Shown here: piece after piece, positions 1 through 60,658 of the stretch
Numbering within the stretch: the first letter of the stretch is position 1
How the letters are laid out: the number at the start of each line of letters is the position of its first letter
Assembly: GCA_000442015.1 (NCBI GenBank)
Contig: KE561074.1
Span: forward strand, 1-60,658
Reading direction: 5' to 3'
Source of the DNA: Rozella allomycis CSF55
Lineage: Eukaryota
DNA: 60,658 nt
Translations under genes and position numbers: made by a program
The notes under the pieces: generated by a model
The model's database searches: none
What the model was told of the DNA's origin: nothing
The model's input: only the letters and a program-made list of their open reading frames with translations

Positions 1-527
1 AGATGGGTCGAGATTGGTTGTTAAACTGAATCAGAGCCACATCATTTTTCGCTCTTTATGACTTTTTGGGAAAACAAACAGGCAAGAATTCTTCAATTTG
101 CAATGTCGTCAAAGCAGCTTCAAGATAAAAACACATCTGTTATGCAATTTTTTACTTAGTGAAATAAATTTGTCCATCTTTTGTCTTTTGGCTTTTCAAA
201 TTTCAATGTTAATCCAACACAACTTTTTGGTTTTTGCAAAGTAACCCAACCATAATTTGAAGAGATGATTTTATTGTCTAATATTTCTTTTGGTTTCCTT
301 GTAAAGTCTGGACTCTGGATCGAGTAAATTGTCGCACTTAACAATAACAACATCTTTGGTGTTCATTTCTATTCGATACTCAAATTACGCGGTTACGGAT
401 AGGGCGATGTATTGCAAATATTTCGTTTGCGGTGTCATGATGTCATCGTTACTGGTGAAACTTTACAAAGGTCTCTCTTTATCTTTTAACAAAAGAAAAA
501 TATAATCTTTGCGACAATAATGTTTAT

Positions 528-2990
528 TCATTGATGCTTTAACTTTTCTATCGCCTTCCGGAGTTCCAACCTTTCATTTTCGCATTCTGCGTAATTGATT
601 TTAGTAGTGATTAGTTCTGTTTGAAATTCCTGCAATTCTTTGTTTAATTTAATATTTTCTTCTCTTAGATGATTAATGGTATCTTCTAATTTTGCAGCGC
701 CCCTTCCTTGCTCATGTGATTCGATGAGACATTTCAGTTGTTCCACTTGTTGATTGAGCATTCCGTTTTCATCTCTAAGATAAGAAACTTCTTGGTTTGA
801 TTTTTGAATCTGTTTTTGAATGTTGAGGTAAGCCTCTGAAAGATTGTCTTTATCAAATTTCATGGAGCTCAACTCCTTTGTTAAATTTTCTACCTGGTCT
901 TCCAATGACATAACTTTTTCTTGCAGTGGATTTGATTTATTTAAAAACTTTTCGTACTCTTTTGACAAATGTGAAAGTTTTTTTCGAGTTACTTTAAATT
1001 CTCTTGATAAATTTATTAGAGAGGAGAGATCATCCATGAAGATTTTGAAAGAAGATTGTTTTAAGAATTGAAGCAAATTATCAAAATTTAGTTTTAATAA
1101 AAGATTTTCATTCCCTTTTAAAACTGCCAAGCAAAGTTTAAAGAGGCTTGTGATCCCTTCCCCAAAGAAAACATCAAACATTCGATCCACTAATTCCAGG
1201 GGAAATCTGTATGTGAAAAATGTCATAAACCATTCAGAAGCATACATGGTTGATAAGACTCCTTCATCATTGAAATGTTTTGCTATCGATGGAAGATTTT
1301 CTACAATCAAACGATCCAGTTGGTATAAATTATGATGAAGACCCTCCAAACTTGGCTTATAAGTAGCACGCATTTCATAGTCCTCCATGTACTTGACTAG
1401 CAAACAGAACGATTCAGCTTCGGGCATCTAGTTTTGTTACATTGTGAAAGCTTTACGTGTAGTAGAAATAACCCTACAAGAAAGGTCAATCCTTGGCAGT
1501 ATCCAACCCTTTTATCGTACAATGAGTAACTTTTCATCACTCTGAAAAGAGCTTCTTGGCCATCACCGCCGGTAAAAAATTCGTGACTAGGAAATGTCCT
1601 CGTAATGTCTCTTCGTATCATTTTTTCATGAGGTGAAGATTCTTTGACTAATTGATGATAAATTTCTTCTAAATCTTCATTTTTTGCATTAGCTAGCAAT
1701 TGCCAAACCTTTTGAAATTTTAAGGCTATGATTTACTAAGCCACGTATTGGGTTTGGAATCCCCATTGACAATTTTTCTGCAACTTCATTTGTGTTATTT
1801 ACCATCAAACTTTCAGAATTCATCATAAAACGACCCCACCATTCAATGTCACCAAAATTGTCTTGTTTTTGAACAACATGTTGAAATGAATATCTATAAT
1901 GCTGAATAGCTCTCGGATCTTTCTCTAGAGTGTTATTAAGTTCTTCCATTCTCTCCATCAAAAATACGTCTGAAATAACATCATCGTCAGAAGACAATAA
2001 AGTCTCAGCATCAGAATTACGAGTATTGAACAATGGAATCACAGTAAAATGAATATCGTCAGCATTTAGGCTTAAAATATCACGCGACTCTGTTTCTTTT
2101 GGCAAGGGTAAATTTTCATACGAGCAAATTCTAGTCTCTGCTTCAAAAAAGCTTGTATTTTCGTTTCTACCTTCGTCTTCGTCGTTGCGGTTTACGAGGA
2201 CGTTCATTGAATTTGATCTAGCAATGTCTTCATCTTCAATCACAGGCGATTCATTTTGGTTGTTCTCTGTGTCGTCTGAAACATCCACCTCATTGTCATC
2301 GTTAACTTTCTCATCATTTTCATCAGCGAAGCTCGTTTCATCATTTTTGCTCTCTATTTTTCGATTCCCTTCATTTTCAAGTACCATATTATCACTTTCA
2401 CCTAAATTATCAGGTTGAATCTCTTGACTAATCAGGTCTCGCATGGATTCCAGTTTTGGTGAACGTTCCTTTAAACCAAATTCATCTTCAAAATCATTCC
2501 CCTGGTTTATATTTACTTCTTCTAACATGCCGCTTATAATATGACTTATATCAGAATTTGTAACAATCGCCGAATGATGCTTTCTATGATTTCTCACTTT
2601 GGCAGGTGGAGTCGAGACAAGCATCGACATTGTTTTTCTTTCCTTGTCTGCCTGATATTCTTTCTTTGTATTTACAATAGCCTTTTGCTTTTCCTCCTCA
2701 AATGCATTCATTAATTGTTGATGTTCCTTTTTTACGGAATTTGCTCGAGCTCGAATCAATTCTAATTCATCGCCAGACTTGCTATCCGCTTTTTTTCTTG
2801 GAGTATTTAGTGACGTATTGGTTAATGGGGAACTCATCTTTTCTTTATCTTTTAATCTGGTTCTTTTCATGGACGATATCGATGATCCCCTTTTCCTCTC
2901 GGTTTGCTCGGTTCCCTCGTCCTCACTAGAGGATACAGAAATAAATGATACTCTGGCGTGCTCTGGAATATTGTTCTTTTTCCTAGTCAT
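528..2990 (-). CDS. TBC-domain Rab GTPase-activating protein (EVI5/Gyp5-like) with acidic N-terminus and C-terminal coiled coil; 2 introns (1709-1736, 1428-1456)
   Basis: Spliced ORFs join as GIPNPIRGL|VWQLLANA...IRRDITRTFP...GYCQGLTFLVGLFLLH|MPEAESF...YASEWFMTFF, giving the TBC IxxDxxR and YxQ motifs. Introns are GT-AG, 28 and 29 nt. ATG taken at 2990 (MTRKK). Confidence 0.9.
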
Positions 2991-3540
2991 GTTTTTGACA
3001 AATAGTAAATAAGTAAATTTGAAAATATCTTGATTCACACACAAGGTTTATTCTTTTCATCGACCTTGGCTAATTTCGTTTTTGTTAGCATCCTGGGTTT
3101 CATAAAGGAATGTGGTATATTTGGCTGTAATCTTCTCTCAACAATGGTTGTAATATTCTCAGCGCCGGTATGCGAGGCCATGTGAATGGTTCTTGTAATA
3201 AAACTAAGATCTATTGCCTTTTGGTCTGCACTTTTGGCTGCATGTATATTTTACCTTTCGGGGATGATAATTCTTCATTGACTTGGTAAATGAATGGTGA
3301 GAGTGATTCTGATGCAAAATCTGTATCTTGGTACACGCTTGATTTTGCATTAATGGACTTGATCGCTTTGCTTTTCCAAAGAGAGTACCAGGTACGCTTG
3401 AAAACCCTGACAAAAAATAATCCTTTCAAATTGGACCAGAAATGTTTGGCGAAAATTGCCAAAGCATTGTAATGAGTGTAGTCATTCATAATTTAAGAAA
3501 ATAATTAACAAAGTTTAATTGAATCAGACGAATGGGTTTA

Positions 3541-5334
3541 TTACAAAGAAAATAACGTGACTAAAATCATAATCACATGCAGTCCGAGTAAAGAATACAT
3601 AAATCTTCTAGTGTGTTTTAAGCCTAAAAGGTAAGGTATTAAAGGCATGAACGAAAATGTATGGAAAAGCCAAGTAACTAATAATGGTGCCATAAATAAA
3701 AAAGGCATTGTGAACACACGCTGAAGAGTAATTGCCATATCAATAAGAGCAACACACGTCAAAGAGTAGGACATCAAGGTATAGCTTTCTAATGGCGACA
3801 CGTGGTAGATTTTAGGCATAAAGTAGAACAGAGTACCAGAAAACAACGCGATATTAAAGTTGCAAGTCAAATATACGAGACCATTTTCAATTAATAAATT
3901 TGTTGCCATTGATATAATTGCAGAAAATGTAAGAAGTGCAGCAATTACAGCGCTTTCATGATCATTCCAAGAGATCTCTTCTTTAATCTTTTTGCTTCTA
4001 TATATTTCTATGCAAAGTTTTATAAAAAGAACAAAGAGAATCATTCCGACAAACGATCCCCAATGATATGTCCATGTAACTTTATGACCAATTGTGGCAT
4101 TCACTGCACTGTAACTGTGGATGTTGAACAGAAAAGTTGATAAAAGGGAGAAGATGGGGAAAAGTACGCACAACGTAAGATAAATTATGTACTTTCCAAA
4201 GCCAAACTTTGTTTTCTTCCATAATACACCCACCAAAGATAAAGACAGGCACCCGAAAACCAAGGCAAGTGTGGTTTTCACTTCAACAGCATATACTGCA
4301 GCAGTATCACCTAGAAAATCATAATATGTTAAATTCTTCGGATCGCTTTCATTTGATACAGTGCCTTCTTCAAATATCAAATGCTTAGTAAACTTGTAAA
4401 CATTAGAACCCATATGTTGAACAGAACCGGAAGAAATATTTTCTAGAGAGTCATTCTCAGTATGATAATGAATTCTTCCTTCGTAAAATGCGATATCTAC
4501 GCACTCTCTAGCCTCCCATGTGGATCCCATCTTTCCCATCTTGGCCGCATAAACTTCGTAATCGGTGTAACTTCCAAGCCTTTGCATAACAATTTCACCA
4601 AAAATATTCATATGTGGATACGGAGCAACCTGAGCATATGCAGCGGCCATACTAAATGAGTTTGTACGGAAAAGAATGGCCCGTCCTCCAGTACCACCCC
4701 CTTCTAAATTAATTACTCTAGTGACTCTTTCGTAAACTGTCTGATTCACCATCCATTTAGATCCTCGGAGTCCAATCTCTTCTCCGTTATTTAAGAATAT
4801 CATCAATGACTTTTTTGGCTTTTTCCCACCACGAATGACTTTGCGCATAACTTCAAGAGCCACAGTAACTCCTGCCCCATTATCACTAGCGCCGAAGGAT
4901 TTCTCAACGGAGTCATAATGCGCAGATATCATTATAGTATCTTTGGTTTGTCCTTCTAGCAATCCAAAAATTTGTCCAGGTATTTCACTTTCATCTTCAT
5001 TATCTGGGGTGAGCTTAGGCTGCTTATTATACATAACTGTCATTGAAAGCCCAAGTTTCTTAGCTTCACTAGAAAGGTGTAGCAACTTTTCTTGGATAAA
5101 AAGAAACACGGCCAAGTTATGTTCACTACCGACATGGTGAAAGTCGGAAGCGATAAATTTTAGATCTTCATATGCGAGAATACCGGAAAACTCATCGTTC
5201 ATATCAGCTTCTTCTTTAGAAAGGGCCGTAGGAAGTCGGTCTCTTAAACAAACAACAAGTGCAAAAATAAATCCCAAAAACAGAGCCAGAATTAAATGTG
5301 CCCTATATTTTTTAACCTCCACTTGGATTGTCAT
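3541..5334 (-). CDS. M28-family multi-pass membrane metallopeptidase (ERMP1/Pff1-like), intronless
   Basis: SAHYDS, GASDNGAG, NNGEEIGLRGS, INLEGGG and YHT zinc-ligand motifs; one N-terminal TM plus a C-terminal TM bundle; ATG at 5334. Confidence 0.9.
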   Translation of the reverse strand: MTIQVEVKKYRAHLILALFLGFIFALVVCLRDRLPTALSKEEADMNDEFSGILAYEDLKFIASDFHHVGSEHNLAVFLFIQEKLLHLSSEAKKLGLSMTVMYNKQPKLTPDNEDESEIPGQIFGLLEGQTKDTIMISAHYDSVEKSFGASDNGAGVTVALEVMRKVIRGGKKPKKSLMIFLNNGEEIGLRGSKWMVNQTVYERVTRVINLEGGGTGGRAILFRTNSFSMAAAYAQVAPYPHMNIFGEIVMQRLGSYTDYEVYAAKMGKMGSTWEARECVDIAFYEGRIHYHTENDSLENISSGSVQHMGSNVYKFTKHLIFEEGTVSNESDPKNLTYYDFLGDTAAVYAVEVKTTLALVFGCLSLSLVGVLWKKTKFGFGKYIIYLTLCVLFPIFSLLSTFLFNIHSYSAVNATIGHKVTWTYHWGSFVGMILFVLFIKLCIEIYRSKKIKEEISWNDHESAVIAALLTFSAIISMATNLLIENGLVYLTCNFNIALFSGTLFYFMPKIYHVSPLESYTLMSYSLTCVALIDMAITLQRVFTMPFLFMAPLLVTWLFHTFSFMPLIPYLLGLKHTRRFMYSLLGLHVIMILVTLFSL

Positions 5335-5574
5335 GGAAAAGTTTTGACAAAAAAGTATAAGCCAAGACCAGGGTGCCACAATACGTCTATATATAGTAGC
5401 AAAATTTTCTAAATAGAAAATAGAATAATTTTTCGTCGAATAGGTGATCAAACATACCAGTCACCACTACCAGACTTCCCATAATAGTAGCATTAATAAG
5501 CATTCATCCCTGATCCCTTTTCTCAGTTTTTTTGCCAAAATTAAGAAAACAATATCTTTTAAAAAGGTGGTAAT

Positions 5575-5874
5575 TTTATTCTTTTCTGGGCATTTCTTTT
5601 GGTATACCATCAGGCCGACTTTTGTTCCCCTCAATAACTTCAGTCAATTTGTCAGTAATCCTCTTTCCCTTGTTATCTATCTTATTCGAAATTAGGTATT
5701 ACCACTATGTTTGTCACCCGGCTCAGGGACTATTCCATAAAGAGAAGGTGACATTGTCTCCTCGGCAAAGTCATCACTGACTCTGGATTTTGTGTCACCA
5801 CTAAAATATAGTCTAGAAACCGTGCCCACAACAGGCTTATGCCTGACTATCCTTATTCTATTGATGCGCTTCAT
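5575..5874 (-). CDS. Small hypothetical protein (~90 aa), probably with one 26-nt intron; basic N-terminus resembles a mitochondrial presequence
   Basis: ORF MKRINRIRIVRHK...; removing gtaatacctaatttcgaataagatag extends the frame to ...DNKGKRITDKLTEVIEGNKSRPDGIPKEMPRKE*. No recognisable family. Confidence 0.3.
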
Positions 5875-5999
5875 TATCTAATTTCGGGAGAAAAGTCTAC
5901 TTTTTAAATCAGATGAGATTGATTGATGATCCTATTTTTGGCCGAGCTAAAAATGACCCTTGAAATGTATCGTAACAACCTCCTTGTTTCATCCGCAAG

Positions 6000-6890
6000 A
6001 TGAAAAACAACCAAGAGCGTATTTCAAGACTACCCATTCCAGTATTTCCTCAATCTCATTCTCCTCCTATAAGGTCAACCTCTCTTCCAACATTATCATC
6101 TACTTGGGAGCCTACAAGCTATTCTTTAAATTTAGTGAATGAGAGACCCAACCACAAAGAAAGACCTTTGCCCAAAACCCCAAAGTCAGCCAATAGCGTA
6201 ATTACGCATTACATGAAGCCGATTTCCAAAGTAGACCCGATTGAGCTCAAGGTTCACACAGCGTCTGAAGATCTGGGTTTTGACGGGGTGTTTATTCCTA
6301 ACATTATATCTACTAAAGATAAGGAAAAGAAGAAGATTTCCGACTTGAAAAGTAGCCGGAAGTTATCCAAATCCGAAAGAAATTTGACAATCTTTTCCAA
6401 AATAGACAAATTTACAAGTAAGAAGAGATGGGTCACTAGAGACTTTACTTTTGATTCTGATAATGGAATAGTATGTTACTCTAAAGAAAAGATGACGTTT
6501 TTCCCAAAGCTAGACATGGAAGATGAATTAGTAAAACAGAAAATACATCCACGAATTTTGGAAGCGCTTGTTAAACGCAACGTACCACCAGAGTATTGGA
6601 AGTGTTGTGTTATATCTCCTTACTGCATAAAGGTTCCTAAATGGATCTTGGGAAAGGGAGATGTGAAAGCCATACAAGTTTTCAGCGTTGGATGCGGACA
6701 ATGGATGTATATCCAAGCGGAGGAAATTGACTGCATCAGAAAAAATCCAGAATACTTTAAAAAGTTTAGCTTTGACCTATCGCCATTTACAGTGATTGTC
6801 GAAACCGCCAACAAAAAGCATTTGTTAAAATTCAAGACTCGAAACGAATTTACCGCATGGGTTTACGCTCTTTGCACAATGGTCATTTAA
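6000..6890 (+). CDS. Hypothetical protein with Pro/Ser-rich N-terminus and probable (insert-containing) PH domain
   Basis: 296-aa ORF. KKRWVTRDFTFD...IVCYSK resembles PH beta1-3; FTVIVET...LLKFKTRNEFTAWVYAL resembles PH beta6-7 plus the terminal Trp helix. Confidence 0.5.
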   Translation: MKNNQERISRLPIPVFPQSHSPPIRSTSLPTLSSTWEPTSYSLNLVNERPNHKERPLPKTPKSANSVITHYMKPISKVDPIELKVHTASEDLGFDGVFIPNIISTKDKEKKKISDLKSSRKLSKSERNLTIFSKIDKFTSKKRWVTRDFTFDSDNGIVCYSKEKMTFFPKLDMEDELVKQKIHPRILEALVKRNVPPEYWKCCVISPYCIKVPKWILGKGDVKAIQVFSVGCGQWMYIQAEEIDCIRKNPEYFKKFSFDLSPFTVIVETANKKHLLKFKTRNEFTAWVYALCTMVI

Positions 6891-7008
6891 TTTCTGCAGT
6901 ATACGTTTATATAAATAAATAATTTCGAGTTTTAATTCTGAAGTAAGGCATTGAATCCATTGATACATGCTTCTTTATTAAATACATTGTTAATTTTCAA
7001 ACGGGAAA

Positions 7009-7725
7009 TTAGCTAGTTTCAACATAAATCTCCATCTATTTGTTCACACTAGTCAAATTTACTTTAAAATTTTCAGTATTTAATGTCTTTATAGGCAATA
7101 TTTTCTGATTGCCATTATTCCCAGGTATATGATTTTCATCTGCCAAAACCCACTTCATCAATAAAATCAAGCACACATACCGACTGATTTGAGCTAGAAA
7201 CCTGCGTACTATCGTCATCATCAACTTCAACCGCCACACAAAACGTGATATCTTTGTAATCAATCAAGTACACCTACTTTGATCTTTCAAAGACGGCAAC
7301 ATTGAATCGCAAGTCCCGAGTTTCACCAAAAACGATCTAAAATACGCATCAATATCATCAACTTCATCGAGAAGCCTATTACAAACCATAAATAAGCTCT
7401 ACCCGTGGATCTGAAACACGAATTTTTCAATCGGCGTGTTGGTGTCTTGGTCTAAAACTACTAGAACCAATTTCCGCAGCTTGGAATCGTGTAGCCATGG
7501 CTCAAGAGCTAGCAGAATTGATAAAACGTATTGGTTTAGCTCTGGATGTCGGCTCATGTATACTGGAACCTATTTTTGATACTGGTTGACTTTACGTGAT
7601 ATTTTTTTCGTTTCTGAAATAGATCTGTGTTTGGATAAATTTATTTGGTTACTTTGTGGATATATTTGACGAACGTATAGCAGTGTATGAATAACTGTTT
7701 CGAAAAAATCGTTGAGCCAGTGCAT
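7009..7725 (-). CDS. REV7: HORMA-domain DNA polymerase zeta accessory subunit Rev7/MAD2L2, multi-intron
   Basis: Manual splicing gives MHWLNDFFETVIHTLLYVRQIYPQ|NLFQKRKKYH|VPVYMSRHPELNQYV...PIEKFVF...LPIKTLNTENFK|MEIYVETS*. The LYxRxIYP, VPVxMSRHPEL and ExFVF motifs are characteristic of Rev7. Confidence 0.85.
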
Positions 7726-8039
7726 TAGTAAATTCGAAAATTAAATGTTCAAATGAGTAGATATGAAACATATTTAATGTAAACCTATGAACTATCAACA
7801 ATTTAACATTTATCAATATATTGACTTTTCAATCTTCCAAGCCGATTGAAATCGCCATCTCAAATTTTCCACATAATCATTAGCGTAACATGTATAACAA
7901 CAAGTCCACAACCAGCAGAAGCCACCAACAATTTCCAAAATTCAAGAAAAATTGTGGCGCCAACTAAAGTGTGACGTATGATCGACCCCTGCATTCCCGA
8001 CAACTATAAAGCGTGGACCCTGGCGCAACAAACAAAAAA

Positions 8040-10717
8040 ATGAGCGAGTAAGCGACCGTATGAAAGACAATTAGCGTGACCTTGCGGCGTTGGATGATGA
8101 ATTCGTATTCACGCGAGTGTATAGTTCTGCTTGACGAGCAGGCGAGCAATGAATCAGAGCTGTGCGAGTATATTGTGCGTAAGCATTCTGGCTCGAAGCT
8201 GTATGATGTGAACCGGGCGGGTGATGGATATGGTAAGGGGATGGGGAGTATATTGTAGAAATGCGCGTTGGTTGTGACCGTGGGATACTGAGTGCTGATC
8301 GGGAGATTGTGGATATGAAGAGTATTATGAATGATGTTGGAGCGCAGGAGGTGCATATGGTGGATGGCAGGGCGTTTCCGATGGTTGAGATTGTTACTGT
8401 GGAGGATAGGAGGGATAGGATGCATGATAGTCCGTTTGGATTTGAATATAGGTTTGAGAGTCCGTTTGAGGCAAAGGAGGTGGAGAAGAAGGAGAGATGT
8501 GAGTTGGAAAAGTATGTGGTGAGTGATGGGAGCAGATGGATTTGCTTGAAGATGAATTGCAGAGGCGGAGAAGGGATGAATGGAGTGGAGTATGTAAAGG
8601 TAAGATGTTAGATGGATTTGAATAGAAATTGCTGGTGCATTTGAAGGATGAGATTAAGGGGATGATATTGGATTTTATGAATGATGGATATATGATAGTT
8701 GTTATGTATAATAAGCATGTTGCGAGTTCAGTGCAGAGTTATATAAGAGGGGTGATTAGTCACCGGATCCCTGTATTAAATCAGAGTAAGTAAATATGGG
8801 AAAAAAGAAGTAGACTGTGATCAAATGATACAAGGCTGTTTTATGGTAGAAAAAGAGGGAATAATTAGAGTAATTAATAGATAGACGAGTGATAGGAGTA
8901 TGGAGGCCATCCCCGAGAGTATGTTAGCTGGGAGGGAGACAAGTATGACGACTATGGCGAGAGGAGGGAGATATTGATAACGCTGAATCCAATGTGTAAG
9001 AAGCGAGCGACGTTGGAGCGAATAGAGGTAAGAGTGGTGGGATGGCAACGTGGTAGTCAAGCGTTGACATTTTGCAAGGCCGAATATATTCGCCACTTTG
9101 CAGGAATAGTAGCAGTTACAAGAGAGAAATATTTGTTAGTAGTAAATATACCTTGCAAGTGAGAATGACGTTTGATGATGAAAGAGCGGCGCAGTTACAA
9201 AAAAGCATGTTGGAAAAAGAAGAGTTTTCTGTAAGAGTTTATGTGAAATAATAAATAGGATGCGATAGTTAAAGTAGAATTTGAAGAGAATTTGATAGAT
9301 TTGAAGAGAGAAGAGGAAGGAGTTGTAAAAGAAGTTGTAGTGGGCGTTGAACCAGTACAAGTGCAAGTTGAACAGACGCAAGTACAAGTTGAACATTTTG
9401 AGAATGAAAATGAAAGTTTTAAATTTAAAAGAGATTTTGATTTCAAAGAAGGATTGTTTGAAGAAAGATTCAAAGGATTAGAAATAAATGAAGAGCCATT
9501 TTTGTTATTTAAAAGTGACAATTCAGCGTCACTGATTTCACTTCAGAAAGCAAAGAAAGAATCCAAGAATCAATACAATGATATTTTGAATAGAGAAGAA
9601 ATGAATCTTTTAAATCACATTCCAACTTGTTTCCATTCATCATTCCATTTAGAAGAAAATTCATCTTTTACTGATAGTGATGTTTGGTCTAAAAGTCCAA
9701 AGAAGGAAGAAGATTTGATTTTTCTTGATGATTCTCTAGTTAAAAGTTTTGAAAAAATTATGGATGATGAAGAAGAAATTTCTTATGCTAAAAAAGTTAA
9801 AGAAAACATAAAAAAGCAAGAAGCCTCATTCAATTCAACAATTGGTTCAACAATAGGTACAATGAATTCTGCGATGAGTTCTAACACAAATCCACTAAGT
9901 TCTCACCACTTAACTTCTACTAGTCATTCTGCTACCTCACTGTCGCCTACTTTGAATAATAATTTAGAAACTTCTTGTTCAAATTTTAAATCTTTTCAAG
10001 AATTTAGTCCATTTAATGATTCAATGATTTATTCACCTCCAAAACAATTTAAATCTTCTAATAAATATAAACAACCCAATGAAGTAGATTTATGGTCTAT
10101 TGAAAAGGGAATTGACACTAGAACTACTTGCATGATCAGAAACATTCCAAACAAATACACCCAAGTACAAATTATATTCTCTTTTAATTAAAGCAAATGT
10201 TGATTGAATTTATAAATGAAACCCATGCTAAAACTTATGATTTTCTATATCTCAGAATGGACTTTAAAAATAGATGCAACGTTGGTTATGCATTTATTAA
10301 TTTTATAGATCCAAAGTATTTTTTCATTTTATTTTTTATTTTTTAGATTTATAGTTTCATTTGCAGACCGAGTGTGTGGCAAGAAATGGACTAAATTCAA
10401 CAGCGACAAAATTTGTTCTCTTTCTTATGCAAACATTCAAGGAAAAAATTCTTTAATTGAAAAATTCAGAAACTCAAAGTATTTTATTCTCTTTTCTTTC
10501 ATCAAGTGTAATGGAAGAAGAACCTTCTTACAGGCCAAAGATCTTCTATTCATCTGGGCCCATGCAAGGCCTCGAAGAACCTTTTCCCCTTCCCAACAAC
10601 AATAGAAATAGGCAACAATTCTCGCCTAGATTCAAAGATAACACACTAGGTTTTGATCCTTTTGCGATGGATTCTACTCTACCATGTTGGTTCAACAAGA
10701 GTAGAAAGAAGCACTGA
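8040..10717 (+). CDS. mei2: Mei2-like RNA-binding protein (C-terminal Mei2-type RRM3; divergent N-terminal half), about 10 tiny introns
   Basis: [28 protein letters not shown]...[23 protein letters not shown] is the Mei2 RRM3 signature. An open frame can be traced from ATG 8040 through successive 26-29 nt GT-AG introns into the 9292 ORF. Confidence 0.85.
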
Positions 10718-10844
10718 TTTTGGTTTACATGTTAATAAAGTCCTCTTTTAAAAAGTTATTCTTTTTGATTTTAATTCTAATTGAACTATTTAAATCAATA
10801 ATTCTAAATCTAAGTCAATAATTTTAAATCTTTCGAATTCTCCG

Positions 10845-13431
10845 ATGGATTATTCGGTAAAGTTTTCTTTCGATTTCAAATGCTCAATAGAATCAAGTAA
10901 GAATTAACTCACATCACATTCAAAGTTGCTTCAAAAAATCCAGACATTGAAAAATGGTTAAACAATGAAACTGGCCAACCAAAAAATGAGTTTGCCGAAC
11001 GATTATCAAAGCTATCAACCAAAGCAGACATTCAACCAATCCCATTCCAATGCTACTTTACATACCACATCGGCGACACAATCATCGGCAGAGTAACACA
11101 CACATTTCTCATTAATAGTCCGACGTCATGTCCTTCAAAGACTCTACCTGCATATGCCACCACAACATTCAAATCACCAAAGTAATCACTATTCTCCTCC
11201 TCCAAAGGATTTCCTCTCATCCCTCTACAAAAACAACATCACCATCAAAATATGGCAAATAGCACCCTCGAGACACATCAACACTACAAAACCATCCAAC
11301 CCAGACAAGCGCGCCAAATCACCCAAAAAACACACAACAAACAAAGACGTCCACGACATTGAAGACCACTACATGCATCCCCACCAATACGAAGCATCCA
11401 AACACTCGTCCGTCAAAAAATCACTCTTAAAAACATCACAATCACACCCAGAATCATCCATCAAGCGATGCAACTCGGCACCACGCNNNNNNNNNNNNNN
11501 NNNNNNNNNNNNNNNNNNNNNNNNNNNNNNNNNNNNNNNNNNNNNNNNNNNNNNNNNNNNNNNNNNNNNNNNNNNNNNNNNNNNNNNNNNNNNNNNNNNN
11601 NNNNNNNNNNNNNNNNNNNNNNNNNNNNNNNNNNNNNNNNNNNNNNNNNNNNNNNNNNNNNNNNNNNNNNNNNNNNNNNNNNNNNNNNNNNNNNNNNNNN
11701 NNNNNNNNNNNNNNNNNNNNNNNNNNNNNNNNNNNNNNNNNNNNNNNNNNNNNNNNNNNNNNNNNNNNNNNNNNNNNGTGATCAACCGCAAGCTGATGTT
11801 CACACAGCCGTTCATGCTCAATGCCGCGAGACGCAATATCCGCAACGGGAAACTTGTGCGCGAAGACCATATTTATGTCGGGAGCGTGGTTATGGATGTT
11901 AATCCGCTGTTTGGAGGATGCTTGGTGGTGGTTAAACAGTACGAGGTTTTTTAGCGTTGGGTAGGTGGATTGGGCTGGGAATTGCCGGGCTGCTAGAAGT
12001 GGAGGCGGCTGTTATGGTTGACAGAAAGATTGTTCATGAAGCGGTTTGGGATGAGTTTGAGCCGGTAGCGATTGAGATTGATAAATTGATTGATATGCCG
12101 AGGGATATGGAGGAGAATGTGTCGATTAAGTATAATTTTAATGGAGAAAGTGTGGAATTGAATGATCTTAAAGTGAAGAAGAATATGAGAATTAAATACA
12201 TTAGATATTTTGTCTCCAAATGCGCGGATGATTTCATTGATTCTGTACGGCATCCGTTTGTCGTATTCATAAGTGATGGGTTGCATAAAGCTCAAGCTAA
12301 GGTTGGTAATTTCTTTGTACTATTTGGAAAGACTTGATCAAGGATGTCATTATAGCTGGTAACTCTAAGATACATGTCCCTCTGCTACCAATCGAGGATA
12401 ATAAATCAAGTAAAAACAAAAACGACAATTAAGAGTCAAAAGAGAATTTTTAGAGTCAGGAACGACTATCAGTATCAAATTTCATTTCCCTGGGAGAATA
12501 ACAAGCGCTATTTCACCACATCTTGGAATTGGCTCGCAGGAAGGGTTCAGAATTTTGATTAAAACTTCCAAGTAATAATATGAAGTGATTATAAGAGAAA
12601 AAATGATCTCAAAAGGTTTTATGGAGAATNTGTTATTGAGAGAAGATAAGGACATTAGAGGGATATGCGTCTATTCGTCTTTTGGAAACTTATTGGTCTT
12701 AGAGTGTATCGATAGTGAAGCATTAGAGGAAATGGCAAGGTAAAAGAGTCTAACAAATATTTGATTAGGAAACACAATTTCGAAATCGCTAAGAGCAAAG
12801 TCTCTCTGAGACCAAATCCATATCTCCTTAATGCATACCACCTTAAGCATAAGGGAGCTTTAAGTTATAATGCGCTACTGAAAATGTNAGGGTACTTTAA
12901 GTTATAATGCGATGCTGAAAATGTCTAGCAGAAGCGGTCCATCCGGTATTGCGCGGGATACTTTGTGGACAGTAAATATCAATTGTTCTTTGCTTAGTTC
13001 CTCCTCAATGACAAAATTGAACCCCCAAATGCTAAATATTTTCTATTGCAACGAATGTGTGTGGTCGAGTTGAAGCAGTACCTACAATCCGTCAAGGATT
13101 GGTTTCAAGTAACGAGACTTGTCCAACTGTAAAGAACATTGCTGTTCACAATGGTTTACCGGTTGTTAATATATCAAAACCGAGCTCTTCAAAGTCTATA
13201 AAGAAGATGGAGACCTGCAAAACACAAGATTTGCTTTCTTTACCTCCATTCACATCATATTCAACAAAGCCTAATACTAGTTATTCCTATTCCTTGTCCG
13301 TTCCAAAAACTTCTCACTCCCATTTTAGACACAATATTATTCGAGGAGATAGCTCAACAGCGGGTATATATAATTATAGCATTCAAACGTTTAATACTGT
13401 CTATAGTCAAAAATTAATTATAAAATCCTAA
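10845..13431 (+). CDS. CFAP92/KIAA1257 (DUF4550)-like ciliary protein, multi-intron, spans the N gap
   Basis: Traced spliced frame includes HNIQITK|DFLSSLYKNNITIKIWQ, EFEPVAIEIDKLIDMP, REFLESGTTISIKF, DIRGICV..LLVLEC and IYNYSIQTFN. These resemble CFAP92 motifs from memory; not database-confirmed. The ends are uncertain. Confidence 0.55.
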
Positions 13432-13466
13432 TAAATATAGTAAAAAGTCACTCAAATGATTTTTAT

Positions 13467-15779
13467 TTATCTCAATGGTACTAATTTCCGATGAAGAACC
13501 CTCCCGGTTCGTTTTTCTTCGTAAAATGCTTCCTTCATATATTTTTGCATTTTTGGAAGTTGTGAAAAATGATTCACTGCTTGGATATGTTTCTGCTCAA
13601 CCCGTTTAACAAAATCGCTGCTGTACAGACCAATTGGATTGTCTTCTTTTTGATGAACAAGAGCCTCTGGCTTTGTAAGCAAAATACAATTCCATGGGGA
13701 CAACTCTTTCTTAGGATTCCATCTAATCAATACTAAATCTTCCGTGTTTCCTGTAGCCGAAATAATACTTTGGCAACCCCAAATAGTGTCAATAAGGTAT
13801 CTCATATCTGACTCTTGCATTAAATCAACAGTGTGGTTTATGTTTTGTTTTCCACTTAACAATGAAGGTCCTAATTCCTTCTTTCTTCTATCTTCTTCTT
13901 CGTTGCGCGCATTGTCAAGTAACTTCATGTATGCAGAGTCCTCCACACGATCTTTTGCATAATTCTCTTCCAGCATACAATTTTTGCATTTTCCGACGTG
14001 ATTCATATTTGTTGAGAGATAAAATTCCGTAGATGAAAGATACTTTGTACAACCTCGGCAATAATACACCGGCTTTTCTCTATGCCATGATTCACCAGCT
14101 CCAGGAAACTATTAGAGAACAAAAATACATTTTACCTTTTGATACTTTGCAGCCTCGGGATTAAATTTAGGTGTTTTAAGAAATACCAGGAATTGGCTAC
14201 TTATTCGTTTCCTTAAACCTTCCAAATTTTTGGATGAAACACCCCGGCTGATCATGTCGCCCTCTCTATCAATCAAATCAACAATATCTCTTGTCAAAGA
14301 ACAATCAAATTCCTATTATTTTTGCAACGTGTTATTACTTTGACTGTATATTTAACGTGCAATAATACCTGCAGTCTCTCATCAATGGACAAAAGAGGTA
14401 AGCACAAAGCATTATATAAATCCCTCAACTCTGATGCCCTTTGAATGCTAGGTGTAGTTATAAAGGTAGTTCCTCCATCAAATGATGGGAAAGAGATAGG
14501 ACTTCCCATTTGCTCCAAGAGTTTCTGAGTTTTTTCGACTTTATTTTCTTCATTAGCTGCCAGTTTCAGTCGATCAATTTTTTGTATCAACTGAGCCTCT
14601 TTGTCCATCACGTCGGCGAGTAATGCCAATTTTGTTGCATCATTGTATTCAGAGTCTGTAATTTTCTTAACTTCAATTGCCCTCCATCCTTTTATTAATT
14701 TTTGTTGGCATTACTTTCTAATCCGTGATACAAGACTTCAAAGTCTTTCGTAGTTCGAGGATGCAATCGATGTTCCACTTCTTTTCTTCTCTTCGTTTCA
14801 TCTATTTTTATTTTCTTGTCTTCTTTCTAGGATATATCTCAATTTTAATTACTTCTTTTTGATCCTTGTCCTTTTCCAATTTCTCAATGTANATCTTCTT
14901 TCTAGGATATATCTCTATTTTAATTACTTCTTTTTGATCCTTGTCCTTTTCCAATTTCTCAATGTACAAAATTCTTGTGTATCGGATGGCTTGGATTTTT
15001 CTGAAAAAGCACTGAATTTTTATGATCTTTGTTATGAATTGAAAATGGTTACTGCTTTGAGCTTTTTAGCGNGAATCATGATCTTATCATTTTCTTCTGA
15101 CACAAAACAATCTGAATTATTCTTTCTAAAACTTCATTTATAATTACCATCTGAGTCGCCGTCTCGCGAACACATTGTGATTTGCGGTTTCTTAAAAACT
15201 TGGTTTGAACTTCTCTATGAAACCTCTCTGGGCAATTCTATCAATTAATACTAAATATAATACCTCAAGGGTGTATTTTTGAGGAACTTTAGTTTGCGTC
15301 CATGCATGATAGTACTCTGTGCCATTCCTTTTGTCACGGTACCCGCCAACGTAGTTGACACGAGAAAAACTAGGCAAGCGTTTTCCATCTTCGGTGTATC
15401 TTGGACTATTATCTATTCTGTTATTCTATGTATGGCTACCTATATTTTGATCAGGAGAATCAATGGCGTCTTTATTGTTTGTAAGAGGAGTTGATGTGCG
15501 TAACTTATCATCAGCTTCATTCATAGCTTGCTGATCAGAAGCATCTTCTTTAGCCAAATTATTTTCGGGAACCAGAATAGCATCTTTCTCGGGTGTATTC
15601 CCTGCATTATCTTCAATGGCAATATTTTCAACTGGAAACAAATAATTTTTTGGTTTTTCGAGAGTTTCTTTCCTAACCATTCGACCTCTCCACACAGTTT
15701 GGATTTTCGTTGCAGAATATTGCAAAATCTCATCACTTCCAGATTCCGTATATGAAGTTTCTTCCCCGTTATTATTCAT
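13467..15779 (-). CDS. IQUB: IQUB (IQ and ubiquitin-like domain protein; radial-spoke component), multi-intron
   Basis: [77 protein letters not shown] and [16 protein letters not shown]. A local assembly duplication and Ns lie at 14825-15072. Confidence 0.85.
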
Positions 15780-15933
15780 TTCGTTGTCATGGAAGAACAA
15801 AAAGAAATAAAAGGTCTAATTCAGAAGGAGTAAAATATCTGACTCTATACTTGACAAAAAATATCTCTTTATTGTAGCTTTTAAATACTAGAACCACGCC
15901 TTGATTTTTCACTCTCCTTTGAAGAAAGCTACG

Positions 15934-16849
15934 TCAAGTGTAAGTATATTCTCTTACCTTTCTTTTGTTTATATTAACTTTTGGTTTTAAGATAAACGCC
16001 AAGGAGAAAATGAACCCTAATAGGGCCGTAACAATATACCCAAACAAAGGAACGTAATCACATGTATAGACAGATTCCGACAATTTTTCATAAGTTAAAG
16101 TCTTATAGACTATATACTTTAGAGGGTCATCTATAGCTCTACGAACGTAAAACAGTGCCACAACGATGGCGAACATAATTGAGACCGCCAAAACATAAAA
16201 CTGCTTGTAGTCCACCTTACTTTTGATTTTAATGTTTTCAGTCTTCTTTTGATTATTGTAAATGAACAAGAATATTTTAGCTATATTTTTTTAAAAAACG
16301 TGCCGTACTTAATATTGGAAACATTAAAATACTTTCAGCTGCTACGATCAAGGAATTACATAATTGACGAAGAACATAACCTAGCAAGGGATCATAGCTA
16401 ACAAAAGACATTTGAATCAGAATTAACAGAAGACTTTGACCAACTATGCATTTTGAAATAAAGATCCTTCCCTCAAACGGAGACGAAAGAATATGCTTCA
16501 GTTTTGAAATTCCTGGAGCGTTGCTCAATTTCACCCATAAAGACATGAACAAAAACATCAAAGCAGATCCAAATCCATTCACCGCAATCGACTCAAAAAG
16601 GTCGATGACACAATAAAATCGGTAATAGTCTAACGTGGAAGAAACCTCACATAACACCAATGACATTATAGGAAACTTGACCAATGATAGAATATGGATT
16701 AAAGAGACAAAAGAAAAGGAAAGCAAACCAACGAATGCACTGAGGGAGGATTTGGAATTTTTGACATATTGTCTTGAAGCCCATATTGAAAATGTCAAAC
16801 TCAGCAAATTGCATAGCTCGATTATTGCGAGGTCCCTGATGGATCTCAT
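15934..16849 (-). CDS. Hypothetical multi-pass membrane protein (~7 hydrophobic segments; possibly GPCR-like); boundaries uncertain
   Basis: Two adjacent hydrophobic ORFs (190 and 111 aa) on the same strand, probably joined by an intron. No family motif recognised. Confidence 0.4.
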
Positions 16850-17172
16850 GGCCTCGGAGATTTAGCATGACCTTGACCGATAACTAGGTATCTACAGATT
16901 AACGTAAAAATACAAAAGAATAATAATCATGACAAAATTCATTACTAAACGTAGTTTTCTTTCGTTTTTTTGAGAGATCAAGACTTGCAAGATAGAAGTC
17001 TATAGGATTTTTCAATAGCACATTACATTGCAATATAAAATTCGACTAGTTATTAATTATTTTCATCACATAAATAAAACTATTCTTATTTCTTCAATTT
17101 TATGTCCCAATTGCCAAAGGCTAAACCCTTGTCGAAATTAATCGACTACTACAGTTTGCTAATTATTTTGGA

Positions 17173-18769
17173 ATGTCTACAACGTACGAATACTTGAATA
17201 TTTTAAAAGTGCTGTCGCTGATATAGGTTTGATCGGTTTAGCCGTAATGGGCCAGAATCTTATTTTGAATATGAATGACAAAGGCTTTGTTGTAACACAC
17301 GTGATTTTATTTGATAGGTCTGTGCATACAATAGGACTGTTGAAAAGGTGGATTTATTTCTTGCCAACGAAGCCAAAGACACTAAAATTGTAGGGGCTCA
17401 TTCTGTACAAGAATTCTGCCAAATGCTAAAGAGGCCAAGAAAAATAATTTTAATGGTCAAGGCTGGTTCTGCAGTTGATGATTTTATTAACCAATTGTTA
17501 CCGTATCTTGAAAAGGGAGATATTATTATTGATGGTGGAAATTCTCATTTTCCTGATACCATAAGAAGAGTGAAGGAGTTGGAGGTTAAGGGACTATTGT
17601 TTGTTGGAACTGGTGTGTCTGGAGGAGAAGAGGGCGCCAGATTCGGACCATCTATAATGCCAGGTGGATCACCAGCAGCATGGTAAGCTCCATAGCTTTA
17701 ATATAAATTAAGGCCACATTTAAAGCCAATTTTCCAGGCGATTTCTGCTAAAGCAGACGGAGAGCCATGCTGTGATTGGGTTGGACAGGGAGGTTCTGGA
17801 CATTATGTTAAAATGGTTCACAATGGTATTGAATATGGAGATATGCAACTTATTTGTGAGGCGTATCATTTAATGAGGGACTGTTTAGGTCTTTCGAATG
17901 TGGAAATGTCACAAGTGTTTGATGAATGGAACAAGGGAGAATTAAATTCCTTCCTCATTGAAATCACAAGAGATATTTTAGCCTTTAGAGATTCTGATGG
18001 ATCTTTTCTTGTTGATAAGATACGCGACACCGCTGGGCAAGTAACTTTTCATTTAGTTTAGAATAAAACAGAAAGGCACTGGAAAATGGACAGGGATTTC
18101 TTCTTTAGATCTAGGTGTGCCAGTTACATTGATTGGAGAGGCTGTCTTTGCAAGGGCTTTATCTGCCATGAAAGATGAAAGAGTTTTTGCTTCCAAAGTT
18201 CTTAAAGGACCTTCATCTCGCTATCAAGGGGACAAGAAGGAATTTCTTCATCATTTAAGACAATCTCTCTACGCGTCTAAAATCATTTCTTACGCTCAAG
18301 GGTTCATGTTGATGAGAGAAGCAGCAAAGGAACAAAATTGGAATCTGAATTATGGGGGTATCGCTGTTATGTGGAAAGGTGGTTGCATCATTAGAAGGTA
18401 TTTTCATTTAACTTTTATAATCCCAGCGCGTTTCTTGGTGACATTAAAAAAGCATTCACAAAGAACCCAAATTTGAACAATTTGCTTTTAGATGATTTTT
18501 TTAAATCCATTGTTGAAAATGCTCAAGCTAGTTGGAGATTTATTGTTTCTCAAGCAGTCTTAATGGGAATTCCAGTCCCCGCCATTAGTACTGCTTTGGC
18601 ATTTTTCGATGGCTACAGATCTGAAATGCTACCGGCCAACTTACTTCAAGCACAAAGAGATTATTTTGGTGCACATACTTATGAATTACTCTCACAACCA
18701 GGAGTCTTCCATCACACAAACTGGACTGGTAGAGGTGGCAACGTTAGTTCCTCTACTTATAATGCTTGA
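17173..18769 (+). CDS. GND1: 6-phosphogluconate dehydrogenase, decarboxylating
   Basis: [65 protein letters not shown] and C-terminal [11 protein letters not shown]; 5 tiny introns. Confidence 0.97.
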
Positions 18770-18836
18770 AAAGTCAATAAATAATTTGAATTTATTTTTT
18801 TCTTTTACATTTTTTGTTGCCAAGGAATCAGGATTA

Positions 18837-20081
18837 ATGCCTTCCATAACATTTTGGGCGTCCGACAAGGAAAAGAAAGAAATTAAGAAAAGAGATAAAC
18901 AAATCACAAAAGAGCTCGAAAGAAGCAGAGAAGAGCTACAACACATCCACAATGTTGTTTTATTAGGTAAAATTATCGACTAGCTTTCTCAGGCAATGCT
19001 GAAAGCGGTAAATCAACGATTCTTAAACAAATGAAACTATCTTACAGCCAAGAAAAAAGTTTCACGTGGGAAGAAAAAAAGAGTTACAGAAAAATTATCA
19101 TCCAAAATATAAAGACAATTTTCCTTCAAATCGCAAGTGTAATTCAAGATAACAAGTTTTTATATGCTATGAAGAATATGAAGGTATTCTTAAACTTTAA
19201 AACTGTACAGGAAATAGTTGAAGATTTGACCAATGAATTCAAAGAATCGCTGTCCCCCGAATGCCAAAGTGATTTTCTAGAAGCACAGCTAAAATCATTA
19301 ACAATGTTTTTCAAAGACAGTACTGTAGTCAATGTTATCGAGAATTCACTTAAATATCCAAACCTAATGGATTCCATAAAATAGTAATTCGTTAAATAAT
19401 GTTTCAAGCTGTTGGTTTCCTGAAAATATCTTTAGAGTCTTAAAGGAGAATTATGAGCCAAATGATGATGATATACTAAATTCGAGGTCAAGAACCAAAG
19501 AAACATTCGAAACCAAGTTCGCCATTGGCAAAGATACCATCAACGTTATCGATGTCCCAGGAGCGCGGGCAAAAAGGAATAAATGGCTATCTCTTTTCAC
19601 GTACAGCAAAAATCATAGCTTAACAATAGAACTGTAGATGCTGTTCTTTTTGTGGCTTCTTTAAGTTCCTACGCGCAATTCTTAGAGGAAGACTCATCTG
19701 TGGTATGAACGATTCATGAAAAATGACAAGAGACGAATCTATGATTCAATAGAGCTTTTTGATTCCCTGATAAACAACAAGTTTTTGGAAAACACGACTT
19801 TTATAATATTCTTCAACAAACTGGACCTTTTCGAACAGTTAATGAAGGTGGTCCCCATATCAGATGCATTCCCAGAATATTCTAAAGTTTCAGACAACCA
19901 CAGTATAGATGTAGGAAGGAAATTCTTAAAAGCTAAATTTTTGTCGCTAAACCAAAACAAGGATCGCCAAATCTACTGTCATTACACAACTGCTACTTCA
20001 ACTACACAATTGAAAAAATTAATACATAGTGTGCTCATGTCTATTTTGGTTACAGGTATCAAAGACTCTGGTTTAATCTAA
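18837..20081 (+). CDS. Atypical heterotrimeric G-protein alpha subunit
   Basis: Spliced: VVLLG|NAESGKSTILKQMK (G1), ILNSRSRT (G2), DVPGARAKRNKW (G3), FFNKLDLF (G4), HYTTATST (G5), C-terminus IKDSGLI. Confidence 0.9.
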
Positions 20082-20131
20082 AATAAAAAAACGCTGAATC
20101 CTTTTTAAAATTTTTGAAAAAAATGCAAAAG

Positions 20132-20217
20132 TCCGTCCACCCGGAATTGAACCAGGGACATCATGATAACAATTGAACAACTACAGTCACGCGCTCTACC
20201 AACTGAGCTATGGACGG
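20132..20217 (-). tRNA. tRNA-Tyr(GTA) with 13-nt intron (20168-20180)
   Basis: Reverse complement CCGTCCATAGCTCAGTTGGTAGAGCGCGTGACTGTAG[TTGTTCAATTGTT]ATCATGATGTCCCTGGTTCAATTCCGGGTGGACGGA forms a cloverleaf with the intron at the canonical 37/38 position, followed by a T-run. Confidence 0.95.
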
Positions 20218-20341
20218 GACGATAACAAGTAAATCTGATGTGAATTTAATCCGATGATCATATTGAGAGATGATATCAGATAAGCTTTGACAGCCTGCCT
20301 ATAAATTACAATATGCTTCCATCAAAAGTTTCAATTTTAAC

Positions 20342-21021
20342 ATGTCTACAACCACCAGCCAAACCGTTATTGATGTAGCCCCACTTATGTCAACGTAAAG
20401 TAGGTTATTAAGGAAGACCATTTGCGAGTACACGACCTTTACAGGCTTTTTGAATCCGCCTTGCCATCGGACAGGCAGGCCATAGCTAACTCATTGATAC
20501 GCGAAATATCTGTCCACAGTGTTTGTATCATACATTGCGACTAATTACTAGGTGAAGAAATTGTTGTTTATCCCGTGATGAGAAAATACTTACCAGAAGG
20601 TGACAATATTGTCGATCATTCTCTTACCGAACATTTACAGGTGAAAAAGGATCTTGAACAACTGGAATCTTTGAATGTTGAGCATGTCAATTTTGTTCCA
20701 CTTGTGTCGAGAGTCATGACAGTACGATAAAATGCTTAATTTATATAGGACTTTCAATCACACGTGCAAGAAGAAGAAAATGATATTCTTCCAAAGTTTG
20801 CTCAATTCTGTCCATTGGATGAACTTATTAGTTTAAAGGACAAATTTATCAAAACAAAATCTACTGCTCCTACCAGGTAAAGGCCGGTGAAAGATTTGAA
20901 ATATAGACCACATTCTGGAGCACCCGACACAGGAGGTATTTCTCAAAAAGTAGCTGGCGCTGCAGCAGCTGTGGTAGATAAAATGAAAGATACTGCAAGA
21001 GAATTTGTCGCGGAAGAATAG
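20342..21021 (+). CDS. Hemerythrin-like HHE cation-binding protein, copy 1 (4 introns)
   Basis: Spliced: VID|VIKEDH...IREISVHSV|CEEIVVYP...EHLQVK...HVQEEENDILP...APT|RPHSGAP. The H/HxxxE/H/HxxxE ligand pattern and PTRPH tail match fungal HHE proteins. Confidence 0.88.
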
Positions 21022-21232
21022 TATTTATTCAATAAATTATTATTGTGTGGATTTAAAAATGATGAATATTAATCGAGTCTTCTGTCGAGTCAATATAGAA
21101 AATGTTTTTCCCGTATCCATTTCAATAATATCATGTAGAACTGTGCGAATGAAAAAGTATAAACTCTATTTAAACTTCACTGATCTCTTATCTGCTAATA
21201 TATAATGGCTTGTTATGCTTTATCAAATTTAA

Positions 21233-22037
21233 ATGAATACAATCCTCAAAAGAATCAACCTCACAAAGTTTCAATATAACAGTATTCTACTATCAAAGTA
21301 TTCAACAGCAAATCAGCATGGTAATAGTGTCATCGATGTAATTATGTTTGTGAAAGACTTTGCTTAGGTCATAAAATCTGATCATGATTATTTCAAAGGA
21401 TTATTTGAAATGTATGACAATTCACCTGCTGAAAAACGTGAGCCTGTTGTCAACACCATTATTCGTGAATTAGCGATTCACAATATGTGTATAGCAGATT
21501 TAACTTGTAACCGGCTTTTAGCCGCTCTTACCCGAAGTGGCTAATAAGTTGATTATGTAGTATGTGATTATTTTACAGCTATANAATACCCTACTCACAT
21601 TCCTAAATTCGAGGGTGAAAATCAAAAGAAAAAGTCTCTTGCCGATCATGCCGAGCTGAAGAGTGACCTTTATAAACTGGATTCAATGAATCTCAAAGAT
21701 GAGTCATTTAACCCTTTGCTGACCAAAATTAAAGACGTAAAATATTGTACCACAATAAATATAGGAATTATTCAAGCACATTTCAGATGAGGAAGGAATA
21801 TATTTGCCAAGACTAGCTGAAAATTGTAGTGAGGAAGAGTTGTCGACAATGGGCACAAAGTTTAAGAATTACAAAAAGTTTGTGCCAACACGGTAATAAA
21901 GTCATATTAGTTTGAAAAGACCACACCCAAGCGCACCGGATGAAGGTGGAATGAAAGAAACTCTGGCCGGAATGGCAGCGGCACCAATGGACCGGATGAA
22001 AGACATGGCAAGGGAGTTCGAAAAGGCAAAAGATTAA
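21233..22037 (+). CDS. Hemerythrin-like HHE protein, copy 2, with N-terminal presequence-like extension; intron 2 region unresolved (n at 21584)
   Basis: MNTILKRINLTKFQYNSILLSKYST...VID|VIKSDH...IRELAIH...YP...DHAELK...HISDEE...VPT|RPHPSAP; intron positions match copy 1. Confidence 0.8.
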
Positions 22038-22243
22038 GGAATAAATACGTGTCCCTCAACACCGTTATTTTTCAATTTTAAGTCATTATGATATTCAATA
22101 GTTTGATACCATTGTAATGTGATGAATTCAAAATGTAACATCAAGTCTTATTCTGCTTTATTCATAAAAATTGTTGTAGTCTTAAAAGATCCTTTTTGTT
22201 AGTGTTTTGAGATATCTGACTGCATTCATTTAGTTTTTACAGT

Positions 22244-22531
22244 TTAATTAGCGGTAACTAAAACATATGTTTTCAATGCATCAAAAATCACCGTGACGTT
22301 GAGGATATTATATAGCAAAGCGATACACCAAAGAAAACATAAAAATGCGATTCGGGAAGTTGACAGCATGGCGATCATGGCACAAATCAAAATGAAAGCT
22401 AGTGCAAAAAGGATAAGCACATTTTGAAGGAAGTTTAAAGGGGCCTTAACATCCACATCCTCATTTGGATTAAGGGCATTTATGAACATTCCTAACCAGA
22501 AAACAACTATAAATATCATTTCCTGTACCAT
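22244..22531 (-). CDS. Small hydrophobic hypothetical membrane protein (95 aa, ~3 TM)
   Basis: ATG-initiated ORF with three hydrophobic stretches; no family recognised. Confidence 0.35.
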   Translation of the reverse strand: MVQEMIFIVVFWLGMFINALNPNEDVDVKAPLNFLQNVLILFALAFILICAMIAMLSTSRIAFLCFLWCIALLYNILNVTVIFDALKTYVLVTAN

Positions 22532-22694
22532 AATGTTTTTGTGGCTCAGTGTGCACCAATAAATAGTCTACTGTGGCTAAGTAGCCGAAGGCATATATAG
22601 CTCACGAGAAAACTGAGCTGAATATATGTAATGCCTTTTAACAAAATTGAAATTGACTAAAGTTTTTTATTGACAAGTAATGAAATAAAAAAAA

Positions 22695-24302
22695 TTAAAA
22701 TCCTCGTGAAACTGAATTTGATAATGCAGCATGACGTCCTGCAATTCTTCCAAAGACGACGCATTCAAGTAGTGAATTGCCTGCTAGTCTATTTTTGCCG
22801 TGAACACCACCAGTAACTTCTCCAGCAGCAAATAAACCCTTTATTGGTATTTCTTGAGCCTGATCACTTTCTTTTAATACTTCCGCGGCGGCATTTATAC
22901 GAATGCCTCCCATTGTATAATGAATTGAAGGGGTAACTGCAGCAACATCTACAAATAGTCAGATAATCAATTTTACAAAAAGTTTGCTTCTCTTCCAAAG
23001 AGAAAAGACGAGGAAAAGTTTTCTTTCCAAATTTATCATCTTTTCCGTAATTTAAGATTGTATCTTTTAAGTCTTCTACTTTGCAACCAAAAACGGCGGC
23101 AACTTGTGAAATGTCAGAACAAACTAAAAAGAGTTTCTTTTTAATATAGAACTCCAAGGCTCCTTTTCCAAAATCTTTTGCCATTTTTTCATCAAGAATC
23201 AAATATGCGACTGTCGTTTGGCTCCCTTTTAATCGCGAACAATTAGAAAATATAGATCCAGTGACTTCATCTCTCAATCCAAGTTCATTGCAAAATCTTT
23301 TTCCAAATGAATTAACCAAAATCCCTCCGTGGCCACGTAAAGCTTCCGGAGCTAAAAACTTTTGGTGGTTTTCAGGATCTTCCAAACTTACAAATCCTGT
23401 TGGGTGAACTTGAACCTAAAAAATTAATCAATTTTTCTTTTACTTTATCCATATCAACCAGAGAAACTCCAATTTTTCTGGCAATTTTAACCCCATCGCC
23501 AGTTGCCCATTTCCCATTCGTTGTAGCTAAACTCAAAAGATTTGGCGCAAATTCTTTCAACAAAGAATCATTGTAGCTTTTATCAGCAGAAAATCTATCA
23601 CAAATTTATTAAAAAATTACCCTCCAGTTGTAAGAACGAATGAATCAGCTTCAAATTCCTCCGCCGTACTTTGACTATCAACCGTGACTATTTTGGCTAG
23701 TCTATCATTGTCGACGACCATATCCGTCAACTTTGTATTAACTTTCACAGTCACTTGATCTTTAAGATCATTTTCCACATGTTTTCTAAGAGCGCTTATT
23801 ATATCCCACCCAACAGGCGCCGGTCTCCCATTAACATCAGGCTCGCGGTGTGTACGTTTAACCTTTTTAATTCAACGTTATTAAATTACCGAATGCCCAC
23901 CGCACTGTGAAAGTACCGATAGATTTAAGCCAAAAGATGACAACCATTCAATTGCAGATTTACTTTGACTAGCAAGGACCTTGACAAGAGATTTATCACA
24001 AAAGTCGCCACCAGATCTTTATAATATTGATAATTTAATTACTTTAATGTATCATTTTCGAATTCTTCAATCGAGTCTTTAATTCCAGCATCCATTTGGT
24101 ATTTCGTCTCTGAGCCATTAATACCAGAGGTAGCTTTAGCGGAATTTCCTCCAATTCTAATGATAAATAATGTGAGAAATTACGTGCCCTCTTTTTCTAT
24201 CAAAGTTACCTTTGCACCATTTCTTGCTGCCTCAATCGTACTTGTTAACCCAGCTAGACCGGATCCAATTACCACAACGTGTGCAGCATTTTCCAAAATC
24301 AT
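22695..24302 (-). CDS. Soluble FAD-dependent fumarate reductase (Osm1/Frd1, flavocytochrome c flavin-domain type), multi-intron
   Basis: [64 protein letters not shown] and [26 protein letters not shown]. Confidence 0.93.
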
Positions 24303-24498
24303 ATCTTTTCTTTGAATGGAGTAAAATGAGAATAGATAAAAATACTTGAATAAACGACGGGACAGTATGGTGAAGATGGAAATCTAAGCCATTCATAAAT
24401 ATGACTAACATTTAATAAGCTCCGACATTGATAGAATTTTATTACAGAATTTTTGTGCTTTTGATCTAGAAAAGAGACTTGGTTAAGAAAATAAAAAA

Positions 24499-24572
24499 CG
24501 ATCCTGGCACGACTCGAACGTGCAATCGCCTGATCCGTAGTCAGGCGCCTTATCCAATTTGGCCACAGGACC
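24499..24572 (-). tRNA. tRNA-Arg(ACG)
   Basis: Reverse complement GGTCCTGTGGCCAAATTGGATAAGGCGCCTGACTACGGATCAGGCGATTGCACGTTCGAGTCGTGCCAGGATCG, followed by a T6 Pol III terminator. Confidence 0.95.
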
Positions 24573-24893
24573 TGTTGATAAACGACTTGAAAGGTCACAT
24601 TTATATGTCAGTTCACAATAAACCTTCCTGACCTTGATGCTACAAGTAACAGCCCTATCGGATAAGATGAGCAATAGTGGGAAACAGAAGTTACAGTACT
24701 TGTTCTGTGACCTGTCGGATTCCTTGTTCTATTTCGGACCTAAAAAGACACTGATAGCATTAGCAATAAATAGCAATAGCACAAATAGTTTCTGGATACT
24801 GGATAAATTTTCTCTTCTAACTTTCTAAAAATGATTTGCAATTCTGTTAATTGCGTTAGTCCAATATCAGTATAGTGAAATTTCCGAAGCGCA

Positions 24894-27326
24894 ATGGATT
24901 CCTTTAAGAATGTAGTTTCCAAAGTAATAAAACACAAGATCAAAAATAGGTATCAAATACATTATACCTAAAAGACGAAGACGACGCCGACGAGCTCCAA
25001 AAAATGCAAGCCAAATACACTGGTAAAACGAATGTTAATAAATGTTGATAGAGCTAGCGAAAGCATACAAGAAGCTTCGAATGGAGCGCAGCAAGTTGGA
25101 CGAGATAGTGAAGCAAAACACTCCGCTTCCGGACTACCAATTGGAAGATTTGGAGACGTATTTGAAGGGGATCCATGAGCGCGATAGTTTGACCAAGCAG
25201 GAGATGCAGAAGATTATATTGGAGAATAAGGAGCTGAATACTAGTACGCATGGTAAATTGATGGGTGAGAGTTGAGATGAGATTTGGCTGAGCAAGTGAA
25301 TATTTTGGAGAGGCAGAATGAGGAGCTGTTGCAGAAAATGAATGTAAAGTTGAATGGACAGAATCTGGGTAGAGATTTTGTTGAAAATGGAAATGAGAGT
25401 GGGGATACAGTTGATGAGACATCTAAACTAAAGTTGAAGTTGGAAGAAGAAAGAGTTTCTGTAGAAAAGCTAAGCAAAGTTGTATTGGAGTTGGAGAAGA
25501 GAAATAAAGAGCAAGAAGAAATGTTAAAGGCAAAAGATGATGAATTGAATGGCTTCAAAGAAACGCTTTCAAAAATAGAACAAGAGAAAAATTCAAAAGA
25601 AAAAGAAATGCAAGAATTGATTGATGAAAACGAAAGTAAAATAAAATACCTTGAATCAGAATTGAATGAAACTAGAGAAAAGAATTTGAATTTATTAAAT
25701 TTGGAAAAAGAAAAATGTGAACATTTGGAGAGATTGATAAAAGAGAGAGAATTGGAGATTGAAGAATTGAATAAAAAGAATTTTGGATCTATGGCAGATC
25801 TACAAGCCACTCCAAAGCCCGGGAGAGAAAAAGGCAAAGGGAAATTGAAAAAGATGATTGAAGAGAAAGATCAACAAATTGCTGAATTGATTGAAAAGAT
25901 TTCAAAATTTGAAACAGAAAACAAGAATGATTCAAATGAAGAATTTAAAGAGATGGCAGAGAAATCAAGAAGTTTAGAAAATCAATTGCAGAAAGTTACA
26001 AAAGAATCAATTGAAAGAATAGCACAGTTGAATGATTCATTAAATCAAATAAAGACGTTAGAAGCATTATTAAAGGAAAAGGAAGAAGAGATTGAAACGA
26101 TTAAATTGAACAATTCAAATGAACTTTCAGACATGGAAAAAGTTTATTTGAAAGAAAAGAATAATTTTAATCAAATAATAAATGATTTAGAAAGACAAAT
26201 AAAAGATAAAGAACTTTTAATTGAATCTTCAAATTCTTCTTTAGAATCCTTAAAAGTTAAATACGATGAAGTAATCAAAAGGCTAAGAGAAGCCAAAGTT
26301 GCTATTAAAAATTTAGAAGATGAAAAGAAAAAATTAACTGAAATAAATTTATCAGAAAAAAACAAATATTCTTCTTTTGATGAAGAATTTAATAAATTAA
26401 AAAAGGAATGTTTAGAAAATGAAGAAAAATTAAAGAATAGAATTCTGGAAATTTCTCAATTAGAGAAAACGATTTCAGAGAGAAATTTAGAAACAAATAA
26501 ATTGATTGAAGAAAATATTAAACTTAAAAAAGAAAAAGAAGAAACTAAAATACAAATTGAAAAGAAAACTGACGACTTTAATAGATTTTCAATTCAGTTT
26601 GATAAACAAAGTCAAGAGATTATTAAACTGCAAGATCAACTACAAAACATTCACATTGAAAATAATGAATTAAAAATAAAAATTGAAGATGAAAAACTCT
26701 TCCATCTCAGTAAAAATGCTGAATTAATAAATGAAAATGAATTTAAATTGAAAGAATTAAATGATCGCCTAAAATCTAAAGAAAAAGAATTTGAATCTTT
26801 TGATAAAGAAATTAAAAATCTAAATCAAGAAAATTCAGAATTAAAATCTCAATTAAAAGAATTAAAAGAAAGAAATTCAAGCGCTGAACGAAATCTTCAA
26901 AAGTTAATCAAAGAACAAGTAAAATTTATTCAAACTCTTCAAAGGAATCTGAAATTGAAATCAAAACAAAATATCTAAAAGAAAAAATTGAATCTCTAAA
27001 TAAAACCCTGGTAGATCAAATTGAAAATGAAAAAATTAAAGAAGAAAATTTTCGCTCTTTAAATAAAGTAAAATAAAATCTTTAATTTAAAAAGACTTTG
27101 CAGGATGAAGTTAGAAAACTTGAAAGGCAACTAGAAAAGAATCAAAATTTGCAAGTCAAAGTAGATGAGAATACAAATATTGATTACATGAAATCGGTTT
27201 TTCTTTCTTACATTAAAAACAAAGATCAACGAGTAAACATTTATTTCATTTCTCAAATAGAAACATTTAATACCGGTCCTTTCTACTCTATTAAACGTCT
27301 CTTCAAGTGACTTGACAATAAAATAA
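24894..27326 (+). CDS. GRIP-domain golgin (Imh1-like), long coiled coil, multi-intron
   Basis: N-terminal LAKAYKKL...VKQNTPL, about 600 aa of E/K-rich heptads, and C-terminal NIDYMKSVFLSYI...R|KHLIPVLSTLL (GRIP with conserved Tyr). Confidence 0.8.
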
Positions 27327-27635
27327 AGTATTTAATATTAAATTTTATCTTAATGTCTTTCTTCCGTTGTAACAACTTCTAATGTTTCGGCCTTCATATT
27401 CATCCAAAGACCCAAGGGGCTCCGGCTGAATCCTGTGAGAATCTCTGAAAGCTTAGGTTCGCCCATTTGATATGAAAAGTTTAGATTGTTAAATGTTCAT
27501 TGCTATATGGAAAAAGAAAGACGAGATAGGAATTTCATTTTAAGAGGCTGCTAAACATCAAGTGTGACTGGTTTACAAAATATTCATCACATCTTTTAGT
27601 TTTAAACTAAAAAAAATCATGACAGTGATAAAAAA

Positions 27636-27717
27636 TAGTGAGAGTGGGGTTCGAACCCACGCCTCCGAAGAGATAAGGACTTGAGCCATACGCCTTAGAC
27701 CGCTCGGCCATCTCACC
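27636..27717 (-). tRNA. tRNA-Leu(CAA), long variable arm, no intron
   Basis: Reverse complement GGTGAGATGGCCGAGCGGTCTAAGGCGTATGGCTCAAGTCCTTATCTCTTCGGAGGCGTGGGTTCGAACCCCACTCTCACTA, followed by a T-run; one T-T mismatch in the anticodon stem. Confidence 0.9.
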
Positions 27718-28180
27718 ATGTACAACATCAAAGCGTGAAACCTTTTGACAGCTTCAACTCTTGCATTCCTTGATTTCACAGGGAACAAGTCTCACAATTA
27801 TTAAGTAAACATATACTTTTGTAGCTTATCCAACCCACCACACGAATGGAATCTTTAGTTGACCTCTCAACAGCGAGTGAAATACCGCAAGAAACATTTG
27901 CAGCAAGACAGCAGATTCCCTTGAGTATTCCTTTGTCATTTGTGAAGGTTGGAGGTCAATGTCATTTAGCTCCTGCTCTAAAAGAAGCAATCATCATCGG
28001 ACCGAAAGTCACTCGTTACACCACGAATTAATTTCGTTAGCATTTACCCCTTTTTCTGAATTGTTTGCAGAAGTTTTAATTGTGTTCATGACGTAAGTTT
28101 TTGATGTGAAAATAACGATATTTCATATTGGGTTATTTCGAAAATGGAAATTTTAGTATAGAAATATCTTTATTTATATT

Positions 28181-30491
28181 TTAAATAGTAGAAACTATTT
28201 CTTCTGCTTTCTGCAAGGCTTCAATCATCTTTTTGCATTCCTTTCTCCTTTCAATAGTTTCATCAGATTCTTTGAGCAATTCCATCACTTTTTCTGTGTT
28301 GTATAAATCGGCCAACAATTGCTTTTGTAGCTCATCCCTGCTAAAGTACACCAAATTGAGCATAGTAGCCTTTGGTACCATATCAATGATGGTTCTCTTT
28401 ACAATGTTATAGTAGGATGTCAACAACAATTCTATAAAAAATAAGAGAAGTAAATTACTTATAACTTCAATTTCGATTAATTCTCTTTCAGAGATTGACC
28501 CTGTCGCCTTTAGCACTTGAGGTGGTTGTTCTAAAACACCTGGCTTTCTAGTAGGCTTCTTTGAAAAGAAACTTCCAAAGAAACTAGTTTCTTCTTGAGT
28601 TGATGAAACAGGATTAACAGTTGGTACAGATGTCTTTAAGTTTGACCCACTTGAATGAACATTAGGCTCTGATTTTATCAACCCAAGCTTTTCATTTATT
28701 ATTGCCATGGCCTACAAAATGTTTCTCTGAATGAATTACTTTATGTCCATTTATAAAATCTGGGTGGCCAGTGTTTATGTAGCAAGATTCAGCCGCTACT
28801 AATTGTGACACTAATTTATTGGTAGGATCNACTAATTGTGAGACTAATTTATTGGTAGGATCCAATCCTTTTCTATATAATCCAATAACTGAGGAATAAA
28901 ATTTTTCTTTTAATTCAGGAAATCTTTTAAAGATCTATTTAACAAATTTCAGAAATAGATCTACTGGTTTTCCTAAAACTTGGTTCAACATTCTAACTAA
29001 TTCTTCAAAAATCATTGAGACGCATTTTAATGAAGGATCTTCTAACCTTTTTATTTGTTGTTTTATTAACAATTCAAAAGCTGAAGTGGCCACGAATAGG
29101 GCAGGTGATGAACCCTTGCAATAATGAAACAACTTTAGTTTACAGAAGAATTATAAAGCAAAGTTCTAATGTCAACTTCTTTAATTTGATCAAATGGATC
29201 CATCACAGCTACAGCTTGAGCAAATATTTCATGAAAAACAAATGCGATTCTCGCTCCTCCGTTAAGTTCGTTTGTAGCCAAATCAGCAGTGTTCCCTTGC
29301 AACAAATTTTGATATTCCGTGCAAAATTCTGTAATAATTCCCAACAAAATATTCTTATGTAATAAATTTTGTCAATTTACATTTGGAGAATCTTCAGTTA
29401 TTGCGTCCCCTAGAGTTGCAAGTTCTTGTTGGTATTTTAATAAAGTGGCTGATATTTTAGCTTTAATTTCTGGTAAGGTATTTCGAATATGATGCATTAA
29501 AATCATATTAAGTTTTCTAGCTAGAAATGGAGTCCCACAATATTGGGCTTTGGATGAATAGGCTGGGTGTCCTTCGAAAAATTGCTTCTCGTGTTCTAGT
29601 GCATGAGAAATACTCTTTTTTGAATCAATGTCCTTTTGTCCTCTATTTACAACTGGGACATATCCAAGTCTTAATGGTATCACTCGCCCAGCTAAAATAT
29701 CAACAACATCAGTGCCTGGATCCATTAAATCTACTTTAGTCAACACTCCAATAGTTCTTAAACCTATTATTATCAATCAATTATAATACCATCTGGATCG
29801 ACTTCTCTTGCCAACTTCAATCCGTCAGAATTGGCTAGATCAGTGTTAGCTGCAGTCACCGCCAAAATTATTGCATTTGGCTTTGTAATAAATTTCAATA
29901 TCATGTCTCTAATCTGTCTTTCTATATCCTTTGGTTGATCACCAACCGGGACCTAGTCTACAAACACTCAATCACAAACCTTTGTCAAACCAGGCAAGTC
30001 AACCAACGTAAGTGTGAGTACATTTGGTGAAAATACTCTCAAATTAATTGGTATTGGCGATACCCCTATTTTAACGCAATCAATTTTTCACCTTTGGTGC
30101 CACCAGTCTTCAAATCAGTATCAGAAACAATTTCCTCTCTTATTTTCTCAAAATCAGTAAACTTCACTCCAGGCTTATGCAAAAACTCTCCCCATTCTTC
30201 CGCTTCTCCCTCAGTTACGGGGCGATTAATAAGCTGCAACACCTACATTTTCTCTCTTTTCATTCACATACTAGTGGTCTGCGTGTAACAATGCCACTTC
30301 CTCGAGGAAGAAAATCCCGTCCAACAATATTCTCTAAAACTGAACTTTTTCCACTGCTTTGACTACACTATTGACGAATATATCAAGTACCTGCCTATCA
30401 CAGTTATTTGAGGCAAATCGATAGGATTTCCTACACCTAATGTCGCAAAAACATCTTGCAATTTGTTAACTGTGCGAATGAGTGATTCCAT
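28181..30491 (-). CDS. VPS1: Dynamin-related GTPase Vps1, multi-intron
   Basis: [86 protein letters not shown] insert and GED. Artefactual 33-nt duplication at the n at 28831. Confidence 0.95.
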
Positions 30492-30667
30492 TTCGTATCC
30501 AAGCCACAAGTGACCTGATTTAAGTTTAGAACAAAGTAGATGTGACAGTTTTACTTCCGGTTTTACGTTAAAAGACAAAGAAAGCTTTTACATAGCTTAA
30601 AATACAATATGGCATTTTTGCATTTTTCAGTTGATTTATACTTGACCTTTGTTTTGAAAACACCAAA

Positions 30668-31070
30668 ATGTTCAAAAAAATATTAAGCTCTCTACTCATT
30701 TTACTAATTTTAATTCCCCCATCGCACACCATACAAAAATACTGCAAATGCAGTTGCAAAAAGGCTTACAACATTACTTTAATCAATGCCTGCAACATGT
30801 GCTCTAAAACGTATTGCAAGAACACAATTGGAAATTGCACATTAAGTGACTCTATCCAAACTAATAGTTGGGCAACATCTTGTTTCGGTAATGGTTACTT
30901 ATTTTGGTACCATAGAGCGTGATTCAAACAAAGATCGTGTTATAATCCCATTGTTCATATTCGTATCTGCAGTTTTATTCGTTCTGGCCTTGCTGAAACC
31001 ATATTGGCCGTACTTGCAAGAAGCCGTTGAAAGAAGATTTCCTCGAGCATACGAACTTATTAAAGATTAA
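30668..31070 (+). CDS. Small Cys-rich signal-peptide plus single-TM protein of a conserved fungal type (1 intron)
   Basis: Signal peptide, YCKCSC...CNMCSKTYC...C...TSCF|ERDSNKD, then a TM segment (VIIPLFIFVSAVLFVLALL). Confidence 0.7.
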
Positions 31071-31179
31071 TAACATGATTTGAAAACAATTGAGATTTAT
31101 TATTATTGATTGGATTTCCGTATTTGGTCTGCTAATTTTCTTGAAAATTCCATCGTAATTAGATAGTGGCTTAGAAAAC

Positions 31180-32337
31180 ATGGTGAAAAACTTTTTGCTT
31201 GTAGCAGCTTTTGCAACTTTCTTGTCTAATACTACTTCAAATCCTTTACAGGATAAAGAAAACTCAAATTGGGCGTGCATTCCTAGCGGGTTACACTCTT
31301 TTGGACAAGCTTGCTCTCGTATGTTGAAAGACCCCAAACCTTTGGTTGATAATGTAAAGTCTGCTTTCAGTGATATTTTTGAAAGCAACGAAAGTGTTGA
31401 AGAAGATGAAGTATTAGAAGAAACTGTTGAAGAAGATAAAAAATCGGTAAAAACCATTGAAGCTGACGTAAACACCGATGCAGTCGCAGCAACCGCAGAG
31501 CCGGAAAAAGATTACGAGGATAGCCTTTGCTCATTTATTGAGGCCAAATTTTGCAATTTCAAAAATTCTCTTGCTGAAAAATGCAAGAAATGTTTAAGAC
31601 TTGATCGCTTGCAATCGTTATTCAGTGATGAACATAATGTAGAAGAAACTGAAAACTTCGATACACCATCAAACAAAAATTTTATTGAGGCATTGAAAGG
31701 GGAAATCGAAGAATATAATAATGAATCTGGAGATGAATTTTCTTACATTGAACTTTTTACACGTTTGGTTCCACATTTTGACAGATTATCTAATGGCAAG
31801 CTTCTTAAAGCTTACAATTACGTCCGAAAACTTGTTTTAAGTGGATTAATTTCAACTGAAGAAAAATATGATATTTGCCAGATAGATTTGGTTCCAGAAG
31901 ATGAATTTATTTCATTGCGTGAAGAATTGTGCTCAAATCCATGGGATAATGCTGAAGTAGCAGATGATAATGTTAATTGGGAAGATATTGAGGTGTTTGA
32001 GCTTCCTGAAATGCATGCTGTAAGTGACAATGAAACGATTGCGCCGATCAACGAAAGTGAAAAAATGAATTTAAGTGCTGAAAAGCAAGCTCAAACTGTA
32101 GCCCAATCAGAAGAAAAGAACGTTGCAGAATTATCCGTTGAAGAATCAAGACTATTGTCAAGAACTGAAAAAAGAAGTAAAAAAACTCTCTCTAAAAAGG
32201 ATTCAAAAAGATCAAGAACAAAATATTCAAACTCTAAGAGAAGAAGAGGACGTGGACGTTCAAGAAAAACTAGATCTTCACGCAGAAGATCGAGAACCGT
32301 GCCAATGTCAAGACTTGATGCGATTACTGAAATTTAA
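31180..32337 (+). CDS. Secreted acidic hypothetical protein with Arg/Ser-rich basic C-terminus, intronless
   Basis: 385-aa ORF with N-terminal signal peptide (MVKNFLLVAAFATFLS), E/D-rich body and tail KRRRGRGRSRKTRSSRRRSR. Confidence 0.75.
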   Translation: MVKNFLLVAAFATFLSNTTSNPLQDKENSNWACIPSGLHSFGQACSRMLKDPKPLVDNVKSAFSDIFESNESVEEDEVLEETVEEDKKSVKTIEADVNTDAVAATAEPEKDYEDSLCSFIEAKFCNFKNSLAEKCKKCLRLDRLQSLFSDEHNVEETENFDTPSNKNFIEALKGEIEEYNNESGDEFSYIELFTRLVPHFDRLSNGKLLKAYNYVRKLVLSGLISTEEKYDICQIDLVPEDEFISLREELCSNPWDNAEVADDNVNWEDIEVFELPEMHAVSDNETIAPINESEKMNLSAEKQAQTVAQSEEKNVAELSVEESRLLSRTEKRSKKTLSKKDSKRSRTKYSNSKRRRGRGRSRKTRSSRRRSRTVPMSRLDAITEI

Positions 32338-32357
32338 ATAAACATTCTAGTGATTAT

Positions 32358-33035
32358 TCATATTTTATTAAAGGCCAAATTCCCTCTGATTGTTCTCTTT
32401 GTATGAGTACCATGACTTCCAATAATTTTTGGAAGTCTTCCTTGCAATTCCGCTTCAACAATAGTATCTTGAACCACCTTGTGTTGATCAAATGAAAAAT
32501 CAAGAGTTTGTCCTTCTGCCTTTAAGTATGAACCTTCATCTTCTTGTATTAGATCAAAGAGCCTCTTCAATTCTTCTTCATTGTCCTGCTTTGTCTTAAC
32601 TTGATCTAATTCATTAAATAACCATTTTATGGCCAATTTCGTAGACTCCTCTCTTGACAAATTTTCATTGGCTTCAATTTCAAGCGCCTTATCGATCGCC
32701 CTAATTTAGAGAATGTTAAATCCTTACTTTTCTATCCATTCTTTACGATAATCAAATTGGTCTTCGTAAAGAACAACAGGTGACTGCAGAACCCATCGAT
32801 GTTCGCTTTTAGAAACGGCGTTTTTGATGTTTTCTCTTAATGTATCTTCTGGGAATGTCACTCGCTTCAGTTTTTCTGCTCTTTCCTGATTAGACATTTC
32901 AATTGGTGGGACTTTAGTCATAATGTCAATCATAAACGGAGCAGGCATACTCACTCTTCTAGCAATTCGATAAAGACGAGCGGCTTTTCTGACAAAGGAA
33001 TGAGTGGATGATGAATTCAACAATTTCGATGTCAT
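32358..33035 (-). CDS. Probable mitochondrial small-subunit ribosomal protein mS23 (Rsm25-like), 1 intron
   Basis: PFMIDIMTKVPP...KRVTFPEDTLRE...HRWVLQSPVVLYED resembles the Rsm25 PxW..PP / I.Y.ED.LR / HPWE..RP..L.E pattern; divergent. Confidence 0.55.
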
Positions 33036-33402
33036 AAAATTCAATTAAGATTTTCTGAAAATATCAAAATAGAAAATTAGAAGTCCTTTGGCAAAAATTA
33101 TTGATATTCTGGTAATCAGGTTAAAGAGTTATGTTCATTAGTCAAGACAAGCATATTTCTGTTTTTGGTGGTCAAAATGCTGATAAATTGATTATATTTC
33201 AATTTCATAATTCATTTAGGCTAAAGATAAAAGTTTCTAGACATACTGACCACCCGTTTCCCGTAAAAATCCTGGTGATTTTTTCTGGTAATTTCCAAAA
33301 NCTGACAGTGCTTTATTCAGTTTTCAGAAATTAGAAACCAATGAAATTTCAGAAATCGACCAAATAAATTCAAGTCGCGCCACCTTACCCCTGTAGAAAA
33401 AA

Positions 33403-34528
33403 ATGACTGGAGCGTAAGTATTTGCAAAGATAGTTTGTTTTCCAGTCTCATCACTTTTAAAGTGGATTTGTCAGTGAAATGTTGATACATTCCTCTGATT
33501 AAAAATATGCCGATTATTTATTTTTTACAAATACAATAATCGAATCTCACTCAACGTGAGGATTTGTCCTTGAAGTATTAATTTACTCCTTGGATTAAAA
33601 ACATTGACATTTTTACTCTTTAAGTTTATTTGAGAACAAATCTAACCTTAGTGTTCCTAAACTTACCGTCCCTGAAAACATTCTCAAAAAGAGAAAAATG
33701 GTTGAAAAGGTTCGCGCTGAAAAAGTTGCTGCCCAAATCGCTCAAAGAAAGGCCAACAAGGAGAAGCGCCGTGTCATTTTCAAGAGAGCTGAATCTTATG
33801 TCAATGAATATCGCAAAATGGAACGCGAACAAATTCGTTTGAAGCGTGTTGCTAAATCTGCTGGAAACTTTTATGTTCCAGAAGAACCAAAGTTGGCTTT
33901 TGTTGTTCGTATTAGAGGGTAAGTATCTTTCATATTTTTCTTTACATTCCAAAGATGATGATACAAATTTTGTGTGACGAAGTCATTGATGAAGTCCACA
34001 GTCAACCATCTTTCGGGGCTGAAACTATTTATTTTTACTATGTTTGTATGAACATTTCTAATCTTTAGTATTAACAACATCCCACCAAAGCCAAGAAAGA
34101 TTATGCAATTGTTGCGTCTTCGTCAAATCAACAATGGAGTCTTCGTTCGCCTTACCAAGCCAACCATTGAAATGCTTCGTTTAATCGAGCCATATGTTGC
34201 TTACGGTTATCCAAACCTCAAGTCTGTTCGTGAATTGTTGTACAAGCGTGGATTCGGAAAAATTAATGGTCAAAGAATCGCATTGAGTGACAACGCTGTC
34301 ATTGAACAATCTCTTGGAAAGCTCGGAATCATCTGTATGGAAGATTTGATTCACGAAATCTTCACTGTTGGACCAAACTTCAAACAAGCCAACAACTTTA
34401 TCTGGCCATTCCAACTTAACTCTCCAAACGGTGGATTCCACAAGAGGAAACTCCTTCACTTCATTGAAGGAGGGGACACTGGTAACCGTGAAGATAAGAT
34501 CAATGGATTGATCCGTCAAATGAACTAA
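33403..34528 (+). CDS. RPL7: 60S ribosomal protein uL30 (L7); two unusually long introns (33414-33651, 33919-34068)
   Basis: [17 protein letters not shown]...[43 protein letters not shown]...[21 protein letters not shown] donors; CTAAC/CTAAT branch-like motifs near the acceptors. Confidence 0.97.
33950..34025 (+). ncRNA. Intronic C/D box snoRNA of the snR39/snR39b/snR59 family (LSU rRNA 2'-O-methylation guide)
   Basis: Box C ATGATGA (33955-61), internal TGATGA, box D CTGA (34019-22). The guide ACCATCTTTCGGG is complementary to the conserved LSU sequence CCCGAAAGAUGGU. Confidence 0.9.
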
Positions 34529-34894
34529 ATAAACATTCATTTTTCATTATTTATTATTACGCCACCAATTGTATGTTGAAGCGATTTCTATCTAAAGAGG
34601 CCTTCTCATTTCCCGGTTGCCCTTCTACAAAATTTGTGACAAAGATGGAATTCATCCAGCATCGTCAAACNCCACAAGAGGAAACTCCTTCACTTCATTG
34701 AAGGAGGGGACACTGGTAACCGTGAAGATAAGATCAATGGATTGATCCGTCAAATGAANTCACAAGAGAAAACTCCTTCACTTCATCGAAGGAGGTGACA
34801 CTGGTAACCGTGAAGATAAGATCAATGGATTGATCCGTCAAATGAACTAAATAAACATTCATTTTTCATTATTTATTATTACGCCACCAATTTT

Positions 34895-36219
34895 ATGTTG
34901 AAGCGATTTCTATCGAAAGAGGCCTTCTCCTTTCCCGGTTGTCCTTCTACAAAATTTGTGACAAAGATGGAATTCATCCAGCATCGTCAAACCTTTCCTA
35001 TATATCGTGTTTTAGACAATGATGGGAATGTAATCGATGCGTCCAATAATCCAGCTAATGTACATGAATTATGCAATTATAATAGATTGATAGAGACATT
35101 TGCCTTAAAATTTACAAGGACATGTTATTGTTGAACAGACTTGATCAAGTTTTGTACGATGCCCAAAGGCAGGGTAGAATTTCCTTTTACATGACCAATT
35201 ATGGAGAAGAAGCAATTCATATGGGATCTGCCGCTGCCCTTAATCCATCTGATGTTGTTTTTGGGCAATATCGAGAAGCGGGTAAATCATTGTCGTTTAT
35301 TTCAATAGGGGTGCTTTTGTATAGAGGATTTAAACTGGATGAAATTATGAATCAATGTTTTGCTACCTGTGATGATCCAGGAAAAGGACGGCAAATGCCA
35401 ATTCATTATGGGTCTGCAAGATTAAACTTTCACACGATATCTTCTCCTCTTGCAACTCAAATACCTCAAGCTGCAGGTGCCGCATATGCTCTTAAACTAC
35501 AAAAGACAGGAAACTGTGTGATTTGCTATTTTGGAGAGGGCGCGGCATCGGAAGGCGATTTTCACGCAGCATTAAATATGGCGGCAACTACAGATTCACC
35601 TGTAATATTTTTCTGGTATCTTATCTTTATATATTTGTTGTAGCCGAAATAATGGATATGCCATCTCTACACCCACCAATGATCAGTATCGGGGAGATGG
35701 AATTGCAGCACGGGGCCCTGCCTATGGTATCCACACTATAAGAGTAGATGGAAATGACGTATTTGCAGTTTTTAATGCCACTAAGGAAGCCAGGAGGTTG
35801 ACGGTTGAAAAGAACCAACCTGTATTGATTGAAGCTATGACGTATAGGGTTGGTCATCATAGCACATCCGATGACTCTTCGGCTTATAGATCAAAAGAGG
35901 TAGAATAAAGAAATCTTCATATTAGGAAGTTGAAAAGTGGAGATCAAATTATAATCCAGTGGTTAGATTTCGCAAGTATTTGGAGAAAAGGGATTGGTGG
36001 AACGCTAATGATGAATTAGAAGTACAAGAAAGTATAAGGAAAGAAGTTTTGAAAGAATTTTCTGCAGCAGAAAAGAAAAAGAAACCATCAATCGATGAAG
36101 TATTTACAGACGTCTACGATGTTCTTCCTCCTCACTTATTGGAACAACAACAAAAATTGAAAGAACATCTCGAAAAATATAAAGATGAATACAATCTGGA
36201 CGATCATTTGATTAAATAA
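34895..36219 (+). CDS. BCKDHA: Branched-chain alpha-keto acid dehydrogenase E1 alpha subunit, mitochondrial
   Basis: [65 protein letters not shown] and [13 protein letters not shown]; 4 tiny introns. Confidence 0.96.
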
Positions 36220-36269
36220 AGGGTCATTTTATTGCTCATGCTAGTAGAACATTTCTGTAAATTTTCAAA

Positions 36270-36910
36270 ATGTTGGCGGGTGAGATTGATAACACTAGCA
36301 GTTCTCAACCCCAATTATCAACATTAGCTACCTCTGAAAATAAAAAAATTGTAGTAGTGGGGTCTGGAGGGAGTGGGAAGAGTTCAATTGTCACGAGATT
36401 AATTAACAACAGCTTTAACGAAGAGTACCAACAAACCATTGGCGCAGATATGTTTGTCAAGCAAATATCAAATAGTTCGTAAATAGTTTTATGTTATTCA
36501 AGTAGAAAAAAGCACACACTACAAATATGGTCATGTGGTGGCCATGAGAGGTATCGATCATTATACGAGCAGTTTTATGAAGATTGCGATGTAAGTTGCC
36601 TATTTCTTAATTTATAATAGTGCGTGCTGGTTGTTTTTGACATGACAAATGAAGCATCATTTCAGGATGCCTTGTTTTGGCATAATGAAATTAGGCGATG
36701 CATTCCTGAAGCCCTATCATATTTAATTGGAAATAGAGTAAAATAAGAAATACTTTCTAAAAGATTGACGAATCTGACAAAGTAAAAATAAACATTGAAG
36801 ATGCAGCAAAACAAGCCAAAACATGGAACATGACTTTCAAGCCGGTTTCCGCAAAGACCGGACAAGGAATTTCAGATCTATTTGCTGAGATATCTGACGC
36901 GATTCCTTGA
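36270..36910 (+). CDS. Atypical Rab-like small GTPase (no prenylation motif), 3 introns
   Basis: Spliced: GSGGSGKSS, YQQTIGADMF, LQIWSCGGHERYRSL, VVFDMT, IGNR|ID, VSAKTGQGI; ends ISDAIP*. Confidence 0.85.
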
Positions 36911-36986
36911 GAATTTCTAAATAAATTAAATTATACCAGAGATGATCTCATTAGTCATTCATTTCGAAAAATTTGTTATTAAATAT

Positions 36987-37337
36987 ATGGCGGTAGAGCA
37001 CGTCGTTTTCCTAAAAGTACTTTGAATTGATTTAATTATTCAAGTTAAAGCAAATGAATTCTGAGGAATGGAGAACTATTTCAGAGACTTTCCATGGAAT
37101 GAAAAACAAAATCCCTGGCATTTTAGACATGTCCATTGGAAGCAATTTTAATGCAGAGAGAAATAAAGGTATCGATCCTTTTCTTAATTTAAATGAAAAG
37201 GATTCACGCACGCATTACGTGTAAAGTTTCAAGACGAACAATCTTTACAAAAATATGCAGATCATCCGCTTCATTTGCATTTTAAAAAGCTTCTTGTTCA
37301 CGAATCAGATCCGATATGCCTGGATTGGAAATGTTAA
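36987..37337 (+). CDS. Dabb / stress-responsive A/B barrel protein, 2 introns
   Basis: Spliced: MAVEHVVFLK|LK...KIPGILDMSIGSNF...K|GFTHALRVKFQDEQSLQKYADHPLH...ICLDW; canonical HxV, IPG, GFTH and YxxHPxH motifs. Confidence 0.88.
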
Positions 37338-37382
37338 TAAATTGATCTTCCTTGATTTTCACCAAGCCTCACAGTATTTTAT

Positions 37383-38553
37383 ATGAGTGCACCACGACGT
37401 GAACTTTATACATACTCTGCACCTTGGCAGGTTTATTCCATTGATTGGTGTAGTCATCCAGCCATTCCTTATACTATAGCATTGTCCAGCTATGTAATGT
37501 CTAAAAAGAACGCAGTAAAACTAGTCCAGCTTGTTAATAGATTCAAGTTATTAGCTATGATGGAGACAAAGATAATTTTGAGCTCCTAGGTCAAGCCGAA
37601 CTACACTTTCCTGTTACAAAGGTGATGTGGTCCCCGTCAAAGGTAAAATATTCGAAATAATGCAATATACAGTCTCAAGATAAATCAATTCTTGCAACAT
37701 CTAGCGATAAACTTCGATTGTGGAAATTAGATGAAAAATATCAAGGCAGCGGTAATGGAAGATTTGAAATACAACCAATGTCTACACTGGTCAATGTAAA
37801 AAATTTCATTATATTATAAAGTCGAAAACAAACGAAGTATCTGCTCCTTTAACTTCATTTGATTGGAGCACAAGTGATCCAAATCTTCTAGTCACAAGTA
37901 GCGTTGATACAACATGCACCGTTTGGAATTTGCAAGTAATTGAGAAAAGGATTTAAAATGTAGACTCAGCAAGTTAAGACACAACTTATCGCTCACGACA
38001 GAGAAATATTTGATGTTTCATTTTCTTCGTCGCCTAACATTTTTGGTACCGTAGGCGCAGACGGATCTCTGAGAACATTCGACTTGAGGTAAACTTTTTT
38101 TATTAATCTTGTCTAGAAATTTAGAACATTCGACAATTTTATACGAAACTAACGATGCCTCTCCTTTGATGAGATTATCATGGAACAAAATGGAAGAAAA
38201 TTACATTGCAGTTATCAAGATGCATTCCAGTGGAATAATTATATTAGATACCAGGATGCCCAGCTTACCTGTAAACGAACTACAGGGCCATGTCAATTTT
38301 GTCAATTCTTGTGCTTGGTCTCCACATTCCCCAACGACTCTTTGTTCTGCAGGTACAGAATAATTACATTGTAAATGCAGGCGACGACCAGTCGGCTCTG
38401 ATATGGAACGCCTCTAAATCAAGTAATGGCAAGACGGAGCCAAGTTTGGCTTATAATGCTGATGGTACAATTGCCCAGGTTTCTTGGTCTAAATTTCAAC
38501 CCGAATTTTTGGCGATATCGTATAGTAATAAAGTTCAAGCTCTTCGTTTATAA
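37383..38553 (+). CDS. DCAF7: WD40 protein DCAF7/WDR68 (AN11/YPL247C family), multi-intron
   Basis: YTYSAPWQVYSIDW, APLTSFDW, SSVDTTCTVW, KTQLIAHDREIFDV, VGADGSLRTFDL|RNLEHSTILYE and AGDDQSALIW. Confidence 0.92.
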
Positions 38554-38586
38554 AACAATAAATTCATAGTTTTGTGGCGTTGTCAC

Positions 38587-39906
38587 ATGAAAATTTGCAA
38601 AAAGTTGAAACAGACAATTAATTCACGTTATTTGGACGAAGAACTACTTGAAATACTTTCAAATTCCTTCCAAAACAATCTCTCGATTGTCGACTCTCCT
38701 TCATCTTCGTACGTGGTAGGCGAACCATTTTCCGTATGCGTGCTAAAGGATATATTTGACACAAATTTTGTAAAAGATGTTAAAAAGGAGCTTCTAAGTA
38801 CATTTTTCATTCAAAAATCAAATGATCTTTATGATTTTTATCAATCAAGTGATCTTAGTGACATTCAAACACCATACTTGAAAGAACTTAGAGAGACAAT
38901 ATTCTCAGAGACGATGATAAACATGATTTCAAAAATAACAGGATGTACACTTAACGACTATATCATGCTTGCTGGACAGAGATATCCCGAAAATGGCTAT
39001 TTATTGTGTCACGATGATAAATTAGAAGGAAGAAGAGTTGCATTTATTCTATACCTTGTTGATGAAAACTGGAAAGAAGAAGACGGAGGTGAATTAGCCT
39101 TGTTTGATTGTATTGACAATCTACCAAACAAAATTGTTGACAAGGTGGTTCCAAAATTTAATTCCTTTGCATTTTTTGAAGTTACTCCTACTTCTTATCA
39201 TCAAGTATGCGAAGTATTGAGTAAAATGGAACGCGTTTCCATAACTGGTTGGTTTCATGGACCACCCAGAGAATTCGATTGTGAAAAGAAATGGGAAATA
39301 GCGAAAGAGATTGTTAATCCTTTCTCTCTGGCTAAATGGATTAACCCGGTTTATTTAAAAGACTCGTCGCTTTCGCAGATCAGTGAAAAGTTTATAGATG
39401 AATCCAGTGTTATGTTGAACGATTTTATCAAGCCAGATGTTTTGCTAAAGTTTTTGGGATCTCAATTTGAAATGAAGCTTAAAGGACCTGCGAACGCCTG
39501 CTCCTACTATGCACCTACTGAAGTTGTTCCTTTGTATGCTTTTCTTCAATCTCATGAATTTATATCTTTCATTGAAAAAATAAGCAATATGAGCTTAAAG
39601 GTGCTGCAGGCAGAATTGCAAAAGTTTGGCCATCGCAATTATACCTTAGTTAATGATAATTTTCTTGATCCTGAAGGATTAGATGTTCTTTACTTTGCTA
39701 TGAACAATGATTGGTGCGAAGAATGGGGAGGCCTTGTTCATTACATTTCCGGCAAGGACACGCTGCTATCAATTCCACCCACCTGCAATACTCTGACTTT
39801 GGTCATGCGAGACTCCGAAGTTATTAAATTCGTAAAGTACGTGAATAGCCAAGCAAGAAGCGAATATTTCTATCTTTTCTCTGCCATTCTTAATGAAAAG
39901 GAATGA
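38587..39906 (+). CDS. OGFOD1: Prolyl 3-hydroxylase OGFOD1/Tpa1 (2OG-Fe(II) oxygenase, two-domain)
   Basis: KSNDLYDFYQS, YLLCHDD, RRVAFILYLV, DGGELALFD, SYHQVCEV and RVSITGWFH; second degenerate domain with WGG and KFVKYVN. Confidence 0.93.
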   Translation: MKICKKLKQTINSRYLDEELLEILSNSFQNNLSIVDSPSSSYVVGEPFSVCVLKDIFDTNFVKDVKKELLSTFFIQKSNDLYDFYQSSDLSDIQTPYLKELRETIFSETMINMISKITGCTLNDYIMLAGQRYPENGYLLCHDDKLEGRRVAFILYLVDENWKEEDGGELALFDCIDNLPNKIVDKVVPKFNSFAFFEVTPTSYHQVCEVLSKMERVSITGWFHGPPREFDCEKKWEIAKEIVNPFSLAKWINPVYLKDSSLSQISEKFIDESSVMLNDFIKPDVLLKFLGSQFEMKLKGPANACSYYAPTEVVPLYAFLQSHEFISFIEKISNMSLKVLQAELQKFGHRNYTLVNDNFLDPEGLDVLYFAMNNDWCEEWGGLVHYISGKDTLLSIPPTCNTLTLVMRDSEVIKFVKYVNSQARSEYFYLFSAILNEKE

Positions 39907-40015
39907 AAACATTTTCAATAAATTCATTTAAATGCATTAGTAAAAATCGTCTTGTTTCAGTTAATGTTATTGACCTTTGGCTATATTTCATCTTGTGAAA
40001 TTGTGGCTTGCTGGC

Positions 40016-40486
40016 ATGTCAAAAATATTCCTGCTTGCCTTATTTGTCATTGGTTTTTGTAATGCTTATCCAGCTACACCACGACTAGAAAGAATTTGGT
40101 CACGAGTTAAAAATATTTCTGGTTGTTTTCCCAATTGCAAGCCGAGAAAAGTAACAGAAAAGAACGAGTCGCTTGAATCGTCATTGATTAGCCATCCTAT
40201 AATTTACATAGAGTCCGATACGCTTAACTCTGGAAGTGATAGTTTGATGGGTCATTGTGCCAGTTTTAGTCGACAACTTACATCCTCGCCATCGGAATTA
40301 GTCATTGATGGCTCCAGTGAGAGTGTCCCTTTGAACAATAATGATAATGTTGGAAACAAACAGTCCGAAGATACTCTATATCATCCATTGCGCGGCTCAT
40401 CGACTGAAACAGAATATGCTTCAAGCATAGATGATGTATATGATAGCACACTATTCCGAGCACAGAAGGAACTAGAACCTTATTAA
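40016..40486 (+). CDS. Small secreted Ser-rich hypothetical protein (156 aa), intronless
   Basis: Signal peptide MSKIFLLALFVIGFCNA|YP followed by a low-complexity body; no family recognised. Confidence 0.6.
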   Translation: MSKIFLLALFVIGFCNAYPATPRLERIWSRVKNISGCFPNCKPRKVTEKNESLESSLISHPIIYIESDTLNSGSDSLMGHCASFSRQLTSSPSELVIDGSSESVPLNNNDNVGNKQSEDTLYHPLRGSSTETEYASSIDDVYDSTLFRAQKELEPY

Positions 40487-40731
40487 TTCACCATACACAT
40501 CATTGCAGCAATTCAATAAAGTTGATAAACTTATTAACTAAAAATTCTNTATAGATGATGTAGATGATAGCACACTATTTCGAACACAGAAGGAACAAGG
40601 ACCTTATTAATTCACCATACACAGCATTGCAGCAATTCAATAAAGTTGATAAACTTATTAACCTTACTTACTTTAAAAATTCTATTCATCTCACATGAAA
40701 ATGCACATATAAAGTTACTAAATTTATTTAA

Positions 40732-41090
40732 CTAATAAGCAAAACCACCAAGTTGTTTAGTCTATATATACCACCTAAATATATTACTTTGGCTTCAATC
40801 ATATCACCATCTTCCAATCCAAGAGATTCTGGCGTCGCGTCTTTTTCGATTTCATCACCATCAAACATGAATCTAACAGAGGTTGAATTCTTTCCGGTTT
40901 TATCACAAAAGGAATCCATAATTTTTCTCATAGCAGTAGTCTTTTTGACCTTGAACGCTAGTTCTGAACCATCCTAAATAAACCTTTTCAACAAGTTTTA
41001 CACTTGCTTTGACACTATAATATGGAAAAAATATTTTTACGTTAGTTTGATCAAGTCTGGTTTGTTTTCTTCTGCACCGAGTTCACCCAT
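40732..41090 (-). CDS. SUMO (Smt3-like) ubiquitin-like modifier; introns 41015-41040, 40974-41001, 40762-40787; 13-nt microexon
   Basis: Spliced: IKLT|VKAS|DGSELAFKVKKTTAMRKIMDSFC...VRFMFDG...TPESLGLEDGDMIEAK|TKQLGGFAY*. Confidence 0.9.
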
Positions 41091-41274
41091 TCAAATTTTC
41101 TTTTCAGAAATTTCTAATTGACAAGTACAAATATAAGTTGTTAAAAGACTAAAAAGTCATATAATTTTATTTAATATGTTTAACTCAAATTTCAATTTCT
41201 ATTTTTTCAGGTGACTAAAAATAACGCGCGTAAAAAGCAGCCATTTGTTGCTCAGCCACAGTAAATTTTTTTAC

Positions 41275-42758
41275 ATGCAGTTCTGGGGACTTCAAGTTGA
41301 GCCAACCAAATTATATTCACAAACTGTTGATGCATCATACAAGGTGACTATGGTAAGCTAGATTTTGTAGTTTTAGTAGGCCGCTATAGACCCATCAGCT
41401 AAAGATGGAGAAAAGGTCGTTTTGAAGGTCCGTGTGAACAATGATATGGAGTTTGTATTGTGTACTCTTGTTGCTGGACGTGTAAGAATATATGTGTGTT
41501 AATATATAAGCTTAACCAACAAATTATGGACCACGCGTTTACGATGGGAGAGGATGTTGTATTTTTCACTGCTGGAAAGAGCGCTATTCACTTGACTGGA
41601 TACTATCTTGAAGAAGACATTGATGAAATGGAAGAGGAGTTGTCTGAAGAGGATATGACAGATTCTGAGGAAGAAGTGTCTGAAGAGGAAGTTGAAGACT
41701 TGAAGAAGGATGCTGAAGCTAAGATTGTAGAATTGAAGGAAGAGCCAAAAGTAGAAAGCCCAGTGAAGGATTCTGCACACGCCAGTGAGACTGAAGTTGT
41801 TAAGGGAGATGTTGAGATGGAAGCTAAAGATGAAGAATCATCTGATGAAGAAAGCGACGAAGAGGCTGAAATGACAAAAGAAGAAGTTATTTCTTTATTG
41901 AAGCAACAAGGACATTCAGAAAAGGAAATTGAAGAAATGTTGAATGGCGAAGATGACGACAGTGAAGAAGAAGATGAAGACAGCGAAGGTGAAGAAATGA
42001 CCAAAGAGCAATTCGTTGAATTGTTGAAAGCTGAAGGAAAGACTGATGAAGAGATTGAAGAAATCTTAGCTGAAGAGGAAGACGAAGATGAAGAATTTGA
42101 ACAAATTGTTGAATCTTTGAAGAAGGAAGGATACAGTGATGAACAAATCCAAGAAATGCTTGAACAAATGGCTGATGATGATGAAGTTGATTCTGATGAA
42201 GAAATCAAAGAAAATTCAAAGCGTCAAAAGAAACAAGACGAAAAGCCAAACAAGAAGCAAAAGGTTGAAGAAACTCCAAAGAAGGAAAAGAAGAATGAAA
42301 AGAAAGTAAATGAAACCCCAAAGCCTGCTGAAAAGAAAGTCACTGAAACTCCAAAGAAGGCTGCTGAAAAGAAAGTAGCTGAAACTCCAAAGAAAGTCGC
42401 AGAGACCCCAAAGAAAGAGTCAAACAAAAAGACTCTTGCAAATGGACTCGTAATTGAAGATAGAAAGGTTGGAGATGGAAAGAAAGCTTCAAAGAACAAC
42501 AAGGTTGCTGTCCGCTACGTTGGAAAACTTTCAAATGGAAAAGTTTTTGATTCAAACACCAAAGGAAGACCATTTGAATTCGTTCTTGGAAAAGGTCAAG
42601 TCATTAAAGGATGGGATCTCGGTATTGAAGGAATGGCAATCGGCGGTGAAAGAAGATTGGTCATCCCAGCTCCATTAGCTTATGGCAAACAAGGCGCTGG
42701 TGATATCCCAAAGAATGCAACCCTCACTTTCGATGTTAAACTTTTGGCCATTAAATAA
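41275..42758 (+). CDS. Nucleoplasmin-like FKBP peptidyl-prolyl isomerase (Fpr3/Fpr4 type)
   Basis: N-terminal [10 protein letters not shown]...IHLTGYY nucleoplasmin-like domain, acidic and ETPKK repeats, C-terminal FKBP ([27 protein letters not shown]); 2 introns. Confidence 0.95.
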
Positions 42759-42817
42759 AGCATTGTTTTAATTATATTTCTATTACATTCTAAAACAAAC
42801 AATCATCCTTTTATTTA

Positions 42818-43416
42818 TTATAGCGAAGTTAACCAAGTGAAAGCATAGCCCAAAATAACTACAGCTAAAAGGGACACAAACAGACAAACCCAAACAGCGG
42901 GACTAAAAATAGTTTTCTGTGTTAAGAAATATTCTGTTGTTGATGTGGACTCAAAAACAATAGAAAATGGAACATCCCCCAATTGGTCCACCAAGGCACG
43001 AATCGTTTCATGAGAAAAATCAACAGGAATACCATCCTCATTGCGTTTCACATTACCCAAATTAATTTCCACCGCCAATTTCTCATTATTATCTTGCTCA
43101 TTCCTAAACGCCGTAGCATCAAACGCATCCGCACGTATAAATGTAAAAAGGTCTCGCGAAAAGACCTTTTCATTAGAAAAACCTTGAAATATCATATTGC
43201 TATAAAATGGCTCTTTATCTTTCAAGTATATAAAATCCTTGGGGTGAATCTATTCAGCCAAACAAACAAAATATTACATCCTGCTTTACATGCAAAATCA
43301 GTCGAGAACTGTATAACAATCAATAAAATCTATTACTCTTGGTTATTTTTTGATAGTACGACACTCTGGCTAAACGCAGATAAAGCTACAAGAACAATCG
43401 TAGTGATTATCAACAT
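42818..43416 (-). CDS. Probable V-ATPase assembly/accessory type I membrane protein (Voa1/Ac45-like), 2 introns
   Basis: Signal peptide MLIITTIVLVALSAFS. The C-terminal IFSPAVWVCLFVSLLAVVILGYAFTWLTSL resembles the Ac45/Voa1 FxPxI...L.SL TM domain. Confidence 0.55.
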
Positions 43417-43464
43417 TCCGAAATTCCAAAATTACTTTTACTTGGATTTCATACATAAACTTTG

Positions 43465-43974
43465 ATGTCTAGGCTAGATATAAAAGATGTGAATCCAACT
43501 CCTACACGATTTTTGAAAGAATGCGGTGCAGAGATTTTCACGCCGCGTCTGGCTGATGAGCTAAATGTATTTGAAAATTCATTCGAGGCTCAAGTACGCA
43601 AAGAGAATACTAATACCAAAGGAGGATTAGTGGCAGCAGACTCGAAACTTGTGAATGTCAACCTGTCCCCTAATGCAGATATGACTACTACACAGACTAT
43701 GATTATCGATATATCCAATCAGCAAGAAACGGCAGAAAATACATGTGAATCTACAATGCAGCCTTGTCCTAGTAGCGACAGCGAGGTTAGCAAGAGAATG
43801 CAAAACTTGGAACGGAACAGATTAGCGGCATTCAAGTGTCGGCAGAAGAAAAAGATGCAGCTAAAAGAAATGGAATCAAGGATAGAAGAGTTGTACAAAA
43901 CAAATAGATTATTGAAAGAAAGAGTCAAGGTATTGGAAAAGGAAGTCATAAGAAAAAGAAAAGCAAATAATTAA
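43465..43974 (+). CDS. ATF/CREB-type bZIP transcription factor (ATF2/Atf1-like)
   Basis: KRMQNLERNRLAAFKCRQKKK basic region plus leucine heptads; N-terminal NPTPTRFL...LNVFENSF. Confidence 0.88.
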   Translation: MSRLDIKDVNPTPTRFLKECGAEIFTPRLADELNVFENSFEAQVRKENTNTKGGLVAADSKLVNVNLSPNADMTTTQTMIIDISNQQETAENTCESTMQPCPSSDSEVSKRMQNLERNRLAAFKCRQKKKMQLKEMESRIEELYKTNRLLKERVKVLEKEVIRKRKANN

Positions 43975-44263
43975 TTCATATCTAGTTTACATTAATAAAT
44001 GTATGGAAAATGCGTTAGTAACTTAGTCTTCATATATATTACACTTGCTTTAAAAACATATTAAAACGTACAAATTTATCGAGAAAATATTGATATTAAT
44101 ATCAATAAATCGAGGCTACATGTTATTCATTAGGTACGATGTCTTAAGGTTCTTTCATTTCATATGTTACATTTTAGAATGACTCAAAATTTACAATAGA
44201 ACCTTAAACCTTGTTTCTAAAATTGGGTCACACTTGTAACAAGAAAAACGCCACTCAGTCCAG

Positions 44264-46126
44264 ATGCAAAAACAAAGCGCAGAAAGTAAGATTATAGTCA
44301 CTTTATCAACCCTAGAAGTAAGCACTCCGCTTCATCATCATGGCGAGCGGGCTCTTCCGAAAGTTATGAAAAACGAAGCTATTGATTGCTGGTATTATGT
44401 GGATTACGGCGGTGGATATTGTAGCAATGAAACGGCCGTAATGTCATTCATAGGAACTATCAATCAACTTAAAGAGCGCATAAATGAAAAACATGAAATT
44501 GTTCCCGCTGGCAAAGCGGAGTCTCTAACTCTCACTCTAGTCATCAAAGATGATCAAGTTGTGGAGATACCTCTTTTAAATCCTAGGGCCAAAATTAATA
44601 CCGTCGTAGCAAATGATAAATTCACCATTCGTATTCGCCTTCCTCCGCATTCTCTATACATGCATTATTATGGACCCGAAATCGTGAACGAATTTGATAA
44701 GAATGAGTTAAAATATGGTTACGACAGAGCTTTTTTAATTGAGGCATCCTTATACGAATCTTTTCAAGACTTTCGAAAACGAGTGGCAAAGGAAGTAAAC
44801 ATAGAAGAGTTGCCATCTATATATTACATTGATGACGGCAAACGTTATCGCATATTGGATGATAAATTATTTATCTTTGCCCTTCGCGCCAATTTCCCGT
44901 TTGTATGTTCTGCTGGACGGTTTAGTCCTTATTCCACGGATTCATTGGGCACACTTGAAACAGTACCTTATCCATTGATAAAGTTTGATTATAATTCGGA
45001 AACACGCATCATACATTTCCCACCCGAATCCACGGTTTTTCCAAAGAAGATTGTTGACTATGCAAATTCTATTCAGCAATTTAATGTGTGGTTAAATACT
45101 TTTTCACAAGAAAAGTATCCCACTTGCTGCATGGTCAATGGACTAGTAAAATCTGGGAAGAAAGTGGCAATAAGGTCTGTATTCCCGGTTCTGATACATG
45201 ACAGATTTCCAAATGCACGCATTGGTTATGCAAATCTTGATGTGTGCGGGGTAAATATTGGCAGAGAATATATCGATTGCATTCGGGCCTTGTTTCTATG
45301 TTTTGCTGATTATCTAAAAAAGACTATTGTCATTAACCCTCCAAATCTGTCTGGGTCAGCGCATGTGGTAGAAGTTGAACACGCAATAAGACAATGTGTT
45401 TCGATGTGCGGAAAACACAGCAACTTGAATTTCTTCATTTTAGATGAAATTCAAAGACTATTTCAGACATGCAGTAATGCGAATGATATGCTGGCATTGT
45501 TTAAGAGCATTGTGTTATTATCTGAACAGGGCAATTTACGATTTGTATTTTCGGGATCCAATGTCATACGTGCATGGCATGAAATACTAAAGTGCACTGC
45601 TAATGATCATGCACCAAGTTCCAATATACATTTAATACATTTTCCATCTAGATGTAAAACAAAATATTTGACACTAGCTCGCGAACTTGTTTTAAATGAA
45701 TATCCTCAAATTCCATCAGAACTCCTATCATGTTGCTATAATCCTGCCTCCATTAGCTTTAATGTTCAAATGTGGCTTTACAATCAGCACGCAAACGATC
45801 CACTAACAGTAACATTATCGAAAATTCAAGACAAATTCCATGAAGAATTTATTAAGGACACATATCCGTTGCTTAAAGAAATTACCGTTAAAGAAAGGAA
45901 ATATTTTTATGACTTAACAGTAGGAACGTATGATAATCCAAGTACTGTTTTTCCATTGTTTTCTCTTTGCCTGAACAATCTGATCCAGCAAGAAATAGAT
46001 ACTGAAGGGAAATCTATTTGGCGGTTTTCTACTTGTCCGTTTGCATTTTTTCTCAGAGAATACCTTACTTGCGATGGCCACCTAATTAACCATATATCTC
46101 GCACAATATCGTTTTACAATGTCTAA
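44264..46126 (+). CDS. Crinkler-like protein: ubiquitin-like header(s) plus P-loop NTPase, intronless (start may be 44367)
   Basis: GTINQLKERI...AESLTL resembles a CRN Ubl header; Walker A-like NGLVKSGKK, Walker B FFILDEIQ and sensor-like FVFSGS. Confidence 0.6.
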   Translation: MQKQSAESKIIVTLSTLEVSTPLHHHGERALPKVMKNEAIDCWYYVDYGGGYCSNETAVMSFIGTINQLKERINEKHEIVPAGKAESLTLTLVIKDDQVVEIPLLNPRAKINTVVANDKFTIRIRLPPHSLYMHYYGPEIVNEFDKNELKYGYDRAFLIEASLYESFQDFRKRVAKEVNIEELPSIYYIDDGKRYRILDDKLFIFALRANFPFVCSAGRFSPYSTDSLGTLETVPYPLIKFDYNSETRIIHFPPESTVFPKKIVDYANSIQQFNVWLNTFSQEKYPTCCMVNGLVKSGKKVAIRSVFPVLIHDRFPNARIGYANLDVCGVNIGREYIDCIRALFLCFADYLKKTIVINPPNLSGSAHVVEVEHAIRQCVSMCGKHSNLNFFILDEIQRLFQTCSNANDMLALFKSIVLLSEQGNLRFVFSGSNVIRAWHEILKCTANDHAPSSNIHLIHFPSRCKTKYLTLARELVLNEYPQIPSELLSCCYNPASISFNVQMWLYNQHANDPLTVTLSKIQDKFHEEFIKDTYPLLKEITVKERKYFYDLTVGTYDNPSTVFPLFSLCLNNLIQQEIDTEGKSIWRFSTCPFAFFLREYLTCDGHLINHISRTISFYNV

Positions 46127-46521
46127 TGGCCCTAACTAGGCTCGGTGAACATGTTTTTTGATAAATAAACATTAATTTATTACACTTAATACCTAATATT
46201 GCTACATTTATTGAGATCATCACAAATTGTGGCAAAGGAATGTTTTTCGTTAATCATTTACTTTCAACTAAATTTACGCATTGTTTCAGATGTATATTTT
46301 CCGATGAAGTTGTGTACTTGAACATCCCACTTAAAGTTAATCTTTCTTTATAAAAATTAAGCAGCAAAATTTATCCTAGAATTACACAATATGGAATGGC
46401 CAACAAGATAAATTGATCAATATATTTTGGGCTGGAACAGGCGGGTCGGCACGTGGCACGCACGATGTCCAATTAAGCCAACCGTTTTAAGGAATTTTGA
46501 GCCACCAATTTATTATTAATC

Positions 46522-48342
46522 ATGAAAACGGTTTATCCAATCAAAGAAAACATTAAGCTGCATAGACACTTAACTTTGTTAGCAGTTTATGTGGGATTTT
46601 TGTACCTTTTCATTGTGCTTTTCCGAGACAGAATGCCAGCAGCATTGTCAAAGCAAGAAGCCGATGCTACCAATGACTTTTCAGGTCAATTGGCGTATGA
46701 AGATTTGAAATTCATTGCTTCGGAATTCCATCCTGTTGGTAGTTTACATAATTACAATATCGGCAAATTCATTCACGAAAGATTGTTGTCAATTCAAAAC
46801 GATGCTTTAAAATCTGGATTGTCCATTTCAATATTTGAAAATCTAAGTTACGATGCGTCAAAGGAAGAAGACTTGTTGACGAATGTAGAAAGCCCAGGTC
46901 AGATTTACGCGGTATTGGAGGGCGAGTCGAAACAAATTTTAATGATCTCTGCGCACTATGACTCTGTGCGGAATTCATATGGTGCAAGTGACAATGGCGC
47001 TGGTGTTACAGTGGCTCTAGAAATTCTACGTAAGCTGGTTGCAAAAGGAAAGAAGCCTTTAAGCTCAATTATGTTTTTCTTAAATAATGGTGAGGAAATT
47101 AGACTTAATGGTTCTAAATGGATGCTGAAGCAGAAAATATACAATAGAGTCACAAAGGTGATTAATCTTGAGGGAGGTGGTACTGGTGGTCGATCTATTT
47201 TGTTTAGATCTAACAGTTATTCTATGATAGCTGCATATGCCAAGGTAGCCCCATTTCCACACATGAATGTTGCGGGAGAAAAGTTGATGCGGTTGCTTGG
47301 TAGTTCTACTGATTATGATGTTTACGTTGGGAATGTTGGTAATGCTATTTATGTTCCCGATGTTGTCGATGTTGCTTTTTACGAAGGTCGAATTCATTAC
47401 CACACTGAAAATGATTCATTGGATAACATTGGCCCTGAGTCTGTTCAACATATGGGATCGAACGTTTATAAATTTGTAGAGCATCTGGCTTACAGTGGAA
47501 AGTACGAAAAAAGTGTGAGTGAACCTAATGAGATTACATTTTTTGACATTTTAGGGTCAAGTGCAACTGTATACTCCACCAACGTTCAAAGAATAATTTC
47601 GTTAACAATAGGCGGAGTTTCATTTGTTGTTGCGTATTTCATATGGAAAAGAAGACAAATATCTTTAAAGTTATTTTTGAGGTGTTTATCTATTTGCATT
47701 TCGTTTCCATTTGTTGGTATTATAGTGTCTTTTATATTTAATTTTCACAGCTTTCTTATAGCAATGTTTGCAAGTGAAGGATACAAAGTGACTTGGACGT
47801 ATCATTGGGGTACCTTTATTGGATTGTTGGTTTGTTTGATGATTGCTAAAATGTTGCATGAAATTAAGAATATCCAAAAAGAAACGACTGAATTGAATAT
47901 CGAAAGCTATCAGAAAGGATTAATTGTTGCCATTCTTGTTTTTACTTCCATTTTGTCAATTCTTACAAATTTAATCCCAGGATCTGGATCGACACAATCA
48001 TTCACTAATTTTAACATTGCCATCCTCATTGGAACTATTTTGTATTTGATTCCATTTCAAGATCAGTATTTCTTTTCTCCTCTAATCTTGTACACTATTG
48101 CATGCTATTCATTATCAAGCGTTATTTTAATTGATAGCTGCATCATGCTGCAAAGAGTTACAACAATGAGGAAAATGTTTTTATTACCATTTTTGTTCAC
48201 ATCTCTTTTACATTCTTTGTCATTTCTATCTTTGATACCTTTTGTAATCGAGTTTGAATTTAAGAGTCTCAAAAAATCACTAATCTTTATTGCTTTTGTC
48301 CATTTCATCTTTATCATTGTGGCCATTTCACTAGGTGTATAA
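46522..48342 (+). CDS. M28-family membrane metallopeptidase, paralog of 3541-5334, intronless
   Basis: Same motifs (SAHYDS, GASDNGAG, NNGEE, INLEGGGTGGR, IHYHTENDSL, KVTWTYHWG), collinear with copy 1. Confidence 0.9.
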   Translation: MKTVYPIKENIKLHRHLTLLAVYVGFLYLFIVLFRDRMPAALSKQEADATNDFSGQLAYEDLKFIASEFHPVGSLHNYNIGKFIHERLLSIQNDALKSGLSISIFENLSYDASKEEDLLTNVESPGQIYAVLEGESKQILMISAHYDSVRNSYGASDNGAGVTVALEILRKLVAKGKKPLSSIMFFLNNGEEIRLNGSKWMLKQKIYNRVTKVINLEGGGTGGRSILFRSNSYSMIAAYAKVAPFPHMNVAGEKLMRLLGSSTDYDVYVGNVGNAIYVPDVVDVAFYEGRIHYHTENDSLDNIGPESVQHMGSNVYKFVEHLAYSGKYEKSVSEPNEITFFDILGSSATVYSTNVQRIISLTIGGVSFVVAYFIWKRRQISLKLFLRCLSICISFPFVGIIVSFIFNFHSFLIAMFASEGYKVTWTYHWGTFIGLLVCLMIAKMLHEIKNIQKETTELNIESYQKGLIVAILVFTSILSILTNLIPGSGSTQSFTNFNIAILIGTILYLIPFQDQYFFSPLILYTIACYSLSSVILIDSCIMLQRVTTMRKMFLLPFLFTSLLHSLSFLSLIPFVIEFEFKSLKKSLIFIAFVHFIFIIVAISLGV

Positions 48343-51300
48343 ATAAAGAGACTTTGATAACTTAATAACATACTATTTCCACTATAGATATCTAAATGCA
48401 TCCAAATCATTATATCTTGATATTTTGAATAAAATTAGTAAGATTTCAACGGACATCCTTCTTCGCGAGCCAATCTGATGCAGAAATTGTCAACAAAGAA
48501 ACTACACTCTTTAAGGCATCAAAAATCCATTGCCATTTTCTCATTCATCAAACAATTTTATGTAAAACGCGACAAAGATTGCGTGTATTCCGCTAAATTT
48601 ATGGTTAATGTGATTGTTTAGGAATTAGGGATTGAATGGGCAGTGGGAGTCTCAATTAACTACATGAGCATATAGTGGAGAGGAGTCATAACTACAAGAG
48701 AGGAATAAAGCATCATCCATGAACAAGTAGTACATCCTTACACTTTTCATAAGCATAATTCAATCCATTTGTCCTTTTGAAGACTTCTCCAGACCTTGCA
48801 CTCGCAAAAAGCCATTCTCAAATGCACAATCTTCCATGTGTTCAACTAGCACAACAAAAGGCTTTTTTTGGTTTCTTTGTTGCTTCTTTTTAGATCGATA
48901 GATACAAAGAAGCTTAGAATCTTTTTTGTCTTGCTATGTCTATTTTTCCTCATCTGTGAGAGAAGAAACTGGCAAAGTTTGTGCCTTTCTCACTATTTTC
49001 TCAGATACAGGTATAGTTTTGCGATCGAAAGGCCAAGGATCATCTGTTGCCAATTTAGACGATCCATTGACCATTCTCTATTTTCCAAAAGATTTTGGAA
49101 TATTTGAAGCACTTCATGTGCCTATTCATATTGGAATTATGTATATTCTCTCCCGGTAATATTAAAAATAACAACATCATCAGATTTATCACTTATTACT
49201 CAATCCAATCAAAAAGTCTTGGGTGTATGCTTCAATGCTTTTATCTGGCAAGGGTATCCTTTGATCTCATGTTTTATTGTATTTTCCAACCAAATAAAGT
49301 TTTCGATACCCAACTTGGCTTGCAATGAGCGTTTGAGATAATGTAACTGTTCTTGATAAATGTACACTTTCGACAGTTCCATCATCAGCATATCTGCAAT
49401 TGCTATCACTTGTGATTTCACACTCATTTTAATCGGATCCGTAGCCTAACATGCTTTTTTATATTTTGAGATACAAAAAAGACTAAGATTCAATTCGTAT
49501 ACATTATCAAGTGACAACCAGCATAAGAATAGATGACTGTAATTTTCTGTCACACATATTATTATAGTTGTTTTGCATTTATCAAAGTCAAGAAAATAGA
49601 AATATGAATACAAAACTGTTTATTGTTTAAATGCATTCTTGAGCAAAATAATCATGTCAACGGTCAATGTGCAACAACACCCGTAACCATTCAAGAATAT
49701 TATTTTCTGCTTGTTCACGGCCTCCTTGACGAGAATTGATTTTGAGTCGACCAGACCATTTTCATCGCCACTCTTGTAACCTGGATATATCCAAAGGAGA
49801 TGTTCATAATCTTCCAATTGATTTGCTAAGGTTGAATTGTTCGACATAATCAGTGTGTTCTTGCACTGTGCCGGTAGCAAACCAAACTTCTGGCCACGTA
49901 ACTGAGGGCATAGAAAATCATAGCGTGCCTTCTTGATCTTTTTTTGATGAAATAGAGCTGCATATTCAACCAAATCATTGACATCCATTTCAACTGCATT
50001 TAATACAATTTCCTTTCCAAGATCAATGACGATATCAATGTAAGTATTGTTCTCAAAGTCGTACAGGTCGCTCAGACGAATTCTTTCTTTTGACAGTTTG
50101 ACCAAATAATACTTGACTGCCAAGGAATTGACTACAACATCTTCCCACCAGATGCCAATAGCGTGCAAGCCCTTTGCGGTATTATTGATCCATTTCGAGT
50201 AATCAAAGAAGCATTTTGTAACATCGACGCCAGGAATAGTTGTAGAAAGAAGTTCATTCACCTCCAAGAACTTGGAAGGTTTGACAACAAACATAGGAAA
50301 AATGAAGGATTGCTTATCTTCGTATGCTCTACCGCTTGGGAAAACAACAGCGGATTGGATCATAGAAACCCATGTAGTGGCTGTGCCTGGAACGAGGTCA
50401 GTCAACCTTACTTTGAGACCACATCCACAAGCCATAATTATATGAGATAATACTTTTTTATCTATTTCATTAATAATTTAATAGTCCTAAAAGAGTCAGA
50501 GTAACTTAATCTAAGCAGATTTGTGTAGGTGCCAATAAGATCTGTCAATGGCTTCTTGCTGTGTTCCCAATACACATTCACTGCAATCATGCACATTCGG
50601 GGAACGCCATAAGTCAAGGACATGAGACTCATCAATTTGTGGTCCGCAAGAAAATCCTCAAACGAAGCAGTCCAAGGATCATTGTCATTCTTCTCTGCTT
50701 TGCCATATTCAAACCTTTCCTGCATTGTAAGGGGCGAGAGATAAATATTTCTCACATTGAAATCCCCATTTTGAATCAGCTTTAGATTTCCATCAACAAT
50801 ACCGCCAACAATAGCATAGCAGTTGGCAGGGAGTTTGGTCAAAGCACATGAAAGTTGAGTTCTGTGAATGACTTTTTTTGTTATAGATCCATCCTCGTGC
50901 AATGTATCTCGATTGAACGAACAATCTTCAAGGAATGTTTGAACTTCATCAAGGATAAACACGAGTTTGGCAGTTGAAGAAACACCAAAGGCGATGTTCG
51001 TCAGTCGAATCAACTCGGTTATGCTTCTAAAATTATCTGTCATCACAGCCTTAATCCAACGAACAAGCGTATAATGAGCTCCAGGGGCTTCTCCATTGAC
51101 AATCTTGTTCATAGTCAACTCACTAAACTTGATTCCATCAACAGTGCAGCCACGGAAAATGTAACAGAGATGGTGCACAATTAAATCTCTCCAAAGAAGC
51201 TCTGAATCCCCTCGAGAATACTTCTTCATCTCATAGACAATCAACCTCCCAACATCTCTGGCTGCCTTCAATGGATTGTTCTCATGCTTTGTCGCCAGAT

Positions 51301-51526
51301 ACTTGCACATGGTCGTCTTTCCCATTCCCCGAGTAGTACTCATCGATATCACTCGTGTCTTATCATTGTGCCATGTCATAAACTCGTCAATAGACTTCAG
51401 TTGTTCAGTTCGCCCAAGTAGAACCTTTGGTATCCCGTTTGGTTGAATAAATTGAAGTTCAAGGGGTACCGAGTAGCTCTCTGGCTTGAAATCAACATCC
51501 ATCACTAATTGGGTAGTTCCTATTTA

Positions 51527-51649
51527 TCGGACGGGGAGTTTACGACCCGGACTTCAGAAACGATTATTGGCAAGTTGAGTTAATGCCATTTTCACTTCGA
51601 ATATACACTCACTTTAAGGGTTTTACACCGTGAACCAGGGTGGTTGTCG

Positions 51650-51691
<42 letters not shown>

Positions 51692-52315
51692 GTGTCTGTA
51701 ACCATTTTTTGCTTCCGTTTTCTCCCAAATTTGGTCTTTGAACTCAGAACATGCAATATATAAAGTAATATTTATTTTCAGCCCCTTTAGTAAAGGTAGT
51801 TGTTGAGATATAGATGGCGGAAGTTTTGGAAGCGGTATGTTGGATTGCTCATTAATATCGTCCATATGTGTCTAATTACATATAAATAAAATTAAATTAA
51901 TAAATTGTTCTTTTATCTACTTTATTAGCGTTTTAGAGACATTAAAATCGCTTGTTACACTTAGTTTTGAACTTTTGAGTCCCATAGACAGCATAGTGTA
52001 GCAAATCTTTAAAAGTATACAATTGTATAATTATTATTATATTAATTTAAAGATAAATGTTTTTATTAGAACAAGATAAATGGAGATTCGGGATTCGCAG
52101 GAGGAAACTGGAAAACGGTAAATGAAGGTCACAGGCGATAAAAGAAACCGGTAAAATGAATTCCTGAATGTTTTGAATATAGATAGATAGATTCTATTTT
52201 AGGCGATTAACGCTAATGTAAAAAAATGATTAGACAGAAAACAGTTGTTTTGTGTGAAAAAATTTATTGATAATTATAAACTCCCCGTCCGATTTAACGA
52301 GCACTGCGAGACTTG
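51527..52315 (+). mobile_element. Non-autonomous Helentron/Helitron2-associated (HINE/DINE-1-like) element inside a Crinkler intron
   Basis: Inverted repeat TCGGACGGGGAGTTTA (51527-42) / TAAACTCCCCGTCCGA (52277-92), with the right copy ~23 nt inside the end. 3' hairpin TAACGAG..CTTGTTA and an internal (TG)n. Boundaries set by comparison with the empty paralogous intron 52602-52630. Confidence 0.7.
51652..51697. repeat. (TG)n/(TGTA) microsatellite within the element
   Basis: About 15 consecutive TG units followed by tatgtatgtgtgtct. Confidence 0.95.
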
Positions 52316-53129
52316 TTATTGAAACTTTGACACTTACTTGCGTTTTTGATTTCGTTTAGCTTTTCAGATATTGTATATCCATCATCTTCACCGAGCTTTT
52401 GAATCCACTTTGGCTCTTTCCATAGATAGTATTGGCCAAACGGAATAAGTTCTCCGTCATCATCTTCCATTTTCTGTTCAAACAGTTCCTTCAAGTCTTC
52501 TTGCTCGTCTTTGTTCAACCAATTTTGAAACTCGTTCTTTTGATGTTCGGATGGCAGGATTGCAGGCTTAAAATCAACATCCATCACTACTTGGGCAGAA
52601 CCTATTTATTATTCAAACTTTGATACTTACTTGCTTTTTTGATTTCGTGTAGCCTCCCAAATACAGTGCCTGCAGTAGCGATATCATTCAACATATCCTT
52701 CCATGTGTCTTTATCCCATAGACAGTATTGGCTAAACGGAATAAGTTCTCCGTCATCATCTTTTATTTTCTCTTCAAACAGTTCCTTCAAGTCTTCTTGC
52801 TCTTCTTTGTTCAACCAATTTTGAAACTCGTTCTTTTGATGTTCTGTCATGTCNGATAGTATTGGCCAAACGGAATAAGTTCTCCGTCATCATCTTCCAT
52901 TTTCTGTTCAAACAGTTCCTTCAAGTCTTCTTGCTCGTCTTTGTTCAACCAATTTTGAAACTCGTTCTTTTGATGTTCTGTCATGTCAGTGGACAAAGCC
53001 ATCGAAAAAAGGTTTGTAATGGTAGCAACGAACCTAATTGTATCAAAAATGAAAAAACATTAATTAATACTAGAAAGCCGTTAATTTTGATCCAGTGAGA
53101 AGAACATATTGCGTTGTCATAACAATCTG

Positions 53130-56100
53130 ATGCAAAAACCATCGATCAAAGAAATTATACTTTTAAGGCATCAAGAATCTATACATGAAACAGAAACTGC
53201 ACTAACTAATTCAAAAGTTGCCGATAGATTTTACGTGCGAAATCCCACACCTACCCTTCCCTCTATCAAGCGAAATTTCCACACATCAAACTTGCAGCGA
53301 TCAAAAGATACAAGGCTGTCAAATTCCAGGCCTTCAAATACATCATTTAGTGTTCCAGAACTAAGCAAAGCGCCAAAGATTGATAGAATAGATGAATGGA
53401 TCGAACTCAACAAACCACCCGAAGTCTCACAGCCTGCAAAAGAAAGAGCCAGTGTTACAAAGAAGAAGACTGAAAAATCACAAAGGCTGCCATCTGCAGC
53501 TTCAGTAGCCTCGAATATCTCGGGCGGCAGCTCCAAGGCATTTAACAAATCGAGATTGAACACACCAGCGATAAAATCTCAAGCGCCAAGCAGATCTGAA
53601 ACGTCCATGTCATTTCAAATAAACACAATCTCTAAGCCTATTGTAAAGAGACAGACGCCGGTGCCTCAAGAGGTGTCTAAACCAAAGGAAAAAGAGTACA
53701 GTAGAGTGGAAAGGATTGAGGAAGAATCTGTAATAGATTCTTCGTTGGAATTGAGCAATGCTGAGGTCAAGCCTGAAGGGCAAGTTGTGCATGATTCAAT
53801 TTTGGAGTTGACTGAAACTTTGCCAATTATCGAGTACTTGAATGAAGAAGAGGAGCCGGGTCCCTACTTGAAATATCCGCTGTCAGTGTTTCAACAGTAC
53901 TTTTTTGCCAAACAAAAATCCTTGGAAGATTTCTCAAAATTTTATGTCCATCAAGGTCATGTTTTGAATACAAAGAGCGTGAATATTGAGAAAATTGAAA
54001 AGATATGCCAAGTGATTGTGCTTTGTATTCCAATACTACGAACGGAGTTTTCGAACGTTAGTGTCGATGATGTTGATGTGCAGCCTCAAGTTGTAAAGTC
54101 TACTATCTTTGAAAAGGTTGTGAGGACAACTTTGTGGAGAGATGAATTGCCTGTTGAGCTTGATGAATTTAAGAATATAGTGCAGCAGGTGGTAGAATTT
54201 GATGAGGAGAAGAGTACGTCAAGGGATGAATTAAATGAAACGTTTGTTACAGCAGAAATGTTTTATAAAAAGACCGACAAATTTGTTTGCAAGTCTAATC
54301 CATCGATTGAACTATTTAAAGTTTTCGTATATCCGATTGATGATCAAGCTAATTGTGAAAAGTATTTGATGAGTGTAGTATTGTCATCTTTGATTGCTGA
54401 CCAACGATCTTGTTCGTGGCTTTCACAGACAATTGTTGGACTAGTTGAGCATTTTCGTGACAAGGAAGAACCTTCATTTCACGATCTTATTAATGAAATA
54501 AAGAGCAGAATAGGGAATGGTGGGACAGCATTGGAGTATTTTAAAGATGAAGAATCCAAAGTAAAGCCATTGTCAGTGGCTATTGCATTTTGGAGGTCTG
54601 TTCTAGTGGATAGTTTGAAAGACAATATTGCAGATTTGGCGTATGTAAAAATTAGTTTGAAAAATCTGGAAAAGAAATTTGACAATTTGAAGCATTTAAG
54701 AGATGCCGCCCAAAAGCGAATGAACCAGTTGCAGCATTCATTGAAGGAATGTATTGAACAACGAAAAAAGTTTGATATCTTTACGATGGATTTAATTAGC
54801 GAAGAAGAAATTGACGATAAATATAAAATTGAATTGATGAAAGTGATGCTAAAGGAAGAATATGGAAATGAAAATCTGATTGATGTTTTGATTGGCCAGG
54901 GTATTTCCAGGGATGTTATAGCGATTTTACGATTAAATGAAGATTCTCTTTTAGCGTTTTCTCAAATTAAAGAAGAAAATTTGACTGTGAAAATGCTTAC
55001 AAAGGAAAAGAAGAAGCTGTTGGCGATTGCAGCGTTTTTGAGAAATCGATTCAGAATATGTTTAGAGGAACAAAGTCGCATTAAATTTGAAGTTGAAAGA
55101 AAAATATCAAAGTTGAAAAGAGAATTATCAAAAATATCTGATAGCTATTCAAAGTTGCAGCATGATTTGGAAATTACAGAAGACACAATAATAAAATACA
55201 ATAATTTAATGAACCCTCCATTGTTAGATTTTGAGATTCCAGAAGCGAGATTTGACTATACAGGGAATATGGCAAACAACTTTAGGAATTTGAACAGCGA
55301 TTGGAGTTTAACTGATTTAACGACTTCTATTAGGAAAACCCATGAATGGCTTTCATTTCCAATTAGACACAAAATAGGCTCAGAAATAAGAAGATTTGTC
55401 AAGGATTGGTTTATAGTCAAGGGGATTCAAGACAAGCATAAAGATTCAACAAAGAAGAGCATGGAAGATATTTTTATTAATTCAGGAGAGCAAGTTAATT
55501 TATTTGAAACTTGTCTCATAAATTCATTTGGTATTTTAATTCGTCACATTATTGGAAATGAGAAATTTCTAATTGGAGTTGAGAAACGTTCACCGCCAAC
55601 AGCAACGCTAGTTGGGCCTTTCACTAGCGTTATTCCTGTTAAAATTGATTTTAGCGATCGCGATATTACTTTTCATGAATCTTTTTCAGAAATATTTTCC
55701 CAATTAAAGAGAGGCTCCTTTCATCACTTTTATCCTTTGGATGTTTTAAGAAAAGAACTCGCTATGAATCTCGATTTGAATATTCGTTTTTCGTATGTTT
55801 CTCCCTCAGATTGTGAAGTGTGGAAGCTGCAAGGAAAGTCTCCAGAAGAAATGATTTCTGTGCTTTCCGCCTCCCATGTATGGACTTTTGATTCAAGCAA
55901 TGATTATGACATGAAACTAACCATTTTTGACAACATTGAGAATCTCACCGCAATACTTCAATACAGAAAAGATGTAATTAGCGACAAGGATGTTTCAAGG
56001 TGGGTTGATAAATTTCTTTCAATCTTGGAGAGCATCGAAAGCAGCCACAAGAAGCTCAAAGTCACATCGGTAGTCTCAAGATTCTACCACACTGCATTTA

Positions 56101-56162
56101 CCAGCCATCCAGATCTAAAATCTATCAGGGGCTCATCAACAAATCTAAAAATATCAAAATAA
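53130..56162 (+). CDS. ~1010-aa protein: disordered N-terminus plus degenerate NRPS condensation-like domain with a coiled-coil insertion, intronless
   Basis: YPLSVFQQYFF, PILRTEF, SSLIADQRS, AFWRSVL, KFLIG, LVGPFTSVIPVKID, FYPLDVL, YDMKL and LQYRKDVI occur in condensation-domain order. Confidence 0.65.
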   Translation: MQKPSIKEIILLRHQESIHETETALTNSKVADRFYVRNPTPTLPSIKRNFHTSNLQRSKDTRLSNSRPSNTSFSVPELSKAPKIDRIDEWIELNKPPEVSQPAKERASVTKKKTEKSQRLPSAASVASNISGGSSKAFNKSRLNTPAIKSQAPSRSETSMSFQINTISKPIVKRQTPVPQEVSKPKEKEYSRVERIEEESVIDSSLELSNAEVKPEGQVVHDSILELTETLPIIEYLNEEEEPGPYLKYPLSVFQQYFFAKQKSLEDFSKFYVHQGHVLNTKSVNIEKIEKICQVIVLCIPILRTEFSNVSVDDVDVQPQVVKSTIFEKVVRTTLWRDELPVELDEFKNIVQQVVEFDEEKSTSRDELNETFVTAEMFYKKTDKFVCKSNPSIELFKVFVYPIDDQANCEKYLMSVVLSSLIADQRSCSWLSQTIVGLVEHFRDKEEPSFHDLINEIKSRIGNGGTALEYFKDEESKVKPLSVAIAFWRSVLVDSLKDNIADLAYVKISLKNLEKKFDNLKHLRDAAQKRMNQLQHSLKECIEQRKKFDIFTMDLISEEEIDDKYKIELMKVMLKEEYGNENLIDVLIGQGISRDVIAILRLNEDSLLAFSQIKEENLTVKMLTKEKKKLLAIAAFLRNRFRICLEEQSRIKFEVERKISKLKRELSKISDSYSKLQHDLEITEDTIIKYNNLMNPPLLDFEIPEARFDYTGNMANNFRNLNSDWSLTDLTTSIRKTHEWLSFPIRHKIGSEIRRFVKDWFIVKGIQDKHKDSTKKSMEDIFINSGEQVNLFETCLINSFGILIRHIIGNEKFLIGVEKRSPPTATLVGPFTSVIPVKIDFSDRDITFHESFSEIFSQLKRGSFHHFYPLDVLRKELAMNLDLNIRFSYVSPSDCEVWKLQGKSPEEMISVLSASHVWTFDSSNDYDMKLTIFDNIENLTAILQYRKDVISDKDVSRWVDKFLSILESIESSHKKLKVTSVVSRFYHTAFTSHPDLKSIRGSSTNLKISK

Positions 56163-56223
56163 ACATCAAAATAAAGTATAAAATCTTTTTTCAGTTATTT
56201 AAAAGTTAAAATTTATTGTTTCG

Positions 56224-57699
56224 TCAATTGACTAGAACAATCTGACCACTAAATTCGTCTCTACTGGCAAAATTAGTCTCATTACGTGAAAAGTCGTCCA
56301 TTCGACTTATTAACACTGCAGCTTCATTCATACTAGTAACATCAACTTGAGATTTCAAAAGTCCATCCATCGTCATCGAGAAGAGCTTGCGAAGATCCAT
56401 TCTAACCTCGTCTTTATGTCTGTCATAATATTTCCAGAAATCAAACAGCGTCACTGATTTTCTCTAAATCTTACTATCAACATTTACCTTTCCCAAACTT
56501 TCAGTTTTTGAAGACCGTACCATGCCAACGTCTTAGCAGTCTCCATGCTCAATTCCTTTGATGTTGGCGAGTGTTTGTATTGTTCAGATTGTGGATGCAA
56601 GTTACTATTCACATTATGGGGATTATTAATGGGCTCATTTAAAGTAGAACTATGTCCTTGAGTTTGAATGTTTAAACTGGGTTCTTTGATTGGTACGCCA
56701 GTATTAAACGAGTCCTTGCGCGACCTCTTCAAAGACTTTTCAAGATTATCAATCACCCGCGTAGTCATTATGCCATAGATGATTAAATGACCACCTTCTT
56801 TCAGAGACTTGAAAAGTTTTCTGTGATGCCGTTGAGATATTGTGCTGAAATTCTTTGTTGGCACATGTCCATCAAAAATGGCGTCGAATCCACCTAAATA
56901 GTCACTGTAATATAATGATGTGTCGTTCACATCAATATAGTTCACATTTGATCCTACTAGACGTGACTGCATGCTATTCTGCACCGTCGAAGAAATTCGT
57001 AATTTGTGCTTCAATGCGAGCTGTATTAACGCTTGGCCAACCTCGTAAAGGAAGCTAGAACTTGTTACCCCAGAGTCTCCGTTATTCACAAGGATTCTTT
57101 GTCCTTCAGAGAGCTTCAAGCAATGGTACAAAAGGTGATAAGCAATTCTAAATGATGCTTGAATGTCAATCATACAAGTAATTCAACAACAGGGAGGCTA
57201 CAATCGGTAGCGAAGTTTGAAGTTCTCTGGGAATTTCAGTTAGTATCTCGTTGGTAGTAACATTCAAATACTCGCTCATGCACCCAACCGGTCTGTATAT
57301 TGCAACAATACTTCCTATTGATAGTCCTAGTGTAACGCTTGTCACTTGGCTGCCTAAAGATATAATCTGACCAACGCAAGCATGACCAGGAAGGTTAGAT
57401 TGCAACAATAATGGATGGTCATACATGGTTATTGGAGCCGCAAGAACTTTAACTTGAACTTCCAGTGATAATGGCGGTCCTATATGACCCCTTACAAGAG
57501 ATATCGTTTTGGATATGGAGTTGAAATGCAGATGGCTGCAAACCTTGGATTCTTGTATTGACGTCGGGCTAATTTCATGCAATTGCTCGGTAGAGTTTAT
57601 GCCAGCTGTTTGAACTGCGTCATCGCATTCTAATATTGGAGAAAAGTGGTATACATGACGAGAAGTGGAAATCATTACTATCGATGAAAGCTTAATCAT
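56224..57699 (-). CDS. Divergent medium-chain dehydrogenase/reductase (quinone/enoyl-reductase-like), 2 introns
   Basis: EVQVKVLAAPI, LPGHACVGQI, YL|IAYHLL, GQRILVNNGDSGV...VGQALIQLA, GFDAIFDG, LKEGGHLIIYG and C-terminal SGQIVLV. Confidence 0.7.
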
Positions 57700-58003
57700 C
57701 TTTTGCTATTTTACTCCGTTTAAATCCAATTTACATCCACCTTTCTTGACAGACCAAACTTATACGCAATCACATCTTTGTTTTAACTTCTACTTAAGTC
57801 GCTCAAGCCCAAAGACCAAGGCGATCGTAGATCCAGAATGTCAACCTGAATATTTATTTATATTGTCTTTTATTTAGAGAACGGTATCTCGTGCCTTTAT
57901 TCTTTTTAATGGCATCCGCTACAATTTTGGTCTGAGATTTATTGGTTCTTCTTGTCAAAAGCATTTAGTAATTTTCGAATACTTGGTAAGGTGTTACAAA
58001 AAG

Positions 58004-58237
58004 ATGCTTACAAACGCCAAAGAAGATGAATCAACTAGCATCCCGGTTTTGAACACAGACTCCGTACGCTTGATGGATGAGTTACAGCGAATGTTAAACA
58101 ATGTCAAAAATGATACAGAGTCAGCAGAACCCGTTCTAGAGTCTCTTGAATCACGAGTAGCATTAGTGTCAGGGAAAATTGACCAGTTGATGGCTGCGTT
58201 GGAGAAAGAGGGAGATGGATTTATCCAGAATAAATGA
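58004..58237 (+). CDS. Small coiled-coil hypothetical protein (77 aa)
   Basis: ATG-initiated ORF with heptads (VLESLESRVALVSGKIDQLMAAL); AATAAA overlaps the last codons. Confidence 0.4.
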   Translation: MLTNAKEDESTSIPVLNTDSVRLMDELQRMLNNVKNDTESAEPVLESLESRVALVSGKIDQLMAALEKEGDGFIQNK

Positions 58238-58276
58238 CTTTTATACAAATTATTTCACAAAGTGTTATTGCCACAA

Positions 58277-58350
58277 GGTCCTGTGGCCAAATTGGATAAG
58301 GCGCCTGACTACGGATCAGGCGATTGCACGTTCGAGTCGTGCCAGGATCG
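58277..58350 (+). tRNA. tRNA-Arg(ACG), identical to the copy at 24499-24572
   Basis: GGTCCTGTGGCC...CTGACTACGGATCAG...GTTCGAGTC...CAGGATCG followed by TTTTT. Confidence 0.95.
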
Positions 58351-58391
58351 TTTTTCACTTTTTAATTTTCTAAAATAGTCGAGAAAAAATG

Positions 58392-59924
58392 CTAATTTTT
58401 ATTTTTAATTCTATTAATTTCGTTCTCTATTTCCTTTAAAGAAAGTCTCAAACTCTGTACATCATCTAGCCTACGAGATTTCATCGCATCCTGAAGATAG
58501 TTTTGCACTTGATTCTTTTGAAATTCAAAGATAGAGAGCTTTTCTTTGTCGTCTTCTGATATTGATTGTGACTCAGTTTTGAACAATGAAAAGAAAGTTT
58601 GTGCGAATGATACTGACGGACTAGACGATACGATTGGTGTTGACTCCAATGGTTTATCGTCAACTTTATCGTTTTCATTAAATATAAACTTGTTATTTTT
58701 TAGAATTGGCATCATTCGTAATGTGAACATGTGGTTTTGAAGATATAAAGTAATAGAGTGAATAAGTGAATTCACAAGCTTGTGTCTTTGACTTGCATCC
58801 TCTGGGATCGTTATTAATTTTATTTGTTTCCTTTATGTTAAATTTTAGACATGTTACGAGAGCTTATCAATTCGAACAAAGGAATCAGACAATGATTTAC
58901 GAAGAATGTTTGCTGAATGGTAATCATTCTTAAGTTTATCCGTAACAATGCAGTTTGATGAAAACAATTCAAGTAGTCCATTAAATTTGGGTAAAGTGCC
59001 ATCCACAAATTGTATTTCCTTGCAGAGTTCCTAAATTGAAAAAGATCATTCTCTTTACCTTGTATATTTTGCAAATTTGCAATGAAAAGGAATCCAAATT
59101 AGAATCCGAGGTTTTGTGCATGTATCTCGTTATGGTCGCTACACATTCCTTGCATTGCCTTAATTTTATACCATTTTCATCAATTTCTGGTGCATCAAAA
59201 TCGCAGATTACTCTTCCACATAGCCTACAATGATGCCTTCGTAAACCAAATAAATTGAATGCCTTTCAAAAGCTTTATTTATAATTACCTGAAAACAAAT
59301 GGGACAGTGTGTTGCTTCGTCATTTGGCTGCCATGGTACTGCGTTTTCTTCAATTCTTTGCAGAGATCCAACAGCGAACAAGGAACTTAAGCGACTGTCG
59401 AACATGCTGCTAGTAGAGCTAGACCTTTTTATTTTATTATTTTCTTCTGACAAGGATTTGAGCAGCTATATATTCAATTCATCGAATTTACTTTCTCTTT
59501 CCGCTTTAACAAACGACAAGCCTCAAGGCTGACTCTCTCATTGAATTTTCTCGCTTTGGATGTAAATAAATAAGTGTGATCGGTAGTATAGCCATAAGAA
59601 GTAAATCTGTTTGAAATTTTAAATATCCGTTACCCTTCTCTTGATTCGTAACAAATTTGACAGACTCGGCACATGAATCCATTTACAGGATCATGATTCG
59701 CTTTGACATCTAATTTCATTTCAAACGGATCTGAGTGTAAAGAGCAAACAAACATCCCACATCTTATTCAAATCAAATAACAGAATCTACTTTCGACAAT
59801 GATGTCTTCCAATTCTCAAATTCAGCAATCGCTTACAAAGATGACATACGTCATTTCCAGTTTCTTTTTGCCAATGAGATCGTGTAATCAAAGACTCTCG
59901 TGACGATAGATTCGGTGAAGACAT
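58392..59924 (-). CDS. Pep7/Vac1 (rabenosyn-5-like) double-FYVE Rab effector, multi-intron; 5' end may extend further
   Basis: ITRSHWQK...CHLC...RHHCRK|CG (FYVE1), VPWQPNDEATHCPIC...RRHHCRLCGRVIC (FYVE2), and C-terminal Rbsn-like QVQNYLQDAMKSRRLDDVQSLRLSLKEI. Confidence 0.88.
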
Positions 59925-60658
59925 CTTCGATGTAGAGGCGCAGCCAACGGCTAAATGATAACAATAAAGACGTAATGATTATTACGAGAAGAGATTTGCG
60001 ATATTGGTTAACCAGTTACAGATTGAATTATACAGTTTTTGAATTCAAAATAGTATCAAATTTAGCGATGAATTCAAGAATTTTCAAGAAATTTATAGAG
60101 TTATGCAGTCCTCGGTATCAGAAGAAGATACAAAGTCGTAAACTATAAAATAAGGTTTTATGAAGATGGATTAATCTATATCCTGCCTATTTTAATACCA
60201 ACCTGACTGTATCACAGGGAAGGAGAGTTCCCAAGTCATTTAAAATTCCTGATCCAACAATACAGAATCTAGTAAAATGCGCCGAGCTTTTAAATCTTCA
60301 AGTCGTTGTTGAACCAAGAAAGAGGTATTGTCGCGATCAGCTGACCTTTGGAAGGCTGAAAGTAAATCTTTCATCGAGCACATATAAAAGTAGTACGCAG
60401 CTCTTAATATTAATATAGAAAACTCACTCATTAGCGATTTTGCTAAAAAATTAGACTCTTTGTTAAAGCAGGAAGGAACGAATTCTACTAACACGATAAA
60501 TTTACAGCCAAGAGGGAAAAAGAAGAAAGGAANACTAACACGATAAATTTACAGCCAAGAGGGAAAAAGAAGAAAGGAAAAAAATAAATTTTATGAATAT
60601 TAAAATATATTGTAACCACATCTTTATGGTTTGTAAATTCGCTGAATGAGAATTTTAT

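What the first reader, a model, noticed from the sequence alone, without database searches (positions are those of the whole stretch)
7850..12350. Sharp, gene-independent strand-skew switches (C/A-rich to G/T-rich) forming a kb-scale N-shaped domain
Seen: the + strand is C/A-rich at ~7860-8040 and flips to extremely G-rich/C-poor from 8040 to ~9400. It decays through an AT-rich trough, becomes extremely C/A-rich at ~10900-11486, then flips again to G/T-rich after the gap (11778-12300). Both genes involved are on the + strand, and the second flip lies inside one gene. Introns follow the skew: gtaaggggatggggagtatattgtag and gtaagagtggtgggatggcaacgtggtag in Mei2; gtaacacacacatttctcattaatag and gtaatcactattctcctcctccaaag left of the gap; gtacgaggttttttagcgttgggtag right of it. 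Codon usage and transcription direction therefore do not explain it. Established: a C/A-to-G/T switch is the polarity expected at a fixed bidirectional replication origin. Inference: strong fixed origins, or another focal strand-asymmetric mutation process, only ~3.5 kb apart, which may also drive the divergence of the Mei2 N-terminus.
Basis: partly seen in the sequence, partly recalled or inferred. Interest (0 to 1): 0.75.

Follow-up and report, generated by a model that had tools for sequence, protein, structure and literature searches.

The report
Extreme local strand skew in Rozella
Two neighbouring genes of the parasitic fungus Rozella allomycis carry kilobase stretches in which one DNA strand has almost lost two of its four letters, even at silent sites, which points to a very strong, locally anchored one-strand mutation pressure rather than to replication origins.

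Summary
The window is a whole 60,658-base Rozella allomycis CSF55 contig. Block A (about 8034-9400) is G-rich and C-poor, block B (10900 to about 11846, gap included) is C/A-rich, and block C (about 11850-12300) is G/T-rich. Contigs of three other runs bridge the N gap, so it is not a mis-join. The skew holds at four-fold sites (A: G37/C9; B: G3/C27 and T4/A30; C: G22/C4; control G263/C253) and in mini-introns. The blocks are not repeats, inverted copies, RIP products or G-quadruplex tracts.

The flips lie at 8033 and 11846. The first is 23-28 bases after a TATAAA and 64 bases before the Mei2-like start codon. The second is about 40 bases before the annotated start of O9G_003096, inside an open frame that probably continues from a plus-strand gene in block B.

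Both flips run C-rich to G-rich along the direction of transcription, the polarity already described for unicellular fungal genes, but far stronger here. Arms are short (0.17-1.3 kb) and unequal, which fits replicons poorly.

Best reading, confidence about 0.4: node-anchored, transcription-linked deamination-type pressure (A to G, C to T on the strand leading away from the node). Origins or recombination hotspots are not excluded.

The parts
7860..8033 (.). Short left arm of node 1. The plus strand is C/A-rich and the segment is promoter or upstream DNA of the Mei2-like gene.
   Evidence: Composition at 7850-8040 is A .39, C .27, G .15, T .19, with GC skew -0.29. Part of it, 7757-7910, is skipped or replaced in contigs of X2 and X5 (table 5).
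8005..8010 (+). TATAAA box, 23-28 bases upstream of flip 1.
   Evidence: Read directly from the sequence. That it functions as a promoter element is inferred.
8033..8070 (.). Node 1: flip from C/A-rich to G-rich, within a zone of 47-50% GC and high CpG.
   Evidence: The cumulative G-C minimum is at 8033 and the keto-amino minimum at 8070. CpG o/e is 1.36-1.48 at 8000-8299, against 0.78 for the window.
8097..10717 (+). Mei2-like gene (EPZ33098.1, 709 aa) with 25-31-base mini-introns. Only the C-terminal RRM_2 domain is recognisable.
   Evidence: Searches give the identity. One search gives the exon map. PF04059 scores E 1.8e-45 at residues 541-637, and there is no RRM_1 hit up to E 5.
8034..9400 (+). 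Block A: G-rich, C-poor right arm of node 1. It covers the 5' UTR, exons 1-5 and their mini-introns.
   Evidence: Codon position 3 is A .16, C .08, G .43, T .33, against A .35, C .13, G .12, T .40 in the 3' exons. Four-fold sites are A19, C9, G37, T17. Mini-intron interiors hold G 33 and C 3 of 91 letters.
9400..10900 (.). AT-rich trough between the blocks: the Mei2 3' half, its 3' end and an intergenic spacer.
   Evidence: GC is 0.25-0.30. Four-fold GC is 0.18 in the Mei2 3' exons, against 0.31 in control ORFs.
10845..11486 (+). Plus-strand coding region in block B. The model has its ATG at 10845 and introns at 10897-10925, 11093-11118 and 11182-11207, and it runs open into the gap.
   Evidence: The ATG-started spliced ORF is 187 codons. 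1 of 400 dinucleotide shuffles reach that length. The minus strand gives 55 codons, P 0.34. Skew is strongest at position 3 (C .44, T .09, G .07). No deposited protein was retrieved for it.
10900..11846 (.). Block B: C/A-rich left arm of node 2. It includes the gap and the first about 70 bases after it.
   Evidence: GC skew is -0.52 to -0.63 and AT skew reaches +0.54. Four-fold sites in the plus-strand model are A30, C27, G3, T4. Intron interiors hold G 1 and C 21 of 69 letters.
11487..11777 (.). Assembly gap of 291 N. Its real length in other assemblies is 264 bases.
   Evidence: Contigs of X1, X2 and X5 join 11486 to 11778 with 264 letters between (table 5). Those letters were not shown to me.
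11846..11853 (.). Node 2: flip from C-rich to G-rich, inside a GC-rich open frame about 40 bases upstream of the annotated ATG at 11892.
   Evidence: One search places the flip. In the ORF 11778-11891, position-3 GC is .71 against .31 at position 2. Four-fold sites there are A1, C7, G8, T2.
11854..12300 (+). Block C: G/T-rich right arm of node 2, covering the first exons of O9G_003096.
   Evidence: Position 3 is A .17, C .08, G .37, T .37. Four-fold sites are A7, C4, G22, T12.
11892..13132 (+). Annotated hypothetical protein O9G_003096 (EPZ33100.1, 327 aa). It has no Pfam family and no relatives were found.
   Evidence: Searches give the identity, another the exon map, and one search shows 0 Pfam families.

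Best explanation
Blocks A, B and C are products of a strong, local, strand-asymmetric transition pressure anchored at two GC- and CpG-rich nodes (about 8033 and about 11850).

On each side of a node, the strand that runs 5' to 3' away from the node has gained G at the expense of A, and T at the expense of C. These are the changes that deamination of A and C gives on exposed single-stranded DNA.

I think the nodes are sites of divergent transcription initiation. Node 1 would be the Mei2 promoter. Node 2 would be a promoter-like site at or inside the 5' part of O9G_003096. The affected strand would then be the non-template strand of each diverging transcript.

On this reading the locus is an extreme local case of the transcription-linked C-to-G skew switch already described for unicellular fungal genes. 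The pressure acted on weakly constrained, lineage-specific coding sequence, dragged amino-acid composition with it, and erased the N-terminal RRMs of the Mei2 protein.

Shown: the composition, its presence at neutral sites, the node positions and the soundness of the assembly. Inferred: the mutational direction, the link to transcription, and antisense transcription across block B.
For: Neutral sites.
- Skew at four-fold sites and in introns flips sign between B and C.
- B and C fit transitions only. Control four-fold fractions are A .33, C .15, G .16, T .37. B has A .47, C .42, G .05, T .06.
- First and second codon positions and amino-acid usage shift the same way but less. Gly, Val, Glu, Arg and Met are up in A. 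His, Thr, Pro and Lys are up in B. This is what mutation pressure under purifying selection looks like.

Link to transcription.
- Node 1 is 23-28 bases after TATAAA and 64 bases before the ATG.
- Node 2 is about 40 bases before the annotated ATG.
- Both switches run C to G in the direction of transcription, as published for fungi, where the skew also reaches four-fold sites, promoters and amino-acid usage (PMC3315797: abstract, Results part 1, Discussion; PMC555766: abstract).
- In two further plus-strand genes of the window, the share of G among purine-ending codons decays 5' to 3'. It falls from .65 to .03 in ORF 25281-26975 and from .59 to .14 in ORF 41445-42755.

Arms and other checks.
- Arms are short and unequal, and they end at AT-rich spacers or inside genes.
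- Independent assemblies carry the same sequence.
- There are no repeats or inverted copies.
Against: - Block B is coding on the plus strand, so its own transcription predicts the opposite skew. The model needs dominant antisense transcription across B, for which I have no evidence. No RNA run holds the locus.
- I saw no TATA box upstream of node 2.
- In blocks A and C the gain of G at four-fold sites exceeds the loss of A, and T is also low. Transitions alone do not explain them.
- The effect is not general. 21 other long ORFs of the window have mean sense-strand skew of +0.02 to +0.20 with no flip.
- G runs are under-represented (19 runs of at least 3 G against 29.9 +/- 4.0 in shuffles for A). 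That does not favour classical G-cluster R-loop initiation.
- Differences between strains are not raised in A and are lowest in B: 0-2 other letters per 317-653 bases (table 8). A high ongoing mutation rate is therefore not visible.
Confidence: 0.4

Rival explanations
1. The nodes are fixed, efficient bidirectional replication origins. On each side the lagging-strand template is exposed and deaminated, or polymerase error spectra differ between strands. The result is C/A-rich DNA left of the origin and G/T-rich DNA right of it.
For: The polarity is correct at both nodes. The skew is present at neutral sites and flips where the coding strand does not change. The arms of node 2 are roughly comparable, at least 0.95 kb against 0.45 kb.
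Against: The arms return to baseline within 0.2-1.5 kb instead of running to a terminus. At node 1 they are very unequal, 0.17 against 1.3 kb. Two origins 3.8 kb apart would be unusually dense (established knowledge of yeast origin spacing, recalled). Node 1 coincides with a predicted transcription start. No shared motif was found at the nodes; only scattered 7-mers are shared. There is no long-range trend in skew across the 60 kb.
Confidence: 0.08
2. The nodes are recombination-initiation hotspots, as is usual at fungal promoters. GC-biased repair raises GC around them. Errors of the repair synthesis that refills resected strands (G misinserted opposite T) give A to G on the strand running 5' to 3' away from the break.
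For: Four-fold GC peaks at the nodes and falls away.83 in the node-2 ORF.47-.58 in the arms.18 in the Mei2 3' exons, against .31 in controls. Arm lengths of 0.2-1.3 kb are in the range of meiotic resection tracts (recalled from the yeast literature, not checked here). The polarity fits a resynthesis-error model.
Against: GC-biased conversion itself is strand-symmetric. Damage to the exposed 3' overhang would give the opposite polarity. I know of no precedent for skew of this size at hotspots. Nothing here shows that recombination occurs.
Confidence: 0.15
3. Selection on the transcript or on nucleotide supply. Examples are avoidance of C in transcripts when CTP is scarce (the adaptive idea of PMC3315797), or selection for RNA that cannot fold. 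A/C-only and G/A-rich RNA pairs poorly.
For: 57 of 64 four-fold sites in B are A or C, and an RNA of A and C cannot base-pair. Block A RNA is C-poor. Rozella is an intracellular parasite that depends on host nucleotides (recalled).
Against: B is C-rich in the sense strand, so C-avoidance fails there. The skew extends into the promoter arm (7860-8033) and into introns. Only a few genes show it. Kilobase-scale selection at every silent site is implausible.
Confidence: 0.1
4. History rather than process. Block B was once the G-rich 5' part of a minus-strand gene diverging from node 2, or is an inverted segment. Its stop-poor C/A-rich antisense strand was later recruited as coding sequence.
For: The C/A-rich strand of such blocks is intrinsically open. 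The non-coding minus strand of block A carries frames of 185, 170 and 114 codons, with 20 stops against 33.1 +/- 4.5 expected. B plus has 12 stops against 26.4 +/- 3.9 expected. The B product has no relatives: 4 low-complexity hits only among 1.84 billion representatives.
Against: In the plus frame of B the skew is strongest at position 3, and G is enriched at position 1, as expected if the pressure acted on an existing plus-strand gene. Three canonical 26-29-base introns keep the frame. The minus strand has no credible gene.
Confidence: 0.07

Closest known systems
Intragenic GC-skew switch of unicellular fungi (McLean & Tirosh 2011, PMC3315797) and the TSS-centred C>G skew of plants and some fungi (Fujimori et al. 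2005, PMC555766)
   Same: The coding strand is C-biased at the promoter or 5' end and G-biased further along. The skew reaches four-fold sites, promoters and amino-acid usage, and it is attributed to transcription-linked mutation.
   Different: The published effect is a genome-wide average of modest size that rises towards the 3' end. Here it is confined to a few genes, forms sharp blocks with |GC skew| of 0.5-0.84, is strongest near the node, and fades towards the 3' end of Mei2. 21 other ORFs of the same contig do not show it.
Transcription-associated mutational asymmetry and GC-skewed, R-loop-forming CpG-island promoters of mammals (recalled; PMC2927911 seen as a search listing and abstract start only)
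   Same: There is an excess of G+T on the non-template strand, a 5'-localised component within 1-2 kb of the start, a GC- and CpG-rich node, and sign reversal at bidirectional promoters.
   Different: The amplitude here is several-fold larger. G runs are depleted rather than clustered and there is no G4 motif. One arm (B) lies on the sense strand of a coding gene.
Replication-associated skew jumps (bacterial origins; upward jumps of human N-domains; recalled)
   Same: The polarity of the jump is the same (C/A-rich to G/T-rich), and two jumps give an N-shaped profile.
   Different: The scale is 1 kb rather than tens of kb to Mb. The arms are unequal and return to baseline. One jump sits on a predicted transcription start.
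Strand-coordinated hypermutation: RIP in Pezizomycotina, APOBEC kataegis, ADAR hyper-editing, somatic hypermutation (recalled)
   Same: These give kilobase tracts in which one strand carries one class of transition, with sharp borders. Somatic hypermutation also starts near the transcription start, spans 1-2 kb and has an A-over-T strand bias.
   Different: RIP and APOBEC lower GC and need duplicates or TpC context. Here GC is raised, there are no duplicates, and the RIP indices are ordinary. ADAR needs an RNA intermediate and is not known in fungi. No elevated present-day diversity is seen in A or B.

Membership tests
Replication-origin skew jump | Polarity: the plus strand switches from C/A-rich to G/T-rich at the site | tested here: met
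   Cumulative G-C minima lie at 8033 and 11846.
Replication-origin skew jump | Skew persists over the replicon on both sides, with roughly symmetric arms | tested here: not met
   Arms are 0.17 vs 1.3 kb at node 1 and at least 0.95 vs 0.45 kb at node 2. Baseline is regained within 1.5 kb, and there is no long-range trend over 60 kb.
Replication-origin skew jump | Independence from transcription units | tested here: inconclusive
   Node 1 is 23-28 bases after TATAAA and 64 bases before the ATG. Node 2 is about 40 bases before an annotated ATG, but probably inside a longer ORF.
Replication-origin skew jump | Demonstrated initiation of replication | not testable with these tools
   No replication data are available.
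Transcription-linked GC skew of fungal genes (PMC3315797) | Coding strand C-biased at the promoter or 5' end, G-biased downstream | tested here: met
   In Mei2 the promoter arm has skew -0.29 and the gene then reaches +0.84. In the second gene the 5' 1 kb has skew about -0.6, followed by +0.65.
Transcription-linked GC skew of fungal genes (PMC3315797) | Present at four-fold sites and outside coding sequence; shifts amino-acid usage | tested here: met
   One search covers four-fold sites, searches cover introns and the promoter arm, and one search covers amino acids.
Transcription-linked GC skew of fungal genes (PMC3315797) | A general property of the genome's genes | tested here: not met
   21 other long ORFs have mean sense-strand skew of +0.02 to +0.20 with no 5'-to-3' sign change. 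Only this one contig could be examined.
Transcription-linked GC skew of fungal genes (PMC3315797) | Association with transcription or expression level | not testable with these tools
   No RNA run holding the locus was listed.
R-loop-type GC-skewed CpG-island promoter | GC- and CpG-rich node with a G-rich non-template strand downstream | tested here: met
   GC is .47-.51 and CpG o/e is 1.25-1.48 at both nodes, against 0.78 for the window.
R-loop-type GC-skewed CpG-island promoter | G clusters or G4 motifs that seed R-loops | tested here: not met
   Runs of at least 3 G number 19 against 29.9 +/- 4.0 in shuffles for A. They are also below expectation in B(-) and C. No G4 motif occurs in the window.
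RIP (repeat-induced point mutation) | C-to-T in duplicated DNA, loss of GC, high TpA/ApT and low (CpA+TpG)/(ApC+GpT) | tested here: not met
   There are no duplicates. GC is raised to .40-.50. The indices are 0.41-0.75 and 1.34-1.51, like the window's 0.71 and 1.39.
ADAR-type or polymerase-eta-type A-to-G hypermutation | A-to-G on one strand, disfavoured after a 5' G | tested here: inconclusive
   The share of G among purine-ending codons in A is .81.72 and .79 after A, C and T, but .48 after G (control .31.26.52 and .36). The all-site context is less clear. The direction of change is inferred from composition only.
Mei2 family (for the gene that carries block A) | C-terminal RRM_2 (PF04059) | tested here: met
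   E 1.8e-45 at residues 541-637. The domain is 73% identical to metagenomic relatives.
Mei2 family (for the gene that carries block A) | N-terminal RRM_1 domains | tested here: not met
   P0001 has no RRM_1 hit up to E 5. The relative L002 has RRM_1 at E 1.4e-10. BLASTP finds no N-terminal similarity.

The most novel reading that the evidence does not exclude
Rozella has a node-anchored, bidirectional, deamination-type hypermutation process. It would be a natural counterpart of somatic hypermutation or kataegis, possibly self-reinforcing because each A-to-G change on the displaced strand favours further strand exposure. It drives selected kilobase tracts to near-saturation: 57 of 64 silent sites in block B are A or C. 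In doing so it rewrites proteins, erasing the RRM1-2 region of Mei2, and opens stop-free antisense frames from which orphan coding sequence can arise.
Probability: 0.15. Interest if true: 0.75.

Novelty: new variant of a known kind. Interest (0 to 1): 0.5.

Why it matters
Local strand asymmetry is normally a weak statistical signal that needs thousands of genes to detect. Here it is strong enough to read by eye in single genes. It is saturated at silent sites and visibly reshapes two proteins.

If the blocks mark transcription starts, they give a sequence-only marker of strong or bidirectional promoters in a parasite that cannot be cultured without its host. They also give a natural system for measuring how far transcription-linked damage can drive protein divergence.

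If they mark origins or recombination hotspots instead, they would be the sharpest sequence footprints of such sites known in a eukaryote.

Either way, the finding explains why the N-terminus of this Mei2 homologue and the neighbouring gene look like orphans.

Tried and rejected
Tools that gave no answer:
- RNA evidence: no RNA holder was listed among 15 runs, so neither the strand nor the level of transcription is known.

Explanations tested and rejected:
- Repeats or a mobile element. There are no direct, inverted or tandem repeats among the blocks.
- Inverted duplication or a long hairpin between arms. Cofold and duplex energies lie within -1.5 to +1.1 sd of arms shuffled separately.
- A shared motif at the switch points. 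Only chance 7-mers are shared among four nodes.
- A known RNA family. None lies in 7800-12400. The only matches in the window are four tRNA genes elsewhere.
- G-quadruplex or G-cluster tracts and RIP. Both rejected.
- A minus-strand protein gene in block B. The best ATG-started spliced ORF is 55 codons, P 0.34.

Searches that found nothing useful:
- Homologues of the block products. The block A exon found only the organism's own protein among 56 candidates. The block C exon found only its own protein among 193 candidates. Block B exon 3 gave 4 low-complexity hits and no self hit in 1.84 billion representatives. Block B exons 1-2 read through gave 0 hits in the 46-149 aa range.
- As a result the deposited protein EPZ33099.1, which lies between the two named ones by accession, was not retrieved. 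Whether block B is annotated stays open.
- The Atlas search with the block A exon gave no usable hit.
- A simple codon-periodicity score gave no signal for block B on either strand. The later position-specific counts with corrected exon borders did.
- Bacterial-type promoter and terminator scan: uninformative.

Literature. 'Rozella allomycis' together with 'GC skew' gave 5 papers, all about mitochondrial genomes. I found no report of this nuclear feature. Supplementary files were not opened.

Full report
**What the window is.** A block A exon translates to a protein 97% identical to 'RNA recognition motif 2 domain-containing protein [Rozella allomycis CSF55]' (P0001, EPZ33098.1, 709 aa). Its only contig is 60,658 bases long, the length of this window. 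The gene to the right is 'hypothetical protein O9G_003096' (P0002, EPZ33100.1, 327 aa). The code is standard. Genes are densely packed and carry mini-introns of 25-31 bases.

**The observation.** It is correct and far beyond chance.
- GC skew in 200-base windows reaches +0.84 in block A, -0.63 in block B and +0.65 in block C.
- Counts: G 191 / C 31 at 8240-8760; C 183 / G 62 with A 231 / T 111 at 10900-11486; G 157 / C 71 at 11778-12300.
- The sd of skew in 300-base windows over the contig is 0.20. Of 20 windows beyond |0.45|, 13 lie here.
- By cumulative G-C minima the flips are at 8033 and 11846. The second therefore lies about 70 bases right of the gap, not in it.

**Not an artefact.**
- Contigs from runs X1, X2 and X5 join 11486 to 11778 with 264 letters between.
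- X6 contigs run unbroken through 7264-8451 and 8422-11011.
- The pieces differ from the window by 0-3%.

**Not explained by codon usage.** Mapping P0001 gives exons 8097-8231, 8258-8599, 8626-8736, 8816-8869, 8896-9027, 9259-9414, 9436-10164, 10194-10316, 10348-10476 and 10508-10714.

Third codon positions:

| Region | A | C | G | T |
|---|---|---|---|---|
| Block A exons | .16 | .08 | .43 | .33 |
| Mei2 3' exons | .35 | .13 | .12 | .40 |

Four-fold sites:

| Region | A | C | G | T |
|---|---|---|---|---|
| Control ORFs | 551 | 253 | 263 | 620 |
| Block A | 19 | 9 | 37 | 17 |
| Block B (plus-strand model) | 30 | 27 | 3 | 4 |
| ORF 11778-11891 | 1 | 7 | 8 | 2 |
| Block C | 7 | 4 | 22 | 12 |

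Mini-intron interiors follow the same pattern: G 33 / C 3 of 91 letters in A, and G 1 / C 21 of 69 letters in B. First and second positions and amino-acid usage move the same way, but less. This is the picture of directional mutation pressure on weakly constrained protein.

B and C fit transitions alone: T to C and G to A on the plus strand in B, and the complementary changes in C. In A and C the G gain exceeds the A loss, so something more is involved there.

**Which strand codes in block B?** This decides whether skew simply follows the sense strand.
- A plus-strand model starts at ATG 10845. It uses the only three GTA...AG candidates of 24-31 bases (10897-10925, 11093-11118, 11182-11207) and gives 187 open codons running into the gap.
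- 1 of 400 dinucleotide shuffles reach that length. The minus strand gives 55 codons, P 0.34.
- In the plus frame the skew is strongest at position 3 (C .44, T .09, G .07) and G is enriched at position 1.

So block B is a plus-strand coding region with a C/A-rich sense strand.

A caution applies to frame length as evidence. The C/A-rich strand of such blocks is open by composition alone, and the non-coding minus strand of block A has frames of 185, 170 and 114 codons.

I could not retrieve a deposited protein for B, although by accession one protein lies between the two named ones.

**One gene or two across the gap?** This is not settled. For one gene:
- The frame is open on both sides, and a 264-base gap keeps it in register (a one-in-three chance).
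- 11778-11891 looks coding, with position-3 GC .71 against position-2 GC .31.
- Neither flank of the gap is AT-rich like the spacers at 7600-7850 and 10720-10880.

Against: the deposited model starts at ATG 11892.

**What the blocks are not.**
- Repeats or inverted copies.
- Arms of a hairpin. Energies are within -1.5 to +1.1 sd of arms shuffled separately.
- RIP products. GC is raised and the indices are ordinary.
- G4 or G-cluster tracts. G runs are under-represented and there is no G4 motif.
- Known RNA genes.

No motif is shared by the switch points.

**Anatomy of the nodes.** Both flips lie in zones of 47-51% GC with CpG o/e of 1.25-1.48, against 0.78 for the window.
- Node 1 is 23-28 bases downstream of a TATAAA (8005-8010) and 64 bases upstream of the Mei2 ATG.
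- Node 2 is about 40 bases upstream of the annotated ATG of O9G_003096.

Four-fold GC peaks at node 2 (.83), is .47-.58 in the arms, and falls to .18 in the Mei2 3' exons (control .31).

Arms are short and unequal: 0.17 and about 1.3 kb at node 1, and at least 0.95 and about 0.45 kb at node 2.

Two other plus-strand genes show a weaker form of the right arm. The share of G among purine-ending codons decays from .65 to .03 in ORF 25281-26975 and from .59 to .14 in ORF 41445-42755. In the remaining ORFs no such pattern is seen. 21 ORFs have mean sense skew of +0.02 to +0.20.

**Interpretation.** On each side of a node the strand that runs 5' to 3' away from it has become G/T-rich. Three node-centred processes predict that polarity:
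- divergent transcription, through the exposed non-template strand;
- a bidirectional origin, through the exposed lagging-strand template;
- resynthesis errors after resection at a break hotspot.

Damage to the 3' overhang at a break predicts the opposite polarity.

I favour transcription for four reasons. Node 1 sits on a predicted start. The arms are short, unequal, and end at spacers or inside genes. Both switches run C to G along the direction of transcription, the pattern published for unicellular fungi, where it also reaches four-fold sites, promoters and amino-acid usage (PMC3315797: abstract, Results part 1 and Discussion read; PMC555766: abstract read). And origins 3.8 kb apart with kilobase-limited footprints have no precedent that I know of.

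The weak points are real. Block B needs dominant antisense transcription, which I cannot show. No TATA box precedes node 2. Most genes of the contig lack the effect. Present-day diversity is not raised in A and is lowest in B (table 8). Hence confidence is about 0.4.

**The Mei2 N-terminus.** Seven metagenomic loci encode relatives of the C-terminal RRM at 40-75% identity. None shows a run of three or more 200-base windows with |skew| of at least 0.45. One relative (L002) keeps an N-terminal RRM_1 (E 1.4e-10). P0001 has none up to E 5, and BLASTP finds no N-terminal similarity. This is consistent with the compositional drive having erased the domain signal, but it does not prove it.

**Novelty.** Searches for the organism together with GC skew returned only mitochondrial papers. 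Searches gave no report of this nuclear feature, and supplements were not seen. I class it as a new, extreme variant of a known kind: transcription-linked strand asymmetry in fungal genes.

Noticed in passing
window 7757-7910: Contigs of X2 and X5 skip 154 bases here. Contigs of X1, X2 and X5 all start at 7911, with X1 showing an unmatched 25-letter end, while an X6 contig runs through. This suggests a structural polymorphism or haplotype bubble just upstream of the Mei2 promoter, overlapping the short C/A-rich arm.
   Followed up: no
window 9826-9909: A hypervariable Ser/Thr-rich stretch inside the Mei2 gene. A 12-base insertion and many single-base differences and indels are seen in all four runs (tables 3 and 4).
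   Followed up: no
window 12852-12924: A 36-37-base tandem duplication (89% identical copies). It is present as a single copy in contigs of X1, X2 and X5, which skip 37 bases. It lies inside the annotated O9G_003096 gene.
   Followed up: no
window 9028-9258 and 9415-9435: The deposited Mei2 model removes 231 bases. That stretch holds open frames with an RRM-like 'LLVVNIP' stretch and keeps the G-rich skew. The model also makes a 21-base skip inside a continuous ORF. The model may be wrong here.
   Followed up: partly
window 40780-40960 (-): A small minus-strand gene whose product reads like SUMO/Smt3 (my reading of the sequence, not tested against Pfam). It explains the C-rich plus strand upstream of the FKBP gene.
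   Followed up: no
window 3541-5460 (-) and 46501-48342 (+): Two M28-peptidase paralogues lie on the same contig (E 1e-32 and 3.9e-33). An ORF of 1023 aa with an NRPS-type condensation domain lies at 53091-56162.
   Followed up: no
window 24499-24572 (-) and 58277-58350 (+): Two tRNA-Arg(ACG) genes have identical Rfam scores. There is a tRNA-Leu(CAA) at 27635-27718 and a tRNA with an unresolved anticodon, probably intron-bearing, at 20131-20217.
   Followed up: no
window 8097-9027 (-) and 10900-11486 (+): The C/A-rich strand of each skewed block is strongly depleted in stop codons: 20 against 33.1 +/- 4.5 expected, and 12 against 26.4 +/- 3.9 expected. It therefore carries long frames whether or not it codes. 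This is a trap for gene finders and a possible source of new ORFs.
   Followed up: partly

What the first reader, a model, noticed from the sequence alone, without database searches (positions are those of the whole stretch)
33444..33603. Tandem, covarying two-hairpin RNA motif in the oversized RPL7 intron 1
Seen: the intron is 238 nt in a genome of ~28-nt introns and holds two units (33444-33507, 33542-33603) with the same layout. Hairpin A is AGTC..CACTT/AAGTG..GATT versus GAATC-TCAC/GTGA-GATTT. Hairpin B has lower stem GTCAG/CTGAT versus GTCC/GGAT, an invariant TGA/CCT internal loop, and upper stem AATGT/ACATT versus AGTA/TACT. Each unit ends TAAAAATA or TAAAAACA. Stems differ but still pair while the loop and tail are kept, which is compensatory change. 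Established: fungal ribosomal-protein introns often carry autoregulatory structures or snoRNAs. Inference: a duplicated uL30-binding splicing-feedback element, or a non-canonical H/ACA-like RNA (AUA/ACA tails 13 nt from the loop top).
Basis: partly seen in the sequence, partly recalled or inferred. Interest (0 to 1): 0.7.

Follow-up and report, generated by a model that had tools for sequence, protein, structure and literature searches.

The report
Atypical twin-pocket intronic guide RNA
A long intron in a ribosomal-protein gene of a tiny-intron fungal relative holds two diverged copies of a small RNA unit whose shared letters match one stretch of the organism's own ribosomal RNA, which suggests an unusually built guide RNA for chemical modification, although no relative or RNA data confirm it.

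Summary
The repeat is real. Intron 1 of RPL7/uL30 (33414-33651, 238 nt) holds two diverged units (0 of 5000 shuffles as alike; 3 double compensatory and 2 broken pairs of 11). No Rfam family or homologue was found. Best reading (about 0.5): an unannotated, atypical H/ACA-like snoRNA of about 165 nt. Three blocks invariant in both units (UCUCA, AUUUGUC, UCCU) pair, 16 of 16, with one contiguous stretch of the organism's own 18S rRNA, leaving UU unpaired 14 nt from AUA or ACA. Column-shuffled pairs did as well in 8 of 1500, but I chose this architecture after other ideas had failed. The target U is 2'-O-methylated in S. pombe. The intron is laid out like six C/D snoRNA introns of this genome. 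Against: a 6-nt bulge, a 3-4 bp upper stem, a weak lower stem, both pockets on one U, and little energy gain. Main rival (about 0.22): a uL30 feedback element as in yeast RPL7B intron 1; mimicry of the rRNA site was not supported statistically.

The parts
33403..33413 (+). RPL7/uL30 exon 1 (ATG to phase-2 donor)
   Evidence: spliced frame open, 245 aa
33414..33651 (+). Intron 1, 238 nt, host of the element; no internal AG|GT, so not a chain of mini-introns
33433..33442 (+). U-rich 5' arm of a terminal zipper stem with 33632-33641, leaving about 24-29 nt outside
   Evidence: pair probabilities 0.79-0.98 for 9 pairs, 0.18 for the closing G-U; 83 of 2000 shuffles as strong with outside length 24-32
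33444..33507 (+). Unit 1
33446..33450 (+). Unit 1 distal 5' guide piece UCUCA, pairs L087 1499-1503
33451..33465 (+). Unit 1 inserted hairpin (top of hairpin A) joining the two 5' guide pieces
   Evidence: -2.9 kcal/mol alone
33466..33472 (+). Unit 1 proximal 5' guide piece AUUUGUC, pairs L087 1492-1498
33473..33490 (+). Unit 1 6-nt bulge (invariant UGAA, unexplained) and 4-bp upper stem
   Evidence: two of the three double changes lie in this stem
33491..33494 (+). Unit 1 3' guide UCCU, pairs L087 1486-1489; starts 14 nt before the box
33505..33507 (+). AUA box of unit 1; ANANNA is present only at 33502-33507, 11 nt from the pocket
33511..33542 (+). 13-bp AU-rich linker hairpin between the units
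33542..33603 (+). Unit 2: guide pieces 33545-33549, 33562-33568 and 33587-33592; inserted hairpin 33550-33561; bulge and 3-bp upper stem 33569-33586
33601..33606 (+). ACA box plus three nucleotides, predicted 3' end; ACA ends 48 nt before the 3' splice site
33632..33651 (+). Extended branch region with extra complementarity to the organism's U2 snRNA; also the 3' zipper arm
   Evidence: U2 in L184; duplex -11.8 kcal/mol
33919..34068 (+). Intron 2, 150 nt, with an snR39/snR59-like C/D snoRNA at about 33948-34024 (known kind)
   Evidence: RF01197 21.1 bits, below the gathering score of 40, guide and D box matched; same RNA in fungal RPL7 loci; PMC8476143 passages

Best explanation
After splicing, a roughly 165-nt RNA (about 33440-33606) is trimmed out of intron 1 and bound by H/ACA proteins at two ANA boxes. 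In each unit the guide is split. UCUCA and AUUUGUC are brought together by a small inserted hairpin and pair with 12 contiguous nucleotides of 18S rRNA 3' of a UU. UCCU(U) pairs 5' of it, and a short upper stem caps the gap. The first U (L087 1490, equivalent to S. pombe 18S 1248) then lies 14 nt from the box and would be pseudouridylated (about 0.35), or the RNA binds this part of the 40S head without modifying it (about 0.15). The two units arose by tandem duplication and kept one target. Shown: complementarity, spacing, intron layout. Inferred: expression, processing, protein binding, modification.
For: The three invariant blocks pair 16 of 16 with a single G-U; 0 of 3000 shuffled 5-kb rDNAs did as well and 42 of 3000 paired all blocks leniently. 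A flexible three-arm search ranks the same U first for unit 2 and first or joint first for unit 1, on 1520 nt of own rRNA (weaker-unit score reached by 2 of 300 shuffles, sum by 5 of 300) and on 5 kb of a contaminant eukaryotic rDNA (0 of 80 for both). Column-shuffled unit pairs: 8 and 6 of 1500. Box distance is 14 in both units, within the published 14-16 (PMC1865073; PMC8522698). Six C/D introns of this genome have the C box at 32-37 and end 44-49 nt after the D box; here the element starts at 31 and ACA ends 48 nt before the splice site. The target U is Um1248 in S. pombe, 98% modified (PMC4605285 supplement).
Against: The three-arm architecture was chosen after rRNA mimicry and two-arm pockets had failed, so the P values are post hoc. 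Each unit alone is weak (unit 1: 42 of 300 and 36 of 80 shuffles; unit 2: 12 of 300 and 3 of 80). With two arms only, a site in the 18S central domain scores slightly higher (24.5 against 23.5). A canonical scan is at chance (79 of 150). The upper stems are 3-4 bp (-0.5 and 0.0 kcal/mol) behind a 6-nt bulge, no conserved lower stem is evident, and unit 1 has no ANANNA in register. The bound model gains only about 1.6 and 0.4 kcal/mol over the free folds, and the best cofold of unit 1 pairs the target U. One double change lies in a stem that the model must open. No homologue in 80 RPL7 loci. I know of no pseudouridine at this position in any species; two paper searches found none.
Confidence: 0.5

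Rival explanations
1. A duplicated uL30-binding element that represses splicing of intron 1 when free uL30 is in excess, as in yeast RPL7B, possibly by imitating the helix 38/ES12 junction of the large rRNA and shifting the intron away from a long-range fold.
For: Same gene and a phase-2 first intron; in yeast the conserved structure there binds Rpl7 and blocks a zipper enhancer (PMC12311795). A 30-nt motif occurs in other fungal RPL7 introns (PMC5640933). A terminal zipper exists here, and a helix 33469-33476/33602-33609 excludes unit 1 hairpin B at a cost of about 4 kcal/mol. A retained intron gives a stop at codon 5. By eye the units share short strands with the yeast structure and with helix 38/ES12. 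Unit 1's best two-part match falls at helix 38 in 16 of 35 rRNA contigs; 0 of 300 shuffles did.
Against: A covariance model of helix 38/ES12 from 34 rRNAs scores the units 5.2 and 3.9 bits, below 12 chance hits in the window. The reverse model finds no helix 38/ES12 hit. Profile ranks are 25 and 672 of 121316. Local alignment to the helix 38/ES12 region was matched by 5-172 of 200 shuffles. In one search the second part mostly lands on the finger tip, not ES12, and unit 2 ranks first in only 2 of 35. The zipper survives in both folds (p 0.99). That uL30 touches helix 38 is recalled; searches did not confirm it.
Confidence: 0.22
2. An H/ACA-like RNA with another target that is missing from the assembly, such as the U in the 18S central-domain loop or a U in helix 38 of the large rRNA.
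For: In other eukaryotes' rRNA the central-domain site gives 8+6 pairs for unit 1 and 4+9 for unit 2 (2 of 40 shuffles), and unit 1 pairs 10 nt with helix 38. The organism's own copies of both regions were not found.
Against: These sites use a 13-nt register, do not use the invariant UCUCA, and fall behind in the three-arm search (27.5 against 32.5).
Confidence: 0.12
3. A decaying tandem duplication whose hairpins only help to compact a long intron for a spliceosome tuned to about 28 nt; the rRNA match is chance.
For: Zipper stems leave 24-29 nt outside in intron 1 and 26 nt in intron 2 (83 and 11 of 2000 shuffles). No homologue, no Rfam family, no RNA evidence. Only two copies underlie all covariation.
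Against: Identity is clustered in blocks that pair with one rRNA stretch, and an intron without cargo has no evident reason to be 238 nt here.
Confidence: 0.16

Closest known systems
Eukaryotic box H/ACA snoRNAs (PMC1865073 and PMC8522698, passages)
   Same: Intronic, two domains each followed by an ANA-type box, ACA three nucleotides from the predicted end, bipartite antisense with two unpaired target nucleotides 14 nt from the box.
   Different: 5' guide split by an inserted hairpin, 6-nt bulge, 3-4 bp upper stem, weak lower stem, no in-register ANANNA, both domains on the same U; no Rfam match.
C/D guides of the same 18S uridine: snoR14 (Arabidopsis Um1232, human Um1288; PMC8351944 supplement) and S. 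pombe Um1248 (PMC4605285 supplement)
   Same: Antisense to the same 18S stretch. Equivalence to S. pombe follows from sequence and the 40-nt offset from the hypermodified U; equivalence to the plant and human numbers rests on recalled numbering.
   Different: Here the antisense is broken at the target U, position -5 from the CUGA of unit 1 is mismatched, and unit 2 has no CUGA.
Hooks structure of yeast RPL7A/B intron 1 (PMC4937481 passages; PMC12311795 text parts 1-4 of 6 and supplement passages)
   Same: Same gene and first intron, multi-hairpin, zipper stem near the splice sites, a few short similar strands by eye.
   Different: Single copy in yeast, different strand order, no sign of the three 18S-complementary blocks by eye; homology not testable by computation here.
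rpl7 and rpl7-l8-s3 motifs of Li and Breaker (PMC5640933, passages)
   Same: Structured motifs in fungal RPL7 introns: one about 30 nt with a central loop, one with two hairpins.
   Different: Their alignments (.sto supplements) could not be read, so identity with either is open.

Membership tests
Box H/ACA snoRNA | ACA box three nucleotides from the 3' end | tested here: inconclusive
   ACA at 33601-33603, placed like D boxes in six snoRNA introns; the real 3' end is unknown
Box H/ACA snoRNA | H box ANANNA 14-16 nt from the first pocket | tested here: not met
   AUAUGC at 14 nt; ANANNA only at 11 nt
Box H/ACA snoRNA | Bipartite antisense around two unpaired target nucleotides, 14-16 nt from the box | tested here: met
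   4+12 and 6+12 pairs with own 18S, distance 14; post hoc P about 0.005; the 5' arm is split
Box H/ACA snoRNA | Upper stem directly above the pocket | tested here: not met
   6-nt bulge, then 3-4 bp; canonical scan at chance
Box H/ACA snoRNA | Lower stem next to the box | tested here: inconclusive
   by eye 3 bp in unit 1 and 5 bp in unit 2, in different registers
Box H/ACA snoRNA | Stable processed RNA bound by Cbf5, Nop10, Nhp2 and Gar1; pseudouridine at the target | not testable with these tools
   no RNA holder listed; the genes for the core proteins were not searched
Known Rfam snoRNA family | Score at or above the gathering threshold | tested here: not met
   only tRNAs in the window; weak C/D hits at E 1.4 or worse over intron 1
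Box C/D snoRNA | C and D boxes with guide paired at position -5 | tested here: not met
   CUGA only in unit 1, with a U-U mismatch at -5 for this target
Yeast RPL7 intron 1 uL30-binding structure | Homologous structure | tested here: inconclusive
   compared by eye only; alignments unavailable
Yeast RPL7 intron 1 uL30-binding structure | Fold mutually exclusive with the zipper enhancer | tested here: not met
   terminal zipper p 0.99 with both units formed; only an inner helix is exclusive
Yeast RPL7 intron 1 uL30-binding structure | uL30 binding and repression of splicing | not testable with these tools
   needs experiment

The most novel reading that the evidence does not exclude
This lineage has replaced the C/D guide that methylates a conserved 18S uridine in fission yeast, plants and humans with a duplicated H/ACA-type guide of a new build, whose antisense arm is assembled from two pieces across a three-way junction, so that the same nucleotide becomes pseudouridine.
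Probability: 0.3. Interest if true: 0.65.

Novelty: new variant of a known kind. Interest (0 to 1): 0.45.

Why it matters
If right, H/ACA pockets can tolerate a split guide and a minimal upper stem. Standard snoRNA finders would miss such RNAs, and some orphan snoRNAs might get targets. It would also be a natural switch of modification type at one conserved rRNA nucleotide. If the rival is right, uL30 feedback through intron 1 reaches to the base of the fungi. Either is directly testable; neither is shown.

Tried and rejected
Helix 38/ES12 mimicry looked strong by eye but failed. Model R2 had hairpin A out of register for unit 2, which weakens. The 34 rRNAs in model R1 were chosen from 57 loci after dropping non-rRNA, truncated, duplicate and very long ones. 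Homology with the 232-nt first intron of L008 looked plausible by eye but a two-unit profile gave 1145 of 3000 shuffles as good. Recursive mini-intron chain: no AG|GT inside. C/D reading: rejected at position -5. A C/D guide for the same U elsewhere: of 94 hits with up to one mismatch, the 3 exact ones are the rDNA, an rDNA fragment and a stretch without C/D layout or Rfam hit; 91 were not inspected, so its absence is not shown. Own helix 38 and 18S central domain: not found. RNA: no RNA holder listed; the one run laid gave two short pieces in exon 3 and its 3' end, none in the intron. The 35 loci were not rRNA. The donor-to-AG length counts showed no peak over controls and are not used. The linker pair list was mis-indexed and is not used. 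In one search the site tying for unit 1 spans the artificial join of two rRNA slices.

Full report
Setting. The window is contig C726 of an 11.86-Mb, 1059-contig assembly; earlier scan notes name the organism as Rozella allomycis (unchecked). The gene is RPL7/uL30: exons 33403-33413, 33652-33918 and 34069-34528 give an open 245-aa frame. Intron 1 is 238 nt and intron 2 is 150 nt, while about seven introns read by eye in three neighbouring genes are 26-30 nt. Intron 2 carries an snR39-like C/D snoRNA, as is known for fungal RPL7 (PMC8476143, passages).

The observation. Both units are there as described. They align with a score reached by 0 of 5000 shuffles and occur nowhere else in the assembly. 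Hairpin B keeps 9 of 11 pairs, 3 by double change, and loses 2. P is about 0.003 for randomly placed changes but 0.26 given the changed positions, so covariation is suggestive only. A 13-bp hairpin lies between the units. The excised piece 33438-33606 folds into the five hairpins (z -2.27). In the whole intron, 33469-33476 pairs with 33602-33609 instead and unit 1's lower stem is lost. No Rfam family reaches its threshold.

Relatives. A metagenome scan with exon 2 kept 80 of 129 RPL7 relatives. By my reading they are mostly ciliates and early-branching ascomycetes. None carries the element (best profile score 19.7 against 64.1, at the window's background level; pattern search). L008 has a 232-nt first intron in the same phase, but it is no more like the units than its shuffles (1145 of 3000). 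All conservation evidence therefore rests on two copies.

First idea, not supported. Yeast RPL7B intron 1 holds a conserved structure that binds Rpl7 and blocks a zipper enhancer (PMC12311795, text parts 1-4 of 6). By eye the units resemble the helix 38/ES12 junction of the large rRNA. A covariance model of that junction scored them 5.2 and 3.9 bits, below 12 chance hits in the window. The reverse model, a profile and local alignments did not rescue it. One test favoured it: unit 1's best match fell at helix 38 in 16 of 35 contigs against 0 of 300 shuffles, but mostly not at ES12, and unit 2 did so in 2 of 35. A terminal zipper exists but persists whether or not the units fold, unlike the yeast switch.

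Intron layout. A genome search for donor plus C box gave 21 hits, of which 6 read as complete snoRNA introns of 141-153 nt; Rfam gave C/D matches in three of the five new ones, one over threshold. Their C boxes start at 32-37 and their D boxes end 44-49 nt before the acceptor. In intron 1 the element starts at 31 and ACA ends 48 nt before the acceptor. This fits a processed intronic RNA, though it could also reflect what any long intron needs here.

The guide signal. A canonical pocket scan is at chance (79 of 150). Allowing the 5' arm anywhere upstream, two 18S sites lead. One of them, L087 U1490, continues: the next five target nucleotides pair with UCUCA, which is invariant in both units, and the sequence between the two guide pieces folds as a small hairpin in both. 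The three invariant blocks pair 16 of 16 with one G-U around an unpaired UU, 14 nt from AUA or ACA. Nulls: 0 of 3000 shuffled rDNAs as good and 42 of 3000 lenient; weaker-unit score reached in 2 of 300 and 0 of 80 target shuffles; 8 of 1500 column-shuffled unit pairs. Each unit alone is weak, and the architecture was chosen post hoc, so I discount these to a few per cent. The target is Um1248 in S. pombe (PMC4605285 supplement rows; same sequence and 40-nt offset from the hypermodified U). Arabidopsis Um1232 and human Um1288 are listed with no yeast counterpart (PMC8351944 supplement row); that they are the same nucleotide rests on recalled numbering.

Weak points. The upper stems are 3-4 bp behind a 6-nt bulge whose invariant UGAA is unexplained. 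The lower stems differ in register, unit 1 has no in-register H box, and both pockets aim at one U. The bound model gains only about 1.6 and 0.4 kcal/mol, and the best cofold of unit 1 pairs through the target U. Only the 3' half of the own 18S and about 700 nt of the own large rRNA were available, so a better target may be missing. There is no expression evidence either way. It works like an H/ACA guide on paper but fails two defining features, so I do not file it as a member.

Literature. Nine searches listed nothing on this element or on split-guide pockets; subscription papers are largely outside the library. Seen as passages only: PMC5640933, PMC8216456, PMC4937481, PMC5425277, PMC5824354, PMC8476143, PMC8351944, PMC4605285, PMC9122591, PMC8522698, PMC1865073, PMC6349667, PMC5499648. 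The unread alignments of PMC5640933 and PMC4937481 could show this to be a known motif.

Verdict. A real, unannotated structured element. Most likely an atypical H/ACA-like guide for a conserved 18S uridine (0.5), then a uL30 feedback element (0.22), a neutral or splicing-scaffold duplication (0.16), or a guide with another target (0.12). New variant of a known kind; interest 0.45.

Noticed in passing
window 33632-33647 and 34050-34061; L174, L183, L239: Long introns carry GAACA three nucleotides before the branch motif, extending the pairing with the organism's U2 snRNA: 4 of 7 found without this motif in the query, plus two in L239 found with it. It recalls the hyperextended branch points of long microsporidian introns (PMC6349667, passages).
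   Followed up: partly
window 33414-33651 and 33919-34068: Both long RPL7 introns have terminal stems that leave 24-29 nt outside, the length of the genome's mini-introns (83 and 11 of 2000 shuffles). Not computed for the other snoRNA introns.
   Followed up: partly
L239 about 1710-1925 and window 33428-33440: A roughly 215-nt intron shares the 5' motif AGATAGTTT and the 12-nt branch region with RPL7 intron 1.
   Followed up: no
L174, L175, L178, L180, L183, L239: Further intronic C/D snoRNAs, with Rfam matches to SNORD35 (over threshold), SNORD27, SNORD34 and snR56; several abut other introns.
   Followed up: partly
L008 47-278: The first RPL7 intron of another fungus-like sequence may hold a canonical H/ACA RNA: pockets of 10+7 and 10+4 pairs to large-subunit rRNA, boxes at 14 nt (8 of 150 shuffles).
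   Followed up: partly
L032-L035, L042, L044-L046, L080, L081, upstream of the match: Ciliate-like RPL7 genes have a roughly 190-230-nt first intron with a shared hairpin flanked by conserved CTTAACA and CTGACTAAC; no clear rRNA target.
   Followed up: partly
L013, L014 first intron: A conserved stretch of about 50 nt with a small hairpin; possibly related to the published rpl7 motif.
   Followed up: no
window 34672-35000: The 3' end of RPL7 and its downstream sequence are repeated next to N letters, probably an assembly artefact.
   Followed up: no
L001, L002, L003, L160, L251: The assembly holds rRNA only as scattered, partly decayed fragments.
   Followed up: partly
window 25681-26940 and 41821-42360: Internal repeats scoring as high as the two units.
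   Followed up: no
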